The translations under genes and the position numbers were made by a program. Of a stretch of DNA of 64,000 nt, positions 1 through 64,000 are shown piece by piece; within the stretch, counting starts at the first letter, position 1, and every line of letters starts with the position of its first letter. The stretch is from NCBI GenBank assembly GCA_046153685.1, contig JBJXGH010000191.1, forward strand, positions 2,750 to 66,749. Direction: 5' to 3'. The DNA comes from Alphaproteobacteria bacterium (GTDB taxonomy: Bacteria; Pseudomonadota; Alphaproteobacteria; CADEGL01). The notes beneath the pieces were generated by a model, which was not told where the DNA came from, made no database searches, and saw nothing but the letters and a program-made list of their open reading frames with translations.

Positions 1-351
1 GCGTTCGAGGATGCGCGCCGCTTTTCCAGTCAGGCCGCGAAGATAATAGAGCTTCGCGCGCGCGACCTGACCACGGCGCACGACCTCGATTTCCGCGATG
101 CGCGGACTATAAAGGGGAAAGACGCGCTCGACCCCTTCGCCGTAACTGATCTTGCGTACGGTGAAGGACGAATTCACGCCCGCCAAGCGGCGCGCGATGC
201 ACACGCCCTCGAAGGCCTGGACGCGCTCACGCGTGCCCTCGACGACCTTGACCTTGATGCGCAACGTATCGCCCGGCCGGAACGACGGGACGGCTCGGCT
301 GGCCGCGAGCTTCTCGGTCTGCTCTTGCTCGAGCTGCTGGATGATATTCAT
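1..351 (-). CDS. rplS: 50S ribosomal protein L19 (C-terminus runs off the window start)
   Basis: Own minus-strand translation from ATG at 349-351: [55 protein letters not shown]... It is absent from the ORF track only because no stop lies inside the window. It follows trmD as in the conserved rpsP-rimM-trmD-rplS operon. Confidence 0.9.
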
Positions 352-354
352 GGT

Positions 355-1101
355 TCAACCCTTTCCTTCGCGATCGGCGGCGATGGCGCGCACCGAGAGA
401 TAGCGGTCCCACAGATCGGGGCGCCGCGCCTTGGTGATGTCTTCGGACTGCGCCTGACGCCAGGCGCGAACCCGTTCGTGATGGCCGCTGGTCAATACCT
501 CGTGCACCGCGCGCCCGTCCCAAACTTGTGGGCGCGTGTACTGGGGGTATTCGAGCAGGCCAGCCGAAAAGCTTTCCTCAACGAGCGATTCCTCGGCGCC
601 CATGACGCCCGGAAGCAGGCGCACGCAGGCATCGACGAGGCACATGGCCGCCAACTCGCCGCCCGAGAGAACGAAATCACCGAGGCTGATTTCCTCGACC
701 TCGCGCGCCTCGATCACGCGCGCGTCCACGCCTTCGTAACGCCCGCACAGCAGGATCGCGCCGGGCCCTGCCGCCAATTCGCGGCAGCGCGCCTGATCGA
801 ACGGCCGCCCGCGCGGAGTAAGATAGACCGCCGGACGGGCGCCGTCACCGGATTCGCCAAGAAGCGCGCGCGCATGGTCGAGCGCAGCGGCGGCAACATC
901 AGGGCGCATCACCAGACCGGGCCCGCCGCCGAACGGCGCGTCATCCACCGTGCCGTGACGATCGTGCGCGAACGCGCGCAAATCGACGGCATCGAGCGCC
1001 CAAACACCGCGATCGAGCGCACGCCCCGCGAGCGAGGCGCCAAGCGGCCCCGGAAACATCTCGGGAAAAATGGTCAACACGGTCGCGCTCCAGGCCATCA
1101 C
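355..1101 (-). CDS. trmD: tRNA (guanine37-N1)-methyltransferase
   Basis: 248-aa ORF with [15 protein letters not shown] and [13 protein letters not shown] motifs. The start is GTG at 1101 or ATG at 1098; both overlap the rimM stop (1098-1100). Operon context supports the call. Confidence 0.9.
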
Positions 1102-1649
1102 GACGCCTCCGCCTCGCGCGCGGGCAAGCCCTCGTCCGGGCGCGCGCCGTAGGGAATCTCGACCACGATACGCCCGCCAGGAATATCGACTGTCGGCACG
1201 GTCGCGTGCGAGAAGGGCAACATGATGGTCGTGCCATCCACGAGCGCGATCTCGAGCACTTCGCCCGCGCCGAAATCATAGCTTGCGGTCACCTGGCCGA
1301 TGCGTGCGCCGCGCGCGTCCTCGACCGCCAAACCCATCAAGTCCTCGACGTAGTATTCGTCGGGCCCCTCCGGCTGCGGCAAGGCTTGGCGCGCGACGTA
1401 AAGCCGCATGCCCTTCATTGCCTCGGCGGCGTTGCGGTCCGCGACGCCTCCAAGCCTGACGATTGCCATGCCGTCGGCCGCGCTCAGCACCGTGATCGCG
1501 AAGACGCGCGCTCCCGCCTCGTCCGCGACCGGCCCATAGGAAGCCACGTCAGCCGGTTCGACGGTGAAGGTCTTCACGCGCACGGCACCCTTGATGCCGT
1601 GCGCGCCCGCGACGACCCCCACACACAGTTTTTTTGCCCGCTCGGGCAT
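1098..1649 (-). CDS. rimM: 16S rRNA processing protein RimM
   Basis: 183-aa ORF with [22 protein letters not shown] near the N-terminus. It sits between rpsP and trmD. Confidence 0.85.
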
Positions 1650-1669
1650 GGCGCGCCTAACTTGGCCCT

Positions 1670-2089
1670 TCAGCCTTGCGCGGCGGCTTCGGGGGCTTCG
1701 GCGGCTTGCGCCGGCGCGGCGGTTTCCGCCGACGCGGCTGCCTTGGCCGCCTCGGCCTTGGCCGCTTCGATCGCGGCGAGACGTTCCAGCGCCTTCTTCT
1801 TGGGCAGATGCGCCTTTGTCGTTTCGTGGATCACGGGCTTCGGGCCCATGCCCGCCTTATGCAGGAAGTGCTGGATGCGCTCGGAAGGCTGCGCGCCCAC
1901 TGAAATCCAGTGCTTCATGCGCTCGGCGTCGAACTTGACGCGTTCGCCGCTGGCGCGCGGCAGCATCGGATCGTACGAGCCAAGCCGCTCGAGGAAGCGG
2001 CCGTCGCGCGGACTGCGGGAATCGGCGACCACGATCTTGTAATAGGGCCGCTTTTTCGCGCCGGCCCGGGTCAGGCGGATTTTCAGCAT
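1670..2089 (-). CDS. rpsP: 30S ribosomal protein S16
   Basis: MLKIRLTRAGAKKRPYYKIVVADSRSPRDGRFLERLGSYDP, followed by an Ala/Glu-rich C-terminal tail. Confidence 0.95.
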   Translation of the reverse strand: MLKIRLTRAGAKKRPYYKIVVADSRSPRDGRFLERLGSYDPMLPRASGERVKFDAERMKHWISVGAQPSERIQHFLHKAGMGPKPVIHETTKAHLPKKKALERLAAIEAAKAEAAKAAASAETAAPAQAAEAPEAAAQG

Positions 2090-2142
2090 GTGATGGCTCG
2101 TCTCCTTGGGGTTTCGCAGGATCGGGTTTTGTCGAATCGTCG

Positions 2143-3519
<1,377 letters not shown>

Positions 3520-3694
3520 GGGCTCCGGAAAACTGATCTACGCGACGATCCGAAATTGTCCGCGAACAGCCAAACGCCGCTGGCGCCAGTGCGCGAAACT
3601 CGCGGACTGGCGGACCCCCGAAAGGGCGAAGCGCCTGGATATTGTTAGGCGAGGCGGACCTTAAACCTGCCCTCGGCGCGCGTCAAGGCGTCCG

Positions 3695-4459
3695 TCAGTT
3701 TGGCTTACACATGCCCACGGAGCCCGGCCCGCAGCGCTTGCCATCGGTCCAGATGGCGCCGATGAAGGCGGCCCCGGCGAGATTGGCCTTCTCAAGGCGC
3801 GCGCCCTTGAGATTGGCGCCGACGAAATTGGCACCGCTCAAATCGGCTCCGATCAAACGCGCGCCGTCGAGATCGGCCCCGGCCAATTCGGCGCCCCGCA
3901 GGATGGCGCCGGACAAGTCGGACTTCACCATGATGGCTTGCACGAAACTCGCGCTGGTGAGATCCGCGCGGACGAAGACGGCGCGTTCGAGCCGGGCGTC
4001 CTCGAAATGCGCGGCGGTCAGACGCGTATCCGAAAAATCGGCGCCGTTGGCCCGCGATTTGAAGAACAGTGCGCGCTCCATGTCGGCGCGCGCAAAGCGC
4101 GCGCCTTCGAGATTGGCGCCGGAAAACGCGACGCCGCGCAGCTTGGCCGCCTCGAAGCGCGCGCGGGTAAGAATCGCATCGTAGAACATCGCGGCATAAA
4201 GATCGGCTCCGGCGAAATTGGCGTCCGCGAGATTGGCGCGGGCAAAGGTGGTTTCACCGAGCGCGGCGCGCGACAGATCGACGCCGGCAAGCGCCACGCC
4301 AGTCTTGTCGCAGCGCCGCCAATTTACCCCCGAGGCAGCGGGCGAATCACAATGCGCGCCGGGCGGCGCGGCAGCGGCGGGAATGGCGCGCGCACTCGGC
4401 CACAGGGCCAGAGCAAGCGCGCACGCAGCGGCGCGCACGCCGAAGGCGTATCCCATCAT
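3695..4459 (-). CDS. secreted pentapeptide-repeat protein (paralogue 2)
   Basis: Long run of A(D/N)LxG-type pentapeptides (ANLADANFAGADLYAA...GADLSGANFVGANLKGARLEKANL). Likely start is ATG at 4457-4459 (MMGYAFGVRAAACALALALWPSARA, signal-like), overlapping the upstream stop as ATGA. The track ORF extends to 4522. Confidence 0.8.
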   Translation of the reverse strand: MMGYAFGVRAAACALALALWPSARAIPAAAAPPGAHCDSPAASGVNWRRCDKTGVALAGVDLSRAALGETTFARANLADANFAGADLYAAMFYDAILTRARFEAAKLRGVAFSGANLEGARFARADMERALFFKSRANGADFSDTRLTAAHFEDARLERAVFVRADLTSASFVQAIMVKSDLSGAILRGAELAGADLDGARLIGADLSGANFVGANLKGARLEKANLAGAAFIGAIWTDGKRCGPGSVGMCKPN

Positions 4460-5025
4460 TTCGCGCGCTCCGCCTTGCAGCCGCCGATCGAGCCCGCGCC
4501 GCATATTCGGCCGCCGGACCAACGCGCGTGCGTCAAATTGGCGCCCTCGAAGCGCGCACCCGCGAGGCGAGCGCCCTGGAAATCGGCGCCCACCAGATAG
4601 GCGTCGCGGAAATCGGCATCCGAGAGATCCGCTCCCGCCAAGCTCGCGCCCGGAAGGCTGATGCCTTCGAGCTTGGCGCCGCGCAACGAGGCGAGGGACA
4701 AATCCACGCCGCCCGCGCGCGCCGCCGAAAGATCCGCGCCATCAAGGCGCGCTCCGACAAGACGCGCCTCCCGGATATTGGCTTGGCGCAGGACCGCGCG
4801 CGCGAAATCGGCGCCCGCGAGATCGGCGCCGTCAAAACGCGCGCGGGTGAATTCTCCACCGCTCAAATCCGCGCGCGCCAAGCGAAGGCGCGACTTGACG
4901 CAACCCTGCCAATCGACGCCCGCCGCCGCCGCGTCGGCGCAAGCCGCGAGCGATATCCCTGGATCGGCCAGCGACATCGCCGCCGCGGCGCACGGCGCAA
5001 GAGCCAGATGTGCCCATCGCCTCAC
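4456..5025 (-). CDS. secreted pentapeptide-repeat protein (paralogue 1)
   Basis: 189 aa with a hydrophobic N-terminus (LALAPCAAAAMSLA) followed by pentapeptide repeats. The GTG start (5023-5025) overlaps the CGNR gene stop (5022-5024) as GTGA. Confidence 0.8.
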   Translation of the reverse strand: MRRWAHLALAPCAAAAMSLADPGISLAACADAAAAGVDWQGCVKSRLRLARADLSGGEFTRARFDGADLAGADFARAVLRQANIREARLVGARLDGADLSAARAGGVDLSLASLRGAKLEGISLPGASLAGADLSDADFRDAYLVGADFQGARLAGARFEGANLTHARWSGGRICGAGSIGGCKAERAK

Positions 5026-5678
5026 GACTTTTCCGCCTCATCGTTTCCGCCCGCGGCGCGCTTGGCGAGAAAACGCCGCGCCTTCGCCCTGTTGCCGCAG
5101 ATTTCCATCTCGCACCAGCGGCGCGAGCCGTTCTTGGATCGGTCGATGAACAGCCAGCCGCATGCGTGACCGCCGCATTCCTTGAGGCGACCGAGCTCTG
5201 CGCCCGTGAGCACCTCCGCGCCTTCGTGCGCGATGGCCCAAAGCGGCGATTCGAGCGCGTCGTGCTCCCAGCGCCACGCGAACCCAGTACTAGCGGGCGC
5301 CAAAGTTGCGCGTTTCCCGGCGCGCCCGAGCGCGGCATTGAACGACGCGAGCGCTTCGGGCGACGGCATTCCGCCCCGCGCGACGGCGGCAAAGACATTG
5401 TGCATCGCCTCGCGCATTTCGCGGCCGCGCTCGACCGCCCGCGCGGCCTTCTCGGGCTTCGCGACGGCACGCCTAGACAGCCGCCCGGCCCGCGCCTCGT
5501 CCAGCATGCCCGCCCGGAAGGCCCATGCCAGCAAATCCGCGTAATCGACCAGGCGGTCGCGCGCGCCGGCAACGCCCCGCCCGCTCAGCGTGTTGACGAA
5601 ATCGAGACAGGCCTCGCCCGCCAAGAACTTGGCGCTGGCCATATGCGCGGTTTGCGCCGGGAAAATTACAGCCGCCAT
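5022..5678 (-). CDS. CGNR zinc-finger (ABATE/zf-CGNR) domain protein
   Basis: C-terminal CGGHACGWLFIDRSKNGSRRWCEMEICGNRAKARRF is the CGNR zinc-finger signature. Start chosen at Met21 (ATG 5676-5678) with GAAGAGG upstream. The track ORF extends to 5738 into an AT-rich non-coding-looking stretch. Confidence 0.8.
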   Translation of the reverse strand: MAAVIFPAQTAHMASAKFLAGEACLDFVNTLSGRGVAGARDRLVDYADLLAWAFRAGMLDEARAGRLSRRAVAKPEKAARAVERGREMREAMHNVFAAVARGGMPSPEALASFNAALGRAGKRATLAPASTGFAWRWEHDALESPLWAIAHEGAEVLTGAELGRLKECGGHACGWLFIDRSKNGSRRWCEMEICGNRAKARRFLAKRAAGGNDEAEKS

Positions 5679-5719
5679 GTCATTTCGGCCTCTTCGATAA
5701 CCTGTAAAATAGTGTTTAA

Positions 5720-5744
5720 TAGTTATATCTAATTGCAATAACTA
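5720..5744. promoter_or_regulatory. 7-bp inverted repeat TAGTTAT-N11-ATAACTA inside an AT-rich island upstream of the CGNR operon
   Basis: Read directly: tagttat (5720-5726) and ataacta (5738-5744) are exact reverse complements. About 80 bp around them (roughly 5695-5775) is strongly AT-rich in an otherwise GC-rich window. Function is not established. Confidence 0.3.
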
Positions 5745-5855
5745 ATAAAAGACTTTTTATCGGTTAATGATGGCGCCAATGTTCCGAACAAAATGCGGGC
5801 ACGGCGCCGCGGCACCGGATACATGCCGGGCCCTGCTGCTCTCGGCGTCCGGGAA

Positions 5856-7001
5856 TCAGGGGCGGAAGTGTTTGCCGAGCGCCAAGCTCTGGCGCTGGTA
5901 ATTCGAGCCGATGCCCTGGCCGTAGAGCTTTTCGGGCACGGCCAGCATGCGCTCGAACACCAGACGGCCGACGATTTGGCCGTCCTCGATGATGAAGGGC
6001 ACATCGTGCGAGCGAACCTCGAGCACGGCGCGGGCGCGCGATTTTCCGTCCTCGGCGAAACCGAATCCCGGATCGAAGAAGCCCGCGTAGTGGACGCGGA
6101 ACTCGCCGACCAGGGAGTCGAAGGCGACCATCTCGGCCGCATGATCGGGCGGCACGCTGACGGTTTCCTTGGACGCCAAGATATAGAAATCGTCGGGATC
6201 GAGGATGAGGGTGCGGCGCGTATTGGCGTGGACGCGCTCCCAAAACTCGTCCGTCGCGTAGCCGCCCACATTGGCGACATCGATGACGCCGGCATGGGTC
6301 TTGGCGCGAAAGCCGACGAGGCCGGTTTCACCGTCACCCGCCAAATCGACCGTAAGGGGCAAGGACCCCCGGCCGAGGCTTTCCGGGTCGAGCGCACGGT
6401 CAACGATTTCCGCCTCGCCGATCAAGCGTTCAAGCGCGGCGCGCGTCGCCACGGGCGCGCCGCGGCGCAGGCGAAGCTGGTTCAGGCGCGAGCCCTCGCG
6501 CACCACGACCGAGAACGCGCACGGGCTGATTTCGGCATATAGGGGCCCGTGATAGCCGCGCCGGATGCGCTCGAACTCGACGGCGTGATCGGTGATGACG
6601 CGGGTGAAGATATTGAGCCGGCCGGTCGAACTCTTGGGATTGCACAGGCCCGAGATCTCGGCCTTGAGGGCGAGGTGTTCCATCAAAGGCACGATATAGA
6701 CGCAGCCCTTTTCCAGAATCGCGCCCTGGGACAGATCGATGCGCGTGGCGTCGAGTTCCTTCAACTTCTGCGCGACCGTGGAAGCCTTGCCCGGCAGGAA
6801 GCTCGCGCGAACCCGGTAGGCGTGATCGCCAAGGCGCAGATCGAGGCTCGCGGGTTGAAACTGTCCGTCCTCTATGTCGATGGCCGCGCGGATATCGCCG
6901 ACCTGCGCCAATTGGCGCAGCATCTGCGAGGGCAAGATGCCCGTGCCGATCGCGGCGGGCCTGGACGGCGCATCGGCGGGAAACAGCGCGCTGACGGTCA
7001 T
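5856..7001 (-). CDS. 2'-deoxycytidine 5'-triphosphate deaminase, long (about 380 aa) DCD-family form
   Basis: 381 aa, resembling two dCTP-deaminase/dUTPase-like halves (GCVYIVPLMEHL...NPKSSTGRLNIFTRV and ILASKETVSVPPDHAAEMVAFD...EFRVHYAGFFDPGFG). Recognised from memory of the alphaproteobacterial DCD family. Confidence 0.7.
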   Translation of the reverse strand: MTVSALFPADAPSRPAAIGTGILPSQMLRQLAQVGDIRAAIDIEDGQFQPASLDLRLGDHAYRVRASFLPGKASTVAQKLKELDATRIDLSQGAILEKGCVYIVPLMEHLALKAEISGLCNPKSSTGRLNIFTRVITDHAVEFERIRRGYHGPLYAEISPCAFSVVVREGSRLNQLRLRRGAPVATRAALERLIGEAEIVDRALDPESLGRGSLPLTVDLAGDGETGLVGFRAKTHAGVIDVANVGGYATDEFWERVHANTRRTLILDPDDFYILASKETVSVPPDHAAEMVAFDSLVGEFRVHYAGFFDPGFGFAEDGKSRARAVLEVRSHDVPFIIEDGQIVGRLVFERMLAVPEKLYGQGIGSNYQRQSLALGKHFRP

Positions 7002-7300
7002 GGACGGGGAAATACCCGGATGCGGTTGTGCTCCGGGCAGACTACACCGGATGGTCGATATTGTCGCAAAATTTCAATGCTTTGTGCGTCGAATCCGCGC
7101 GCACTATGCGCACCGTTCCATCCCCCGTCGCGCTTTTGCCAAGTCAAATGATGGGCATGGAAATTCGCACTGTCCCCGCTATCCACACCGCGACGTTCGC
7201 TTGGCGTTGTGGATGGCGCAAGCGAATGGCGGCGCCTTGCGCCGCGCGCGCGCCTGTGGTGATTTTGCGTCAACTCCCTGCCCCGTCCCGCGAGGAAACC

Positions 7301-8266
7301 ATGGCGCATTCCCTGCTCGAAGGCTCGTTCGTCGCGCTGCTGACGCCGTTCAACCGGAATGAAACCGTCGATTTCGAAGGATTCCGCACCTTGCTCGATT
7401 TCCAGCGCACCCATGGTTCCTCCGCGGTGCTGCTCATGGGCTCGACGGGCGAAGCATCCATGCTCGCGACCGAGGAGAAGATGGAGATCGTCTCGCGCAC
7501 GGTGAAGATGCGCCAAGGCGCGATGCAGCTATGGTACGGCGCCACCGGCAACAATACCGCGAATACGATCAAGCAAGCCAAGCACGCCTCGGAAGAGGGC
7601 GCGGATGGCATCGTCATCACCATTCCGTCCTATGTCGTGCCGTCGGAGGACGAGGCCGTGCGCTTCTTCCTCGATATCGCCGACGCTTCGACCATACCGG
7701 TCGGCGTGTACAACAATCCGACGCGGGTGAAGACCGATCTTTCGGCCGCCGCCATGATCCGCATCGCCGATCACCCGAACATCGTGCTGCTGAAGGAGGC
7801 GACCTCGCGCGGCGACCAGATCGGCCGGATTGTGCAAGCCAACAAGCATCTTTCGATCATGTGCTGTGATTCGCCCAATCTCGGCCTGTGCATGCAGGTG
7901 ATGGCGTTGGGCGGGCACGGCACGGCCAATATGGGTGGCAATATCATCCCCGCCGAGATGGCGACGATTTCGCGGAAGTGGCGCAGCTTCGCCGATGCCG
8001 AGAACTTCCGCGAAACCTATCTGCGCGTCCTGCCGCTGCTGCATTTCCACTACTCGGCGATCAATCCGGTCGCGGTCAAGTCGCTCGCCCGGGCGCTCGG
8101 CCTGCCGGCGGGGCCGTTTCGCAAGCCCTTGCTGGGTCTGCCCGAGGACAGGCTAAAGGCCGGCATCGAAATCGTCCGCGAACTCGGCCTCGACAAGAAA
8201 TACGGCTATTCGCTCGACGGCGGCAAAGCCCGGCTGATCTCCCTGCCCGCCCGGGCGGCCGAATAG
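7301..8266 (+). CDS. dihydrodipicolinate synthase family (DapA-like) lyase
   Basis: Start is ATG 7301 after GAGGAA. Motifs LLMGSTGEASMLATEE, YNNPTRV and LLKEATS (Schiff-base Lys context) fit the DapA/NAL family. Whether this is the housekeeping dapA is not decidable here. Confidence 0.75.
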   Translation: MAHSLLEGSFVALLTPFNRNETVDFEGFRTLLDFQRTHGSSAVLLMGSTGEASMLATEEKMEIVSRTVKMRQGAMQLWYGATGNNTANTIKQAKHASEEGADGIVITIPSYVVPSEDEAVRFFLDIADASTIPVGVYNNPTRVKTDLSAAAMIRIADHPNIVLLKEATSRGDQIGRIVQANKHLSIMCCDSPNLGLCMQVMALGGHGTANMGGNIIPAEMATISRKWRSFADAENFRETYLRVLPLLHFHYSAINPVAVKSLARALGLPAGPFRKPLLGLPEDRLKAGIEIVRELGLDKKYGYSLDGGKARLISLPARAAE

Positions 8267-8379
8267 CGCGCTATAGCCTTGGGTTCCGCCCTCGGGCGGG
8301 CCATATTCAACCCAACCGTCGCGTCTCCAGTCCGTGCCGCGGACGGAACCAGAAACCCGTGCCCAGCGAAGCTTCCGCT

Positions 8380-9312
8380 ATGACGAACGCAATGGCCCAT
8401 GGGAACGCCGCCAAGCCGCAAGCCGCGACATCGCGCGCGGCCCTCGAGACGTCGGCGCCATTGGCATTCATGAAGATGCACGGCCTCGGCAATGATTTCG
8501 TCGTATTCGACGCGCGCACGACCGGGCTTCAGCTGACCGACCAGCAAGCGCGCGCCATCGCCGACCGGCGCACGGGGGTGGGCTGCGATCAAATCATCAC
8601 CATTTGCCGCGCCGAGGCCGCGGACGGTTTCATGCGCATCCAAAATGCCGATGGCGCCGAGGTCGAGGCGTGCGGCAACGCGGCGCGTTGCGTCGGCGAT
8701 CTGTTGATGCGCGAAAGCGGCGCCCAGCGCGCGACCATCGAGACGGTCGCGGGCATGCTCGCCGCCGAACGTGTATCCGGCGGCCGGATCGCGGTCGATA
8801 TGGGACCGGCAAAACTCGATTGGCGCGACATCCCGCTCGCGCGCGAATGCGATACCTTGCATGTACCCTTCGAACTCGGTGGATTTTCCGACCCGGTCGC
8901 CGTGAACATGGGCAATCCGCACATCGTGTTCCTGGTCGCGGACGTCGAAACCGTGCCATTGGCCGAGCTTGGTCCGCGAATCGAACACGACGCCCTGTTT
9001 CCCCGGCGCACGAACGTCGAGTTCGTCCAAGTGCTGGATCGCGCACGCCTGCGCATGCGCGTCTGGGAACGCGGCGTCGGCATCACGCGCGCCTGCGGCT
9101 CGGGCGCCTGTGCCGCCGCCGTCGCCGCCGCGCGCCGGGGCTTGGCCGAGCGCCAGGTCGAGATCGTGCTCGACGGCGGCTCGCTCGAACTCGCATGGCG
9201 CGCCGACTGCCATGTCCTGATGACCGGCCCGGTGGCGCTGAGCTTCAGGGGCGAGCTCAATGCGGCGGCGATCCACGCCATGAGCGCCGGCATCGCGAGC
9301 TCCGACGCATGA
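8380..9312 (+). CDS. dapF: diaminopimelate epimerase
   Basis: FMKMHGLGNDFVVFD, ACGNAARC and TRACGSGACAA (the two catalytic Cys contexts). Start 8380 is the first in-frame ATG after the upstream gene; 8389 or later is possible. Confidence 0.9.
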   Translation: MTNAMAHGNAAKPQAATSRAALETSAPLAFMKMHGLGNDFVVFDARTTGLQLTDQQARAIADRRTGVGCDQIITICRAEAADGFMRIQNADGAEVEACGNAARCVGDLLMRESGAQRATIETVAGMLAAERVSGGRIAVDMGPAKLDWRDIPLARECDTLHVPFELGGFSDPVAVNMGNPHIVFLVADVETVPLAELGPRIEHDALFPRRTNVEFVQVLDRARLRMRVWERGVGITRACGSGACAAAVAAARRGLAERQVEIVLDGGSLELAWRADCHVLMTGPVALSFRGELNAAAIHAMSAGIASSDA

Positions 9313-10538
9313 GCCGAGTCGTCACCTTCGGATGCCGGCTGAATGCCTTCGAATCCGAAGTCATCAAGTCGCTGACCCGCGGCGAGGACGGCACGATCAT
9401 CGTCAATACCTGCGCGGTTACGGCCGAGGCCGAGCGCCAAGCGCGCCAGGCGATTCGCAAGCTCCGGCGCGAGAACCCCGATGCGCGCATCGTGGTAACC
9501 GGCTGCGCGGCTCAGATCGACCCCGCTTCCTACGCCGCCATGCCCGAGATCGATCGGGTGATCGGCAATGCCGAAAAGCTCGATGCCCGGAGCTATGCCG
9601 GCGCTGAACGCCTGGCGGTCGGCGACATCATGATTGCGCGCGACACGGCCGAACATCTGATAGCCGGATTCGGCACGCGCGCCCGCGCCATCGTCCAGGC
9701 GCAGAACGGCTGCGATCATCGCTGCACTTTCTGCATCATCCCGTTCGGGCGCGGCCCTAGCCGCAGCGTGGCCTTGGGAGCGCTGGCCCGCCAAGTGCGC
9801 GCGCTCGCCGAAGACGGCGTGCGCGAAGTCGTGATCTCGGGCGTCGACCTCACGTCCTGGGGCGAGGATCTTCCAGGCAAACCCGGCCTTGGACAAATGG
9901 TGCGCCGCCTTCTGGCCGCCGTGCCCGAGCTCGAACGCCTGCGCCTGTCGTCCTTCGACGTCGCCGAGGCGGGCGAGGATTTGCTGCGCGCGATCGCCGA
10001 GGAGCCGCGGCTCATGCCGCATTTCCATCTATCGCTCCAGTCGGGCGACGACATGATCCTCAAACGCATGAAGCGCCGACACGGCCGGGCCGATGCCGTC
10101 GGGTTTTGCGAACGCGCACGCGCGCTCCGCCCCGGCATCACCTTCGGCGCCGATTTCATCGCGGGATTCCCGACCGAGACCGAGGCCATGTTCGCGCGCA
10201 CGCTCGACCTCGTGGACGAATGCGGATTGACCTTCCTCCACGTCTTTCCCTATTCCGCGCGCCGCGGCACACCGGCCGCGCGCATGCCGCAAGTGCCCAA
10301 AGCCGCGCGCCAGGAACGCGCCTTGCGGCTGCGCGAAGCCGGCGGCCGCGCGCTCGACACCCATCTCGCGCGCCGAGTGGGCAGCGCCGCCAGCGTGCTG
10401 GTCGAAACCCCGCGCTTCGGCCGCGACCGCGATTACGCCCCCGTCCGTCTCGATCGTGACGCGGCGCCGGGCTCGGTGGTGGCCGCGCGGGTCATGGGCG
10501 CGGATGCGGGCGAGCTTCGCGCCGCGCTCGTGGGCTAG
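9309..10538 (+). CDS. mtaB: tRNA (t6A37) methylthiotransferase MtaB (radical SAM)
   Basis: MSRVVTFGCRLNAFESE N-terminus and radical-SAM CDHRCTFCIIP. ATG 9309 overlaps the dapF stop (ATGA). dapF-mtaB-ftsY synteny supports the call. Confidence 0.85.
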   Translation: MSRVVTFGCRLNAFESEVIKSLTRGEDGTIIVNTCAVTAEAERQARQAIRKLRRENPDARIVVTGCAAQIDPASYAAMPEIDRVIGNAEKLDARSYAGAERLAVGDIMIARDTAEHLIAGFGTRARAIVQAQNGCDHRCTFCIIPFGRGPSRSVALGALARQVRALAEDGVREVVISGVDLTSWGEDLPGKPGLGQMVRRLLAAVPELERLRLSSFDVAEAGEDLLRAIAEEPRLMPHFHLSLQSGDDMILKRMKRRHGRADAVGFCERARALRPGITFGADFIAGFPTETEAMFARTLDLVDECGLTFLHVFPYSARRGTPAARMPQVPKAARQERALRLREAGGRALDTHLARRVGSAASVLVETPRFGRDRDYAPVRLDRDAAPGSVVAARVMGADAGELRAALVG

Positions 10539-10546
10539 GACTTCCC

Positions 10547-11467
10547 ATGGCGGGTTGGCTGGGGCGGCTGAAGGCTGGACTCGCGCGCTCGTCGGCGCGG
10601 TTGTCGGACGATCTGGCCGCCATCTTCACGGGCAAAAAACTCGATGCCGGCTCCCTTCAAGCGCTCGAGGACACGCTCATCTCCGGCGATCTCGGTCCCG
10701 CGACCGCCGCGCGCCTAGCCAAGGCCGTCGGACGCGAGCGCTTCGAGAAGGAAACCGGCGCGGTCGAGGCACGCGAGGCCCTGGCGAGAGAAATCACCAA
10801 AATCCTCGAACCCGTTGCCCGAAACTTGACCATCGACCGCGCACGCAAACCCCACGTGATCCTGGTCGTCGGCGTCAACGGCACGGGAAAGACGACAACC
10901 ATCGGCAAGCTTGCCAAGCAGCTTTCCGAGGAAGGCCGGTCCGTCATGTTGTGCGCGGGCGACACGTTCCGCGCGGCGGCGATCGAGCAATTGAAGATTT
11001 GGGGCGAGCGGGCGGGCGCGCCCGTGGTCGCGGGCGCGCCAGGCGCCAATCCGGCGGGGCTGGTTTACGACGCGCTCGCGCGCGCGCGCGCCGAAGGCGC
11101 CGACGTGCTCCTCGTCGATACCGCCGGGCGGCTGCACAACAAAATCAATCTCATGGCCGAGCTTGAAAAAATCATTCGCGTCATGCGGAAGCTCGACGCG
11201 GACGCGCCCCATTCGACCCTCTTGGTGCTCGACGCCACGACCGGCCAGAACGCCCACGCACAAGTCGAAATGTTCGCCAAGGCGGCGCCCGTAAACGGCC
11301 TGGTTGTCACCAAGCTCGACGGCAGCGCCAAGGGCGGAGTGATCGTCGCACTCGCCGAGCGCTTCGCCATTCCGGTCGTCGCCGTGGGCGTGGGCGAAGC
11401 CATCGATGATTTGCGCCCCTTCGCCGCGCGGGATTTCGCGCGCTCGCTACTCGGTCTCGATCCCTAG
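10547..11467 (+). CDS. ftsY: signal recognition particle receptor FtsY
   Basis: 306 aa with VGVNGTGKTTTIGKLA, DTAGRLHNK and TKLDGSAKGG. Confidence 0.95.
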   Translation: MAGWLGRLKAGLARSSARLSDDLAAIFTGKKLDAGSLQALEDTLISGDLGPATAARLAKAVGRERFEKETGAVEAREALAREITKILEPVARNLTIDRARKPHVILVVGVNGTGKTTTIGKLAKQLSEEGRSVMLCAGDTFRAAAIEQLKIWGERAGAPVVAGAPGANPAGLVYDALARARAEGADVLLVDTAGRLHNKINLMAELEKIIRVMRKLDADAPHSTLLVLDATTGQNAHAQVEMFAKAAPVNGLVVTKLDGSAKGGVIVALAERFAIPVVAVGVGEAIDDLRPFAARDFARSLLGLDP

Positions 11468-11525
11468 CGCGCCGGGGCGAGCGACCCTGGACAGAGCACG
11501 GACCGCCCTCCACGATCCGGCTGCC

Positions 11526-12374
11526 ATGGAACTTTCCCTCCACGTCACGCTCCTCGCGCTCACCGCCGCCGTCCTCCACGCCTGCTGGAACGCGGTGGCG
11601 AAAAGTGTCGTGGACAAGCGCCGGATGTATATCGTTTCCAATCTGGTCGCGGGCGCGGTCGGCCTGGCGCTGCTGCCTTTTGTCGATGCGCCCGCGCCCG
11701 AGAGCTGGCCCTATATCGTCGCGGGCGCGTTGATCGCCACCTTCTATACCATCGTCCTGTTCGCCGCCTACCGGGTCGGGGATCTGTCGCAGATCTATCC
11801 GACCATTCGTGGCATGACGCCGCTCCTGATCGCGCTCGGCGCCACTGCCTTTGCGGGCGAACATTTGGCCGCGCGGCAATATATCGGCATCGCCATCGTT
11901 TCGATCGGCATCTTCTCGCTCGCCTTCTGGCGCGCCGTGGACAGGCTGTCGCTCGGCATGATCGCGTTCTGCGCGCTCGGCGCGGTGATGGTATCTAGCT
12001 ACACGGTGATCGACGGCCTGGGCGTCCGGCGCTCGGGCAGTCCGTACGGTTACATGGCTTGGCTGCTGATCGGCTACATGACGGTCGCGATCGCGACCGA
12101 TCCGCTTCTTGGACGCTGGCGCGTCGCGAATTCGCCGCGCCAACTGGGCCGCCTCGTGCTCGTCGGCCTCGGCATCGCGCTGACGTACGGCCTGATCGTC
12201 CACGCCCTCAATCTCGGCGCCATGGCGCCCGTCTCGGCGCTGCGCGAGACAAGCATCATCGTCGCCGCTCTGATCGGCACGTTGTTGCTGGGCGAGCCGT
12301 TCGGCCGCGCGCGCGTTGTCGCGGCGGCCCTCGTCACCGCGGGCCTCCTGATCCTCAAGCTGCCGCTCGCATGA
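11526..12374 (+). CDS. EamA/DMT family transporter
   Basis: Polytopic hydrophobic protein of about 280 aa with a two-fold EamA-like layout. Start is at Met41 of the track ORF (ATG 11526). Confidence 0.7.
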   Translation: MELSLHVTLLALTAAVLHACWNAVAKSVVDKRRMYIVSNLVAGAVGLALLPFVDAPAPESWPYIVAGALIATFYTIVLFAAYRVGDLSQIYPTIRGMTPLLIALGATAFAGEHLAARQYIGIAIVSIGIFSLAFWRAVDRLSLGMIAFCALGAVMVSSYTVIDGLGVRRSGSPYGYMAWLLIGYMTVAIATDPLLGRWRVANSPRQLGRLVLVGLGIALTYGLIVHALNLGAMAPVSALRETSIIVAALIGTLLLGEPFGRARVVAAALVTAGLLILKLPLA

Positions 12375-12943
12375 ACGCGCGGCGCCCGCCTTCGCCTTGG
12401 CTCAAGCTCGCGATCGATATCGGCCCTCTGGCCGCGTTCTTCGCCGCCTATTCCCTTGCGGGCCTCATGGCGGCAACCGCCGTGCTGATGGTCGCCACCC
12501 TTTCGGGTCTGGCCGTCGCCTACGCGATCGAGCGGCGGATTCCCAAGATGCCGCTCATCGGAGCGGCGCTGGTGCTGGGGTTCGGCGCTCTCACGCTCGC
12601 GCTCGACGACGAGACCTTCATCAAGATGAAGCCGACCGCGGTCTATTTATTGTTCGCCGCGGTGCTTCTGGCCGGGCAAGCCACGGGGCGGTCGCTGCTC
12701 AAGCCCTTGCTCGATGCGGCCTTTCACATCGACGACGCGGGTTGGCGCATCATGACCTTGCGCTGGGGCGTGTTCTTCCTCGTCATGGCGGGCGTGAACG
12801 AGATTCTCTGGCGCAATTTCCCGACCGAAATCTGGGTCAACGCCAAGGTGTTCGGGTTTCTGCCGCTGACCTTCGCCTTCGCCGCCGCGCAAGCGCCCCT
12901 CATGCGGCGCCACGCCCTGCCCGAGGATACTAAGCCTTCTTGA
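12371..12943 (+). CDS. yciB: intracellular septation protein A (YciB/IspZ family)
   Basis: LKLAIDIGPLAAFFAAY...IKMKPTAVYLLFA...WRIMTLRWGVFF...VNAKVFGFLPLTF. ATG 12371 overlaps the upstream stop (ATGA). Confidence 0.8.
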   Translation: MNARRPPSPWLKLAIDIGPLAAFFAAYSLAGLMAATAVLMVATLSGLAVAYAIERRIPKMPLIGAALVLGFGALTLALDDETFIKMKPTAVYLLFAAVLLAGQATGRSLLKPLLDAAFHIDDAGWRIMTLRWGVFFLVMAGVNEILWRNFPTEIWVNAKVFGFLPLTFAFAAAQAPLMRRHALPEDTKPS

Positions 12944-13484
12944 TGTAATCGGCGCTTTCGCCCGGCGGATTGCCGCGTGGCGGAAAGCCCGACAATCCCC
13001 GCACCTCGCGGTGATGGCGCAAGGCCCAATGCACGGTTGGAAAGGCAAGGTCGTCCCACGGGATCTCCTGCCAGTAGAACAACTTCGCCTCGGCTGATTC
13101 GGGCCCCGGATCGAGCGCGGCACTCGGCAATTGCGCCCGGTAGATGAGCTGCACCTGCGAGATGCGCGCGATGGTATAAACCGCGAGCAGTTCGCCGAGC
13201 TGCGCCTCGGCCCCGGCTTCCTCGCGCACTTCGCGCACCGCACCCTCGTGCACCGCCTCATTGAGTTCGAGATAGCCCGCCGGAAACACCCAAAATCCCT
13301 TGCGCGGGTTGATCGCCCGCCTGCACAACAACAGCCGGTCCTCGAACGAACACACGGCGCCGACAACGATTTTCGGATTGTCGTACTGGACATAGCCGCA
13401 ATCGGCGCAGACCAGGCGCTCGTGCGTGTCACCTTCGGGAATCTTGCGGATGGTGGGGCCGCGCGGGGCTTCGGCTTGGCTCAT
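12930..13484 (-). CDS. NUDIX hydrolase
   Basis: Nudix box GFWVFPAGYLELNEAVHEGAVREVREEAG. Convergent 14-nt overlap with yciB. Confidence 0.85.
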   Translation of the reverse strand: MSQAEAPRGPTIRKIPEGDTHERLVCADCGYVQYDNPKIVVGAVCSFEDRLLLCRRAINPRKGFWVFPAGYLELNEAVHEGAVREVREEAGAEAQLGELLAVYTIARISQVQLIYRAQLPSAALDPGPESAEAKLFYWQEIPWDDLAFPTVHWALRHHREVRGLSGFPPRGNPPGESADYIKKA

Positions 13485-13625
13485 GCGGGAAATCTGGACC
13501 GGCGCGCGTCCAGCTTCAAGCCGTCTTGGAGCGAGATCGTTCGGTGTCGAGACTTACTCACGCCGCGAGCGGCACATTGCTCGCGCCCCCCTTTCACGGC
13601 GATCCCCGTTCGAGGCGGCCGGAAT

Positions 13626-13853
13626 CTAGGTGCTGATGTCGAGCAGCGAGCCGCGGGGAAGGATGCGATGCGGCGCTGGCGCCGCCGGATCGAATGCGGC
13701 GCGCGCCATATGGGCGGGCACTTTGGGGGATGCAGCCGCGCCTGGAGGTGGAATCGCGGGAGAGAGAGCGCGCGGAGCGTTGGGCGTTGCGGGCGGGCGG
13801 GTGGGCGCGGGCGAGAGCGCCTGCAACAGGGCCGAGGACGGGGGGATGGACAT
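13626..13853 (-). CDS. hypothetical Pro/Ala-rich small protein (75 aa)
   Basis: Sole support is that G/C predominates at third codon positions when I read the codons by hand. No recognisable domain and no clear SD. Confidence 0.25.
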   Translation of the reverse strand: MSIPPSSALLQALSPAPTRPPATPNAPRALSPAIPPPGAAASPKVPAHMARAAFDPAAPAPHRILPRGSLLDIST

Positions 13854-13896
13854 GGCGGCAAGCTATGCCGCCGGTTGCTAATGATAGGTTAAGCGC

Positions 13897-14772
13897 CTAA
13901 CCGGCAAAGCGCGGCTCGGCAATACCGGCCATGCCGGGCTCGAAGGCGAAGATGTCGCCCGCGTGAGGTTCGCGGGCAAGCGCCGCGTCGTCGAGCCCAT
14001 CGCGCGCCGAGGTCACGAACACGGTGCGCAGATCCGCGCCGCCGAAATTGATGCTGGTCGGCCGCCGCACGGGCATGGCGATGACGCGCTCGATGCGCCC
14101 TTGGGGGTCATAGCGCACGATGCGCGCGCCGTCCCAATTGGCGCTCCACACCCCGCCCTCGGAATCGACCGTCAGCCCGTCGGGAAAGCCCGTGTCCTCG
14201 GGCACATCGGCAAAGACGCGGCGATTGGCGAGCGCGCCGGAGGCAATATCGAAATCGAAGACGTCGATCCGATTGGTGCGGGTATCGGTGTAGTACATCA
14301 GGCGATCGTCGGGCGACCAGCCGAGACCGTTCGCCGTGCGAATGCCCGTCACCATGCATGTCACCGCATGGTCGAGATCGAGACGATAGAGCGAACCCCT
14401 GGGTTGGCGCGGCAGGCCCGCAAAGTGCATTGTGCCGGCCCAAAACCGGCCACGCCGATCGACCTTGCCATCGTTGAAGCGCGTGTCATCCGGCTCCTTC
14501 GGCAGGAGCAGCGGCTTGACCGCGCCGGTGTCGAGATCGACCAGATGAAAGCCGCGGCGCAGCGCGACGACGGCCCCGCCGCCCTCGCGCAAGGCGAACG
14601 AACCTATGAGATCGGGCATGGGCCAGGATTTGGTCTTGCCGGTCGCGGGATCGAAGCGCTTGAGCGCGGGTTCGAGACTGTCCACCCAATACAGCGCCGC
14701 CGCGCGCGGGCACCACACCGGGCCCTCGCCGAGTCGAGCTTGCGCTGCCAGCGCCACGCGAATGCCGACCAT
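13897..14772 (-). CDS. SMP-30/gluconolactonase/LRE family protein
   Basis: Start at Met100 of the track ORF (MVGIRVALAAQARLGEGPVW). Also RFNDGKVDRRGRFWAGTM, NGLGWSPD and PDGLTVDSEGGVW. Confidence 0.85.
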   Translation of the reverse strand: MVGIRVALAAQARLGEGPVWCPRAAALYWVDSLEPALKRFDPATGKTKSWPMPDLIGSFALREGGGAVVALRRGFHLVDLDTGAVKPLLLPKEPDDTRFNDGKVDRRGRFWAGTMHFAGLPRQPRGSLYRLDLDHAVTCMVTGIRTANGLGWSPDDRLMYYTDTRTNRIDVFDFDIASGALANRRVFADVPEDTGFPDGLTVDSEGGVWSANWDGARIVRYDPQGRIERVIAMPVRRPTSINFGGADLRTVFVTSARDGLDDAALAREPHAGDIFAFEPGMAGIAEPRFAG

Positions 14773-14785
14773 CGGCCCCTCCGGC

Positions 14786-15487
14786 CTAACGGAACATGGA
14801 TTTAATCTGCTCGATCTTGTCGAATCCCTTGCGGGTTTCCGTGACCATGTCGCGGCCACAAACGTTTTCGAACCCGGATGATTTGATCGTCGCGCGCGTG
14901 ACCTTGATCTGCTCGTCGAAAACCTTGTCATATTGCTGACGGAAATAATCGACATCGCCCGTGCTGTAGCCGGCCTGATAGAGAAAATCGTAAAGGCTGC
15001 GCATATCGGAGGCGGCAAAGGACGAGCTGCCCGCGCAGCCGGCCGGAAGAGCGTTGATCGAACCCACATCGCGCAGCGCTTCCAGAATCCGCGACCGGTT
15101 GCGCCGAAGCTTGGCTTCGCTCTGCGCCGCCGCGGTTGCCTGCGCCTGGCCCGGCGTTTCCTTGGTCGCGTACGCGCCCATATTGAGTTCCGGCACCTTG
15201 GCCAGAACCTGCTTTGGCAGTTCGCAATTGAACCACTGCAGCATGTTCATGGCCATCAACTGACTGAGAATAAGATTGGTGACATAGGACTGCCGAAGCG
15301 TGGCGATCTGCACCTCGGCATCGGTGATGCCGACATTCTGTTCGATGAGTTGGGTGGATTGCCGGTAATGGGCGAGCGCCGTGTCGCACACCTGCTGGCC
15401 TTCGTTCCGGCCCGCGGGCGCGGCCAGGGCCTCGCCCGACGCGCACGCCAAGGCCAGGGACAACGCGGCAAGAACGATTTGACGCAT
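14786..15487 (-). CDS. hypothetical secreted protein, 4 Cys
   Basis: Start at Met33 gives a signal peptide MRQIVLAALSLALACASGEALA. No family recognised. Lies 13 nt upstream of the SMP-30 gene. Confidence 0.6.
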   Translation of the reverse strand: MRQIVLAALSLALACASGEALAAPAGRNEGQQVCDTALAHYRQSTQLIEQNVGITDAEVQIATLRQSYVTNLILSQLMAMNMLQWFNCELPKQVLAKVPELNMGAYATKETPGQAQATAAAQSEAKLRRNRSRILEALRDVGSINALPAGCAGSSSFAASDMRSLYDFLYQAGYSTGDVDYFRQQYDKVFDEQIKVTRATIKSSGFENVCGRDMVTETRKGFDKIEQIKSMFR

Positions 15488-15582
15488 GGCGTCACGCCTC
15501 TCTAATTCGTTTGCAAGTCGTCGGCACGTGGGCCGTTGGCGCGCGAGCCATCTCCGCCCGCGCGGCCATTTCTTATAACTCA

Positions 15583-15621
15583 CCCACCATACTAAGTATT
15601 AAGCCCACCAAATTAAGTGTT
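15583..15621. repeat. imperfect 18-bp direct repeat, period 21 bp (CCCACCAtacTAAGTaTT / CCCACCAaatTAAGTgTT)
   Basis: Read directly: 15583-15600 and 15604-15621, 15 of 18 positions identical. Lies about 100-135 nt upstream of the 15487 start on the minus strand, in an AT-richer gap. Confidence 0.7.
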
Positions 15622-15670
15622 GAGAAGGTGAAATCGTCCGCGACCGGCAAGTCGGATTCCTTGGCGACGG

Positions 15671-16081
15671 CTAGGCCGGTCGTGAGGCTGCGAGGGTCAG
15701 TTGGTTCGGTTCATAAACACGGCGCCATAACAAGCGGGGGTCCGAGGCGGAAAAATTGTCTGACCGAAGAACCATGCCGTGGGGCCGGATCAAGCCGCCG
15801 TGAAACACGGAGATCTTCTCCGCCGCCCCGCCATCTTCCGCATCGCGCGGCACTGTGATCTTGGGCGGCGACGGATGGGGCACGGAGACGTCGCTTCTGG
15901 ACATTGTCGGCGGCTGAGCGAATTTCCAGTGCTTGTAGCGCGGCAGGTTCGAGACACTTCTCGTGGCGTAACGCGGGAGCAAATCGTGTGCGCGGATATG
16001 CAGCTTTTGGCCGATTTCCCGGCGCGAAATAAGCTCGGCTCTGCGCCGGCGAGACACCCGACGCAGCGCAAGTCGCGGCAA
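15671..16081 (-). CDS. hypothetical protein (orphan ORF, non-ATG start)
   Basis: Of the three overlapping ORFs here, this frame showed mostly G/C at third codon positions when I read its codons by hand. The track start is TTG and an in-frame GTG lies 8 codons later. No domain recognised. Confidence 0.3.
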   Translation of the reverse strand: MPRLALRRVSRRRRAELISRREIGQKLHIRAHDLLPRYATRSVSNLPRYKHWKFAQPPTMSRSDVSVPHPSPPKITVPRDAEDGGAAEKISVFHGGLIRPHGMVLRSDNFSASDPRLLWRRVYEPNQLTLAASRPA

Positions 16082-16273
16082 GGGCGAATGCCGCCCTCCT
16101 CAAGGTACCTAGATGAAGTTCCATGAGTCGGTTCATGGTCCGATAGTCGAAGCGAAATCCGCCAATATCCATTCGACGGGCTTATCGATTCGGCGCCCTT
16201 ATTGATTTAATAGCCTTAACAGTTTTCTAACGACCCATGGACAAATATTGAGCCAAGTACCGAGGCGAGGAAC

Positions 16274-17479
16274 ATGGGCCGATCACGCTCGCGCATTCCG
16301 ATCCACGGCCTGATGGCAAAATTATCCGAGCTTGCCGATGAGGACGATGAAAATACGGACATGCGACTGGAAAAATTACTGAACTTGGCGCGCAATCGCT
16401 CGGCGGAGGGGCGTGCGGAGCTATTGGATGCCGTCGGAAGCATCTATTCCGATAGCGGCACCGGCATCGGAGCGCGCGAGCAGAAATTAATCGAGGAGAT
16501 CTTGCGCCGTCTCGTCGGCGAGGTGGAGCGGGACGTGCGCGCGGCCTTGGCCGAGCGATTGGCCGATCTCAAGTCCGCGCCGAAGGATCTGATTTGGCGC
16601 TTGGCCAATGACGACGCGCAGGTCGCGTTCCCGATCCTCATGCGCTCGGGCTTGCTCGGCGATTCCGAATTGATCGAGATCGTCCGTCACAAGACGAGCG
16701 GTCACCGCCTTGCCGTCGCCCAGCGCACGCCCGTGACCATGCCCGTATCGGCGGCGCTTGCCGAATCCGGCGAGACATCGGTGATCGCGGCTTTGCTCGC
16801 CAATGTCGAAGCGCATATCTCGCCCGAGACCTATGAACTGATCACCGACCTGGCGCGCGAGGCGGAAATCCTTCAGCAACCGCTCGTCGCGCGCAAAGAT
16901 CTTCCGGGCGATTTGGCCCGCCGGATGTACTGGTGGGTATCGGCGGCCTTGCGCCAACAAATTCTGACGAATTTTGACATCGATCCGGACGAACTCGACG
17001 GCGCCGTGATCGGGGCGGTGACGGCCCGCACGCCCATGGTCGTGGGCGGCGAACTCCTACCCAAAGCCGGATTGAACGCACAGGCCGAATCCCTGTTCCG
17101 ATCCGGCGCGCCTGCGCCCGAGCTTCTGGTCCGGCTCATGCGCGCGGGCAAATTCGATCTGTTCGAGATCGTGCTCGCCCGCGCGCTCGATCTTAAGTTG
17201 TCGATGCTGCGGCGCGTATTGTACGAACCGGGCGGTCAGGCCCTGGCGGTAGGCATGCGCGCCATCGGCATCACGAAACCCGATTTCGCCGCCATTTTCC
17301 TCTGGAGCCGCAACGCCCGGCCCGGCGACAAGAACGTGGCCGAGGACGAACTGGCCCGCGCCTTGCGCTTTTACGACCGCGTCAGCGCCAACGCGGCGCG
17401 CGGCGTGCTGCGCCGCTGGCAACGCGATCCCAATTACCAAGAAGCAATCGACGCCATCGGGTACGAAGGCGCCGCCTGA
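16274..17479 (+). CDS. DUF2336 domain-containing protein
   Basis: 401 aa. Pattern RLANDDAQVAFPILMRSGLLGDSELIEIV plus repeated helical modules resembles alphaproteobacterial DUF2336 proteins (recognised from memory). ATG is preceded by GAGGCGAGG. Confidence 0.6.
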   Translation: MGRSRSRIPIHGLMAKLSELADEDDENTDMRLEKLLNLARNRSAEGRAELLDAVGSIYSDSGTGIGAREQKLIEEILRRLVGEVERDVRAALAERLADLKSAPKDLIWRLANDDAQVAFPILMRSGLLGDSELIEIVRHKTSGHRLAVAQRTPVTMPVSAALAESGETSVIAALLANVEAHISPETYELITDLAREAEILQQPLVARKDLPGDLARRMYWWVSAALRQQILTNFDIDPDELDGAVIGAVTARTPMVVGGELLPKAGLNAQAESLFRSGAPAPELLVRLMRAGKFDLFEIVLARALDLKLSMLRRVLYEPGGQALAVGMRAIGITKPDFAAIFLWSRNARPGDKNVAEDELARALRFYDRVSANAARGVLRRWQRDPNYQEAIDAIGYEGAA

Positions 17480-17485
17480 GCGTTC

Positions 17486-18679
17486 TCAGCGTGGCGCCAG
17501 CGCGGCGACGCCGGGCAGGGTCTTGCCTTCGAGCCATTCGAGAAAGGCGCCACCCGCGGTCGAGACATAGCTGAAACGCTTGACCACGCCGGCATGGCCG
17601 AGCGCCGCCACCGTGTCGCCACCACCCGCGACCGTGAGTAGGCCGCCGCGATCGGTGAGTTCCGCGGCGCGGCGCGCAAGCGCGTTGGTGCCTGCATCGA
17701 ACGGCGGCGTCTCGAACGCGCCGACCGGACCGTTCCACACCAAGGTCCGGCAATTTTCGAGTTCCTTGCCGAGCGCCGCGATCGAAGCGGGACCGATATC
17801 GAGGATGAGTTGATTCGGCGGCACGGCACCAATCGGCACCGTGCGCGTCGCGACGCCTGCCGCAAGCGCGGGCGCGACAACCGCGTCCTCGGGCAGCAAC
17901 AGCGCACAGCCCGCGCGCTTGGCCGCGTCCTCGATCTGGCGCGCAGTCTCGGCAAGATCGCGTTCGCACAGAGATTTTCCGACCTCGACTCCGCGCGCGT
18001 GCAAAAAGGTGTTCGCCATCCCGCCGCCGATGATGAGACGGTCGACCTTGGCGGCGAGATTGGCGAGCAGATCGAGTTTGGTCGAAATCTTGGCGCCGCC
18101 CACGATGGCGGCGAGCGGGCGGACGGGCCGTGCCAGCGCCCGTCCGAGATGGTCGAGTTCCTCCTGCATCAGCCGTCCGGCCGCGTTGGGCAGCAAGCGC
18201 GCGAGCGTGTCCGTCGAGGCGTGCGCGCGGTGCGCCGCCGAGAATGCGTCGTTGACGTAGATCTCGCCCAGTCTGGCGAGCGCGGCGGCGAATTCGGGAT
18301 CGTTCTTTTCCTCGCCTGCATGAAAGCGCAGGTTTTCGAGCACCGCCACGCCACCCTCGGGCAAATCGCGAATCGCCGCTTCGGCGGCCGCACCCACGCA
18401 ATCCTCGACGAATACGATCTTGCATCCCAGCGCGCGCGCCAAGGCCGGGACCACCTGTTTCAGGGAATTTTCCGCGCCGCGGCTTTTGGGTCGGCCGAAA
18501 TGCGAGATGACGGCGACGCGCGCGCCCTTGCTTGCGAGTTCCGCGATGGTCGGCGCAAGGCGTACAAGGCGCGAATCGTCCGTTACCCGGCCGTCCGACA
18601 CCGGCACGTTTAGATCGGCGCGCAGGATGACGCGGCGACCTTTGACTTCTAGGTCATCGAGGGTACGAAACTGGGTCAT
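17486..18679 (-). CDS. pgk: phosphoglycerate kinase
   Basis: Start at Met78 of the track ORF (MTQFRTLDDLEVKGRRVILRADLNVP). Also HFGRPK, AIVGGAKISTK, NGPVGAFE and STAGGAFLEWLEGK. Confidence 0.95.
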   Translation of the reverse strand: MTQFRTLDDLEVKGRRVILRADLNVPVSDGRVTDDSRLVRLAPTIAELASKGARVAVISHFGRPKSRGAENSLKQVVPALARALGCKIVFVEDCVGAAAEAAIRDLPEGGVAVLENLRFHAGEEKNDPEFAAALARLGEIYVNDAFSAAHRAHASTDTLARLLPNAAGRLMQEELDHLGRALARPVRPLAAIVGGAKISTKLDLLANLAAKVDRLIIGGGMANTFLHARGVEVGKSLCERDLAETARQIEDAAKRAGCALLLPEDAVVAPALAAGVATRTVPIGAVPPNQLILDIGPASIAALGKELENCRTLVWNGPVGAFETPPFDAGTNALARRAAELTDRGGLLTVAGGGDTVAALGHAGVVKRFSYVSTAGGAFLEWLEGKTLPGVAALAPR

Positions 18680-18819
18680 GGTTTTCAATCCGGCGGATTT
18701 GGAACTGGATGCGACCGAAGCACGACGGGCCCGGATTTTCAATCCGCCCGTCATCGCTTCGTCCGGACCTGGCGATAGTGGGCGATGGGGCGTTGCGGTG
18801 AGCGCCGAATCGCACTGTA

Positions 18820-20178
18820 ATGCCGCCCGCCGCAACGCCCCGTCGCCGGGGAAGGGCGGCTGGGGGGTCACGCGTGAGCATTTCCGTCGCCATCGTAGGT
18901 TCGGGCCCAAGCGGATTTTACACGGCCGCCGCCTTGCTCGAATCGGGCGCGGACTGCGCCATCGACATCATCGAGCGTTTGCCCACGCCTTACGGCCTTA
19001 TCCGTGGCGGCGTGGCGCCTGACCACCAGACCACCAAGCGCGTCATGCGCGCCTATGAACGCACGGCGCTCCATCCCAATGTCCGCTATTACGGCAATGT
19101 CGAGCTGGGCAAGGACATCGCGCTCGGCGAGTTGCGCGCCCTGTACGACGCGGTCGTGTTGTCGGTCGGCGCGCCCTTCGACCGGCCGCTCGGCATCCCG
19201 GGCGAGGACAAGCGCGGCGTCATTGGCTCCGCGGCCTTCGTCGGCTGGTACAATGGCCACCCCGATTTCCGCGATCTCGACCCGGATCTCGACACCAAGG
19301 CCGCGGTCGTGATCGGCAACGGCAATGTCGCCATCGATATCGCGCGCGTGCTGGTGAAGACCAAGGCGGAAATGGCCGCGACCGATTTGCCCGGTTACGC
19401 CGAGACGGCGATTCGTGCCTCGGCCATTCGGGACGTTTACATGGTGGGACGGCGCGGTCCCATCGAAGCGAAATTCACCAATGTCGAGTTGCGCGAAATG
19501 GGTGAGCTCGAGGATTGCCACCCCGTCGTCGAGGCCGCCCAGTTGCCCGATACCGTCACCGGCGAAATGTCCGACCGCGACCGCCGTCTGCGCGAGAAAA
19601 ACATGGCGTCCTTGCGCGAATTCGCGGCGCAGTCGCCGGCGGGAAAATCCAAGCGCGTGCACTTCACCTTCTTCGCCAAGCCTGTCGAGATCCTGGGCGG
19701 CGAGCGCGTCGAGGGCATAAGGCTCGAACACACCACGGTCGTGGACGGGCGCGCGGTGGACACTGGCGAATTTTTCGAGATCGCCTGCGGCTTGGTACTG
19801 CCGGCCATCGGCTATCAGGGCTCGGCGCTCGAAGGCGCGCCATTCGACAAGCGTGCCGGCATCATCCCCAATACCCAAGGCCGGGTCGAGCCTGGGCTTT
19901 ATGTCGCGGGCTGGATCAAGCGCGGCCCAACCGGCGTCATCGGCACCAATAAGCCCGATGGCGACGAAGCCGCCGCGGCGATCCTCGCGGACGCGGGCAC
20001 GGGCGGTAAACCCGGGAGGATCGCGCTCGATGCGCATCTCGCGTCACGCAGCGCCGCGCCCGTGAGTTTCGCCGATTGGAAGAAAATCGAGGCGGCGGAA
20101 ATCGCCGCAGCCGCCCCGGGCGCACCGCGCGAGAAGTTCTGCCGCGTCCGCGACATGCTCGCGGTCCTGGATCGCTGA
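18820..20178 (+). CDS. FprA/adrenodoxin-reductase-type ferredoxin-NADP+ reductase
   Basis: VAIVGSGPSGFYTAAALL...IERLPTPYGLIRGGVAPDH...VVIGNGNVAIDIARVL...GWIKRGPTGVIGTNK. An alternative GTG start at 18874 places the GxGxxG loop nearer the N-terminus. Confidence 0.8.
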   Translation: MPPAATPRRRGRAAGGSRVSISVAIVGSGPSGFYTAAALLESGADCAIDIIERLPTPYGLIRGGVAPDHQTTKRVMRAYERTALHPNVRYYGNVELGKDIALGELRALYDAVVLSVGAPFDRPLGIPGEDKRGVIGSAAFVGWYNGHPDFRDLDPDLDTKAAVVIGNGNVAIDIARVLVKTKAEMAATDLPGYAETAIRASAIRDVYMVGRRGPIEAKFTNVELREMGELEDCHPVVEAAQLPDTVTGEMSDRDRRLREKNMASLREFAAQSPAGKSKRVHFTFFAKPVEILGGERVEGIRLEHTTVVDGRAVDTGEFFEIACGLVLPAIGYQGSALEGAPFDKRAGIIPNTQGRVEPGLYVAGWIKRGPTGVIGTNKPDGDEAAAAILADAGTGGKPGRIALDAHLASRSAAPVSFADWKKIEAAEIAAAAPGAPREKFCRVRDMLAVLDR

Positions 20179-20356
20179 GCCAGGAATGACCGAAGCGGCA
20201 ATCGCCTTACCCATTACGGGGTTTTTTGAGGATGTACCAGTGGACCGGAGACGGCGATCCGCCTAACCTTTCAGGACATGCGCCGCCCCGCCCGCAAGGC
20301 TATGCTCGCGCGGCCATGGATCAAGAGATCATGACCCAGGAAACACGGAAATACCG

Positions 20357-21784
<1,428 letters not shown>

Positions 21785-21835
21785 AAGGACTACGACAGCG
21801 GCCATATCTCGTACGACGCAGCGAACCACCAGCGC

Positions 21836-22225
21836 ATGACCAATACGCGGTTTGGCAAGATTGACGGCATCGCGAACGATATCCCCGAGCAGGGCGTCGA
21901 AAGTGGCCCCGACTCGGGTCCGCTCGCGGTCGTCGGCTGGGGTTCGACCTACGGGCCGATCAGCCGGGCGGTCGCCGATTTGAACGCCCAGGGCCACGGG
22001 GTCGCGCATATCCATCTCCGCCACATTTGGCCGATGCCGCGTAATCTCGGCGCCATGCTCAAGCGCTACGCTCGGATCGTCGTACCCGAAATGAACGCGG
22101 GCCAGCTCGTCAACGTGTTGCGCGCGACCTATCTGGTTCCCGCCGAGGGCCTGAACAAGGTCACCGGCAAGCCGTTCAAGATCGGCGAGATCGAAGACGC
22201 CCTTCGCGCCCGCCTGGAGAAGTGA
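21836..22225 (+). CDS. korA: 2-oxoglutarate:ferredoxin oxidoreductase alpha subunit, C-terminal part (same frame as 20357-21784)
   Basis: Same reading frame; the distance 21836-20357 is 493 codons. Homologous-looking sequence resumes straight after the TAG (KDYDSGHISYD...). VVGWGSTYGPISRAV...HLRHIWPMP is the transketolase-C-like domain. Ends 1 nt before korB. Confidence 0.85.
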   Translation: MTNTRFGKIDGIANDIPEQGVESGPDSGPLAVVGWGSTYGPISRAVADLNAQGHGVAHIHLRHIWPMPRNLGAMLKRYARIVVPEMNAGQLVNVLRATYLVPAEGLNKVTGKPFKIGEIEDALRARLEK

Positions 22226-22226
22226 C

Positions 22227-23258
22227 ATGAACATCCAAACGCCCGTCGCGAAGCTAAAGCCCGAGGATTTCGAAACCGATCAGGAATTGCGCTGGTGCCC
22301 GGGTTGCGGCGACTACGCCATCATCAAATCGGTGAAGAAGGCGCTGGCCGAAATCGGTACGCCGCGCGAGAAAACCGTGTTCGTCTCGGGCATCGGCTGC
22401 GCCGCGCGCTTCCCCTATTACATTGCGAGTTACGGATTTCACACCATCCACGGCCGCTCGCCCGCCGTGGCGACAGGGGTGAAGCTCGCCAATCCCGAGC
22501 TCGATGTCTGGGTGGTGGGCGGCGACGGCGACATGCTCTCGATCGGCGGCAATCACCTGATGCACGCGCTACGGCGCAACATCGATTTGAACATTCTGCT
22601 GTTCAACAACGAGATCTACGGCCTGACAAAGGGCCAATATTCCCCGACCTCGCGCGTCGGCACGCGCTCGCCCTCGACCCCGCTGGGTTCGGTCGAGCAG
22701 CCCGTCTCTGCCGCCCTGTTCGCGCTTGGCGCGGGTGCCCGCTTCGTCGCGCGCGGCATCGATACCCAGCAGCGCGTGCTGCCCGAATTGCTCAAACGCG
22801 CCCACGCCCACAAGGGGGCGTCATTCCTCGAGATCATCCAGAACTGCCTGGTTTACAATGACGACGCCTTTGCCCATTTCACCGCCAAGGACGTGGCCCA
22901 GGACAACCAGATCCTGGTTGCGCACGGCAAACCCCTGCTCTTTGGCAAGGACGGCAATAAGGGCCTGCGCTTGAGGCCCGGCGCGCTGGAGATCGAGGTC
23001 GTGACGGTCGGCGAAGGCGGTGTGCCGGAAAGCGAGATCCTCGTCCATGACGAAACCAACCGCACGCTCGCCAATTGGCTGGCGGCGATGGACGCGCCCA
23101 AATTCCCAGTCGCTATCGGCGTCATTTACTGCAATCCGGGCCCGTCCTACGAAGCGGCGATCGCGGCGCAAATGGCGGCCGCCAAGGCCAAGGCGCCAAC
23201 GCCCGATCTCGCCGCCCTGCTGCGCCGAGGCCATACCTGGCGCGTCGGCGCCGGCTGA
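22227..23258 (+). CDS. korB: 2-oxoglutarate:ferredoxin oxidoreductase beta subunit
   Basis: WCPGCGDYAI...SGIGCAARFPYY...HGRSPAVATG...GGDGDMLSIGGNH...NNEIYGLTKGQ (TPP-binding subunit). Confidence 0.9.
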   Translation: MNIQTPVAKLKPEDFETDQELRWCPGCGDYAIIKSVKKALAEIGTPREKTVFVSGIGCAARFPYYIASYGFHTIHGRSPAVATGVKLANPELDVWVVGGDGDMLSIGGNHLMHALRRNIDLNILLFNNEIYGLTKGQYSPTSRVGTRSPSTPLGSVEQPVSAALFALGAGARFVARGIDTQQRVLPELLKRAHAHKGASFLEIIQNCLVYNDDAFAHFTAKDVAQDNQILVAHGKPLLFGKDGNKGLRLRPGALEIEVVTVGEGGVPESEILVHDETNRTLANWLAAMDAPKFPVAIGVIYCNPGPSYEAAIAAQMAAAKAKAPTPDLAALLRRGHTWRVGAG

Positions 23259-23305
23259 ACCGCGCGCCCGGCTGCCCCGAAGACGCCCTGTTCGATTCGG
23301 GAAAT

Positions 23306-23337
23306 CCGGGCGCCCAGAAGGGCGCCCGGTTCGTTTT
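23306..23337 (+). terminator. intrinsic terminator after korB
   Basis: Perfect 10-bp stem CCGGGCGCCC / GGGCGCCCGG (23306-23315 and 23320-23329) with a 4-nt loop AGAA, followed by TTCGTTTT. Confidence 0.65.
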
Positions 23338-23429
23338 GGCCCCAAGGCATTGGATTTCTGCCTCCGGTCGGGGCTTTTCGCCACGCGCCCGCCCGCCTAG
23401 TCTCTTGCGCTGTTTCCAGGAGAACCGAC

Positions 23430-25748
23430 ATGAGCGAGACTTTTCCGACCCACGCCCAAGCCGTCGTGATCGGCGGCGGAATCGCCGGCTGCAACATGGC
23501 CTACCACCTGGCCAAGCTCGGCTGGCGGGACGTCGTCGTGGTCGAGAAGCAGAAGCTGTCATCCGGCACCACCTGGCATTCCGCGGGCAATGTGACGCGC
23601 CTGGTGAGCTCGCTCTCGACCATGCGCCATTACAAATACGCGGGCGAATTGTATTCCTCGCTCGAGGCCGAAACCGGCCAGGCGACGGGGTGGCGGCGCT
23701 GCGGCCGGGTGATGATGGCGCGCACCCCCGAGCGCATCTCGGAACTGAAGCGCATGAAGTCGATGGGCAAATTGCTCGGCATCCCGGTCGAGGAAATCTC
23801 GCCCAAGGAAGTCGGGGAAAAACTGCCGATCATGCGCACCGAAGATCTGGTCGGTGCGATCTGGAGTCCGAGCGATGGCCGGGTCAATCCGACCGATGCC
23901 CTGATGGCCCTGGTCAAGGGTGCGCGGGCGCGCGGCGTGCGCTTTGTCGAGGACACCGCCGTGACCGGTATCGCACGGCGCGACGGCCGGGTTACGGGCG
24001 TGGAAACCTCGAACGGCCCGATCGCGACCGAAATCGTCGTCAACGCGGCCGGGCTGTGGAGCCGGCGCATCGCGACAGGCGCCGGGGTCGATGCGCCGCT
24101 CTATGCCGCGGAACACTTCTACATTCTGACCAAGCCCATGGGCATGCCCGCGGACATGCCGACCTTCCGCGATCCGGACGGTCTGATTTACGGCCGCGAG
24201 GACGTGGGCGGGCTTCTGGTCGGCGCCTTCGATATCGGCGCCAAGGCCCTGCCGGTCGAACGCATCCCCGAAAAGTTCGCCTTCAGCCTGTTGAATGAGG
24301 ACTGGGATCAATTCGAGCCTTACATGAAGACGGCGATCCACCGCATCCCCGCGCTCGAGACGGCCCAAATCCGGATGTTGCTGAATGGCCCGGAGAGCTT
24401 CACCCCGGACGGCGATCCGCTGGTCGGCGAGGCGCCGGGTCTCAAGGGCTTTTATTTGTTCTGCGGCTTCAATTCGGGCGGCGTCACCTATTCGCCGGGC
24501 ACGAGCCGGGCCTTGGCCGAACGCATCGTCGAGGGCAAGACCGATACCGATCTCGCCCATCTCGATCCGCGCCGCTTCGGCCCCTGTCATGCGACCGAAG
24601 GCTTTCTCAAGGCGCGCGTCACCGAAATGCCGAGTTTCCATTTTTTCGTGCACGAGGCCGGACACGAATTCAAAACCGGCCGCGATCTGCGTCTGTCGCC
24701 GGTGCATACGGCTTTCGCCGCGCGCAAATCCCTGTTCGGCGCCAGCTTTGGCTGGGAACGACCGAAATATCTCGGCGAGAACGGCGCGACGATGACGGAC
24801 GCGATCGCGGCGGAGTGCACGGCCGCGCGCGAGCGCGCGGCTCTGTTCGACCGCTCGAGTCTCGCCAAAATCCTGGTGCAGGGCGGCGACGCCGGCGCCT
24901 ATCTCGATTCCCTGTCGCTGCGCCCGCTCGACATGGCGCCGGGTGAGGCGCGGCCGACCGCCTTCCTCAACGGCCGGGGCGGCGTCGAGGCCCTGCCCGT
25001 CGTGGTGCGTCTGACGGACGGCGATTTTCTGGTTCTCGCCGAAGCCGAGTCGGGCGATCACGTCATCGATTGGCTCAAGCGCAATGTTCCCGCCACGCGC
25101 CACGTGGCGGTGACGGATGTTTCGAACGCCTATGCCGCGCTCGGCCTGCGCGGCCCGGCGACGGACGGGATATTGGCGGGCGCGGGCGCAAGCGCGATCG
25201 AGGGCACGGCGCCGCTGGTCGAGCTTGGCTACGCGCGCGGCCGCGCGGTCTCGGGCGCGTTCGGCAATGATCGCCTGATCCTGGTCGAGAGCGAGTTCGC
25301 GGCCAATGTGTACGAGGCCATTCTCGAGGCAGGCGCCAAATCCGGCATGGCGCACGCCGGATGGTTCGCAAGCGAGGCCTTGCGCCTGTTCGACGGCCGG
25401 CCGGCCTGGGGCATCGACACGGGTGCCGCCACGGATGCGCGCGCGACGTTCGGCGCCGTGGCGGTAAAGGGGTCGCGCAATTTCATGGGACTGGGCGCCA
25501 TGCGCACGGCCGGGGCCCCGCGCCTCGTGCGGCGCTGCCTCATCCTCAAGGGTAATCCGCGCCCGCAAGGCAGCGAGCCCATCCTGGGCGCGGGCAAATT
25601 GGTCGGGGCCACGACCTCCGGCGCACAGATCCCCTGGCTCGGCCGCACCATCGTCATGGGCCATGTCCCGGCAAAGGGCGCGGGCGCATCATCGGTCGAA
25701 ATCGAAGCGCAGATCTATGCGGCCGAGATTCATGCGACCGGTCGGTAA
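23430..25748 (+). CDS. dimethylglycine/sarcosine-dehydrogenase-like FAD oxidoreductase fused to a GcvT-type (folate-binding aminomethyltransferase) domain
   Basis: 772 aa. N-terminal VVIGGGIAGCNMAYHLAK...SSGTTWHSAG (DAO-type FAD fold). The C-terminal half is laid out like GcvT. Confidence 0.75.
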   Translation: MSETFPTHAQAVVIGGGIAGCNMAYHLAKLGWRDVVVVEKQKLSSGTTWHSAGNVTRLVSSLSTMRHYKYAGELYSSLEAETGQATGWRRCGRVMMARTPERISELKRMKSMGKLLGIPVEEISPKEVGEKLPIMRTEDLVGAIWSPSDGRVNPTDALMALVKGARARGVRFVEDTAVTGIARRDGRVTGVETSNGPIATEIVVNAAGLWSRRIATGAGVDAPLYAAEHFYILTKPMGMPADMPTFRDPDGLIYGREDVGGLLVGAFDIGAKALPVERIPEKFAFSLLNEDWDQFEPYMKTAIHRIPALETAQIRMLLNGPESFTPDGDPLVGEAPGLKGFYLFCGFNSGGVTYSPGTSRALAERIVEGKTDTDLAHLDPRRFGPCHATEGFLKARVTEMPSFHFFVHEAGHEFKTGRDLRLSPVHTAFAARKSLFGASFGWERPKYLGENGATMTDAIAAECTAARERAALFDRSSLAKILVQGGDAGAYLDSLSLRPLDMAPGEARPTAFLNGRGGVEALPVVVRLTDGDFLVLAEAESGDHVIDWLKRNVPATRHVAVTDVSNAYAALGLRGPATDGILAGAGASAIEGTAPLVELGYARGRAVSGAFGNDRLILVESEFAANVYEAILEAGAKSGMAHAGWFASEALRLFDGRPAWGIDTGAATDARATFGAVAVKGSRNFMGLGAMRTAGAPRLVRRCLILKGNPRPQGSEPILGAGKLVGATTSGAQIPWLGRTIVMGHVPAKGAGASSVEIEAQIYAAEIHATGR

Positions 25749-25763
25749 ATCCGGCCGCCTTGC

Positions 25764-28070
25764 ATGACGCAGTTTGGCATCGGTCAATCGGTCCGCCGGA
25801 AGGAGGATCAACGCCTTCTGCTCGGCCGTGGCCGGTTCGTCGATGATCTCGTGCTCGCGCGCATGGCCCATGCCGTGGTCGTGCGCTCGCCGCACGCGCA
25901 CGCCGACATCTTGGCGATCGATCTCGCCCCGGCCCGGCGCTCGCCGGGCGTGCTTGCAATCGCGAGTTCGACCGAACTCGAAACAGACGGCATTCATTCC
26001 ATCCCGGCGTTTTATAAACCGCCCGAGATTGCGTTCAGCGAGGCGCCCATGCCCATCCTCGCGCGCGGCCGAGTGCGCCATGTGGGCGAGCCGGTAGCCT
26101 TCGTCGTCGCCCAAACCCTGGCCCAGGCGCGCGACGCGGCGGAATACGTCGAGATTTCCTATCGCCCCCTGCCCGCCTCGGCCGATGTCGCGCGCGCCAT
26201 GGCGGCAGGCACACCGCGCCTTCACGACAGTGCGCCCGATAATCGCTGCTACCGCTTTGAATCCGGCAACCACGCCGCGACCGAGGCCGCGTTCAGCGAC
26301 GCGGAACTCGTCGTGCGCACGCATCTGCGCAATAACCGCCTTGTGATCAACGCCATCGAGCCGCGCGCGGCCGTGGGCGATTTCGCCGATGGCCGCTTGG
26401 TGCTGTATGCCAATTCGCAAGTGCCGCACCGCCTCAAATCCGCCCTCGCCGAGCATATCTTTCGCGTGCCCGAGGACCGCGTGCGCGTCTTGATCGAGGA
26501 CGTGGGCGGCGGCTTCGGCGCCAAGAACCAGCTTTATCCCGAGCAGATCCTGGTGCTGTGGGCGGCGCGCGCGCTGGGCCGGCCGGTTAAATGGCTCGGC
26601 ACCAATTCCGAAGGCCACTTGGCCGATATCCAAGGCCGCGATCACGACAGCGAGGCCGAGCTCGCCCTCGACAAGGACGGCACATTTCGCGCCATCCGAG
26701 TGCGCACCTCGGCGGCGCTCGGCGCCTATGTGGCGACCAACGCGGCGCTCATTCCGACCGTCGGCCGCGCGGCAATGTGCGGACCCTATCGCATCGGCGC
26801 GGGCCATATCCGGGTCGATGCCGTGTTCGCCAATACGACCCGCACGGACGCCTATCGTGGTGCTGGCTCGCCCGAGGCCAATTACCTCGTCGAACGCCTG
26901 GTCGATCGCGCGGCGCGCGCGCTGGGCACCACGCCCGAGGCGTTGCGCCGGAAGAATCTTCTGACCCCCGCCGATCTGCCCCACACCACGCCGTCCGGCT
27001 ACACCTTCGATGTCGGCGACTTTCCCCGCCGCCTCGATCAGGCCCTCGCGGCGGCGGACGCGAAGGGATTCGAAGCGCGGCGCCGGGACGCCGAAGCGCG
27101 CGGACGGCTTCGCGGCCTCGGCATCGCCTCGACCATCGAGGCCAAGGCCGGCGGCATGACCGAGACGACCGCCATCCGGTTCGATCCGCAAGGCCGCATC
27201 CGCGTGCTGTCGGGCATGATGGCCAACGGCCAGGGTCACGCCACGACCTTCGCGCAGATCGTCGCCGACAAGCTCGGCCTCGATTGGACCGATATCGAAA
27301 TCGTCCAGGGCGATACCGACGCGATCGCCACCGGCTTGGGCACGGCGGGTTCGCGCTCGCTCGTGCTGGGCGGCTCCTCGCTGGTGCGCGCGGTGGAAAC
27401 GGCGATCGAGACCGGCATGGCCGTCGCGGGCCAGTTGCTCGAGGCCGCGATTGCGGATGTGATTTTCGAGAACGGCGCGTATGCCGTCGCCGGCACCGAT
27501 CGGCGCGTGCGCTTCGCCGAGGTCGCGCGCGCGATCGGCGATCCCACCCGCCGCGCGCCCGGAACGCCCGGCAGCCTTGATTGCGAGGCAAGTTTCGATT
27601 CCCGCTATTCCTTCCCCAATGCCAGCCATGTCGCCGAGGTCGAGATCGATCCCGAAACCGGGCAGGTGGCGCTTCTCGGCTACGCCGTCGCGCAAGATTC
27701 GGGCACCATCGTCAATCCCATGATCGTCGAGGGCCAGATGCACGGCGGCCTTGTCCAAGGCATCGGCCAGGCATTGATGGAGCATGCGGTTTACGACGCG
27801 AAAACCGCCCAGCCGCTTTCGGGCTCGCTCCTCGACTACGCGCTGCCGCGCGCGGACGATGTGCCGATGTTCGCCATCGGTCTCGATGGCGTGCCCGCGC
27901 CGACCAATCCCCTGGGCGCGAAGGGCGTGGGCGAAACGGGCTGCACGGGCGCGCCGCCCGCCGTGATGAATGCCATCCTCGACGCCCTCGCCCCGCTCGG
28001 GGTCGAGCATATCGACATGCCGGCAACGCCCGAGCGCGTCTGGCGCGCGATCGCATCGGCGCGTGGATGA
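25764..28070 (+). CDS. xanthine dehydrogenase/CoxL family molybdopterin-binding large subunit
   Basis: 768 aa. IGQSVRRKEDQRLLLGRGRFVDD N-terminus, an AYRGAG loop and GAKGVGETGCTGAPPAV near the C-terminus. No small (2Fe-2S) or medium (FAD) subunit gene is adjacent. Confidence 0.85.
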   Translation: MTQFGIGQSVRRKEDQRLLLGRGRFVDDLVLARMAHAVVVRSPHAHADILAIDLAPARRSPGVLAIASSTELETDGIHSIPAFYKPPEIAFSEAPMPILARGRVRHVGEPVAFVVAQTLAQARDAAEYVEISYRPLPASADVARAMAAGTPRLHDSAPDNRCYRFESGNHAATEAAFSDAELVVRTHLRNNRLVINAIEPRAAVGDFADGRLVLYANSQVPHRLKSALAEHIFRVPEDRVRVLIEDVGGGFGAKNQLYPEQILVLWAARALGRPVKWLGTNSEGHLADIQGRDHDSEAELALDKDGTFRAIRVRTSAALGAYVATNAALIPTVGRAAMCGPYRIGAGHIRVDAVFANTTRTDAYRGAGSPEANYLVERLVDRAARALGTTPEALRRKNLLTPADLPHTTPSGYTFDVGDFPRRLDQALAAADAKGFEARRRDAEARGRLRGLGIASTIEAKAGGMTETTAIRFDPQGRIRVLSGMMANGQGHATTFAQIVADKLGLDWTDIEIVQGDTDAIATGLGTAGSRSLVLGGSSLVRAVETAIETGMAVAGQLLEAAIADVIFENGAYAVAGTDRRVRFAEVARAIGDPTRRAPGTPGSLDCEASFDSRYSFPNASHVAEVEIDPETGQVALLGYAVAQDSGTIVNPMIVEGQMHGGLVQGIGQALMEHAVYDAKTAQPLSGSLLDYALPRADDVPMFAIGLDGVPAPTNPLGAKGVGETGCTGAPPAVMNAILDALAPLGVEHIDMPATPERVWRAIASARG

Positions 28071-28930
28071 ACCCCGCCCGCGCGCCGCTTTGGGCCGCCG
28101 CCGCGGTGTTGTTCGCGGGCTTCTTGTGGAGCCTCCAAGGCCTCACGATCCGCCTCATCGAGGACGCCTCGAGCGCTCAGATCGTCTATTGGCGCAATCT
28201 TGGGCAGTATTCGGCGCTTCTAGCCTTCGTCGCATTGCGCAATCGCGGCCGGCTGTTCGCCGCCTTTGGCGCTGCGGGGGGGCTTGCGGTCGTCGGCGGG
28301 CTGTTCCAGGCGATCTCCAGCATTTCGGTTGTCTTTGCCTTCGGCCTGACGACGGTCGCCAATGTGAATTTCATTCTCTCGACCGGCCCGTTCATGGCCG
28401 GGCTCGGCGCGTGGCTGGTGCTGCGCGAGCGGCTGTCGCGGCGCACGGTCGGCGCCATGGTGCTGGGCGCAATCGGCGTCGCGGTGATGATGATCGAGGG
28501 TTTGTCGGGTGGCCATCTGCTTGGCAATGCGCTCGCGGTGACCACGACCATGGGCTTTGCCGGCTTGGCGGTCGTGCTGCGCGTGCGGCGCCATGTGGAC
28601 ATGCTGCCAACGGTGTGTTGGGGCACGGGCTTCGCCATTCTCGCTGGCTTGGCGATGACCGAGGGCCATGTTGCGATTCCGACGCAGGATATTGTCCTGT
28701 GCCTGTCGATGGGCGCGGCACAAATCGGCTTCGGTCAGATCTTGTTCATACTGGCCTCGCGCCACGTTCCCGCCGGGCCATTGGCGTTCCTCACGCTGAG
28801 CGAGATCGTGCTCGGGCCGCTTTGGGCCTGGATCGGGGTGAACGAGATCCCGAACCCGCTCACCCTCGTCGGCGGAGCAATCGTCATCGGCGCGATCGTC
28901 TGGCAGACCTTCGGCGAGACCAGGCGCTAG
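28067..28930 (+). CDS. EamA/DMT family transporter
   Basis: About 287 aa, polytopic. ATG 28067 overlaps the upstream stop (ATGA). Confidence 0.75.
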   Translation: MNPARAPLWAAAAVLFAGFLWSLQGLTIRLIEDASSAQIVYWRNLGQYSALLAFVALRNRGRLFAAFGAAGGLAVVGGLFQAISSISVVFAFGLTTVANVNFILSTGPFMAGLGAWLVLRERLSRRTVGAMVLGAIGVAVMMIEGLSGGHLLGNALAVTTTMGFAGLAVVLRVRRHVDMLPTVCWGTGFAILAGLAMTEGHVAIPTQDIVLCLSMGAAQIGFGQILFILASRHVPAGPLAFLTLSEIVLGPLWAWIGVNEIPNPLTLVGGAIVIGAIVWQTFGETRR

Positions 28931-30567
28931 CGCCAGCGTTTCTCGAACTTGTCGTAGCTGTTCGCGCGCAAATCCGCGACGCCCGCGACGAGGGCCTTCT
29001 TCTCGACCCGGTCGGACGCGGTATAGCCGAAGGAATCGCGGTATTCGATGAAGCGCGGCACCTTGAACTTCGCGAGATTTTTCTCGCAATGGGCGAGGAT
29101 GCGCTCGGGCCCGACCTGTTCCTTGGTCAGCCCCGCCTGAAGTTGGACATAGGCCTTGACCTCCTCGCCCATCACCGGATCGGGCACGGGCACCACGGCG
29201 GCGTCCTTGATTTCCGCCATGGTGCGCAGCACCGCCTCGACCTCGCGCGCGGCCACGTTCTCCCCGCCTCGGCGCACCATTTCCTTGAGCCGGCCGACGA
29301 TCGTGTAATAGCCGTCGGCGTCCACGCGAAACAAATCGCCGGTGCGGAACCAGCCGTCGCGGAAGGAATCGCGATTGGCCTCGTCCTTCTTGTAATAGCC
29401 GTACATCTGCCCGGCGCCGCGCGTCCACAATTCGCCCACATCGCCCGTCGGCACGGGCAATCCGTCCTCGCCCATGATCTTGATCTCGCGGTGGGCCGAA
29501 GGGATCCCGCATGAGCCCGAGCCCACCATGTGCGTGTCCTCGGGCGGCATATAAAGGCATGTCCCGTTCTCGGTCATGCCGTACATCTCGCGCGCGATGA
29601 CATTGAAGCGCTTCTCGAGCGGGGCGTGGTTTTCCTTGGTGAGGCCGAAGGTGAAGACGTGCCGCAAGCCGCTCTGGCCATCGAGGGGATGTTCGGGCTG
29701 CTTGAACACGGGCTCGAACATGAGGCAGCACTCGAGCGCGTGCGCGCGCACCCATGCCATGAAGCTCGCATTGCGCGGCGCCGAGCAGAGATACACGGCG
29801 GCACCATCGAAGAAAGCCATCGGCACGATGAACATGGGATCGATATAGAAAAAATACTGCGCGATCAGCAGGCGCTGGAACGATTTTCGCGTCTGATAAA
29901 GCACCGTGCGCGCCATCTGCAGCCAAAAGCGCTGCGGCACAATGCAGCCCTTGGGAAACCCCGTCGTACCCGAGGTGTATTGGATATTGGAGGGATCGTC
30001 CAAGCCGCCTTCCTCGACCGGCAGGGCGCGGGGGTCCGCGGCGGCGACGATCGTCTCCCAATCGTGCGCCGCGCCCGCAACCGCCCCGCCATGGGCGATC
30101 ACGCGCGCCGCGACGAGGCCCGGCGGCCTCTTGCCCACGCCCGCGAGAACCGCCGCGAATTCCGCATGGATCACCAAGGCCTCGGCCTCGGCGTCGTTCA
30201 GCACATATTCGAGTTCGCGCGCGGTGTAGCGCACATTGACCGGAATCATCACGCAGCCGAGGCGGCAAAGAGCAAGCCAAGTCACGGGATAAGCGCCGAG
30301 ATTGGGCAGCATGACCGCGACATGAGCGCCCTTGCCCAGACCGAGCGCCGCCAGCGCCACGGCGCAAGAATCGACCCGGTCGCGGAGCTGGGCGTAACTC
30401 AGGGTCTCGCCCGTCTCGAAGAACACCAAAGCCTTCTTGTCTTGATATTTCGCCGCCGCCTCGGCCAGCAGGGCGTAAAGGCTCGTCGGCAAGGACGAGG
30501 CTTCGAGCGCGCGCTGCTCGCGGAATATGGCGCGATGGCGCGCCCAAATGCGTTCGATATCGGTCAT
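28927..30567 (-). CDS. AMP-dependent acyl-CoA synthetase/ligase
   Basis: Start at Met46 (ATG 30565-30567 after GAGGAAAA). IQYTSGTTGFPKGC, YGMTE and WFRTGDL...DGYYTIVGRLKE are ANL-superfamily motifs. Confidence 0.85.
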   Translation of the reverse strand: MTDIERIWARHRAIFREQRALEASSLPTSLYALLAEAAAKYQDKKALVFFETGETLSYAQLRDRVDSCAVALAALGLGKGAHVAVMLPNLGAYPVTWLALCRLGCVMIPVNVRYTARELEYVLNDAEAEALVIHAEFAAVLAGVGKRPPGLVAARVIAHGGAVAGAAHDWETIVAAADPRALPVEEGGLDDPSNIQYTSGTTGFPKGCIVPQRFWLQMARTVLYQTRKSFQRLLIAQYFFYIDPMFIVPMAFFDGAAVYLCSAPRNASFMAWVRAHALECCLMFEPVFKQPEHPLDGQSGLRHVFTFGLTKENHAPLEKRFNVIAREMYGMTENGTCLYMPPEDTHMVGSGSCGIPSAHREIKIMGEDGLPVPTGDVGELWTRGAGQMYGYYKKDEANRDSFRDGWFRTGDLFRVDADGYYTIVGRLKEMVRRGGENVAAREVEAVLRTMAEIKDAAVVPVPDPVMGEEVKAYVQLQAGLTKEQVGPERILAHCEKNLAKFKVPRFIEYRDSFGYTASDRVEKKALVAGVADLRANSYDKFEKRWR

Positions 30568-30679
30568 GATTTTCCTCGCGACTGCGCGATGATGTCCTTG
30601 GGACGCGCGCCGGATCAAGCACTTCTGATAGACTTGATGCGCCGCCATTCGGGGCTGGGCTGCTTGCCAGGAGGGGACC

Positions 30680-31150
30680 ATGACGGATTTCCGCATCGCC
30701 ACGGGGAAAAGCCTCGTCGGCCAAGAGATTCATCTGTCCGACTGGGTGACGATCACTCAGGAGATGGTCACGGGCTTTGCCGCCGCAACGCTCGACCCCG
30801 ATTGGATGCACGTTGATGTCGCGCGCTCGCGCCGCGAAAGCCCCTATGGCGAGACCATCGTCCAAGGCTTTCTCATGCAATCGCTCATCATCTATTTCAC
30901 GCACAAGGGCGGCGCCCAACCCTCCGACGTGGCCTATGGCTTGAATTACGGCATGGACAAGGTGCGGTTCCTGGTGCCGGTGCGCACGGGATCGCGCGTG
31001 CGCGATCGGATCACGCTCGCGGCCTTCGACGAGCGCGCGCCGGGGCGCTACCTCCAGCGCTCGCACCACGTCGTCGAGGTCGAGGGCGAAACCAAACCCG
31101 CCGTGATCGCCGATTGGCTGACCCTGTGGTTCAAGGAACTCGATTCCTGA
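30680..31150 (+). CDS. MaoC-like (R-specific enoyl-CoA hydratase fold) dehydratase
   Basis: 156 aa hot-dog protein with DPDWMHVDVARSRRESPYGETIVQGF. Confidence 0.75.
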   Translation: MTDFRIATGKSLVGQEIHLSDWVTITQEMVTGFAAATLDPDWMHVDVARSRRESPYGETIVQGFLMQSLIIYFTHKGGAQPSDVAYGLNYGMDKVRFLVPVRTGSRVRDRITLAAFDERAPGRYLQRSHHVVEVEGETKPAVIADWLTLWFKELDS

Positions 31151-31154
31151 GGGG

Positions 31155-31643
31155 TTAGACTTTCTTCGGCGCAAAGCCGATGGCGCGCCCGGCCTGTTCG
31201 GGCATGGGCAAGGTCTTGTGCGTGCGCCAGACCGCATCGAGCCGCGCGCGTGCGTCCGCGGGCCACGGGACCGAACGCCGCGCCTTCAAATCGACGTGGA
31301 GGTACATGACCTCGTTTGTCGCCGCGAGAAAGCCCTTCTCGGCGTGGTACATGCGAAAGAAGGCACGGTTGCGCTTGTCGTCATGGCCCAAGAGCTGGGC
31401 CGTCATGCGCAGCCGGTCGCCCTCGCGCACCTCGCCGAGGAAATTGATGTGCGTCTCGACCGCAAATTGCGCGCAATCCTCGCGCGCGCGGTAATTCTCC
31501 GATAGATCGAGATAGGCATAAAAATCGCGCGCCGCATACTCGAAAGCCAAAAGGTAGTAGCCGATATTCATGTGACCGGAATAATCGATCCATTCCGTGC
31601 GCACGGTCTGGTCCAGGCAGGCGAATTCCTCAACTTGGCTCAT
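31155..31643 (-). CDS. acyl-CoA thioesterase (4HBT/YbgC-like hot-dog)
   Basis: Start at Met118 of the track ORF (GGAGGAACC then ATG). About 162 aa; DYSGHMNIGYYLLAFEYA...ETHINFLGEVREGD. Confidence 0.65.
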   Translation of the reverse strand: MSQVEEFACLDQTVRTEWIDYSGHMNIGYYLLAFEYAARDFYAYLDLSENYRAREDCAQFAVETHINFLGEVREGDRLRMTAQLLGHDDKRNRAFFRMYHAEKGFLAATNEVMYLHVDLKARRSVPWPADARARLDAVWRTHKTLPMPEQAGRAIGFAPKKV

Positions 31644-31751
31644 GGTTCCTCCGCGGGTCCGGCACTTTAGGAACACCGCCGCGCGCGGTAAAGGCGCCGG
31701 TTGCGAGTCCGGGACCGGGACGCCAGGATGACCGCGGCGAACGGAGAGGCG

Positions 31752-32525
31752 ATGATGCAGAACGACACCAGCCGCGTTGCGACCGGCGGCAAGGCGGTTT
31801 ACGGCGCCTGCCTCGGCATTCTGATGCTGGACGCGCGGTTCCCGCGTATTCCAGGCGATATGGGCAACGCCACGACCTGGCCATTCCCCGTGCTGTACAA
31901 GGTCGTGCCGGGCGCCACGCCCGAACGCGTGGTGCTGCAAGGTGCTACGGGCCTGCTCGACACATTTCTCGAAGCCGCCGCCGAACTCGTGCATATCGGC
32001 GCCGACGGCATCACCACCAATTGCGGCTTTCTATCGCTCTATCAGGCCGATATCGCGCGCCATTGCCGCGTGCCCGTCGCGACTTCGAGCCTCATGCAGG
32101 TGCCCTTCGTTCAGGCCCTGCTACCGCCGGGCAAGCGCGTGGGCGTACTCACGGTGAGCGCGCGCACGCTCACCCCCGCCCATCTCGCCGCCGCCCATGT
32201 GCCGCTCGATACGCCGATCGAAGGCACGGATGGCGGCCGCGAATTCACCCGCGTGCTGATGGGCAATATCGAACGCCTCGACGGCGCCCTCGCCGAGCAG
32301 GACATCCTGGACGCGGGCGACAGGTTGTTGAAAAGGGCGCCGGACGTGGGCGCGATCGTGCTCGAATGCACGAACATGGTGCCCTATGCGCGCGCGCTGC
32401 GGCGCAGGCTCGATTTGCCGGTGTTCGACATCTATAACTTCATCTCCTGGTTCCACGCCGCGCTGTCGCCGCGCGATTTCGGCCCGCCAGGCTCTGCCCC
32501 CGGCGCGCACGCGACCATTCCCTGA
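31752..32525 (+). CDS. Asp/Glu/hydantoin racemase-family protein
   Basis: GILMLDARFPRIPGDMGNATTWPFPVLYKVV...ITTNCGFL...LECTNM (two Cys-containing half-sites). The start is 31752 or 31755 after GGAGAGG; the track ORF begins at TTG 31701. Confidence 0.65.
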   Translation: MMQNDTSRVATGGKAVYGACLGILMLDARFPRIPGDMGNATTWPFPVLYKVVPGATPERVVLQGATGLLDTFLEAAAELVHIGADGITTNCGFLSLYQADIARHCRVPVATSSLMQVPFVQALLPPGKRVGVLTVSARTLTPAHLAAAHVPLDTPIEGTDGGREFTRVLMGNIERLDGALAEQDILDAGDRLLKRAPDVGAIVLECTNMVPYARALRRRLDLPVFDIYNFISWFHAALSPRDFGPPGSAPGAHATIP

Positions 32526-32543
32526 CGCGAGATCAAGCGCAAC

Positions 32544-33236
32544 ATGACCGACCATCCCCGAGCAGACATCGCGGTTCTCGCCGACGATCCGGTGAAGAAC
32601 CATCCGACGCGCGGCGAGCAGCTCGACATCCTTGCGAGCCTTGCGGCGGATCTTTTGAAGCCTGGCGACTCGCTGATCGATTTGGGCGTGGGTGTCGGCT
32701 ATGTCGCGCGCATGATCGCCGCGCGCGTGCCGGATCTCGAATTCACGGGCATCGATTTGAAGCCCGCCTCGCTCGCCGAGGCGCGCGCGTGCCTTTCGCC
32801 GCTAGTGGGCAAACTATGCCTCGTCGAGGGCGATTTGAACGCGCTCGATTCCCTCGCCGTCCCCGGCGGGACGTTCCGCTGCGCGGTGTCGGTGCTGACC
32901 TTTCACGACCTTCCCGATGACGCCAAGCGCCGGGCGATCGCGTGGATCGCGCGCCATCTGCAACCGGGCGGTGTGTTCTTGTTCCTCGACCGGGTGCGGC
33001 TCGACGAGGCGGCGCTGTTCCCGCTTCAAGTATCGCTTTGGAATCGGATGACCCGCGTTTATGGCGCGTCCATGCGCCGCGCGGATACTTACGAGGATTA
33101 TCTGGCCGACCTCACCGCGACGAACCGGGTGGCGCGTTTCAAGGACTACCTGTCCTGGTTCGCCGCCGAGGGCCTCGCCGCCGATTGCATTCACCGGCAC
33201 GGCAATATCGCTCTGTTCGGCGCGGCGAAGACCTAG
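32544..33236 (+). CDS. class I SAM-dependent methyltransferase
   Basis: LIDLGVGVGYVA (motif I), followed by a Rossmann-like layout. Confidence 0.7.
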   Translation: MTDHPRADIAVLADDPVKNHPTRGEQLDILASLAADLLKPGDSLIDLGVGVGYVARMIAARVPDLEFTGIDLKPASLAEARACLSPLVGKLCLVEGDLNALDSLAVPGGTFRCAVSVLTFHDLPDDAKRRAIAWIARHLQPGGVFLFLDRVRLDEAALFPLQVSLWNRMTRVYGASMRRADTYEDYLADLTATNRVARFKDYLSWFAAEGLAADCIHRHGNIALFGAAKT

Positions 33237-33243
33237 ACCGCGT

Positions 33244-33849
33244 TCAGGCCCGGACCACCGCCGCGACCTCGTGATAGCTGCGCACGGGTTCCTTGGCGAG
33301 CATGGCGGCATAAGGTGTCACGGTTGCTTGGTAGGCGCCGTCGCGCTCGTTCGCCTCGCAATCGGCCTTCGAGCCCCAGAGCGTGAGCGATACGAGTTCA
33401 CCTGTCTTGCGGTCGGCAAACAGGTACGCGCCGCGAAATCCCGGCTCGGCCTTGTACGCCGCCACCCGTTCCGGCAACCCGGCAAGAACCTCGGCAAAGC
33501 GGTCGATCTTGAACCAGGGCTTCGCTAGGCGCGCCCAACCGACGGGATCGGGACGGCCCGAGGCCACGGCGGCGGCGACGGTGTAATAATGTTTGTCGGG
33601 CTCGGTTTTGCGCAGCTCCCGGAACGGCGTTTCGGCGGCGGTGAAATGCCCGCCCTGTTCGTTGGCGCGGCAGGATGGCTCGTCGGCGAAGATGACGACC
33701 GATACGGACTTGCCGGTCGCGGGATCGAGCAGCAGGAAACCGGCCTCGAACCCCTTGCCGCGATAATCGGCGACCGAGAGCGGCCACATGCGCCGCACAT
33801 CGGCCAGGCGTTCGGTCTTGAAGGTCACGTAATTGACGCGTCCGAACAT
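33244..33849 (-). CDS. tandem two-domain ABM/Dabb-like (ferredoxin-fold) protein
   Basis: Start at Met46. The two halves of about 100 aa are visibly related (…GFEAGFLLLDPATGKSVSVVIFADEPSCRANEQ… versus …GFRGAYLFADRKTGELVSLTLWGSKADCEANER…). The family call is tentative. Confidence 0.5.
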   Translation of the reverse strand: MFGRVNYVTFKTERLADVRRMWPLSVADYRGKGFEAGFLLLDPATGKSVSVVIFADEPSCRANEQGGHFTAAETPFRELRKTEPDKHYYTVAAAVASGRPDPVGWARLAKPWFKIDRFAEVLAGLPERVAAYKAEPGFRGAYLFADRKTGELVSLTLWGSKADCEANERDGAYQATVTPYAAMLAKEPVRSYHEVAAVVRA

Positions 33850-33859
33850 GGCATTCCCC

Positions 33860-34192
33860 TCAGCGTTTGCGCCGGCGCGCGGGTGCCGGTTTTTCGAGCG
33901 CGGCCAATCCCTTGAGAATCCGGGTGTATTGCGGCTTGGTGAAGGCCTTGAGCGTGTTCGAGCGGATGGCACCCCACGCGCCAACCGCCAAGAGGAACTG
34001 CGCCATCGCCTCGTCGCTCGGACATTCGAAGACGACGACGAAATCGTATTCGCCCATCGTCATGTAGTAATCCTTGATGCGCCCACCGAGGCGTTTCATC
34101 AGCGCGCGGCCGCGATCCGAGCGGCTCAGCGAATCCTTCATGGTCTTCACGCCCTGCTCGGTCAGGTTCATGAGCGCGATATAGGTGTTCAT
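33860..34192 (-). CDS. GYD domain-containing protein
   Basis: Start at Met23: MNTYIALMNLTEQGVKTMKDS...YYMTMGEYDFVVVFECPSDEAMAQF... Confidence 0.75.
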   Translation of the reverse strand: MNTYIALMNLTEQGVKTMKDSLSRSDRGRALMKRLGGRIKDYYMTMGEYDFVVVFECPSDEAMAQFLLAVGAWGAIRSNTLKAFTKPQYTRILKGLAALEKPAPARRRKR

Positions 34193-34270
34193 GTCGTCCC
34201 CTTGGTTTCCGGCGGCATCCGCCCCATCGCGCTCCAGCCTAGTCGCGCGCACCAACAAAGGACAGGCGCG

Positions 34271-35131
34271 TTAGGACGCACGGGCGCGCGCGAGATGGGC
34301 GAGAAGAAGCTCGCCGAGAATCGGCAGGAGCGAAAGCGACACGGCATGGCCCGCGCCCGCGATCACCTCAAGACGCGCGCCGGGAATTCGTCGAGCCAAG
34401 TCCTCGCCGTGCGCGCGGCCGAAATATTTGTCTTCGGCGGCCTGAATAACGGTGGTGGGTGCACGAACGGCCGAGAGCATCTCGTAATGGGGTGGACTTT
34501 CGCGCATCGCCGCGCCTTGACGCCCTACCCCTTCGGGGTTGTAGCCGCGCGCGAGCAGCAAATCGATCCAGATACGCTTCTCGTCCGCCGAACGCGCATG
34601 CAGGCTGCCATCGGAATGGGCGAGGACGGCTTGCAGCCGCGCCTCGGCGTCCCGGCCGTCCTTCACCGGGTCCGCTGGGCTGGGCGTAACCATCGGGCGG
34701 CCGATAGGCGGCAGTCCCGGCGCGCGCGAGGTCGAGAAAAGCGGAACCAGGCTTGTGACCAATTCGGGCCTTTGCGCCGCAAGGATTTGGGCGACACAGC
34801 CGCCCATGGAAAATCCGACAACATGCGCGCGCGCGATGCCCAAGCCATCGAGCAGGCCCGCGGCGTCGGCCGCCAAATCCGATAGCGAATAGGCCCTCTG
34901 GCCGGCGGGCGGTCCCGCCTGCCCGCCGCCATTGAGCCAAGTCGAACGGCCGCAATCGCGCGTATCGAACCGGAGCGTCCGATAGCCCAAATCGGCCAAG
35001 CGCCAGACCAGGCCGGCGGGCCAGTGATGGATGGTGTCGATGAGGCCGGAGACGATGAAGGCGACCTCGCCCCGGGGCGGGCCAGAAAGCTCATAGGCGA
35101 GCTCGACCTCGCCCACGCGCAGCAAAGCCAT
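34271..35131 (-). CDS. alpha/beta-fold hydrolase
   Basis: Start at Met22. Nucleophile elbow GFSMGG. The ATG lies 1 nt after the upstream TAG. Confidence 0.8.
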   Translation of the reverse strand: MALLRVGEVELAYELSGPPRGEVAFIVSGLIDTIHHWPAGLVWRLADLGYRTLRFDTRDCGRSTWLNGGGQAGPPAGQRAYSLSDLAADAAGLLDGLGIARAHVVGFSMGGCVAQILAAQRPELVTSLVPLFSTSRAPGLPPIGRPMVTPSPADPVKDGRDAEARLQAVLAHSDGSLHARSADEKRIWIDLLLARGYNPEGVGRQGAAMRESPPHYEMLSAVRAPTTVIQAAEDKYFGRAHGEDLARRIPGARLEVIAGAGHAVSLSLLPILGELLLAHLARARAS

Positions 35132-35132
35132 A

Positions 35133-36617
35133 CTAATCGTCCACGATCTTGACGAGCGCGCCGGCCTTGAGCGGCTCGCCCGCACGCAGACCATTCAACA
35201 CCGAGAAGCGCTCGACCTTGTAATCGTCGAACGGCATGGCCGCGGCGATTTTCTCTGCGCTTTCGCCCGCGCGCACCTGATGCAGGCGAATGCGATAAGG
35301 AACCTGCTTGGCCGCCTCGGCTTCGGTCATGATCTTGAAGCTGTGCGTCGTGCGCCCAAATCCTTCGCGCAATTTCTGGGCCTCGGCCGGAGGCGCGACG
35401 AACAGAAAACGATAGACAACGCGCTTGTCCAGCCTGATCGCCACCAAGTGCAGCTCGACCGCGCCGCCGCCCTGCACCGAGGCACGCGCCGAAGCACTCG
35501 CAGCCTCCAGGCCGTTCACTTTCAGGGTTTCGACATCGCGCAGATTGAGGCCGCGCGCCCAGACCCGCGTCAAATAATTTTGCGTCGTGCCCACGGTGTC
35601 CTTGGTCGTCAAGTCGAACAGGATGCGCGCCTTGTCGGGGCCGCTGGCCATTACCTGGGTCGGGGAGTTGAACAGGCGGAAATTGGCCGGCACCTCGAAG
35701 CGAAACCGGAGTTTCGGATGGACGAACTCCCGGTTGCGCACGAAGCCGTTGTCGCGGTCACCACCATAATAGAGGCCGTCGATGCGATGCAGATAGCTCG
35801 CCGCGCCGACCTCGACCGGCCCCGCGGGCATCTGGCGCCTGGCCTCGGCGGCGGAGTCGATTACACGCTTGGCCGCGCGCGGATGGGTCGCAAACAGACT
35901 GTAGCGGTCCGAGCCCGATCGTCCGGCAAGCTTGTCCTCAAGCTGGCTGCTCATTTCGAGACTGTTCATGAATGACGACATGCCCATGGGATCGTAGCCG
36001 TGCTTGGCGATGTAGCGGATGCCGAGCGTATCGGCTTCGGATTCCTGGTCGCGGGAATAGCTCGCAAGAAAGGCCATGGCGCCGTAATCGGCGATACCCT
36101 GGCTGAGGCCACCCGTGGCGGCGCCGAGAATGCCGAGCAAAACCTGCGCCCCGACCGTCTGACTGTAGCGCTCCGCCGTGTGACGGGCGGTAACGTGGCC
36201 GATTTCGTGCCCGATCACGCCCGCAAGCTCCGCCTCGTTATTTGCGAGCGCGAGCAATCCGCTCGTGATGTAAATGAAGCCGCCGGGCAGGGCAAAGGCG
36301 TTCACGATATCGCTGTTCAGTACCGTGAACGTCCATTTAAGGTCGGGCCGCTCGGATATGCTGGCGACCTTTTGCCCTAGCGCGTCCACATAGGCGCGGA
36401 TCTTTTGGTCTTCGTGCTCGCCGCCGAATTCCGCGATGATCAACGGATGTTGCTGCTGGCCGATGCGCAATTCCTCGGAGGAGGACATGAGGCCGGTGAA
36501 GGCCGTGCGTCCGGCGGGATTGGTCTCGCACGAGGCAAGAGCCACGAAGGCGAGCGCGGCGATACCCGCGCGCAAGCGGCGGCCCAGATTCGGGCTTCGG
36601 CGATTCTCTGGGATCAT
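35133..36617 (-). CDS. M48-family Zn metalloprotease lipoprotein with C-terminal LysM domain
   Basis: Lipobox LASC, HEIGHVTARH zinc motif, and C-terminal YRIRLHQVRAGESAEKIAA...LNGL (LysM-like). Confidence 0.8.
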   Translation of the reverse strand: MIPENRRSPNLGRRLRAGIAALAFVALASCETNPAGRTAFTGLMSSSEELRIGQQQHPLIIAEFGGEHEDQKIRAYVDALGQKVASISERPDLKWTFTVLNSDIVNAFALPGGFIYITSGLLALANNEAELAGVIGHEIGHVTARHTAERYSQTVGAQVLLGILGAATGGLSQGIADYGAMAFLASYSRDQESEADTLGIRYIAKHGYDPMGMSSFMNSLEMSSQLEDKLAGRSGSDRYSLFATHPRAAKRVIDSAAEARRQMPAGPVEVGAASYLHRIDGLYYGGDRDNGFVRNREFVHPKLRFRFEVPANFRLFNSPTQVMASGPDKARILFDLTTKDTVGTTQNYLTRVWARGLNLRDVETLKVNGLEAASASARASVQGGGAVELHLVAIRLDKRVVYRFLFVAPPAEAQKLREGFGRTTHSFKIMTEAEAAKQVPYRIRLHQVRAGESAEKIAAAMPFDDYKVERFSVLNGLRAGEPLKAGALVKIVDD

Positions 36618-36630
36618 GTCGGCACCGGCA

Positions 36631-37437
36631 TCAGTTTGGGACTAGTTCGATCTGCTCGGGATGGGTTGCTTGGATCGCTGGCCCGTTGCGCGATTTTAGC
36701 CACCCGCGCACGCGGACGCGACGGCCTTCTAGGAACTTGGGATCGAGGCCCGCTTCGCGAAAGACCTTGAAGTCGGCAGGGTCGATTTCGATCGTGAAGT
36801 CCGTGCGCCAATTGCGCCCGAAATTGAGGAAGGCGCGGCCGCGCACCACGGCTACGGCCTCTATGCGGCCTTCGACCAATTGGAAACTGTCGATGTGGCG
36901 CTCGGCGTCTTCGGGGGAAAGGATGCGGTAAAAGCCATCGGACCAGATACCCCGCCCCTTGGCGCGCGCCTCGCGCTCGAGGCCAAGCATCTCGCGCGAC
37001 AGCGCGCGGTTGTCCGCCCAGGTGTAAACCCGCGCCATGCCCGACGCGAGCAAGACGCCTTGAACCCAAGTGCCGTCGGGCAAATGGATATGGGCGAGAA
37101 TCCGACCGTGCCGGTCGCGCCGCGCGCCGCCGTAGCTAAGGCTCACATTCCGATCTTGAACCAGGCGTTGCAATTCGGCTTTGGCCTCCTCGGCCAGGGG
37201 CCAGGCTGGGAAATGGGGCCGGCCAAGGGGCAATTTGGGCGCCTGGATGCCGACGAGCCGCACCTGGTTGCCATCCGCCAACACCACCGTGTCGCCATCG
37301 ACGACCTCGATAACCCGCGCGTTTGCGCCGGTTTCGAGCGCCCGGGCCGGGCCCATCCAAGGCACGGCCAGCAAGAGCAGCGCCAAGGCCGCGCCCTTGC
37401 TCCGATGGACGATGGCCGGAAAAACTCCACCCGTCAC
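36631..37437 (-). CDS. thermonuclease (staphylococcal nuclease, SNase-like) family protein
   Basis: VVDGDTVVLADGNQVRLVGIQAPK...RDRHGRILAHI, with a signal-like N-terminus. Confidence 0.75.
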   Translation of the reverse strand: MTGGVFPAIVHRSKGAALALLLLAVPWMGPARALETGANARVIEVVDGDTVVLADGNQVRLVGIQAPKLPLGRPHFPAWPLAEEAKAELQRLVQDRNVSLSYGGARRDRHGRILAHIHLPDGTWVQGVLLASGMARVYTWADNRALSREMLGLEREARAKGRGIWSDGFYRILSPEDAERHIDSFQLVEGRIEAVAVVRGRAFLNFGRNWRTDFTIEIDPADFKVFREAGLDPKFLEGRRVRVRGWLKSRNGPAIQATHPEQIELVPN

Positions 37438-37467
37438 GGCCTGTTCCTTGTCCCCCTCGCGCCATCC

Positions 37468-37502
37468 GAAGCCATCTTATCGCGATTGGCGTCTATGGCT
37501 TC
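37468..37502. repeat. 8-bp inverted repeat GAAGCCAT-N19-ATGGCTTC in the divergent SNase/pip intergenic region
   Basis: Read directly (37468-37475 and 37495-37502). Confidence 0.6.
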
Positions 37503-37649
37503 AGCTTCGATCTTGTCCGTTGAATCCCATGACTCGATTCCGCCGCGCGATGGCGCCAAGGTCTAAGCGCCCCTTCCAGGTCAGGCGATCCGAAGATCTG
37601 GACTTGAACCTTAGGCCATGCACCAATCCTCCTCGAAACGGAGAGTGAC

Positions 37650-38615
37650 ATGGCGCGCTGGGAACTCTATCCCGACATCGATCCTTACGAGACGGGCGAA
37701 TTGGCCCTTGGCGGCCCGCATGTCATGTATTGGGAACAATCGGGCAATCCCAAGGGCATGCCTGTGCTGTTTCTGCATGGCGGCCCCGGCGCTGGGGCCA
37801 CAGCCGCGCACCGGCGGTTTTTCGATCCCGAACACTATCGGATCGCGATTTTCGACCAACGCGGCTCGGGCCGATCGCGCCCCTTGGGCGAACTCGCCGA
37901 CAACACCACGCACCATCTGATCGCCGATATCGAGATTTTGCGCCAACGCCTCGGTATCGAACGCTGGCTCGTCTTCGGCGGCTCCTGGGGTTCGACGCTC
38001 GCGCTTGCCTATGCCCAGGCCCATCCCGACCGGTGCCGGGGTCTGGTGCTACGCGGAATATTTCTGTGCCGCCGCCAGGAAATCGATTGGTTTCTCTACG
38101 GCCTTCGAACCGTGTTCCCCGAGCCGTGGCGCAATTTCGCGGGCCATCTGCCGGTCGAGGAGCGCGCGGATCTGCTCGGCAATTACCATCGCCGCCTGAT
38201 CGACCCCGATCCGGCCATCCATCTGCCCGCCGCGCGGGCCTGGAGCACCTACGAGGGTTCGTGTTCGACCCTGATGCCAAGCCCCGAGACGGTCGCGGCC
38301 TTCGGTTCGGACCGCATGGCCTTGGGGTTGGCGCGCATCGAGGCGCATTATTTCATGAACCATATTTTCATGGCCGAAGGCGCGCTCTTGAGCGGTATCG
38401 AGCGCATCCGCCATTTGCCGGCGGTCATCGTGCAGGGCCGCTACGACATGGTCTGCCCGATCGTGACCGCCGACGACCTGGTCCGCGCCTGGCCCGAGGC
38501 GGAATACATCGTCGTCCCCGATGCCGGCCATTCGGCCATGGAGCCCGGCACGCGCGCGGCCCTGGTCGCGGCGACCGAAAAGATGAAGCACCTGGCCGCC
38601 GCCAAAGCCGCATGA
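37650..38615 (+). CDS. pip: prolyl aminopeptidase (proline iminopeptidase)
   Basis: LFLHGGPGAG...FDQRGSGRS...FGGSWGSTLALAYAQAHP. Confidence 0.9.
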   Translation: MARWELYPDIDPYETGELALGGPHVMYWEQSGNPKGMPVLFLHGGPGAGATAAHRRFFDPEHYRIAIFDQRGSGRSRPLGELADNTTHHLIADIEILRQRLGIERWLVFGGSWGSTLALAYAQAHPDRCRGLVLRGIFLCRRQEIDWFLYGLRTVFPEPWRNFAGHLPVEERADLLGNYHRRLIDPDPAIHLPAARAWSTYEGSCSTLMPSPETVAAFGSDRMALGLARIEAHYFMNHIFMAEGALLSGIERIRHLPAVIVQGRYDMVCPIVTADDLVRAWPEAEYIVVPDAGHSAMEPGTRAALVAATEKMKHLAAAKAA

Positions 38616-38661
38616 AATCGCGATTTTGGGCCTCGCCTAGCGCCTTGCGCGGGGCTGCCGG

Positions 38662-39255
38662 ATGAATATGATTGGGCGGTGCCGTCGCGCGCCGCGCCGT
38701 CCGGCAGTGTTCGTTTGGGGGTCAGCCGTGTTTGCCCGTTTTGCAGCCGCCTGTGCGGCTCTTTGCCTCGTTGCGGTCTTCGGTCCCGTGCCCGCTCGCG
38801 CGGATGACGACCCGTCCTTCGTGACCTTCCAGGCAGGCGCCCTGGATCTCCTGCAGAACCACAATAAGGCCGGCGCCTTCGCGATGGAATATCGCGACAA
38901 TTCCACGTTTTGGATATTCAAGCCGTTTTTCGGCGCGATGGGCACCACCGACGGCGCGGCGCATGGCTATGGCGGCGTATTGGTCGACATCTATCTGTGG
39001 CGGCGCATTGTGTTCACGCTGAGCTTCGCGCCCGGCCTCTATCACGATGGCAAAGGCGTACAACTCGGCTTTCCATTGGAATTCCGCTCGGCGGGCGAGC
39101 TTGCCTATCGCTTCGATGACCGCTCGCGCCTGGGCTTCATGATCAATCACATTTCGAACGCGAGCCTGGGCAAGCGCAATCCCGGCACGGAAGTGATGAT
39201 GCTCAGCTATTCGGTGCCGTTCACCTCGATGCTGGGCGGGAAAGGCTCGAAATAG
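38662..39255 (+). CDS. acyloxyacyl hydrolase (PagL-like lipid A deacylase family)
   Basis: Signal-like N-terminus and an outer-membrane beta-barrel-like pattern, with HISNASLGKRNPGTEVMMLSYSVPF near the C-terminus. Confidence 0.6.
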   Translation: MNMIGRCRRAPRRPAVFVWGSAVFARFAAACAALCLVAVFGPVPARADDDPSFVTFQAGALDLLQNHNKAGAFAMEYRDNSTFWIFKPFFGAMGTTDGAAHGYGGVLVDIYLWRRIVFTLSFAPGLYHDGKGVQLGFPLEFRSAGELAYRFDDRSRLGFMINHISNASLGKRNPGTEVMMLSYSVPFTSMLGGKGSK

Positions 39256-40120
39256 GTCGGTTGACCAACCACACCCCGATCGTCGCCAGCAGAAATCCCG
39301 TGCCCGCCCCCCAGCCGATATCCTCGCCCAGCACCAACCAACCGAGAACCGCCGTCGTTCCCGGCGTGAGGTAAAAATTGGCCGAGACCTGGCCAGCTTT
39401 CCCGCGTTTGAGCATGTACAGCAACAGCGCCATGCCGCCGAGCGAGATGGCGAAGGTCAAATAGAGCAGCGTCGCGACAGTCTCCACGCTCCACTCGGCG
39501 TGAACATCCTCCAAGGCGAACGCCGCCGCGCCCGCGACGACCGCGGCGGCGCCCAATTGCACCGTGTTCGCGGGCACGAGCGCGCCCGCGCGGCAATGGC
39601 GCGCGTAATACAGCGTGCCCGCAACGAACGCGCCGACGCCCGCGATCGCCACGGCCATGGCCTCGAAGCGTTCCCAATCGTCCGCCCTCACCCCGACCAC
39701 GAGCGCCACGCCCGCGACGCCGAACGCCATGCCGCACCATTGGCGCGCACGAAAGCGCTCGCCAAGAAAATGCCCCGATAGCAGGGCGACCGCGATCGGA
39801 TGCAGCGAGCCGATGAGCGCGATGGTCGCGGCGCTGATGCGCGCCAGCGCGAGATAGGAGCAGGCAAGATAGATCCCGTTGATGAGCACGCCCGCGAGCA
39901 CGAAATGATGCCATCGCCCGGCAAGCGCGGACCAGTCCTGGCGCACGAGAAGCGCAAGCGCGCCCAAGACGGATACCGCCAAGACAAAGCGCAGGAACAG
40001 AAAATAGAGCGGCGAAATATCCGGCAGCCCCATGCGCACGGCGACGAAGGCCGAACTCCAGAGCAGCACGAACAGGGCGGGTATGGCACGCGCGAGCGCT
40101 GCCTCGCTCATCGCGCGCAC
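39221..40120 (-). CDS. EamA/DMT family transporter
   Basis: 299 aa, polytopic. ALFVLLWSSAFVAVRMGL N-terminus typical of EamA repeats. Lies 48 nt downstream of EctC-like copy A. Confidence 0.75.
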   Translation of the reverse strand: MRAMSEAALARAIPALFVLLWSSAFVAVRMGLPDISPLYFLFLRFVLAVSVLGALALLVRQDWSALAGRWHHFVLAGVLINGIYLACSYLALARISAATIALIGSLHPIAVALLSGHFLGERFRARQWCGMAFGVAGVALVVGVRADDWERFEAMAVAIAGVGAFVAGTLYYARHCRAGALVPANTVQLGAAAVVAGAAAFALEDVHAEWSVETVATLLYLTFAISLGGMALLLYMLKRGKAGQVSANFYLTPGTTAVLGWLVLGEDIGWGAGTGFLLATIGVWLVNRPISSLSRPASR

Positions 40121-40168
40121 GCGAATGCATCGCCCAACGTGCGTGCGAACGCATTGGGCGGCGCGGTG

Positions 40169-40549
40169 CTAAAGAATGGGATAGGAGCCGTCCTTGTCGT
40201 GTATCTCGGAGCCGACAAGCGCCGGAGTGAAGACACAGATAATCCGCATCCGGGTCTTGGCGGCAAGCTTGTGCCGGTCATGCTGGTCCAGGCAGTACAT
40301 CGTGCCCGGCCGCGCGGCGTAGGTCTTGCCGGTGCTCAAATCCTCGAGCGTGCCTTCGCCTTCGAGAATGTAATTGCCTTCGATATGGTTCTTGTAGTGG
40401 AGAACGGCCTCGCCTCCCGCCTCGATCGTGGTGTCGGTCATGGTGAAGCCCACGCCGTCCGCGCGCGTGAGAAAGCGCAGGCTCGAGCCGGTCGCCACCT
40501 TGCGGTGATTCGGCCCGCCCTCCAAATCTTCCTTGTAGCGAACGATCAT
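40169..40549 (-). CDS. EctC-like cupin (ectoine-synthase family), copy A
   Basis: 126 aa: MIVRYKEDL...HYKNHIEGNYILEGEGTLED...YCLDQHDRH...GSEIHDKDGSYPIL. AAGGGAGA SD upstream. Confidence 0.8.
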   Translation of the reverse strand: MIVRYKEDLEGGPNHRKVATGSSLRFLTRADGVGFTMTDTTIEAGGEAVLHYKNHIEGNYILEGEGTLEDLSTGKTYAARPGTMYCLDQHDRHKLAAKTRMRIICVFTPALVGSEIHDKDGSYPIL

Positions 40550-40571
40550 CGAAATCTCCCTTGTTGCCGAT

Positions 40572-40952
40572 TCACAGAATGGGATAGGACCCTGTTTCGT
40601 CGTGGGCTTCGGTGCCCACCAGAGCGGGCACGAAGACGACGATGATGCGGATGCGCGTTCTGCAGGTGACGCGATGCCGGTCGGCTTTGTCGAGGGTGAA
40701 CATCATGCCCGGACGAATCTCGTGGCTGCGGCCCGAATCGAGATCCTCGAGCGTGCCCGTGCCCTCGACGATGTAATTGGTTTCGATGTGGTTCTTGTAT
40801 TGCAATGTCGCGACGCGGCCCGGCTCCATGGTGAAATCGACCATGGAAAACCCGACGCCGTCGCCACGCACCAAAAGGCGGTAGCTTTCGCCCGCGGCGA
40901 GCGCGCGATGATGCGGCCCGCCCTTCAAATCCTCGCGATGCTTCACGATCAT
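40572..40952 (-). CDS. EctC-like cupin (ectoine-synthase family), copy B
   Basis: Start at Met44 of the track ORF, giving 126 aa: MIVKHREDL...QYKNHIETNYIVEGTGTLED...FTLDKADRH...GTEAHDETGSYPIL. 77 of 126 positions are identical to copy A (hand count, gap-free). Confidence 0.8.
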   Translation of the reverse strand: MIVKHREDLKGGPHHRALAAGESYRLLVRGDGVGFSMVDFTMEPGRVATLQYKNHIETNYIVEGTGTLEDLDSGRSHEIRPGMMFTLDKADRHRVTCRTRIRIIVVFVPALVGTEAHDETGSYPIL

Positions 40953-41044
40953 GGCATCGTCCACCCCGGCTTCCGACTCCATTTCGGAGCCGACGAACTT
41001 TAGGCACGGCGGCGCGCGAAAGCGAATCACGCGGTCTTGCTCGG

Positions 41045-41965
41045 TCACCCGGCAGCGGGCACCCTCTTGTGTCCGCTCCAAATCTGCATGGCGAAAATTG
41101 CCCCGACGATGAGCGCGCCGCCCACGGCCTGGAGCGGCGTCAGCACCTCACCCAGCAAAAAATAAGACAGGACGACGACGAACACCGGCTCGGCCGAAAG
41201 CGCCAGGGCTATGCGCGTCGGCCCCGCCATGGACAAGGCGCTGAACATGGAAAATAGCGCGGTGCCGTTGAGCGCGGCGATGGCAAACAAGCAGATCATG
41301 CCCCGATCGGTTGCCGGCAGGACGAAGCTGTCGGTCGCAAGAAAGGCGATCATGCCCACGAGCGCCCCGCAGGGCTGCATGTGCAGCATGATGCGCAAGC
41401 TGTCGATATTGCCGAGCGTTCGATTGGTGGCGACGATCAGGATGGAGAGGCCCACGGCGCTCAAGCCCGCAAGCGCAACCCCACGCGCGTCCAAGTCCAA
41501 CAGCGAGACCTGGAGCACGAGAGACAGCCCCGCGAACGCCGCCGCGATCGAAGCGAGCTTCACCGGCGTCAACGGCTCGCCCACCACGATACGCATCAAG
41601 AGCGCAACCAGAAGCGGATAGACATATTCGATGAGGACGGCGAGGCTAACGGGCACGAACAGGAACGACGCGTAAATCGAAAGCGTCTGGAAGCACATGA
41701 GGACGCCAAGCGCGCAAGCGATCGCGCGCTGGCGCGGCCTCAGCCGGATGGGCTTGGACGCAAGCAGCGCATAGGTCAGCAGAACCACGAACACGGCCGA
41801 CAGCCGCACGCCGATGATCGCCTGAGGCGAGCCGCCCGCGGCATAGACCTCGCGCGCCAAGATCACGCTCATGCCAAAGCACAGCGCGCTGCCGATGCCC
41901 ACGGCGAGGCCAAGCCAGGCGCGCCGGCCGATGGCCGTGGCGTCGTGCGATTGCGGACCGGTCAT
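41045..41965 (-). CDS. EamA/DMT family transporter
   Basis: Polytopic. ATG at Met10 (41965) is preferred over the TTG at 41992. Confidence 0.75.
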   Translation of the reverse strand: MTGPQSHDATAIGRRAWLGLAVGIGSALCFGMSVILAREVYAAGGSPQAIIGVRLSAVFVVLLTYALLASKPIRLRPRQRAIACALGVLMCFQTLSIYASFLFVPVSLAVLIEYVYPLLVALLMRIVVGEPLTPVKLASIAAAFAGLSLVLQVSLLDLDARGVALAGLSAVGLSILIVATNRTLGNIDSLRIMLHMQPCGALVGMIAFLATDSFVLPATDRGMICLFAIAALNGTALFSMFSALSMAGPTRIALALSAEPVFVVVLSYFLLGEVLTPLQAVGGALIVGAIFAMQIWSGHKRVPAAG

Positions 41966-42165
41966 TCTGCCCCCCTGACCGAGCTTATCCAAGGCGCGCC
42001 TGCGAACCTAGCGCGGCGGACACGGCGCGGCCTTTGGTTGATCGCCGCAGTTGCATAGTGTCCGCTGGCATGGCAGTGGCGCGCGAACGGGGTTCCGTTG
42101 GAGCCGGGCGAGGCCTAAAGTGTCCAACGGCCATGGAAGCTCGCAGCAATCAAGGGAGCGCCGCG

Positions 42166-43122
42166 ATGGCGAAGTTGATGTTTGAAACCGTGACCATCGT
42201 TGGAACCGGGGTAATCGGCCGGAGCTGGATCCGGGTCTTTGCGCGCGCCGGATGCAAGGTTCGTGTCTTCGACCAAGACCCGGCGCAAGCCAAGCGCGCG
42301 GTCGATTGGCTGGCCGCCGATACGGCGCTCGATGTCAGGGAAGGCTTCATCGACGAGCAAACCCGCGCCGACACGCTCGCCTCAGTGACCCTGCACGCCG
42401 ATCTGGCCGAGGCATTCCGTGGCGCGGGCTTTGCGCAGGAAAGCGGACCTGAGAATCTTGCGGCCAAGCGCGCGATCTATGCCGCCATGGACAAGGCGGC
42501 GGCGCCCGATGTCATCCTATCGAGCTCGACTTCGGCGCTCGACATCGACGCCATCGCCGGCGATCTGCCGGGTGCCGCGCGCTGCATCATGGCGCATCCG
42601 TGCAATCCGCCCCATATCGTGCCGGTGGTCGAGATTCTGGGCACGAAAAAAACCCCCGCCTCGGTGCGCCAGGCAACTTGCGATTTCATGACCGAACTTG
42701 GGCAGAAGCCCGTTGTGCTCAATTTTTTCGTCACCGGATTTCTGCTCAACCGCATCCAGGCCGCCGTGGTGCGCGAGGCCTTTCTGCTGGTCGAAAGCGG
42801 CGTGGCCAATGCCGAAGACATCGATTCGACGATCAAGGACGGCCTTGCCTTGCGTTGGGCGTTCATCGGCTGCTTCGGCGCCAATCATTTGAATTCCGAC
42901 GGAGGCATCAAGACGTATTTCGAGCGCTATGCACAGACCTATCGCGATATGATCGCGGACTTGAAAAACGATGCCCCGGCCTTCGCACCCGAAACCATGG
43001 CGCAGATTGAACGCGAATGCGGCTTCAAGCCCGGCGCCGAAAACATCCGCGCCTTCGGCCAATGGCGCGACCGGATGATCCTCCGCCTCAAGGCGATCAA
43101 GGCCAAACACACGCGCCCATAA
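42166..43122 (+). CDS. 3-hydroxyacyl-CoA dehydrogenase family protein (L-carnitine-dehydrogenase-like)
   Basis: Start at Met45 after AAGGGAG. VTIVGTGVIGRSW Rossmann motif, SSSTSAL, HPCNPPHIVPVVEI and a C-terminal dimerisation-type domain. Confidence 0.75.
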   Translation: MAKLMFETVTIVGTGVIGRSWIRVFARAGCKVRVFDQDPAQAKRAVDWLAADTALDVREGFIDEQTRADTLASVTLHADLAEAFRGAGFAQESGPENLAAKRAIYAAMDKAAAPDVILSSSTSALDIDAIAGDLPGAARCIMAHPCNPPHIVPVVEILGTKKTPASVRQATCDFMTELGQKPVVLNFFVTGFLLNRIQAAVVREAFLLVESGVANAEDIDSTIKDGLALRWAFIGCFGANHLNSDGGIKTYFERYAQTYRDMIADLKNDAPAFAPETMAQIERECGFKPGAENIRAFGQWRDRMILRLKAIKAKHTRP

Positions 43123-43149
43123 GAGCGATTTTCCAATTCGGAGAGTTTC

Positions 43150-43938
43150 ATGAGCGACATCGTCAAACTAAGCCGGTCGAACGGCGTATTCGAAATCGTC
43201 TTCGACCGGCCTCCGGTAAACGCGATCGATGCGCCGACCAGTCGGCGCCTGGGTCAGGTGTTCGACGAATACCGGCGCGACGACGATCTCAAATGCGCGA
43301 TCGTTACGGCGCCGGGCGACCGCATCTTCTCGGCCGGCTGGGACTTGAAGGCAGCCGCGCTGCAAGGCGAGAACGAGGACGCGGAATGGGGCGTGGGTGG
43401 TTTTGCCGGCATTACGCAAATGTTCGACTTGTACAAGCCGGTGATCGCGGCGGTTAACGGCCGCGCGATCGGCGGTGGCTTCGAAATCGCGCTCGGCTGC
43501 GACATCATCATCGCGGCCGAGACCGCGGATTTTTCTCTCCCCGAGGCCGCGCGCGGCGTGACGGCGGATGCGGGCGGGCTTCAGGTCCTGCCCCGGCGCG
43601 TACCCATGAACATCGCGATGGAATTGCTGCTGACCGGGCGGCGCATGTCAGCCGCGGAAGCGCACAAATGGGGTCTGGTCAATCAGGTCGTGCCTCTGGC
43701 GAAGCTTATGGACACCGCACGGGAATTGGCGCGCCAGATCGCCGAGGGCGCGCCGCTGTCCATCCAGGCAACCAAAGAGGTCATTCGCGGCATCGAGGGC
43801 ATGCCGCTGCGCGAGACCTACCGAATGATCAAGGAACGCAGATTTCCGGTTCACGCCAAGATGCTGACCTCGGAGGACCACTTGGAAGGCCCGCGCGCCT
43901 TCGCCGAGAAGCGCAAGCCGGCCTGGAAGGGCCGCTGA
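43150..43938 (+). CDS. enoyl-CoA hydratase/isomerase (crotonase; CaiD-like)
   Basis: 262 aa with NRPPVNAID-like motif, FSAGWDLKAA, GGGFEIALGCD and EGPRAFAEKR. Confidence 0.85.
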   Translation: MSDIVKLSRSNGVFEIVFDRPPVNAIDAPTSRRLGQVFDEYRRDDDLKCAIVTAPGDRIFSAGWDLKAAALQGENEDAEWGVGGFAGITQMFDLYKPVIAAVNGRAIGGGFEIALGCDIIIAAETADFSLPEAARGVTADAGGLQVLPRRVPMNIAMELLLTGRRMSAAEAHKWGLVNQVVPLAKLMDTARELARQIAEGAPLSIQATKEVIRGIEGMPLRETYRMIKERRFPVHAKMLTSEDHLEGPRAFAEKRKPAWKGR

Positions 43939-43946
43939 GCGATTCG

Positions 43947-45530
43947 ATGGAATCCGCGCGGCTACTTGTCGATCTGCTCGGCAAGGACCGGGCGAGCGTC
44001 ACCGAGCTGTTGGAGGCACGGTGCCGCACGACGCCCGATGCGCCGTTCCTGCGCCACCAATCGGGGCGCTGGACCTATGGCGGGGCTTGGGAGGAGATGC
44101 GCCGCTTCGCGGGGTTTTTGTCCGCTCGTGCCGAGCCGCGTCCGCGCGTGGCGACGTATCTGTCGAAGCGCCCCGAGGCGCTTTGGGCGTGGTTCGGCAC
44201 CACGCTCGCGGGCGGTATTCACGTGGCGCTCAATCGCGCGCACAAGGGCGAACTGCTCGCCGACATGGCCCGGCGCACGAAGGCGAAATTGCTGGTGACC
44301 GAGGAATCGGCCTGGGCAACCCTGCCCGATCCCGCGCGCTGCGGCTTTTCCCGCGTTTTGTTCGTCGATGCCGCGCCCCGGAGCGCGCGCGTCCAAGGAG
44401 TCGAATTCCTCGATTGGGACGCGGTCCGCCGCGCGCCGCAAGGCGAGATCGTGCCGTCCACGCCCAACGACACGGCGTGCCTGCTGTATACCTCGGGCAC
44501 GACGGGGCGCTCGAAGGCGGTGCTGGTGCCGCACAACATGTACGCACGCGGCGCCGCCAATGTCGCGGCGGCCTTCGAATTCGGCCCCGAGGACGTGATC
44601 CACGATTGGGCGCCGCTATCGCATATCGGCGGGCAGATGCACATGACGCTCGCGGCCGTTTCTTCGGGAGCGTGTCTTGCGCAGTACGATACCTTTTCGC
44701 GCACGCGCTTTTGGGATCAGATCGCGGAAAGCCGCGCAACCGCGTTCTTCGGCTTCTCGAACATCCTGTCGCTGCTGATGATGGCGCCGGAAAGTCCGGC
44801 CGATCGCCGGCACACACTCCGCGTCGGTCTTGTCGCGCACATGCAGGAGAAGGCGCAACTTGCCTTCGAGTCGCGGTTCGGCGTGAAGCTTTGGGACACC
44901 TACGGCATGAGCGAGGGCGAGCCCATGACCTTGCCCGCGCAAGGCGTGCCGCCGGGTTGTTCGGGCGCGCCCGGACCCGATTTCGAACTCGCCATCGCGG
45001 ACGAGAATGACAATCTTTTGCCCACGGGCGAGGTCGGGCGGATCGTCATGCGCCCAAGGGCCGCCGATGTGATGATGAAGGCCTACGAGGACGACGATGC
45101 GGCGACGCTCGATGCCTGGCGCAATCTGTGGTTCCACACCCAGGATTTGGGCCGCCTCGATGAGCATGGATTTCTTTGGTATGTCGATCGCCTGAAACAT
45201 TCGATTCGCCGCGCGGGCGAGAACATCTCGTCCGCCGAGGTCGAGCGCGCGCTGAAGGCGCACCCCGATGTGCACGACTGCGCGGTCGTGGGCGTGCCCG
45301 ATCCCTTGACGGTGGAAGCGGTGAAGGCGGTGGTCGTGCCGCGCGCGGGCGCAATTCTCGATGCGCCGTCCCTCCACGCCTATGCGGTACGCGAAATGGC
45401 GCGCTTCATGGTGCCGCGCTATATCGAGATTCGCGCGGTTCTGCCCTATACCGATGTCGGCAAGGTCAAGCGCGACGAGTTGCATGCGGCCGGCCCCTTC
45501 ATCTGGGACGCCGAGGAAGCCGGGCGATGA
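43947..45530 (+). CDS. AMP-dependent CoA ligase (CaiC-like)
   Basis: Start at Met94 of the track ORF. LLYTSGTTGRSKAV, YGMSEG and WFHTQDLGRLDEHGFLWYVDRLK. Confidence 0.85.
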   Translation: MESARLLVDLLGKDRASVTELLEARCRTTPDAPFLRHQSGRWTYGGAWEEMRRFAGFLSARAEPRPRVATYLSKRPEALWAWFGTTLAGGIHVALNRAHKGELLADMARRTKAKLLVTEESAWATLPDPARCGFSRVLFVDAAPRSARVQGVEFLDWDAVRRAPQGEIVPSTPNDTACLLYTSGTTGRSKAVLVPHNMYARGAANVAAAFEFGPEDVIHDWAPLSHIGGQMHMTLAAVSSGACLAQYDTFSRTRFWDQIAESRATAFFGFSNILSLLMMAPESPADRRHTLRVGLVAHMQEKAQLAFESRFGVKLWDTYGMSEGEPMTLPAQGVPPGCSGAPGPDFELAIADENDNLLPTGEVGRIVMRPRAADVMMKAYEDDDAATLDAWRNLWFHTQDLGRLDEHGFLWYVDRLKHSIRRAGENISSAEVERALKAHPDVHDCAVVGVPDPLTVEAVKAVVVPRAGAILDAPSLHAYAVREMARFMVPRYIEIRAVLPYTDVGKVKRDELHAAGPFIWDAEEAGR

Positions 45531-47296
45531 CCGTCTATAAGGCGCCGCTGGCCGATCTCGCCTTCGTGCTGCACGACTTGCTCGGCGCCGAAGACGTGCT
45601 CGGCGCGCTGCCCGGCTGGCGGGACATCGATCGGCCGACGATCGAACGCATTCTCGGCGCGGCGGCGCGCCTCGCCGAGGATGAATTGTTTCCGCTCAAT
45701 CAATCAGGCGACCGCGAGGGCTGCGTTTTCGAGAACGGCGAAGTCCGCACGCCAACGGGCTTTCGGGCCGCGTTCGCGCGCTTCGCCGCCGGCGGCTGGT
45801 GTGGTTTGACCGCCGAGGAAAAATGGGGCGGTCAAGCCCTGCCCCGAATCATCGATACCGCCGTGCTCGAAATCTGGGGCTCGGCCAATCTGTCGTTCAG
45901 CGATTACGCCCTCGTCATTCCCGCGGCGGTCGAGACCATCGACCGCCACGCCGAGGAAAGCCTCAAGGAACGTTACCTTCCCGCCCTGGTCGCGGGAAAA
46001 TGGGCGGCCACGATGTGCATGAGCGAGCCCCATTGCGGCACCGATCTCGGCCTGCTCAAGACACGCGCCGAGCCGCAAGACGATGGCGGGTATCGCCTGA
46101 CGGGCACCAAATGCTTCATCTCGGGTGGCGAGCACGATCTGGCGTCGAATATCGTGCACCTGGTGCTCGCGCGCCTACCCGACGCGCCTGCGGGCGTGCG
46201 CGGCATCTCCTTGTTCCTGGCGCCGAAATACCTAGCTGACGCGAAGGGCGGCCCGGGCGCGCGCAACCGAGTGCGCGCCATCGGCATCGAGCACAAAATG
46301 GGCTATGCCGCCTCCGCCACCTGCACGATGGCCTTCGAAGGCGCGCAAGCCTGGCTGGTCGGCCCGCCTCATCGGGGATTGAACTGCCTGTTCACCATGG
46401 TGAATGCCGCGCGCCTCGCGGTCGGCATGCAGGGCTTGTCCTTGGCCGAGACCGCCTATCAGTCGGCCGCGCACTACGCGCGCGAACGCTTGCAAAGCCG
46501 CGCGCCGGCGGGTGCGCGCTTTCCCGACCGGCCCGCCGATCCTCTGATCGTGCAACCCGATGTGCGGCGCATGTTGCTGAATGCGCGCGCCTTCATCGAG
46601 GCGGCGCGGGCGCTGGCGCTGTGGACGGCGCTCCAGCTCGACATCGCGGCGCGCCACCAAGACGCGGCCACGCGCGAGCGCGCGTCCGACCTCGCCGCCT
46701 TTCTCACGCCCGCGATCAAGGCCGGGTTCAGCGATTGGGGCTTTGCCGCGTGCGACGACGCCATGCAGATTTGGGGCGGCCACGGCTATATTCGCGCGAA
46801 CGGCATGGAACAACTGGTGCGCGACGTACGCCTTTCGCGCATCCAGGAGGGAGCCAACGCGATTCAAGCGCTCGATCTGTTCGGCCGCAAGATGGCGCAG
46901 AACGGCGGCCGCGCCTTCCGGAGCCTGGTTGAGGAAATCGAGAAGTTTCTCGACGGCCCGGGCCGCGCGCCGGACATGGCGGAATTTTCCGTGCCGCTCG
47001 CCGCAGCGCTCGCGCGCACGGTCGAACTCGTCGCATGGCTCGGCAAGCAAGGCGACCGGAACGAACTCGCGGCCTCCGGCGTCGATGCCATGCGCGTGTT
47101 CGTCCTGATGCTGTTCGCCTGGACCTGGGCGCGCATCGCCCATGCCTGCCAGGGCCGCACCGATGCCATGGCCGAGGGCAAGCGCGCCGTCGCTCGCCAT
47201 TTCTTCGCGCGCCTTTTGCCCCTTCAGCCCGGCCACGCAGCCATCGCCATGGCAGGAGCCGCAAGTCTCATGGCGCTTGCCGACGACCAGGTCTAG
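45527..47296 (+). CDS. long-form acyl-CoA dehydrogenase (about 590 aa)
   Basis: ATG 45527 overlaps the upstream stop (ATGA). MCMSEPHCGTDLG, FISGGEHD and QIWGGHGYIRANGMEQLVRDVR. Confidence 0.85.
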   Translation: MTVYKAPLADLAFVLHDLLGAEDVLGALPGWRDIDRPTIERILGAAARLAEDELFPLNQSGDREGCVFENGEVRTPTGFRAAFARFAAGGWCGLTAEEKWGGQALPRIIDTAVLEIWGSANLSFSDYALVIPAAVETIDRHAEESLKERYLPALVAGKWAATMCMSEPHCGTDLGLLKTRAEPQDDGGYRLTGTKCFISGGEHDLASNIVHLVLARLPDAPAGVRGISLFLAPKYLADAKGGPGARNRVRAIGIEHKMGYAASATCTMAFEGAQAWLVGPPHRGLNCLFTMVNAARLAVGMQGLSLAETAYQSAAHYARERLQSRAPAGARFPDRPADPLIVQPDVRRMLLNARAFIEAARALALWTALQLDIAARHQDAATRERASDLAAFLTPAIKAGFSDWGFAACDDAMQIWGGHGYIRANGMEQLVRDVRLSRIQEGANAIQALDLFGRKMAQNGGRAFRSLVEEIEKFLDGPGRAPDMAEFSVPLAAALARTVELVAWLGKQGDRNELAASGVDAMRVFVLMLFAWTWARIAHACQGRTDAMAEGKRAVARHFFARLLPLQPGHAAIAMAGAASLMALADDQV

Positions 47297-47491
47297 GGCG
47301 GGCGATCACAAGACCGTGAGGACGCAGCCGTTCCAAATCCGCCATCTTTCAAGTGGTTGATGGCGCGAGGCTTTGCCGTCCGGCCCTGTTGGCCGGCGGC
47401 GTCCTGGCCTATGATGGAGATCTAGCCGCGCGCGCGCCGCAACACCAAGTTCTTTACCGACAAGATCGCGCGTCGGACGAGGAGACCCGCC

Positions 47492-48160
47492 ATGTGGAAC
47501 CTGGATAGCTTTCGGAAAAAGACGCAGCTGCCCACGCGCGCCGAGGCCTTGCCCGGGCGCGCCGAAGCCGTCCGCGTTCCCGAGGCGCATTTCGTCAACG
47601 GCCGGCGCATCACCCCACCTTTTCCCATGGGCCTTGAGCGCGCCATGTTCGGCATGGGCTGTTTCTGGGGGGCGGAACGGAAATTCTGGCAGCTGAAGGG
47701 CGTTTACGCGACGGTGGTCGGGTACGCAGGCGGCTTCACGCCCAACGCGACTTACGAGGAGGTCTGCTCGGGCCGCACGGGACACAATGAAGTCGTGCTC
47801 GTGATCTACGATCCCAAGCTCGTCTCGTACGACGAATTGCTGAAATCATTCTGGGAAGGCCACGATCCGACCCAGGGCATGGCACAGGGCAATGATGTCG
47901 GCACGCAATACCGCTCGGGCATCTACACCTATTCTCCGGAACAGAAGATCCAGGCCGAGGCGAGCCGGGCCGTATTCCAGTCGGGCCTGACCCGGGCGGG
48001 TTACGGCGCGATTACCACCGAGATCGTCGAGGCACCTGCGTTCTATTACGCCGAGGAATATCACCAGCAATATCTCGCCAAGAATCCGGGCGGCTATTGC
48101 GGCCTCGGCGGCACGGGGGTGAGTTGCCCCATCGGTATCGCCGCGCGCGCCGCCGAATAG
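47492..48160 (+). CDS. msrA: peptide-methionine (S)-S-oxide reductase
   Basis: [13 protein letters not shown]...GYAGG...[19 protein letters not shown]. Confidence 0.95.
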
Positions 48161-48176
48161 AAAATCGGGCCGCCGG

Positions 48177-49721
48177 TCAGGCCGAAACCGCGTAGGGCGA
48201 GCGCCTGGGATCGGCCCCACCCATGAGCAAGCCGTCATCGTCGCGCACGATGGCGCAAACCCCACCCATGAGCCGTGACCACGGTCCCACGTCTCGAAGC
48301 GTAAATCCCGCTTCGGCAAGCGGGCGCAGCGCCGCGGCTTCGATGCGACTCTCGTGCATGACATCAAGCCCCTCGTCGTGGCGAATGCGCGGTGCCTCGA
48401 CCGCCTCCTGAACGTCGAGACCGTCATCGACCAGATGCACGACGACCTGGGCAAGGCTTTGGGGCTGGCCGTGATCGCCCGGCGTGGCGATGGCCGCGCG
48501 CACGCGGCCGCCTTGAAAAATCAAGGCCGGGCAAAGCGTATGCGGCGTGCGCTTGCCCGGAACCAGGCGCGCGGGGCCGGATTCGGCGAGCGTGCACATC
48601 GAGAGCCGGTTCTGCATCACGATGCCGGTCGCGGGCGAGGCCACGCCGGAGCCGAAATGATCGAACAGGCTTTGCACCCAGCTGACCGCGTTGCCCCAGC
48701 GATCGACGACGACCAGGGTCGAGGTGTCGCCGCCAACCGGGCGTGTAGCGCTCGCGGCTTCCGCCCCGCGCGCGAGTTCGTCGAGCGAAGCGGGCGAAAG
48801 CGCATCGGCCGGCAGAGGCGCGTGCGAAGGATCGCCCAGATGCCTGTCGCGCAGCGTGAAGGCGGCGAGTTTTGCGCGCATGAAGCGCACAAGCGGCGGC
48901 CCGTCGGGCAAGCGTGCGAGCGCGCCCAAAGTCGCGAGCAGGGCTATTCCCTGGGTATTGGGCGGCGAGGCATAAACCTCGACGCCGCGATAGGGCACGC
49001 AAAGGGGCGCCTGAATAAGCGTTTCGTGGCGCGACAGATCGTCGAGGGCTAGCAATCCGCCCGAAGCCTGCACATCGGCGGCAAGCGCGCGTCCGACCTC
49101 GCCGCCATAGAGCGCGCACGGCCCCTTGGCGACAAGAGTATCGAGCGTCACCGCCAAGGCGCTCAGGTCCAGGCATTCGCCGAGCTTGCGTCCGCCCGGA
49201 ATGCCGTAGAGCGCGACGAGTGCCCGGTTGCCGGCGACGCGTGCGGCATAAGCCTCGCCGTTGAGATAGTCGCGCAAAATGCGGTCAACGGGCAGCCCCG
49301 CCTTTGCGAGTTCGCGCGCGGGCGCGAGCGCGCGCGCGAACTCGATGGTACCGTAACGCTTGAGGCAATCGGCCCAGGCATGAACCGCGCCCGGGGTGGA
49401 AATCGACAACGGCCCGTGACCGGGAATCGCCGAAAGCCCCGCCTTGCGATAATGCGCAAGCTCGGCGGCGAGGGGCGCGGCGCCCGAGCCGTTGACCGCG
49501 ACCGTTTTGCGCGCGCGCGCGTCATGCCACAGGACGAAGCAATCGCCCCCGAGTCCATTCATGAACGGAATCGCCACCGCCAGGGTCGCGGCGGCGGCGA
49601 CGGCGGCATCCATCGCATTGCCGCCTTGACGCAGAACGGCCGCGCCGGCCTCGGAAGCCAAGTGATGGCCGGCGACGACCATGCCGCCCCGGGCCATCAC
49701 GATGGGGCGATGAACGAACAT
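48177..49721 (-). CDS. gamma-glutamyltransferase family protein (no obvious signal peptide)
   Basis: GGNAMDAAVA...MNGLGGDCF...GGDTSTLVVVDRWGNAVSWVQS (autoprocessing Thr context). Confidence 0.8.
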   Translation of the reverse strand: MFVHRPIVMARGGMVVAGHHLASEAGAAVLRQGGNAMDAAVAAAATLAVAIPFMNGLGGDCFVLWHDARARKTVAVNGSGAAPLAAELAHYRKAGLSAIPGHGPLSISTPGAVHAWADCLKRYGTIEFARALAPARELAKAGLPVDRILRDYLNGEAYAARVAGNRALVALYGIPGGRKLGECLDLSALAVTLDTLVAKGPCALYGGEVGRALAADVQASGGLLALDDLSRHETLIQAPLCVPYRGVEVYASPPNTQGIALLATLGALARLPDGPPLVRFMRAKLAAFTLRDRHLGDPSHAPLPADALSPASLDELARGAEAASATRPVGGDTSTLVVVDRWGNAVSWVQSLFDHFGSGVASPATGIVMQNRLSMCTLAESGPARLVPGKRTPHTLCPALIFQGGRVRAAIATPGDHGQPQSLAQVVVHLVDDGLDVQEAVEAPRIRHDEGLDVMHESRIEAAALRPLAEAGFTLRDVGPWSRLMGGVCAIVRDDDGLLMGGADPRRSPYAVSA

Positions 49722-49741
49722 CGATGCCTCGCGCCCGGGCG

Positions 49742-50275
49742 CTAGCGGCGACTCGCCCGCGCCTTGGACCGGGGCTTCTTCGCCTTGACCGCGGGCGGGC
49801 TCTTGCGGATCGACAGGGTGACGCCAGCCTTGTCGGCGACATCGAAATAGGTGAAGCCGCTGCCATTGTCGCGGCGGCCGCGCATATAGGGCTTAAGGCC
49901 CATGCGCACGGCCTGTTTCTCGCCCGCATCGACGTCATCGACCACGAAGCCGATATGAAACACGCCCTCGCCGCGCGTCTCGAGGAACTTACGCTGCGGC
50001 GTTCGGCCCGGCGGCGGGTAGCCGAGCTGGAATTGCACGGGCCCGAGCTGGCAATATTTGAACTTGAGCTTCTTGAAGCCGGGCACATCGGGCATCTTGA
50101 GCGAGGTGAACTGTCCGAGCGGCGGATAGTCCAGCCACGGCCCGATGCCGATCGAATTGTAGAATTTTTCCGCCCGCGCCATGTCTTTCACGACGATGCA
50201 GAGGTGATGCAAGGTGTGGAACGGCGTCTTCGGCGCGGCGCCCTTGGTCGCGGATTTTGCCTTGCTACGTGCCAC
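49742..50275 (-). CDS. VOC (glyoxalase/bleomycin-resistance/dioxygenase) family protein with a basic C-terminal tail
   Basis: LHHLCIVVKDMARAEKFY...GVFHIGFVVDDVD. GTG start at 50275 after GGGGAGA is preferred; the track ORF runs to 50392. Confidence 0.65.
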   Translation of the reverse strand: MARSKAKSATKGAAPKTPFHTLHHLCIVVKDMARAEKFYNSIGIGPWLDYPPLGQFTSLKMPDVPGFKKLKFKYCQLGPVQFQLGYPPPGRTPQRKFLETRGEGVFHIGFVVDDVDAGEKQAVRMGLKPYMRGRRDNGSGFTYFDVADKAGVTLSIRKSPPAVKAKKPRSKARASRR

Positions 50276-50410
50276 GTCATTCTCCCCTATGAATCTGGTC
50301 CCGTTTATACGCTTCCCGACGCCTTGCCCGGTCCCCCTTGGAAAATCGCAGTTCACCAGTCCCGGCCTCGCCGGCCGGGGCCGGATAGACAACCTAGGGA
50401 AAGCTCGCAG

Positions 50411-51394
50411 CTAGCGCCAATTGGCCGGAAGCCTAGTCCCGACATTGTTCTTCACTGCATAACGATAGACGAGCGCGGCGAGTCCGAGAATTCCGACGGC
50501 ATGGCCGCTATGGCAAATAATCGCGCGCTCGCTCGCATTGCGGCGCGGCGCCGCTCGGCCCGCCGCCAAGTCCTTCAAATCCCCCTCAAATGGCCCTGCG
50601 ATCTTGAAGCGGCCGATTTCGATTTCGTGCTTGGCTTGATCTCGATCGTCGGTGAGAACGCGCTCGAACCCCTCCAGGCCCGGATGCCACGACCGGCCGA
50701 GATCGACCGCGCTCACGAAAGCACCCGGCTTCACCCAGGACGGATCGAGAATCGGTACGGACGTGCTGGCAACGGGAATGGAGGTTACCACCACGTCGGC
50801 TTCAACGGCGGCGCGCGGATGATCGGAGATTTGGACCGTCCAGCCCTGGGCCCGCGCCTCGGCAGAAAATATTTCGGCCCCGGCGCGGCTGCGATTATAG
50901 GCGATGACGGTCGTGAGCCTAGGTAGCACGGCCTTGAGCGCGGGCAGGTGCACGCGGCCCTGCGCGCCCGTCGCGACGAGGCCGAGGGTCGTCGAATCGG
51001 GTCGCGCGTAGCGCCGCGCGACCATTCCCGACACGGCCGCCGGAATCCAGGTCGACATCCAGAAGCTGTCGAGAAGCGCCACGGGGCGCGCGGTCTTGTA
51101 GTCGGCGAGAATTTCCATGCCGCTCAGATGGTGCTGGCCCGGCGGTGCCAGTTCCGCCTGAACGCCCATGGAGTTGTGGCAAAGATTGAGCCCCAGGCGC
51201 GGCGAATAGGCATTGAGGGAATAGAAGAAGCTGCGCGCCGGCGTGAGCGAGACGACTTTGGGGTGTCCAACCAGCGTGCCCTCGTCCCAGTCGCGAAAGC
51301 AGCGCTCGACCTCGTCGATCATCTCGAGATAGGGCACGCCCGCCCCGGCCACGTCCGAGCGCGTGAGGTACAGGATTCGGTCGCTATCGGTCAT
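50411..51394 (-). CDS. ornithine cyclodeaminase/mu-crystallin family protein
   Basis: 327 aa. LGLVATGAQGRVH Rossmann motif and overall OCD layout. Confidence 0.7.
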   Translation of the reverse strand: MTDSDRILYLTRSDVAGAGVPYLEMIDEVERCFRDWDEGTLVGHPKVVSLTPARSFFYSLNAYSPRLGLNLCHNSMGVQAELAPPGQHHLSGMEILADYKTARPVALLDSFWMSTWIPAAVSGMVARRYARPDSTTLGLVATGAQGRVHLPALKAVLPRLTTVIAYNRSRAGAEIFSAEARAQGWTVQISDHPRAAVEADVVVTSIPVASTSVPILDPSWVKPGAFVSAVDLGRSWHPGLEGFERVLTDDRDQAKHEIEIGRFKIAGPFEGDLKDLAAGRAAPRRNASERAIICHSGHAVGILGLAALVYRYAVKNNVGTRLPANWR

Positions 51395-51428
51395 GCGCGC
51401 CCCATTCGCTCGCGTCCGCGCCGCGGCG

Positions 51429-51794
51429 TCAAATGCCGGGCAAGGTTTTCATCTTGTGAAACACGCAGCCCTCGGTCTTGGTATTGGCCTCGAAATTCCG
51501 GCAATTTTCGGGTCGGCGTTCGTATATGCCGCAGCGCCCGTCCCGGCCCAGTGCCGGGCAGTTCAGGGTCCAGGAATTGTAGAGCTTGCCCTTGATGCGA
51601 TAGGTCTGCTCGATCTCGACCGGCTGGAACGGCATGTCGTGCTTCACCATGTAGGCATGCACCGCCCAGACCCCTTCCTCGGCAGGGTACAGCAACGTGC
51701 CGTTGGCCGTCGTCACGTCCGTCTTTTCGTCGCTCGTCAGGACCAGGCCGCGGCAGCAATGGCCGGGATCGGGGCAGATATTGCAAAGACTCAT
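51429..51794 (-). CDS. YkgJ-family cysteine-cluster (putative Zn/Fe-chelating) protein
   Basis: Start at Met67: MSLCNICPDPGHCC...CPALGRDGRCGIYERRPENCRNF. Confidence 0.65.
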   Translation of the reverse strand: MSLCNICPDPGHCCRGLVLTSDEKTDVTTANGTLLYPAEEGVWAVHAYMVKHDMPFQPVEIEQTYRIKGKLYNSWTLNCPALGRDGRCGIYERRPENCRNFEANTKTEGCVFHKMKTLPGI

Positions 51795-51920
51795 GGGGGC
51801 TGGACTACCATTGTTGTGAAGATACGCCGTGCATCGACGCGGAGTGATGTATAAGGCCAATCCGCCGCGTGCGAAACCCGGGCGCCGACCGACCCGGGCA
51901 AACATCAACGAGGAAGGCAA

Positions 51921-52496
51921 ATGCTCAATACCCTGATCGCCCTGATCGCCACCATGCCCTTCGCCCTGGTCATCACCAGCGTGGCCGCGCAACCCAATCC
52001 GCGCGTCAAGCTCACGACCAATTTAGGCGCCATCGTCATCGAGCTGTATCCCGACAAGGCGCCGATCACGGTCAAGAATTTCCTCGATTACGTGCGCAGC
52101 CAACACTACGAAGGCACGATCTTTCACCGCGTCATGGCGGGATTCATGATCCAGGGAGGCGGCTTCGACGCCTCGCTCGCGGAAAAGTCCGAGCGCAAAT
52201 CCATCAAGAACGAGGCGGATAACGGCCTGAAGAACACCTCGGGCACCGTCGCCATGGCGCGCCTGCCCGATCCCCATTCGGCCTCGGCGCAGTTTTTCAT
52301 CAACACGGTCGACAATCCCGGTCTCGATCACAAGGGCAAGACCGACCGCGATTGGGGCTATGCCGTTTTCGGTATCGTGGTCGAAGGCATGGACGTGGTG
52401 AAACGCATCGAGCGCTCGCCGACCGGCCGCATGCGCGGCATGTCGGACGTGCCGACCAAGGCCATCACCATCGAAAAGGCCGAGATCATCCAATAG
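51921..52496 (+). CDS. periplasmic cyclophilin-type peptidyl-prolyl isomerase
   Basis: Signal peptide, then FHRVMAGFMIQGGGF, GTVAMAR and SASAQFFIN. Confidence 0.9.
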   Translation: MLNTLIALIATMPFALVITSVAAQPNPRVKLTTNLGAIVIELYPDKAPITVKNFLDYVRSQHYEGTIFHRVMAGFMIQGGGFDASLAEKSERKSIKNEADNGLKNTSGTVAMARLPDPHSASAQFFINTVDNPGLDHKGKTDRDWGYAVFGIVVEGMDVVKRIERSPTGRMRGMSDVPTKAITIEKAEIIQ

Positions 52497-52613
52497 CGGG
52501 GATCATCCGGAACCAGAGGGGCGTATTCCGCCAGGCGCAATGGCGTCCGGCGGGATGAATCGGCGCGGATGAATCCGGAACGACGGACTGGGGCCGATGG
52601 CTCGTCGGGCGGC

Positions 52614-53576
52614 CTATTTGCCGCGATTTTTCGCCTTCCAATCGGCCATCACGCATAGGATCTCGAACATCAGATTCGCCGCCGTAACACAGGTGATGCC
52701 CGTGGGATCGAGCGCGGGCGCGACCTCGCTGATATCGGCGCCGATGATTTCGTTGCCGCGCAGCGACCGGATGATGACCTGCGCATCCCGCGGACTGACG
52801 CCGCCGATTTCGGGCACGCCCGTGCCGGGCGCATGCACCGGATCGAGGCCGTCGATGTCGAGAGAGACGTAGATCGGCCCGTCGCCGATGATCTTGCGCA
52901 CGGTCTCGACGACCTTGGCGCGGCCCATGTCCTCGTATTCGTCCATGGTGATGCAGCGATAGCCGACATCGAGGCCGAATTTTATGTCGTCGGCGCTGAA
53001 CCGGCTGCCGCGCAGGCCGATCTGCACCACGCGCTTGGGATCGACCAGGCCCTCCTCGTACACCCGACGCATGAAGGTCGCGTGATTGACCTTGGTGCCG
53101 CACAGCTCGTCGAGGGTGTCGGCATGGGCGTCGAAATGCACGATGCCAACCGGACGCTTCTTGGCGATGGCGCGCAGAATCGGCACCGGAATGGTGTGGT
53201 CGCCGCCGATGGCGATGGGCAGGATGTTCAGCGCGTGCAGACGCTCGAAATATTCCTGAATCATGGCGATGGAGCGGTCGAGGCTCATCGGATTGACCGG
53301 CGAGTCGCCGAGATCCGCGACATTGCAGATGTCGAACGGCGCGATCCCGCTCGAAGGGTGGATGCGCCGGATGATGCGCGAGGCCTCGCGCACGCCGGCC
53401 GGGCCCTGGCGCGAGCCAGAGCGAAAATTCACGCCCAAATCGAACGGCACGCCCACGAGGCCGATATCCACCTCCGCCGAAGCATCGTGCCGTCGGGCGC
53501 GCATGAAGGTGGCGACATCCGCAAACCGCGGCACCACTGTCGCATCGACTTGGTTGAAACGAGGATCTGGGGCCAT
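52614..53576 (-). CDS. agmatinase/ureohydrolase family protein
   Basis: GGDHTI, FDAHADT and SLDIDGLDP manganese-ligand motifs. Substrate (agmatine versus guanidino acids) is not decidable. Confidence 0.85.
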   Translation of the reverse strand: MAPDPRFNQVDATVVPRFADVATFMRARRHDASAEVDIGLVGVPFDLGVNFRSGSRQGPAGVREASRIIRRIHPSSGIAPFDICNVADLGDSPVNPMSLDRSIAMIQEYFERLHALNILPIAIGGDHTIPVPILRAIAKKRPVGIVHFDAHADTLDELCGTKVNHATFMRRVYEEGLVDPKRVVQIGLRGSRFSADDIKFGLDVGYRCITMDEYEDMGRAKVVETVRKIIGDGPIYVSLDIDGLDPVHAPGTGVPEIGGVSPRDAQVIIRSLRGNEIIGADISEVAPALDPTGITCVTAANLMFEILCVMADWKAKNRGK

Positions 53577-53687
53577 GGCTATGCTCCTGGGCGGCTATCG
53601 TCGCGGCGGTGGCAAACGGTCATAACCGCTTTGCCCAGCATGTGCCAAGGCGCACGTGCCATGGGCGCGTATTCGGTTCGCGCGGGA

Positions 53688-54404
53688 TCAAGCACCCCGA
53701 CATTCGGGTAGCGCGAGAATCCGGGACACTCCGTCCAGAAGTTCCTTCTGGGCCAAGGGCGGCACGGCCTTGGCCTCGCGGCAGGCGCGCGGGAACTGGC
53801 CGAGATCAGCCGACGCCAAGGCCAACAATGCGCGGGCGTTCGCCGCCCCTTCTGGGTTGGAATTACCCGCGCGTGGCCGGGCCAAGCCCGCATCCAGAAT
53901 CGCCACGGCTTCGCGCGCGCGTTTGGCCAGAAGCAGCAGGCGCCCGTAATCCGCCCATGCGCCGATCGAGGTATTGGCCTTGGCGATTGCGATCTTGAAC
54001 ATCTGTTCGGCGAGCGCCTGATTGTCATCGCGGTCGTAAACCACCATGGCCATGCCGTGATAAGCGTCGCCATTTTCCGGTTCGAGCAAATAGGCCTGAT
54101 TGAAGCGCATGATCGCCGCGGTCAAATCGCCCTTAAAAAAATCTCGAAAGCCGAGATCCGCGACCTTATCCGAGGCCAAGGCGCGGCTGGCCTGCACCGT
54201 CGCGTCCACGATGTATTTGCGATCGCTTTCCTGCTCGGCGGGCGTGCGTGCAACGCCGCCATACATCGGCTGCTCGTTCGACGGGTAGGACGATGTCGGC
54301 TTCCTGCCCTGGGCCGAGGCCGCGCCCGCGAATGCCGCGCACAGGACGGCGACCAGAACGCAAGCGAAGGCGCCCAAACAGGGGCGCGCCACCGCTCCGC
54401 TCAC
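53688..54404 (-). CDS. secreted TPR-like repeat protein
   Basis: Signal peptide ...CAAFAGAASA, then TPR-like helices. The GTG start overlaps the kinase stop (GTGA). Confidence 0.55.
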   Translation of the reverse strand: MSGAVARPCLGAFACVLVAVLCAAFAGAASAQGRKPTSSYPSNEQPMYGGVARTPAEQESDRKYIVDATVQASRALASDKVADLGFRDFFKGDLTAAIMRFNQAYLLEPENGDAYHGMAMVVYDRDDNQALAEQMFKIAIAKANTSIGAWADYGRLLLLAKRAREAVAILDAGLARPRAGNSNPEGAANARALLALASADLGQFPRACREAKAVPPLAQKELLDGVSRILALPECRGA

Positions 54405-56098
54405 CGTGCGATCACCCTGTCCGACGGAAAGCGCATCGTCGCGACCGTGCCGCGCCCGGGTTCGCTGGCAAGTTCGAGCGTACCGCCGTGCAACGCCATG
54501 AGCTGGCGGCCGATCGTCAGGCCAAGGCCCGATCCGCCGCTTGGGCGCACATTGCTCATGTTGGCCTGCCAGAACAAATCGAAGGCGCGCGCAACTTCCG
54601 CGCGAGTCATGCCAATGCCGTTATCGGCCACCCGCACATAGGCGCCCTTGTCGTCCACGCCAAGCGTCAACGTGACCTCGCCGCCCGCAGGCGTGAACTT
54701 GACCGCATTCGACAGGAGATTGGCGAGCACCTGGCGCACCGCGCGCGGATCGGCGCGCACGCGCACATGGGTCGCGATCGAGTCTTCCTTGATTTGAACC
54801 CGGGCCTTTTGGGCCTGGGTCTCGGTCAGAATCACGCAACCGAGCGCGAGCGTGCCCAACTCGACATCTTCCTCGGCCAAGCGGTAATGCCCCGTGCGAA
54901 TTTTGGAGGCATCGAGCAGATCCTCGACGAGGTTCAGCAAATGGCGGCCGCTATCGAGCACCATGGCGGCGTGGCGCCGCGTGGGGCTGCCTTGTTGTGC
55001 GTCGTCGCGAATGACCTCGGTCAGGCCGAGCATGGCGTGCAGGGGCGTGCGCAATTCGTGGCTCAGCGTGGCGAGAAACGCCGACTTGGCCGCGGTTTCC
55101 GATTGCGCGGCGCGCTGTTCGGTGACCAGGGCGGAAATGAGCAGCAGATTTACGCTGAACAGCGTCAACATGCCGCCAAGCGCGGTCAGGGGGCGTTCAA
55201 ATCCGCCTGCGACGAACGGCCCCAAACCCGCAACCGAGCATACGGTCGCGACGACCATGACCAGGGTGAACAAGGTGTAGGCCGAGCGCAGCGATAGGCG
55301 CAGCGCAAGCCAGGTGAGCGGCAGGATGAGCAGATAGGGCGGATAGAAATTCGCCGTCCCTCCCGGCGTTTGGCCGAACAATAGCGCGGTTGCGCCTAGC
55401 GTGACCGCGGTTACGCCGAGGCCTTCCCAGCCGGGAAGCCGGTCCGCCGAGCGTGCATGCCGGAACGAGAGCCATAAAAGAAGCGCGGGTGAAAAATAGA
55501 GCGCGCCGCCTGCGTCGGAAATCCACCACCGAAGCCAGATCGACCAAAGCTCGGTCGAGGGAATTCCCGGAGCGCCGGCCCAGATGGCCAAGGTGCCGCC
55601 CGTTGCCACGACCGTGCCGTGAAGCACCACCCCGCCCGCCAGGAACGCGAAAAGGCCCTGAAAATTGTCGAACAACCGGCCCTCGGCGGCATGGCGCGCG
55701 ACGAGCAGAGCACCCAGCACGGGCCCCGCCGCATTGGTTAACGAGATGATCGTGACGACAAGCGCGTCCGCGCCAAAAATGATGGAGTTGGTGATCCACG
55801 ACGCGGCGAACAATGCCGGCACGACCCGCACCCCGCCGACCATGGCCGCGGCCAAGGCGATGCTGGCGGACAGCCAGATGGGCGAGGGAAAGAAGCCGAA
55901 AGCGGCGAAATACCAGCTGACCGCCACGCCAAAAACGACATAGAGCGTGCCAACCACGAAATTTACGGCAATCCACCCGAGCACGGGGCGTTGGGCAATG
56001 AGGGGCTCGAACCAATCCGGGCGGATCGCGCGATCGAGCAGGGCGCGCCCGGCCCACTCGAAACTCCAATGCGGCGCCCGTGTCTGTGTTGCGTTCAT
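54401..56098 (-). CDS. MASE1-domain sensor histidine kinase
   Basis: Membrane N-terminal half with a MASE1-like pattern, HisKA box FLATLSHELRTPL, and HATPase N/G boxes (NLLSNAVKFT, DNGIGM, GGSGLGL). Start is Met95 (56098) or Met86 (56125). Confidence 0.8.
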   Translation of the reverse strand: MNATQTRAPHWSFEWAGRALLDRAIRPDWFEPLIAQRPVLGWIAVNFVVGTLYVVFGVAVSWYFAAFGFFPSPIWLSASIALAAAMVGGVRVVPALFAASWITNSIIFGADALVVTIISLTNAAGPVLGALLVARHAAEGRLFDNFQGLFAFLAGGVVLHGTVVATGGTLAIWAGAPGIPSTELWSIWLRWWISDAGGALYFSPALLLWLSFRHARSADRLPGWEGLGVTAVTLGATALLFGQTPGGTANFYPPYLLILPLTWLALRLSLRSAYTLFTLVMVVATVCSVAGLGPFVAGGFERPLTALGGMLTLFSVNLLLISALVTEQRAAQSETAAKSAFLATLSHELRTPLHAMLGLTEVIRDDAQQGSPTRRHAAMVLDSGRHLLNLVEDLLDASKIRTGHYRLAEEDVELGTLALGCVILTETQAQKARVQIKEDSIATHVRVRADPRAVRQVLANLLSNAVKFTPAGGEVTLTLGVDDKGAYVRVADNGIGMTRAEVARAFDLFWQANMSNVRPSGGSGLGLTIGRQLMALHGGTLELASEPGRGTVATMRFPSDRVIAR

Positions 56099-56288
56099 GT
56101 TCGGATGATAGTGACGATGCGCCATACGGGCGGCAAGCTTGGATTTTAACCCAAAACCGCCATAGGCGCGAGAGTTCCGCCGCCATTCTCCACGCCAGGC
56201 GGGCGGTCGCCGGGCCGGGTTGAGCGATCGAAGGTTAGCCCTGTGCGGATGCCGGCGACCCTGTGCGAACGCTGGCCAATCGCCGGGA

Positions 56289-56453
56289 TCAGAGATATTT
56301 CGCGCGAATATCGACGGTCGATTCCCGGCCGAGGCGGGCGAAATTGGTCTTGAGCCAGACCTCGGCGCATTCACGCCCAATATCGCGCAAATGGGTCAGA
56401 AATTCCCAATCGCCGTTGAGCTTGCTCGCCACGGGTGGGAACGCGCGCGGCAC
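56289..56453 (-). CDS. hypothetical 54-codon ORF (possible small gene or gene remnant) after doxX
   Basis: Frame of track ORF 56289-56537. From the in-frame GTG at 56453, hand-read third codon positions are mostly G/C, and the composition looks non-artefactual (…KLNGDWEFLTHLRDIGRECAEVWLKTNFARLGRESTVDIRAKYL). No family recognised. Confidence 0.25.
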   Translation of the reverse strand: MPRAFPPVASKLNGDWEFLTHLRDIGRECAEVWLKTNFARLGRESTVDIRAKYL

Positions 56454-56475
56454 ATCGAGCCCGTCGCGCGGCGCG

Positions 56476-56961
56476 TCATCGGGCGCGAAAGAGGCGTCGC
56501 GCCAAAAGATGATCCAGCGAGAGCGCGCCCGCGCCACGCGTCAGCACATAGGCCAAAACCGAGGCCCAAAGCAGATGTTCGGCCCAATTCTCGGGATAGA
56601 CAAAGAACTGGATGACGAAGGTCATGCCGAGCAGAGCGGCCGCGCCAAAACGCGCGCCAAGGCCGAGAACGATCAGCACGGGACAGGCGAGCTCGTTCGC
56701 CGCCGCGAGCGTCGCCGCAAGCTCCACGGGCAGAAGCGGCACGGCGTATTCGTTCTCGAACAAGGCGAGCGTCGCGTCCCAGCTCGCGATCTTGGTCAAG
56801 CCCGATTTGAAGAACACCGCGCCCACGCCGACGCGCATTGCGAATTCGACGACGCCTAGCGGAAAGCGCGCGAGCAGGCGCCGCCCGGCATCGACGAGTT
56901 CGAGCGCGCGGCTGCCGGTGTTCGCAAGCGACACGGGCGTTTTCATGGCATTCGTGGACAT
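56476..56961 (-). CDS. DoxX family membrane protein (bufferin-operon DoxX)
   Basis: 161 aa with RVGVGAVFFKSGLTKI...CPVLIVLGLGARFGAAALLGMT. Lies 5 nt after the DUF2063 gene. Confidence 0.8.
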   Translation of the reverse strand: MSTNAMKTPVSLANTGSRALELVDAGRRLLARFPLGVVEFAMRVGVGAVFFKSGLTKIASWDATLALFENEYAVPLLPVELAATLAAANELACPVLIVLGLGARFGAAALLGMTFVIQFFVYPENWAEHLLWASVLAYVLTRGAGALSLDHLLARRLFRAR

Positions 56962-56966
56962 GGCCG

Positions 56967-57764
56967 TTACCCTTCATTTCCGGTGCGGGGAAGAATGAAT
57001 TCAATGATCGCCCCACAGCCGATGAGGAAGGCGAGCGTCCCGGCGAGATCGAAACCCGCGCCATTGGCGGCGGCGACCGCGCGCTCCAGTGGCCGCCCCG
57101 CGCGCAATGCGCAAAGGAAGGCGAATTCCGCGTCGCCAAGCGTCCGCCAAACCGGCGCGCCATCCTGGCGATGGATGAGAAGGCGGCACGCGCCCTCGTC
57201 GAGTGAAATCTCAGACTCCGCCGCATTCGGTTGGTTCGCAGCCCAGATGCGCGCAACGGGAAAGCGCGAGGTGAACAATCGGCACGCGGGATGGAATTGG
57301 AAAATCAAATCCGCCTGACGGGCGCATTCGACCCGGCCAAGGCACGCAGGATCGAGCGGCGGCATGTCGGGCGCGGTGCGCGAGAGGTTGAGCGCCCATT
57401 CAAGCCGCGCAACGTCGCCAAGATAGGGGTGAACTTGGGTCTCGGGGAGCGCTTCGAGCAGCGCGGGAAAGTCTTCGCCGTATTCGAACAGACATGGGCC
57501 CGCGGGCGGCGAGGCGGCGGCGAAACGGCGCGCGACCTGGGCGAAGAACATCTCGCCCACGAGGCGCCGCGTCGCGGGGAAGGTCGCGGCGAGTGCCTCG
57601 ATCACGGTGATGTAATAGTGATTGCGGTAAATCTGCACGCGCCGCGCGGGCGCCATGGAATCGCCCATCACTATGCCGGAAAGCTCGGAGTCCTCCAACG
57701 CGGCGTTGGCGAGCGGGCCTAGAACATGGGCGCGTAGCGTGCGTTGGATGTCATGCAGCTTCAT
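56967..57764 (-). CDS. bufC: DUF2063 (HvfC/BufC-type) partner protein
   Basis: MKLHDIQRTLRAHVL...RVQIYRNHYYITVIEALAATFP...YLGDVARLEWAL. ATG 57764 overlaps the DUF692 gene by 14 nt. Confidence 0.8.
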   Translation of the reverse strand: MKLHDIQRTLRAHVLGPLANAALEDSELSGIVMGDSMAPARRVQIYRNHYYITVIEALAATFPATRRLVGEMFFAQVARRFAAASPPAGPCLFEYGEDFPALLEALPETQVHPYLGDVARLEWALNLSRTAPDMPPLDPACLGRVECARQADLIFQFHPACRLFTSRFPVARIWAANQPNAAESEISLDEGACRLLIHRQDGAPVWRTLGDAEFAFLCALRAGRPLERAVAAANGAGFDLAGTLAFLIGCGAIIEFILPRTGNEG

Positions 57765-58737
57765 GGCCAAGACCCTCAGTTCGAGCCGCGCGCAGGGCGG
57801 GCGGGAAATGTGCGGGCGGGAGATTTGAAGGCACTCCCATATCCAGTACCGGCCGGCCGGATAACGGCCGGCCGGCGAATTGCGGCCGGGCCAACGCGTT
57901 TAGTGCACGCGCATCCGCTTGCGCCGCCTCGGCTAGCAACACCGAAAGCCGCGGTAAATTGCTGTCCCATTCCACGAGGGCGGGCGCGTGGGGAAACCGC
58001 CGAACCGCCGCCTCGTAAAGCGCCCAAACCTCCGCGGACACGGCCGAGCCGTGATCGTCGATGAGAATGGATGCGCCATCGGCATCGGCGACCGCGTGAC
58101 CCGCTAGGTGAATTTCGCCGACCGCCTCGGCCGGGAGCGCGGCCAGATAGCTGTGTGCATCGCCACCGAGATTGGTCAGCGAGACGTGGATATTGTTGAC
58201 GTCGCACAGGATCCCGCAACCCGTGCGGCGCGCGAGCGCGCTTAAAAATTCGGCCTCGGGAATCGTCGAGGCCGCAAAGCGCAGATAGGCGGACGGGTTT
58301 TCGACGAGGATGGGGCGGCGCAGCCAGTCCTGCGCGGCCGCGATATTGTCGGCGACGATGGCGAGCGCCTCCTCGGTGTAGGGCAGAGGCAGAAGATCGT
58401 TGAGATAGACGCCGCCCGCGACGCTCCACGACAGATGTTCGGAAACGAGAAAGGGTTCGGTGCGTTCGACAAGCTGCGCCAAACGCGCAAGATGCGCCGA
58501 ATCGAGGCCCTCGGCCGAGCCGAGCGACAGTCCGACGCCGTGGAGCGAGATGGGCCGCTCGCGGCGTAGGCGCGCCAAGACCCGCGCGGACGCGCCGCCG
58601 CCCATGTAATTCTCGGCATGAACTTCAAAAAATCCGACGGACGGAGGCGCGGCCAGAATTTCCGCCTCGTGCGGCGCGCGAAAGCCGATACCGGCCGGGG
58701 GTGGCGCGCCGTCTGGGGAAGGAACGAGGTCGGTCAT
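57751..58737 (-). CDS. bufB: DUF692 (MbnB/HvfB/BufB-type) multinuclear iron enzyme
   Basis: GIGFRAPH...FFEVHAENYMGGG...ISLHGVGLSLGS...SEHLSW...ILVENPSAYL...DVNNIHVS...EIHLAGH. Start is Met18 (58737) or Met15 (58746). Confidence 0.85.
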   Translation of the reverse strand: MTDLVPSPDGAPPPAGIGFRAPHEAEILAAPPSVGFFEVHAENYMGGGASARVLARLRRERPISLHGVGLSLGSAEGLDSAHLARLAQLVERTEPFLVSEHLSWSVAGGVYLNDLLPLPYTEEALAIVADNIAAAQDWLRRPILVENPSAYLRFAASTIPEAEFLSALARRTGCGILCDVNNIHVSLTNLGGDAHSYLAALPAEAVGEIHLAGHAVADADGASILIDDHGSAVSAEVWALYEAAVRRFPHAPALVEWDSNLPRLSVLLAEAAQADARALNALARPQFAGRPLSGRPVLDMGVPSNLPPAHFPPALRAARTEGLGHEAA

Positions 58738-58765
58738 GGCCCGCATCCGTCCGTCGGTTCGAAGT

Positions 58766-59032
58766 TCAAGTCTTGACTGCGCCACCATTGATCTTGGCGC
58801 AGGTGCCGGCGGGGACGAAAATCCACGCGTCGGCCTGATTGTCCTTCTTGGACGTACCCGCGCAAGACGAGGTCGCGGTCTGGCAGTCGTTCATGCCGGC
58901 TTTGGCGATACCGCCGCATTTCTCGAACTTGAAGCTCGGCTTTTCGGCGGGGCCGGCCTGGGCCGCGCCGAGAGCCACGAGTGAAAGCGCTGCCGCGAAG
59001 GCGGAGCCGACGAAAGCGGAAGAGGTCTTCAT
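58766..59032 (-). CDS. bufA: DUF2282 / BufA1-type bufferin precursor peptide
   Basis: 88 aa. Sec signal MKTSSAFVGSAFAAALSLVALGAAQA, then EKCGGIAKAGMNDCQTATSSCAGTSKKDNQADAWIFVPAGTCAKINGG with Cys39/50/57/78. AAGGGAG SD 7 nt upstream. Confidence 0.85.
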   Translation of the reverse strand: MKTSSAFVGSAFAAALSLVALGAAQAGPAEKPSFKFEKCGGIAKAGMNDCQTATSSCAGTSKKDNQADAWIFVPAGTCAKINGGAVKT

Positions 59033-59065
59033 GGCGAAACTCCCTTTAGTGGTTGAGCAGGCTAT

Positions 59066-59089
59066 CTTACGAACGCACTTACCTTACGA
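59066..59089 (-). promoter_or_regulatory. 7-bp direct repeat CTTACGA x2 (17-bp period) in the bufferin operon leader
   Basis: Read directly (59066-59072 and 59083-59089), 34-57 nt upstream of the bufA ATG. Function is unknown. Confidence 0.3.
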
Positions 59090-59217
59090 GCCGGCGAAGC
59101 GCGGGCCCGACCGCCACAATGGCATCGGCCCGGTGCGCGATCTGATCACGCCTTCGTGAGGCGCGGTCACATTCACGCGAGCGAGCGAGAAAACGGCCGA
59201 ACCGGGGCTGGACGTGA

Positions 59218-59712
59218 TTGCCGCCTATGTCACCGGCAATGTGGCGGACAACCCCGTTCGGCTGGCTGCTCTCGGCTGAGGTTGCCGATCAGTTGGGTAT
59301 GGACCTGGGTCTGGCGTGGAATTTTTATGTCTTCGCGAGGCTGCCTCGCGCGGCGCGGCGCTGGGGCACGCGCGCGAGTTTCTGGGGCGCGCTCGCGGTC
59401 GCGGGATTGGGTCTGCCGCTCGTCCTTCTGCCCCATCTCGGCGCATTGCTGGCCGGACTCGCGCTCATAGGCACGGGCACATTCTTCGCCCAAGCGGTTG
59501 CCACGGGGTTCGTCGGCCGCGTGGCCAGGGGCGACCGTGCCTCGGCGAGCGGCATCTATCTCGCGTGCTATTTTCTGGGCGGTCTTGCGGGTAGCGCGGC
59601 GCTGGGCGCGATTTTCATGCGCTCCGGCTGGCTAGGCTGCATCGCCGCGATCGGCGCATCCTTGGCCGTGGCGGCTTGGCTCGCCAGGCGCCTCGAAGAC
59701 TCGGCACCTTAG
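59218..59712 (+). pseudogene. 5'-truncated MFS transporter remnant (C-terminal about 5 TM only)
   Basis: The 164-aa ORF matches only the C-terminal part of a 12-TM MFS (…GTFFAQAVATGFVGRVARGDRASASGIYLACYFLGGLAGSAALGAIF…). Only about 185 bp separate it from bufA, leaving no room for the N-terminal half. Confidence 0.5.
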
Positions 59713-59722
59713 GCATTCGCGC

Positions 59723-60100
59723 CTACGCGGCGGCGACGTTGCCCGAAGCCGCTGCCATGTCGTGCCTATCATCCGACGGAAATGCGCCGAGATTTACACG
59801 CAGAATCACATGCTCGCCGCGGAGCGATATGGTCTTGCCGCAACTCCTCGGAACGGGGATGGATTTGACCTTGCACAGGAGCACGATCGCCGCAGCAATT
59901 TCGGAAGCCGAGATCGTGTGCGAACGGGGTGGGAGGCCGTTGACCCGAACCACGCAACTCACTCGCCGTTTCTCGTGCCGAGGTTGAACGTCGAGAATAT
60001 CGCCGGGGCCCAAGTTCGAGAATCGTCGTACATCCGGAATCGAAAAGGCCTCGACCAACTCGGCGCGCGAGAACGCGATGTAACGTATTTCCGACGGCAT
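59723..60100 (-). CDS. hypothetical protein (orphan, 125 aa)
   Basis: ATG start. Hand-read third codon positions are moderately G/C-biased. No family recognised. Sits in a patch that looks less GC-rich than its neighbours. Confidence 0.35.
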   Translation of the reverse strand: MPSEIRYIAFSRAELVEAFSIPDVRRFSNLGPGDILDVQPRHEKRRVSCVVRVNGLPPRSHTISASEIAAAIVLLCKVKSIPVPRSCGKTISLRGEHVILRVNLGAFPSDDRHDMAAASGNVAAA

Positions 60101-60230
60101 GGCGGTCCATCCGTAAGCGAGGCCGGAGCGTCTAGGGCGGCAGTATTACCGGGCGAAACTTAATAATTTCCTAGGTCCAAAACCCGCCCGGCGCGGATCA
60201 TTCGCCCACCAAGGTCGATCCTCTGGCCTG

Positions 60231-60252
60231 GCTGGGGCCTAGCTGGGGCCTA
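60231..60252. repeat. 11-bp tandem duplication GCTGGGGCCTA x2 spanning the TauD-like stop codon
   Basis: Read directly (60231-60241 and 60242-60252). Confidence 0.8.
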
Positions 60253-61287
60253 GCCGGCCGGCCGCGGAACCCAGCTCCGCTCCTCGCCCGCGTATTCGGG
60301 GCCGGGATTTCCCATCACCGTCGTGCGCCACATGATGCGGATGTACTTGTCCGCTTCGTACCAGCTCGGCGCGTGCAACAGATTGCGATTGTCGTAAATG
60401 ACGAGATCGCCCTTCGTCCAATCATGGACATAGACGAATTGATCCTGGGTCATGTGGCTCATCAGCTCGTACACGAGCTTCGCCCCCTCGCCGTCCGGCC
60501 CCGGCGACAGGCCGACGATGGGGCCGTCGACCCAATCCAGCTGTCCGCTCTCGCACATATAGATCGAAGGTCTTCCGGTCACCGGGTGGACGCGGACCAT
60601 GGATTGCTTCTGCGACCGCTGATGGGGGAGAAGCATTTTGGGCTGAACGCCGGAGCGCACGGCTTTTTCCGAGCGGCCATTGCTCGGCAGGGTATGCAGG
60701 GCTTCCATGCCTTGGATGCGCCGCTTCAGGTGCTCGGGCAGCGCCGCGTAGGCGGCGGTGCCGTCGGCGAACAAGGTCTGGCCCTGACCCTTGGGGGTCG
60801 GCTGTATCGCGATGAACAGCGAGAAATCGGGTGGCGGGCGGCGGAAACTCTGGTCCGAATGCCAGCCGCGCCGTTGAGGAAAGCGCGTGGGAAACTTGCC
60901 GTCCGGCGTCAGCGGCGGCTCGGGCCGCGTCATGGGCTGGTTGTTGATCGGCGGGGCATTGGTGACCAGGAGAATTTCGGGCACGTCCTCGTGGATGTTG
61001 AACAATGTCTTATTTTCGGCGGTGAAGGTCACGAGGTTGTTCTCGACCTCGGGCCCAAACAGCCTGGACAGACGCACCAGAAGACGCGGCTCGTCGAGAA
61101 TCTCGTCCATCCCGGGCAGGAACAAAAACCCGCCCGAGGCATAAAGCGCGTTCGCCAGCGCATCGGGTGTCTTCTCAAGCGCGTCCGTCGCCGCGCGCGC
61201 GCCCATGTCGGATTTGAAACGAACCACCCCGCCGAAATTCGCGCCCGGCAAGCGCGAAAGCTCGAACAACTGGGACGGAATTGTCAT
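60250..61287 (-). CDS. TauD/TfdA-family Fe(II)/2-oxoglutarate dioxygenase
   Basis: 345 aa with WHSDQSF (HxD), VHPVTGR and YDNRNLLHA. Confidence 0.8.
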   Translation of the reverse strand: MTIPSQLFELSRLPGANFGGVVRFKSDMGARAATDALEKTPDALANALYASGGFLFLPGMDEILDEPRLLVRLSRLFGPEVENNLVTFTAENKTLFNIHEDVPEILLVTNAPPINNQPMTRPEPPLTPDGKFPTRFPQRRGWHSDQSFRRPPPDFSLFIAIQPTPKGQGQTLFADGTAAYAALPEHLKRRIQGMEALHTLPSNGRSEKAVRSGVQPKMLLPHQRSQKQSMVRVHPVTGRPSIYMCESGQLDWVDGPIVGLSPGPDGEGAKLVYELMSHMTQDQFVYVHDWTKGDLVIYDNRNLLHAPSWYEADKYIRIMWRTTVMGNPGPEYAGEERSWVPRPAG

Positions 61288-61445
61288 CGGTGCCCTCCCT
61301 TACTTGGTCCGCGGCGCTTGGCGCGAGCGTCACCGCTTCGTCGTGGTATTTCACCACGGTCAAGCGCGCGTGCCAATGACCGGGCGCCGCTTGTTCGGCG
61401 CCCCCCCGCTCGACTAGCCTTGCGCACAGAACGGGGGAACGAACC

Positions 61446-63494
61446 ATGGGCCAATACGACGCGCTGTTGAGTCCTTTCCAGATCAAGCACCTGACCCTGC
61501 GCAACCGCGTGGTCAGCACCGCGCACGCCCCCGCCTATGACGAGGACCGCAAGCCCAAGGACCGCTACCAGCTCTATCACGCCGAAAAGGCCAAGGGCGG
61601 AGTTGGCCTGGTCATGTTCGGCGGCGCGACGGGTATTTCCTATGAATCCGAAGCGGGCTGGGGCCAGCTTTCGGCGGCCGACGACACGATCGTGCCCTAT
61701 TTCCGCCAATTCGCCGAGCGCGTGCACGGCCACGGCGCGAAACTCATGGTCCAGCTCTCCCACATGGGGCGCAAGGTGCGTTGGGATTTGGCGAACTGGA
61801 TGGTTCCGCTCGTGCCCTCGCACGTGCCGGAACGCATGAATTATCTTTACGCCAAGGTCTTCGAGGATTGGGACATCGCGCGCGTGGTAAGGGATTACGG
61901 CGCCGCCGCCGGACGGTGCCGCGAAGGCGGACTCGATGGTATCGAGATTTGCGCCTTCGCCAATCACGTCTTCGATCAGTTCTGGTCGCCCGACGTGAAC
62001 CGGCGAACCGACAATTACGGCGGCAGCTTCGAAAACCGCATCCGCTTCGGCCTCGAGGCGCTGGCCGAAATCCGGCGGGTCGCGGGCAAGGATTTCGTCG
62101 TCGGCATGCGCATGTCGGCGGACGAGCTGACCGAGCACGGCCTCACGCAAGGCGAATGCCTCGACATCGCCAAGGCCTATGCGAAAAGCGGTCTCGTCGA
62201 TTTTCTCAACATCGCGGCGAGCCAGACCTACAACAACATCTCGCATGCCACGATTACGCCGAGCATGTCGTTTCCAACGGCGGTATTCCTGCCCTATGCC
62301 AGCGCGATCAAGGCCGAGGTGGCGATCCCGATCATCCACGCCTCGCGTATCGCCGACGCCGCGACCGCCAACCGGGCGATTGCGGAAGGCCATGTCGATT
62401 TGGTCGGCATGACGCGCGCGCACATCGCCGATCCGCACTTCGTGCGGAAATTGATGGCGGGGCGCGAGGACGATATCCGCCAATGCGTGGGCGCGGCCTA
62501 TTGCATCGACCGGCTTTATACCGGAGGCGGAGCTGTCTGCACGCACAACGCGGCGACCAGCCGCGAACGCACGATGCCCCATGAGATTCCGAAGTCCGGC
62601 GCCGCGAGGCGCACGGTCGTCGTCGTCGGCGCGGGCCCGGGCGGACTCGAGGCGGCGCGCGTTTCGGCCGCGCGCGGACACCGGGTCATCCTGTTCGAGG
62701 CCGCGGCGAAAACCGGCGGCCAGATCAATCTCGCAAGTCGCCTCGGCTGGCGCGAGGCCATGTCGGGGATCGTGCGCTGGCTCGACGGTCAGGTGCGAAA
62801 GCACGGCGTCGAGCTCCGACTCGGCCATGAGGCGACGGCCGCGGACGTCCTGACCGAATTGCCCGACGTGGTGGTGATCGCAACGGGCGGCGTGCCGAAC
62901 AAGGGTCGCGCGGGCGATGCCGGCCTGCTGACGACGAGTTGGGATATCCTCGACGGCAAGGTGCCAAGCCATGCCGGGCAATCGGTGTTGATGTACGACG
63001 ACGGCTCCGACACCCAGGGCGTGACCGCCGCCCAATTTCTCGCCGAGAGCAGCGCATCGGTCGAATTCGTGACGCCGCACAAAGCGCCGGGCGAACGGCT
63101 GGGGCCGAACAACCGCCCGATTTACATCCGCAATCTCTACAAGCTCGGCGTCGTGACCACGCCGGATATGCGCCTCGTCTCGGTCACGCGCGAGGGCAAC
63201 CGATTGCTCGCCGTGCTGCGTAACGACTATCTCGCCCGCGACGAGGAACGCCTGATCGATCTCGTCGTGGTCGAGCACGGCACGCTGCCGCGCGACGAGA
63301 TATATTTCGCGCTGAAGAAACACTCGACCAATCGGGGCGAGGTCGATCAGGAGGCGCTCATGGCCGGAAGGCCGCAGAATATCGTGCGCAACCAAGCCGG
63401 GAAGTTCCAGCTTTTCCGCGTCGGCGACGCTGTCATGTCACGCAATATCCACGCCGCGATCTACGATTCGCTCAGGCTGTGCAAGGATTTGTGA
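61446..63494 (+). CDS. two-domain NADH:flavin oxidoreductase (OYE/FMN domain plus FAD/NAD(P) domain; StcD/DgcA/2,4-dienoyl-CoA-reductase-like)
   Basis: LRNRVVSTAH...GGVGLVMFGG...LMVQLSHMGR...GLDGIEIC...RTDNYGGSFENR, then VVVVGAGPGGLEAA. Confidence 0.8.
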   Translation: MGQYDALLSPFQIKHLTLRNRVVSTAHAPAYDEDRKPKDRYQLYHAEKAKGGVGLVMFGGATGISYESEAGWGQLSAADDTIVPYFRQFAERVHGHGAKLMVQLSHMGRKVRWDLANWMVPLVPSHVPERMNYLYAKVFEDWDIARVVRDYGAAAGRCREGGLDGIEICAFANHVFDQFWSPDVNRRTDNYGGSFENRIRFGLEALAEIRRVAGKDFVVGMRMSADELTEHGLTQGECLDIAKAYAKSGLVDFLNIAASQTYNNISHATITPSMSFPTAVFLPYASAIKAEVAIPIIHASRIADAATANRAIAEGHVDLVGMTRAHIADPHFVRKLMAGREDDIRQCVGAAYCIDRLYTGGGAVCTHNAATSRERTMPHEIPKSGAARRTVVVVGAGPGGLEAARVSAARGHRVILFEAAAKTGGQINLASRLGWREAMSGIVRWLDGQVRKHGVELRLGHEATAADVLTELPDVVVIATGGVPNKGRAGDAGLLTTSWDILDGKVPSHAGQSVLMYDDGSDTQGVTAAQFLAESSASVEFVTPHKAPGERLGPNNRPIYIRNLYKLGVVTTPDMRLVSVTREGNRLLAVLRNDYLARDEERLIDLVVVEHGTLPRDEIYFALKKHSTNRGEVDQEALMAGRPQNIVRNQAGKFQLFRVGDAVMSRNIHAAIYDSLRLCKDL

Positions 63495-63509
63495 GAGAGG
63501 ATTTGCAGG

Positions 63510-63550
63510 TTGGAGTTTCCTGTATTTGGCCTTTCGGAACCTGGAGTTTC
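63510..63550. repeat. 10-bp direct repeat TGGAGTTTCC x2 (31-bp period) upstream of the SDR gene
   Basis: Read directly (63510-63519 and 63541-63550). Confidence 0.8.
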
Positions 63551-63630
63551 CGCCCGGGGCACCGGGCAGCGCGTCGAAGTACGGTTCGGACTTTCTCTGA
63601 TTATCGGCAACCAGAACTTGTGAGGCCACC

Positions 63631-64000
63631 ATGCGTTCACTCGAAAATCTCGTTGTCCTGATCACCGGAGCCGGAAAGGGCCTTGGCCGTTCCCACGCCT
63701 TGCTCATGGCGGAGCGCGGCGCGGACCTGATCGTGCAGGACGAGAATGTGTCCGCGGTTGAGGAAACCGCCGCCCTGGTGTCGAAGCTCGGCCGGCGCGC
63801 GGAGCCAATTTCCTCCGATGTGGCCGATGCCCAATCGACCCAAACGGCCATCATGGGCGCGGAGGCGAAACTCGGTCGCATCGACGTTCTGGTGAACAAC
63901 GCCGGCATCAGCGGCCAGCACATGGAAATCGAGGCGATCGAGCCCGCGCGTCTTCAGCGCATGTTGGCGGTCCATGTCGGCGGCGCCTTCCATTGCGTCC
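63631..64000 (+). CDS. short-chain dehydrogenase/reductase (3' end runs off the window)
   Basis: Own translation from ATG 63631: MRSLENLVVLITGAGKGLGRSHALLMAERGADLIV...VLVNNAGIS. Not in the ORF track because no stop lies in the window. Confidence 0.85.
   Translation, partial: MRSLENLVVLITGAGKGLGRSHALLMAERGADLIVQDENVSAVEETAALVSKLGRRAEPISSDVADAQSTQTAIMGAEAKLGRIDVLVNNAGISGQHMEIEAIEPARLQRMLAVHVGGAFHCV

Follow-up and report, generated by a model that had tools for sequence, protein, structure and literature searches.

The 64-kb stretch of DNA analysed here, referred to as the window, contains a cluster of four minus-strand genes, located at least 22 kb away from each end, in which two small cupins related to the ectoine synthase EctC lie between two EamA/DMT permeases. 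In the direction of transcription, the cluster is arranged as follows:

41045-41965, minus strand: upstream EamA/DMT permease, 306 aa when counted from the ATG, with the ORF reaching back to a TTG at 41992; opens the presumed operon
40953-41044, minus strand: 92-nt spacer between the upstream EamA gene and EctC-like A, the position of a PLP gene in orthologous loci
40572-40952, minus strand: EctC-like A, 126 aa from the ATG, the diverged paralogue
40169-40549, minus strand: EctC-like B, 126 aa
39221-40120, minus strand: downstream EamA/DMT permease, 299 aa; closes the presumed operon

These ORF coordinates agree with the gene order and the gaps of 92, 22, and 48 nt given in the initial annotation of this DNA. 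The layout is operon-like, since all four genes lie on one strand, the gaps are short, and terminator-like sites occur only at chance level (4 found versus 3.5±2.1 expected in a promoter and terminator scan that gave nothing above chance). The 3' end of the downstream EamA gene overlaps by 35 nt with a convergent PagL-like gene. An Rfam search for a riboswitch or other RNA element at the cluster gave no match at an E value of ≤1 in the region from 38500 to 42600; seven orthologous loci yielded tRNAs only.

Both A and B are true EctC-family cupins, as initially assigned. With Pfam PF06339 (Ectoine_synth; cut-off of 27), B scores 151.8 bits and A scores 130.3 bits; with the NCBIfam model NF009806, "ectoine synthase" (cut-off of 128), B scores 151.9 bits and A scores 131.7 bits, the latter being barely over the cut-off. 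The 61% identity between the two proteins that had been counted by hand (77/126) was reproduced by BLASTP (ungapped; E value of 2e-60), and the motifs MIV(K/R), (H/Q)YKNHIE..NYI.EG.GTLED, and GSYPIL described for them are seen in both sequences. Identity to the Paenibacillus lautus EctC protein is 41 to 46%, with B at 46%, and PDB entry 5ONN is matched by A with an E value of 2.4e-26 and by B, whose fold was assessed from sequence alone, with an E value of 1.1e-34. The top eight Foldseek matches of an AF2 model of A (pLDDT of 93.8 and pTM of 0.86) were all EctC structures (5BXX, 5BY5, and 5ONM-O; TM of 0.83 to 0.96), with an rmsd of 1.1 to 1.7 Å to 5BXX.

The presence of ectAB was tested by Pfam scans within the window. 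None of the approximately 57 candidate ORFs contained an Aminotran_3 (EctB), GNAT (EctA), PhyH (EctD), or AA_kinase (Ask) domain, consistent with the earlier statement that ectA, ectB, ectD, and ask_ect are missing from these 64 kb, and none of these domains was found within ±10 kb in the orthologous loci L001 and L007. No canonical ectABC cluster was present among the loci examined, in which the Rhodobacteraceae, W21/T38, and other matches are all orphans, and the nearest homologue clades examined likewise lie outside ect clusters. Within the window, A and B fit the definition of orphan EctCs, namely, EctC homologues encoded outside any ect cluster. Such orphans account for about a quarter of the EctC-type proteins in complete genomes, and since 2010 the literature has described what they do as unresolved (PMC5924519, PMC6344544). 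That their function is open, as the initial annotation had noted, still holds in the literature searched (PMC5924519, PMC6344544), and a search for newer work on orphan EctC function yielded only the 2016-2019 Marburg papers.

The assignment of the flanking genes as EamA/DMT transporters is also supported: each product has two PF00892 (EamA) domains (90.5 bits for the upstream and 109.3 bits for the downstream permease), and both genes are co-oriented with the cupin genes at operon-like spacing. Neither reached an NCBIfam equivalog cut-off, and the upstream permease gave only subthreshold matches to 2A78 (55 bits) and YddG (36 bits). The two permeases resemble each other only at the family level, and a recent duplication was rejected on this ground. 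Orthologues of the upstream permease with 54 to 92% identity occupy the same position in loci L001, L007, L010, L012, L027 to L030, and L096, and orthologues of the downstream permease with 56 to 94% identity are found in all related loci. A third EamA copy is located at positions 11406 to 12374 of the window, such genes being common in this genome. We infer a functional link between the permeases and the cupins solely from conserved synteny, and the import/cyclise/export order proposed earlier is not backed by any indication of direction for either transporter.

The neighbourhood comparison that had been proposed from the window sequence revealed that the eamA-cupin(s)-eamA arrangement is conserved in related loci, with or without a PLP gene. 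In loci L001, L007, L012, L096, and L097, which represent three GTDB species and two metagenome contigs, the cluster takes the form EamA–PLP–A–B–EamA. Loci L009 and L010 have EamA–A–B–EamA, and L027 to L030 have EamA–EctC–EamA with a single EctC; in the single-copy loci, A and the PLP gene either disappeared or were absent from the start. The carriers are a few Alphaproteobacteria metagenome-assembled genomes (MAGs) with approximately 65% GC. The window comes from a freshwater alphaproteobacterium, and its relatives are freshwater MAGs as well; genes in these loci were called with a GC3 filter (longest-ORF calls gave spurious antisense ORFs). The unit is conserved at saturating synonymous divergence (dS of 0.5 to 1.4), and since the arrangement is kept in related genomes, it does not reflect a chance adjacency. 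Together, the four genes of the window are a conserved, co-oriented unit and a lineage-restricted variant of orphan EctC-type systems, and its EamA–EctC-like–EamA core is syntenic throughout this small group of MAGs.

In five of the six lineages with an A+B pair, the PLP gene is located between the upstream EamA gene and copy A. It encodes a soluble, 417-aa PLP-dependent protein resembling sphingosine-1-phosphate lyases (SPLs), which are its best PDB matches (E value of 2e-92). This family is large, and no linkage to EctC or EamA genes was seen for its other members examined; the match therefore carries little chemical information and gives no clue to the substrate. A remnant of the PLP gene in the window was ruled out, as blastn-short and tblastn searches with the genes of L001, L007, and L012 found no similarity in the 92-nt spacer or elsewhere in the window. 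Locus L010, likewise devoid of the gene, has a spacer with 93% identity to that of the window. The lineage of the window and its closest relative kept A and lost the PLP gene, so that the module, initially described as self-contained, is a reduced one and is not evidently self-contained.

Both cupins are under purifying selection, with dN/dS values of 0.05 to 0.26 for A and 0.04 to 0.17 for B (0.089 and 0.038, respectively, between the two PLP-less genomes). In the tree, the A clade has 100% bootstrap support and a long branch, with A evolving approximately 1.5 to 2 times faster than B, and B clusters with the single EctC encoded at this locus in L027 to L030. Congruence between the subtrees of A and B indicates coinheritance. 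Copy A is intact and has many invariant positions in all seven loci in which it was seen; given this and its dN/dS values, we rejected the idea that it is a pseudogene.

The active sites of the two proteins have diverged to different extents. Residues R25, Y52, E57, H92, and F106 are invariant across all EctC-like sequences examined. Protein B retains all three Fe(II) ligands (Glu57, Tyr85, and His93; Glu-57, Tyr-84/85, and His-92/93 in EctC) as well as Ser23, Arg25, Thr40, Tyr52, and Phe107, and has Gly21 in place of Trp, Thr38 in place of Asn-38, and His51. Protein A retains Arg25, Tyr52, and Glu57 but only the Glu and His ligands, with Phe85 replacing the Tyr ligand in all seven A-type sequences; it further has Gly21, Val38 in place of Asn-38, Phe40 in place of Thr-40, Gln51, and Val105 in place of Cys-104. 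The changes specific to A include E22, F40, F85, and V105, with T40 and Y84 being retained by B, and about four of the nine A-specific fixed changes are at or beside catalytic-core residues named in previous work (PMC6344544). Their clustering in the active site suggests remodelling rather than decay. It is of note that neither A nor B contains a Trp residue anywhere, and Trp-21 is also missing from the single-copy orthologues and a sister Nanopelagicales clade. This residue was reported as conserved among EctCs, both bona fide (437 proteins) and orphan (145 proteins), and a W21A variant of the P. lautus enzyme had 9.7% of its activity left (PMC6344544). The clade breaks the published rule of an invariably retained Trp-21. 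The loss of Trp-21 from both proteins and of the Tyr ligand and Thr-40 from A, which the initial annotation had not noticed, argues against ordinary ectoine synthase activity. A Tyr84-to-Phe change is also seen in some solitary Rhodobacteraceae EctC-like proteins, and hence the Phe of A is no proof that it requires a partner. With its NF009806 match and most ligand-binding residues kept, B leaves room for residual or real ectoine synthase activity.

The reading that we favour, at somewhat better than even confidence, is that the locus encodes an Fe-dependent cyclo-dehydratase system of the orphan EctC type that uses a substrate other than N-γ-acetyl-DABA, with B as the catalytic protein, A as a remodelled partner, and both coupled to the DMT permeases. 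The module probably handles an ectoine-like small molecule. Protein B would be the catalytic subunit, as its Glu/Tyr/His Fe(II) site is intact and it has retained the Tyr52/Glu57/Thr40/Arg25 apparatus with which EctC activates an amide carbonyl, so that a neighbouring amine can attack it. With these residues in place, B would close an amide- or amine-bearing amino-acid derivative into a ring with elimination of water, or open such a ring by the reverse hydrolysis. Trp-21 packs on C3 and C4 of N-γ-acetyl-diaminobutyrate; a Gly at this position is predicted to enlarge the pocket, and the physiological substrate is therefore probably not the ectoine precursor. Protein A, with an EctC fold, a more hydrophobic pocket, and two of the three metal ligands, would most likely be a specialised partner, either the heterodimer mate of B or the enzyme for a second, related step, in that case one tied to the product of the PLP enzyme. 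The two unrelated permeases may transport the precursor or the product or serve both compounds. EctC forms head-to-tail dimers, and an A-B heterodimer is plausible by analogy. The dimer contacts involve β1 (MIVRN) and the β-strand bearing Tyr-85 (PMC4795551), and A and B have kept both of these elements. A more specific version, namely, that an obligate A/B heterodimer combining the Fe site of B with the Tyr-less pocket of A acts with the SPL-like PLP enzyme in the five-gene form to make an undescribed cyclic amidine or ectoine-like metabolite that is exported by the DMT permeases in freshwater Alphaproteobacteria, we regard as unlikely in its full detail.

It is conceivable, although improbable in our view, that A and B are genuine ectoine synthases serving salvage, with foreign N-γ- or N-α-acetyl-diaminobutyrate being imported by a DMT permease and cyclised to ectoine, a route suggested earlier for the solitary Pseudomonas syringae EctC, which complements a Halomonas elongata ectC mutant (PMC5924519). 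Both proteins pass the NCBIfam cut-off, and B keeps the Fe triad together with R25, T40, Y52, S23, and F106 and, at 46% identity to the P. lautus EctC, lies above the 37 to 42% of orphans and just under the 49 to 90% of bona fide enzymes (PMC6344544). However, the reportedly required and universal Trp-21 is Gly in both proteins, and A lacks the Tyr ligand (a Y84A variant has 15% of the activity left) and the α-amino-binding Thr-40. Furthermore, no ectAB genes lie within the 64 kb, ectoine precursors are not expected in the freshwater habitats of the relatives, and the linked PLP lyase/decarboxylase-like gene has no part in ectoine chemistry. We also doubt a catabolic role, in which a compound of the cyclic amidine or lactam type would enter through a DMT permease, its ring would be opened hydrolytically by the EctC-like enzymes, and the PLP enzyme, where kept, would cleave or decarboxylate the linear product. 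Enzymes of the sphingosine-1-phosphate lyase type, the best structural matches of the PLP gene, are degradative retro-aldol lyases, and nearby orphan EctC-like clades adjoin peptidase- or amidohydrolase-type genes (MlrC-like in L090 and an S9 peptidase in L004). EctC itself measurably hydrolyses ectoine and ring-size analogues (PMC4795551). Against this, the conserved unit contains no regulator, dehydrogenase, or further catabolic genes, and the lineage of the window dropped the PLP step while the rest stayed under purifying selection. The EamA-family members characterised so far are, moreover, mostly exporters.

An explanation that dispenses with a shared function, in which A is a noncatalytic relic or a ligand-binding cupin and the adjacent transporters merely reflect conserved gene order, has in its favour the missing metal ligand and faster evolution of A, the abundance of EamA genes in this genome, and the fact that the whole neighbourhood (PagL, Pip, SNase, M48, and GYD) is syntenic, so that synteny by itself does not prove function. 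We consider it quite unlikely, as A is intact and constrained in all seven loci, with its specific changes concentrated in the active site. In addition, the four genes share one strand with gaps of only 22 to 92 nt, whereas the flanking syntenic genes lie on the other strand, and both EamA genes remain with the cupins even though the upstream flank changes between lineages.

For work on orphan EctCs, this clade is a better starting point than most, with a broken Trp-21 rule, a coinherited pair of which one copy lacks a metal ligand, and a compact operon that includes two permeases and, in sister lineages, also a PLP enzyme gene. The five- and four-gene forms are natural variants that can be compared directly by heterologous expression and metabolomics. 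Should a new product be found, pipelines that call every PF06339 or NF009806 match "ectoine synthase" would need a caveat, as would surveys that use ectC as a marker of ectoine producers, and the heterodimer reading with the PLP enzyme, if true, would for the first time assign orphan EctC proteins a defined function other than one in ectoine synthesis.

Among known systems, the bona fide EctCs of P. lautus (5ONM/5ONN/5ONO) and S. alaskensis (5BXX/5BY5) belong to the same Pfam/NCBIfam family of approximately 126-aa single-domain cupins and share the predicted fold and Glu57, His92/93, Tyr52, Arg25, and Phe106 with A and B and additionally the Tyr ligand and Thr40 with B. In contrast to them, the window cupins lie outside an ectABC(D) cluster and between DMT permeases, joined by an SPL-like PLP enzyme in orthologous loci, and have Gly for Trp-21, Thr or Val for Asn-38, and, in A, Phe for both the Tyr ligand and Thr-40. 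The orphan EctCs described by Czech et al. (2018, 2019), including that of P. syringae B728a, likewise have no neighbouring ectAB genes; their iron-, substrate-, and product-binding residues are "mostly conserved," with Trp-21 retained but sometimes shifted by two residues (PMC6344544), whereas the clade described here is Trp-free and A is Tyr-less. A duplicated solitary pair with transporters had been put forward as undescribed. Multiple orphans per genome are in fact known, as in Burkholderia cepacia and P. syringae B301D, and 31 genomes are on record with several ectC orphans (PMC5924519), but the tandem A/B pair with two flanking EamA genes, and its linked PLP enzyme, was not found described in the literature searched. 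The next-best structural match to A after the EctCs is the polyketide cyclase RemF (PDB 3HT1), also a small metal-dependent cupin that catalyses a cyclo-condensation; with 22% identity, a TM of approximately 0.7, and a different metal site and substrates, membership in the RemF family was ruled out for the clearly EctC-type window cupins. Two diverged EctC-type domains also lie side by side in fused double-EctC proteins of Dehalococcoidia (L076, L081, and L085). These are single 277-aa chains encoded in arrays of four to five genes in a different context, have the Fe triad in both halves, and are distant from A (40 to 43% identity over one domain), but by analogy they are consistent with a hetero-pairing of paralogous EctC domains.

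Two adjacent cupins resembling ectoine synthase (EctC), A and B, lie between two EamA (DMT) permease genes, and the ORF list places the four genes in series with intergenic gaps of 92, 22 and 48 nt:

41045-41965, minus strand, upstream EamA permease, 306 aa (the ORF continues to a TTG at 41992)
40572-40952, minus strand, EctC-like A, 126 aa counted from the ATG
40169-40549, minus strand, EctC-like B, 126 aa
39221-40120, minus strand, downstream EamA permease, 299 aa

An ungapped comparison of A with B gives 77/126 identical residues (61%), the number that the initial annotation had reached by hand. Pfam family PF06339 (Ectoine_synth) matches A with 130 bits and B with 152 bits, and the NCBIfam model NF009806 ("ectoine synthase") is matched by B at 151.9, well above the cut-off of 128, and by A at 131.7, narrowly above it. 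Both permeases are EamA proteins with two repeats apiece according to Pfam. When some 57 candidate ORFs spanning the whole 64-kb window were scanned with Pfam, no Aminotran_3 (EctB), GNAT (EctA), PhyH (EctD) or aspartokinase domain was detected, so that the initial description of these genes as a tandem pair without ect partners holds. A and B are an EctC-family pair within a conserved four-gene unit, and no ect cluster accompanies it in the 64 kb.

The substrate pocket of the pair is altered. Crystal structures of Paenibacillus lautus EctC show product contacts that include Ser-23 and Phe-106 (PMC6344544), and both proteins were aligned to this enzyme.

Active-site residues of P. lautus EctC and their counterparts in B and A (A/B number in brackets where different)
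Trp-21: B Gly, A Gly
Arg-25: B Arg, A Arg
Asn-38: B Thr, A Val
Thr-40: B Thr, A Phe
Trp-51: B His, A Gln
Tyr-52: B Tyr, A Tyr
Glu-57: B Glu, A Glu
Tyr-84 (85): B Tyr, A Phe
His-92 (93): B His, A His
Cys-104 (105): B Cys, A Val
Phe-106 (107): B Phe, A Phe

Neither A nor B contains a single Trp residue. All of 437 bona fide EctCs are reported to have Trp-21, and it is also reported as kept, at times displaced by two positions, in 145 orphan EctCs, which are encoded outside an ect cluster; the W21A and Y84A mutants of EctC have 9.7% and 15% remaining activity, respectively (PMC6344544). Nine positions (L18, E22, F40, M42, V62, F85, V95, I101 and V105) are specific to A, being fixed in 7/7 A sequences and different from every B or single-copy sequence. 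Since about four of the nine are at or adjoin named catalytic-core residues, these fixed sequence changes speak for a remodelled pocket rather than for decay.

Relatives were gathered by a protein search with B and by scans of GTDB species genomes and JGI metagenomes, and they form a small set of Alphaproteobacteria MAGs with ~65% GC. The closest, labelled "Rhizobium sp. Q54", has 97% protein identity to A, and a dS of ~0.16-0.23 marks it as a different strain or species from that of the window. A-type genes are rare: 3 of 185,579 GTDB species representatives have them, and the JGI metagenome records yielded two loci. These genomes have a downstream neighbourhood in common, with PagL-like and proline-iminopeptidase-like genes on the opposite strand followed by SNase, M48 peptidase and GYD genes, and three architectures occur at this one locus (L numbers denote loci from other genomes or metagenomes):

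EamA–EctC–EamA, with one B-like copy: L027-L030
EamA–A–B–EamA: the window, L009/L010, two contigs of ERZ1305449
EamA–PLP enzyme–A–B–EamA: L001 (=L011), L007, L012, L096, L097

The PLP enzyme is a 417-aa protein of family PF00282; among solved structures, sphingosine-1-phosphate lyases match it best (3MAD, E 2e-92), and its top NCBIfam model, MfnA, is matched with 241 bits, below the cut-off of 299. No homologue of its gene was found anywhere in the window, and the 92-nt spacer has no trace of it. In both the cupin trees and the flanking-protein trees, the window groups with L010 as the sister lineage of the PLP-bearing L007 and L096, and the PLP-bearing L001, L012 and L097 fall outside this group. 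The lineage of the window therefore lost the gene secondarily, and its cluster is what is left of a unit of five genes. The single-copy loci may either have lost A and the PLP gene or never have had them; the nodes bearing on this history are weakly supported (37-64%), and the flank tree has no effective root. The proposal that the cluster forms a "self-contained" module is contradicted by the orthologous loci that carry the PLP gene. With 100% bootstrap support, the A clade has a long branch and the same internal topology as the B clade, which fits one old duplication or acquisition of A followed by co-inheritance with B.

A functional linkage between permeases and cupins is argued for by their common strand, their short spacing and the fact that both EamA genes stay by the cupins despite a differing upstream flank. 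The permeases do not stem from a recent duplication, their NCBIfam matches all stay below the cut-offs, and no specific support was found for the suggested division into import, cyclisation and export. A third EamA-family gene, at 11406-12374 on the plus strand, is unrelated to the cluster and shows how common EamA genes are in this genome. A search for sigma-70-like promoters detected none, terminator-like sites occurred at chance level only, and no Rfam family matched in or around the cluster or in seven orthologous loci. In the stretch that separates the upstream EamA gene from a divergent 3-hydroxyacyl-CoA dehydrogenase (3HCDH) gene, a CAC(T/C)TTAGG motif occurs at 42085-42100, ~65-80 nt ahead of the ATG at 42166 where the dehydrogenase probably starts. 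The window, L010, L007 and L096 share this motif within a spacer that is otherwise poorly conserved; a promoter element and an operator are possible roles for it. This 3HCDH gene and those for enoyl-CoA hydratase, acyl-CoA synthetase and acyl-CoA dehydrogenase (42034-47296, plus strand; L007:2498-7649), divergent from the cluster, adjoin it in the same four loci. They are absent there in L001 and L012, and the set is thus probably a neighbour rather than part of the module. Farther away on the minus strand, gamma-glutamyltranspeptidase, glyoxalase-family, ornithine cyclodeaminase/mu-crystallin and arginase genes occupy ~5 kb (48177-53576) and could be an arginine/ornithine-to-proline route. 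At 56476-58788 (minus strand), DoxX, DUF2063 and MbnB/TglH/ChrH-family (PF05114, 335 bits) genes stand in series; DUF692/DUF2063 pairs such as this one have been linked to the modification of RiPPs or methanobactin-like peptides.

Every clade nearest A and B consists of orphans too, in varied contexts. Arg25, Tyr52, Glu57, His92 and Phe106 are invariant over all compared clades and positions 21, 38 and 40 are clade-dependent, a pattern that would be expected if common catalytic machinery acted on different substrates. A sister clade of solitary, Trp-less Gly21/His38 proteins from Nanopelagicales / acI Actinobacteria, present in ~17 freshwater GTDB species, is consistently encoded beside glutamine synthetase and an S9 peptidase. 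At L090:6496-9418, the gene for an Ala21/Ser38/Ile40 protein shares 4 nt with the stop end of an MlrC-like (DUF1485+MlrC_C) metallopeptidase gene, and an SDR gene comes next. This arrangement suggests that orphans of this clade have another role, linked to peptides. A Trp21/Thr38/Glu51 clade adjoins an unknown 478-aa protein and ABC exporters, and one further Trp21 orphan has an unrelated gene context. Dehalococcoidia have arrays of four to five tandem genes, each for a ~277-aa protein of two fused EctC-type domains; Glu57, Tyr84 and His92 are kept in both halves, and the pocket residues are split into an N-type and a C-type.

L004:8378-12318, L016:6538-10381, L020:6535-10381: Nanopelagicales Gly21/His38 clade
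L076:6667-10834, L081:7738-12197, L085:7054-10834, L080:9569-10402: Dehalococcoidia fused EctC-type proteins

EctC is a head-to-tail dimer formed via β1 (MIVRN) and the strand with Tyr-85 (PMC4795551). A and B have conserved both elements, which, together with the fused domains, make pairing of the paralogues plausible by analogy.

The interpretation that we favour, if only somewhat, is that B would be an Fe-dependent cyclo-dehydratase, or a reverse hydrolase, acting on an amino compound that bears an amide or amine and is not the ectoine precursor N-γ-acetyl-diaminobutyrate. A would be its specialised partner, either as heterodimer mate or as second-step enzyme, and the DMT permeases would carry precursor, product or both. 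We consider a true ectoine synthase of the salvage type unlikely, and that the cluster is a catabolic ring-opening module seems just as doubtful. Still less probable is that A is a relic and the gene adjacency functionless. Tyr84→Phe is also present in some solitary Rhodobacteraceae proteins, so that Phe85 alone is no proof of an inactive A. The AlphaFold model of A is confident (pLDDT 93.8), and its eight top PDB matches are EctC structures only (TM 0.83-0.96). Nei-Gojobori dN/dS values are 0.05-0.26 for A and 0.04-0.17 for B, and 0.089 and 0.038, respectively, between two PLP-less genomes; both proteins are thus held by selection, also in the PLP-less lineage.

A literature search found no description of an EctC clade without Trp-21, of a co-inherited tandem EctC pair with one member lacking the Tyr ligand, of a fixed association of EctC with two DMT permeases or of an EctC-linked sphingosine-1-phosphate-lyase-like PLP enzyme, and fused or arrayed EctC-like proteins were not found in the EctC literature examined. 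Orphan EctCs, and genomes holding several, are already known (PMC5924519). Nothing is overturned by the cluster described here, which offers a compact and experimentally tractable way into the question of orphan EctC function.

Follow-up and report, generated by a model that had tools for sequence, protein, structure and literature searches.

A predicted Buf1-type bufferin operon, apparently under selection, in an uncultured alphaproteobacterium

Does the four-gene cluster at positions 56476-59032 of a 64-kb stretch of DNA from an uncultured alphaproteobacterium (the window, meaning the whole stretch analysed) encode a copper-buffering peptide pathway, and if so, how might it be expressed when the regulators known from the model organism are missing? 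On the evidence set out below we consider it very likely that the locus is a functional, chromosomally encoded Buf1-type bufferin (captophorin) biosynthetic operon. The open reading frame (ORF) list and direct reading give four closely packed ORFs on the minus strand: bufA1 (58766-59032; 88-aa precursor), bufB (57751-58737; 328 aa, starting MTDLVPS), bufC (56967-57764; 265 aa) and bufD (56476-56961; 161 aa). The bufA1 stop lies 28 nt from the bufB start, bufB and bufC overlap by 14 nt, and 5 nt separate bufC from the DoxX gene bufD, all of which confirms the arrangement described in the first-pass annotation. In L083, a relative with 93% identity, independently called genes have identical starts and the identical 28 nt and -14 nt spacings, and the A-B-C-D order is common to 54 of the 80 closest loci. 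A Shine-Dalgarno sequence, AAAGGGAG (59040-59047, minus strand), can be read 7 nt before the bufA1 ATG. An antisense ORF (58839-59159, plus strand) was favoured over bufA1 by a crude GC3-based caller, and was rejected because bufA1 matches its family strongly and the antisense ORF matches none.

Profile-HMM searches, the check proposed with the initial description, placed all four proteins above the Pfam gathering cut-offs of DUF2282, DUF692 (MbnB_TglH_ChrH), DUF2063 and DoxX, far beyond chance. The precursor scores 81.2 bits (cut-off 22.4) against PF10048 (DUF2282), which carries the database label 'BufA1', and has 1040 homologues at E<=1e-3. Its four cysteines, C39, C50, C57 and C78 (CysI-IV), all lie in the core G27-T88 and are invariant in an alignment of 40 homologues, as are the NDC, SCAGT and W70 positions, bearing out the earlier account of an 88-residue Sec-targeted peptide with these cysteines; the residue after CysI is Gly (EKCGG), where most of the aligned homologues have Tyr. 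Residues 1-26 (58955-59032, minus strand), judged from sequence, constitute a predicted N-terminal Sec-type signal peptide, with K2 followed by hydrophobic residues 6-24 and an AQA/GP junction (...LGAAQA/GP...) of the A-x-A/G-P-A form kept among the aligned homologues. The AlphaFold2 model (40-sequence alignment) has a helix at residues 6-20; its overall pLDDT of 58 was too low to justify a fold search or to assess a CysI-CysIV contact, and a sequence search of the PDB with BufA1 gave no matches. The Buf2 (BUF_6/12Cys) class can be ruled out for this precursor, which has four cysteines rather than six and fails the BufA2 model NF050166 (21.6 bits, cut-off 60). The unmodified core has a calculated monoisotopic mass of 6263.00 Da.

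The putative maturation enzyme BufB, an iron-dependent oxidase of the MNIO (DUF692) family, scores 335.8 bits against Pfam MbnB_TglH_ChrH (cut-off 25) and passes the NCBIfam equivalog MNIO_BufB, 'MNIO family bufferin maturase' (366.5 bits, cut-off 310). This equivalog match, the BufA1 Pfam match and the failed BufA2 model together support the earlier assignment to a BufA1-class bufferin locus. Residues 15-276 make up the catalytic domain, leaving about 50 aa as a C-terminal tail. The closest solved homologue is 3BWW (E 2e-36), and BufB keeps every His, Asp, Glu and Asn that is at least 97% conserved among 82 homologues (H40, H66, E100, H101, E146, D179, N182, H210, D227, H229 and E256-x-D258); aligned with 3BWW, these are candidate metal ligands. 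Failure of the other NCBIfam models, HvfB (217 bits, cut-off 360), ApyH (84, cut-off 400), MbnB (46.8, cut-off 325) and ChrH (34, cut-off 600), together with a precursor that has no EGKCG repeats, rules out an oxazolin/Hvf, methanobactin, ApyH or ChrH identity. The NCBIfam comparison included no separate TglH model, and the TglH structure 8hci_D was matched by BufB at just E 2.9e-13.

BufC matches PF09836 (DUF2063) over residues 6-103 with 77.0 bits (cut-off 27.2), as expected of a PME1-type partner. Its sequence found no matches in the PDB; fold comparison gave matches instead. In the AlphaFold2 model (pLDDT 92.2) a helical domain at the N-terminus precedes an alpha/beta (RRE-like) C-terminal one, and the top Foldseek matches of the model are TglI (8hci_A; E 1.7e-6, TM 0.62) and NGO1945 (3DEE; E 4.9e-4, TMt 0.68), so that the predicted fold is that of known MNIO partners. 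BufD is a DoxX-family membrane protein (PF07681, 61.3 bits, cut-off 23.6). It scores 45 bits against the NCBIfam HvfX family (cut-off 80), and BufC likewise falls under the NCBI HvfC equivalog cut-off, which is no surprise for models designed around the Hvf branch.

The published core bufferin cluster consists of just these A-B-C-DoxX genes (PMC12452194). The buf1 operon of Caulobacter vibrioides (CCNA_03363-03366; bufferin 1) comprises these four families in an identical order, and its precursor shares with that of the window the DUF2282 family, a Sec signal and four cysteines, at core positions 12/23/31/52 against 13/24/31/52 here. Orthologous DUF2282-DUF692-DUF2063-DoxX operons in Pseudomonadota include gig of Cupriavidus metallidurans and SMb20527-20530 of Sinorhizobium meliloti (RpoE7/ECF16-controlled). 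Oxazolin (Haemophilus influenzae hvfABC), fontiphorin and gonophorin, the 'Lys-Cys' captophorins, use the same MNIO and DUF2063/PME1 pair and resemble the Buf1 type in a Sec-exported precursor, a 5-thiooxazole and a copper-linked role, but their precursors have repeated EGKCG motifs whereas that of the window belongs to the DUF2282 family. Methanobactin MbnB belongs to the same superfamily as BufB and its product is likewise a Cys-derived copper-binding peptide; it differs in oxazolone-thioamide chemistry, an MbnC partner, leader-dependent export and a role in copper acquisition. The bufferin class, named as such in Pfam and NCBIfam, was characterised in 2024-2026, and roughly one in two reference genomes of Pseudomonadota is reported to have such loci. 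To call the system little studied, as was done at first, is an overstatement for a class that has been named and biochemically reconstituted, with more than 24,000 loci reported (PMC13097082); the present locus adds one intact Buf1 operon to a family of tens of thousands and raises no fresh question of chemistry or function.

In Caulobacter Buf1, BufB and BufC are necessary and sufficient for modification, whereas DoxX can be dispensed with, and the product is a Cu-binding peptide; in its pattern, known only from this peptide, the central CysII and CysIII become 5-thiooxazoles, as supported by NMR, and the outer CysI and CysIV form a disulfide (PMC11626156). 5-Thiooxazole chemistry has been extended to this enzyme group (PMC13097082). 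The first-pass annotation had the precursor cysteines converted to thiooxazoles, which holds for the two central residues of the characterised peptide and not for the outer two. By analogy with Caulobacter buf1, BufA1 would be translated with its Sec signal peptide, and a cytoplasmic BufB-BufC complex would carry out a four-electron oxidation of each central cysteine, C50 and C57, to yield 5-thiooxazoles. Sec would then export the modified peptide, with cleavage after AQA26, the C39-C78 disulfide would form in the exported peptide, and the folded 62-residue product would bind copper in the periplasm and buffer surplus metal. BufD would act as a conserved accessory protein, dispensable for modification. 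Counted against a functional reading is that sequence alone cannot show production, modification or copper binding of the peptide in its host.

The four genes are under purifying selection. Relative to L083, dN/dS ranges from 0.14 (bufA1) to 0.29 (bufD), resting on 105 non-synonymous and 140 synonymous differences, and these values fall in the range of neighbouring housekeeping genes; the operon is therefore probably still expressed. Its promoter is less apparent. The 148 nt upstream of bufA1 (59033-59180, minus strand) contain no recognisable promoter: a sigma-70 scan gave 0 sites, and a search of 250 nt before bufA1 for GTAACC-N15-17-CGAA (SigF/ECF16), allowing 2 mismatches at most, gave none. 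A 3-mismatch candidate there, GTGATC-N16-CGAT, was dropped, as about 2-3 such sites are expected by chance. A promoter-motif PWM scan of the whole window gave no match of at least 12 bits, terminator-like sites numbered four, as expected by chance, and an Rfam scan of 55800-60300 returned no family and one sub-threshold chance match. The Caulobacter operon, by contrast, adjoins sigF-nrsF and has the promoter GTAACC-N16-CGAA, and gig and SMb20527-20530 are metal-induced and/or adjacent to an ECF16 sigma acting via TGTAAC-N16-CGAA; the window has neither these genes nor such an element.

It had been noted as unusual that no ECF sigma/anti-sigma pair, cop or cus genes lie nearby. The absence itself is confirmed, with no RpoE-like ORF at E<=1e-3 and no copper-resistance genes (cop, cus) or metal sensors found within the 64 kb, but it is no oddity, since the adjacent sigma pair is missing in 69 of the 80 closest relatives. 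A (T)GTAAC-N16-18-CGAA motif precedes bufA1 in 16 of 71 relatives, and a second conserved motif upstream of bufA1 in relatives (motif 2) was not found upstream of bufA1 here; 33 of the 71 lack both. Selection thus maintains bufferin operons that lack the SigF/NrsF control of the model organism. In relatives, motif 2 also precedes SDR, cupin-MFS, patatin and DoxX-NDH2 genes, a set that looks redox-type rather than metal-type, and it could guide work on the signals to which most bufferin operons respond. Motif 2 might be a promoter of the EcfG/RpoE5 type, since the rpoE5 promoter of S. meliloti shares its GGCATTTCC ending, but the spacing is about 3 nt different.

This association bears on whether a genuine bufferin-type peptide might serve a role other than copper buffering, directed at another metal or at oxidative, chlorine or electrophile stress. 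The motif shared with redox-type genes and the lack of cop and cus genes in the window would fit such a role, as would the SigF-dependent induction of the Caulobacter operon by Cr and Cd (PMC3511200), the unresponsiveness of the S. meliloti orthologue to tested inducers (PMC6180224) and the reported response to hypochlorite of a SigF/NrsF-type system in another organism (PMC4436054). We nevertheless regard it as unlikely, given that the sole direct functional data for Buf1 and its kin are of copper binding and protection (PMC11626156; PMC13097082) and that the precursor retains the exact cysteine pattern used in Cu binding.

The other side of the upstream region is occupied by a decayed MFS transporter gene (59181-59712, plus strand), divergent from bufA1, which marks the operon boundary. 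Mapping by blastp and tblastn against full-length homologues that lie beside buf in four other loci (L013, L014, L018 and L042) identified plus-strand remnants corresponding to homologue residues of about 138-161 (59181-59252, frame 3), 163-187 (59260-59343) and 284-400 (59347-59697). Nothing is left of the first ~137 codons or of residues ~188-283, and a 164-aa ORF (59218-59712) remains, which scores 28.4 bits against Pfam MFS_1, below the cut-off; L001 and L082-L086 carry this gene in the same truncated form. A further remnant at 59021-59092, overlapping the bufA1 start, was rejected, being not colinear with the others and containing a stop codon, and the interval from bufA1 to the MFS remnant yielded no trace of a cupin gene.

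The missing promoter motifs are probably the result of a deletion that also truncated this MFS gene. A fuller scenario, which we put forward tentatively and think somewhat improbable as a whole, is that the lineage of the window and its 93% relatives lost ~1 kb or more by deletion, including the ancestral bufA1 promoter region and a divergent cupin-MFS operon under shared regulation, the 3' part of the MFS gene being all that survives of it, and that buf, still selected, came under a new non-canonical promoter, read-through or other control, for example by a MASE1 kinase. If true, deletion and rewired expression would amount to a naturally occurring change of control over a bufferin operon. 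Expression would proceed from an unrecognised promoter within 59033-59217 or by read-through from upstream genes on the same strand, possible sources being orf125 (59723-60100) and a TauD-family gene (60250-61287).

Had the deletion instead abolished expression along with the promoter, the operon would be a silent relic, which the visibly decayed MFS neighbour and an upstream region without the relatives' two motifs or a sigma-70 consensus might suggest. Four ORFs that are uninterrupted both here and in all copies of the 93% relative, the low dN/dS, and the retained ribosome binding site and translational coupling make this very improbable; absence of both motifs is, moreover, common among the 71 relatives. 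Least probable of all, and to be given hardly any weight, is that BufB makes oxazolone-thioamide pairs as in methanobactin, products that are isomeric with 5-thiooxazoles and difficult to distinguish from them and that were put forward originally for the product of the related HvfB (PMC11252979), since Buf1 NMR favours 5-thiooxazoles (PMC11626156), the oxazolin structure has since been revised to 5-thiooxazole (PMC13097082), later preprints favour it in bufferins (10.64898/2025.12.15.693703), and BufB reaches just 46.8 of the 325 bits set for MbnB.

A MASE1 histidine kinase is encoded just downstream of the buf operon. A role as the operon's sensor is not supported, there being no adjacent response regulator; kinase-like ORFs occur within 10 kb of buf in just eight other loci, in varied arrangements.

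The four consecutive minus-strand ORFs described in the first-pass annotation are present in the ORF listing of the window: bufA1 (58766-59032), bufB (57751-58737), bufC (56967-57764) and bufD (56476-56961). The 88-residue bufA1 product reads MKTSSAFVGSAFAAALSLVALGAAQA up to the predicted signal cleavage point and GPAEKPSFKFEKCGG...NDC...SCAGTSK...WIFVPAGTCAKINGGAVKT beyond it, with its four cysteines, as described, at positions 39, 50, 57 and 78, and its ATG follows a ribosome-binding site, AAAGGGAG, by 7 nt. The packing of the genes is likewise as first read, with 28 nt between the bufA1 stop and the bufB ATG at 58737, a 14 nt overlap that places the bufC ATG (57764) inside bufB, and 5 nt between bufC and bufD; independent gene calls give the same starts and spacings in the 93% identical relative. 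The profile-HMM search proposed as a check places all four proteins above their Pfam cut-offs, BufA1 for DUF2282 (81.2 against 22.4 bits), BufB for the DUF692-type MNIO family MbnB_TglH_ChrH (335.8 against 25), BufC for DUF2063 (77.0 against 27.2) and BufD for DoxX (61.3 against 23.6).

Finer models support the proposed identity as a BufA1-class bufferin operon, and every feature of Buf1 clusters that can be tested in sequence was found. BufB exceeds the NCBIfam equivalog 'MNIO family bufferin maturase' (366.5 against a cut-off of 310) and falls below the NCBIfam HvfB, ApyH, MbnB and ChrH models, and the precursor is under the cut-off of the BufA2 model (21.6 against 60). Tests for Buf2, Hvf/oxazolin, methanobactin, ApyH and ChrH systems were thus negative at this locus. 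The precursor has 1040 homologues in a database search at E<=1e-3, in a family now labelled 'BufA1' (NCBI member name 'BufA1 family periplasmic bufferin-type metallophore'), and a 40-sequence alignment shows the four cysteines, N48-D49-C50, S56-C57-A58-G59-T60 and W70 to be invariant. BufB aligns with the solved DUF692 structure 3BWW (E 2e-36) and keeps every His, Asp, Glu and Asn that is at least 97% conserved among 82 homologues (H40, H66, E100, H101, E146, D179, N182, H210, D227, H229, E256 and D258); we infer that D258 corresponds to the Asp reported as the catalytic base in FonB (PMC13097082). Sequence searches detected no solved relative of BufC; AlphaFold2 models it with high confidence (pLDDT 92.2), and the model best matches the MNIO partner TglI (E 1.7e-6, TM 0.62), and also the PME1 prototype NGO1945/3DEE (E 4.9e-4, TM 0.68 on target). 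The BufA1 model was set aside because its pLDDT was only 58.

In Caulobacter, BufB and BufC are together both necessary and sufficient for 5-thiooxazole formation at CysII and CysIII, with a loss of 4 Da at each, CysI and CysIV form a disulfide, and DoxX is needed neither for modification nor for copper protection (PMC11626156). Formation of 5-thiooxazoles was later extended to the whole MNIO-PME1 enzyme group, with captophorins proposed as the class name (PMC13097082). By homology, this mechanism most likely applies here: BufB and BufC would turn C50 and C57 of BufA1 into 5-thiooxazoles, and C39 and C78 would pair as a disulfide. After cleavage at AQA26 the core cysteines, at 13/24/31/52, nearly coincide with those of Caulobacter at 12/23/31/52. 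Continued function of the buf genes is supported by signs of purifying selection against the 93% identical relative, with dN/dS of 0.14 (bufA), 0.24 (bufB), 0.28 (bufC) and 0.29 (bufD), and of 0.02-0.38 for neighbouring genes.

The window derives from the chromosome of an uncultured alphaproteobacterium; its left end carries rplS, rimM, rpsP, ffh and dcd, and the nearest BufB proteins among species representatives (65-69% identity) belong to Alphaproteobacteria/Rhodospirillales MAGs. Annotation of essentially all likely genes in the window found no cop or cus genes, metal sensors or sigma factors, and a phmmer search with E. coli RpoE against every ORF of 50 aa or more found no ECF sigma factor in the 64 kb; the earlier remark that such genes are missing nearby is therefore correct. 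This is not unusual for buf loci. Only 11 of the 80 closest loci have an ECF sigma gene within 2.5 kb and 54 have the plain A-B-C-D arrangement, and a survey describes the core cluster as A-B-C-DoxX, to which only a subset adds sigma/NrsF genes (PMC12452194). Compared with Caulobacter buf1, C. metallidurans gig and S. meliloti SMb20527-30, the window differs solely in lacking ECF16 control, an absence it has in common with most relatives. The suggestion that this is a little-studied system does not hold, since more than 24,000 MNIO-PME1 loci are reported and roughly one in two Pseudomonadota reference genomes has the family (PMC13097082); the locus would not surprise a specialist and makes no open question newly testable. 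Some relatives' loci, L031 (9286-9995) and L080 (1842-2417), carry two tandem BufA1-type precursor genes before a single MNIO gene, an arrangement already in the published survey (PMC12452194).

The 250 nt preceding bufA1 were compared across 71 of the 80 closest relatives. The ECF16/SigF promoter GTAAC-N16-18-CGAA (consensus from PMC3511200, PMC6180224) occurs in 16 of them at about -70 to -110, one (L024) probably a false positive, and at several of them no sigma gene is close by. A second motif of 37 nt (motif 2), roughly CTATCGAAAYCATAG-N9-GCATTTCA, lies at -75 to -140 in 22 of the 71, including all Mesorhizobium/Ensifer loci and the window's nearest BufB relatives (L002, L005, L058, L013 and L023). 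Neither motif lies upstream of bufA1 in the window or its 93% relatives; the motif 2 weight matrix gives nothing of 12 bits or more anywhere in the window, against 30-44 bits for its own sites, and scans around the operon gave neither a sigma-70 consensus nor a convincing terminator or Rfam element.

Immediately upstream of bufA1, on the plus strand (59181-59712), is a decayed MFS transporter gene, whose pieces correspond to homologue residues of about 138-161 (frame 3), 163-187 and 284-400 (frame 1); compared with full-length homologues it has lost the initial ~137 codons as well as residues ~188-283. The full-length orthologue in L013, 63% identical over the last 117 residues, belongs to a cupin-MFS operon divergent from bufA1, with motif 2 ahead of both transcription units. 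No cupin remnant was found in the window. This is most simply explained by a deletion that took the cupin gene together with the 5' portion of the MFS gene and the ancestral promoter region of bufA1, and such a deletion would account for the missing promoter motifs. The scar is common to L001 and L082-L086, so the deletion would predate their split from the window. Transcription of buf may now start at an unrecognised promoter within 59033-59217, or alternatively by read-through from the upstream same-strand TauD-family gene (60250-61287) and orf125 (59723-60100, minus strand). Lineage-specific regulatory rewiring after this putative deletion seems rather unlikely. The MFS remnant itself retains an open 164-aa frame despite its 5' and internal losses, and its dN/dS of 0.23 against the 93% relative (28 synonymous, 19 non-synonymous differences) is unlike that of a dead pseudogene; a short membrane protein may still be made from it, or the value may just reflect too small a sample.

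The by-product most deserving a further look is motif 2. Its sites, among further loci, are at 7634-7670 in L002, 9498-9534 in L005, 9505-9541 in L058, 2402-2438 and 2226-2262 (minus strand) in L013, 9553 in L014, 7350 and 9552 in L015 and 9583 in L024, in every case pointing the same way as the gene that follows. Within these loci the motif recurs ahead of SDR, cupin-MFS, patatin-like and DoxX-NDH2 genes, and in rhizobia it adjoins a LysR-family gene; its form is similar to a LysR-type T-N11-A box with conserved GCATTTCA after it. It looks like the mark of a local regulon distinct from that of SigF/ECF16. The DoxX-NDH2 fusions (~710 aa; L005 14987-17113, L002 12851-15025 and L058 13857-16007, all minus strand) join an N-terminal DoxX to a type-II NADH dehydrogenase-like flavoprotein (Pyr_redox_2 and NDH2_C) and are encoded a few kb downstream of the buf operons of these nearest relatives; a weaker motif 2 copy precedes the gene in L005 and L002, and none was found in L058.

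A MASE1 histidine kinase gene, which shares the strand of bufD and is syntenic in the close relative, begins about 350-375 nt downstream of it. This MASE1-HisKA-HATPase sensor kinase (54401-56125, minus strand) shares 4 nt with a TPR-protein gene (53688-54404, minus strand); no response regulator lies close by, and kinase genes show no consistent association with buf operons in relatives' loci; in L082 the kinase gene appears split, the sole called product being a 319-aa HisKA-HATPase. The conserved 125-aa orf125, flanked by the TauD-family gene and the MFS remnant, matches no Pfam family, occurs in all close relatives and has a dN/dS of 0.38. Further ORFs without a Pfam match lie at 8589-10028, 46232-47236 and 14786-15583 (minus strand) and 17810-18613 (plus strand), crude GC3-based calls of which some may not be genes. 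Two tandem ectoine-synthase-like (EctC) cupin genes (40169-40549 and 40572-41081, minus strand), with no ectA or ectB recognised beside them, are bracketed by EamA-family transporter genes (39221-40120 and 41045-41992, minus strand).
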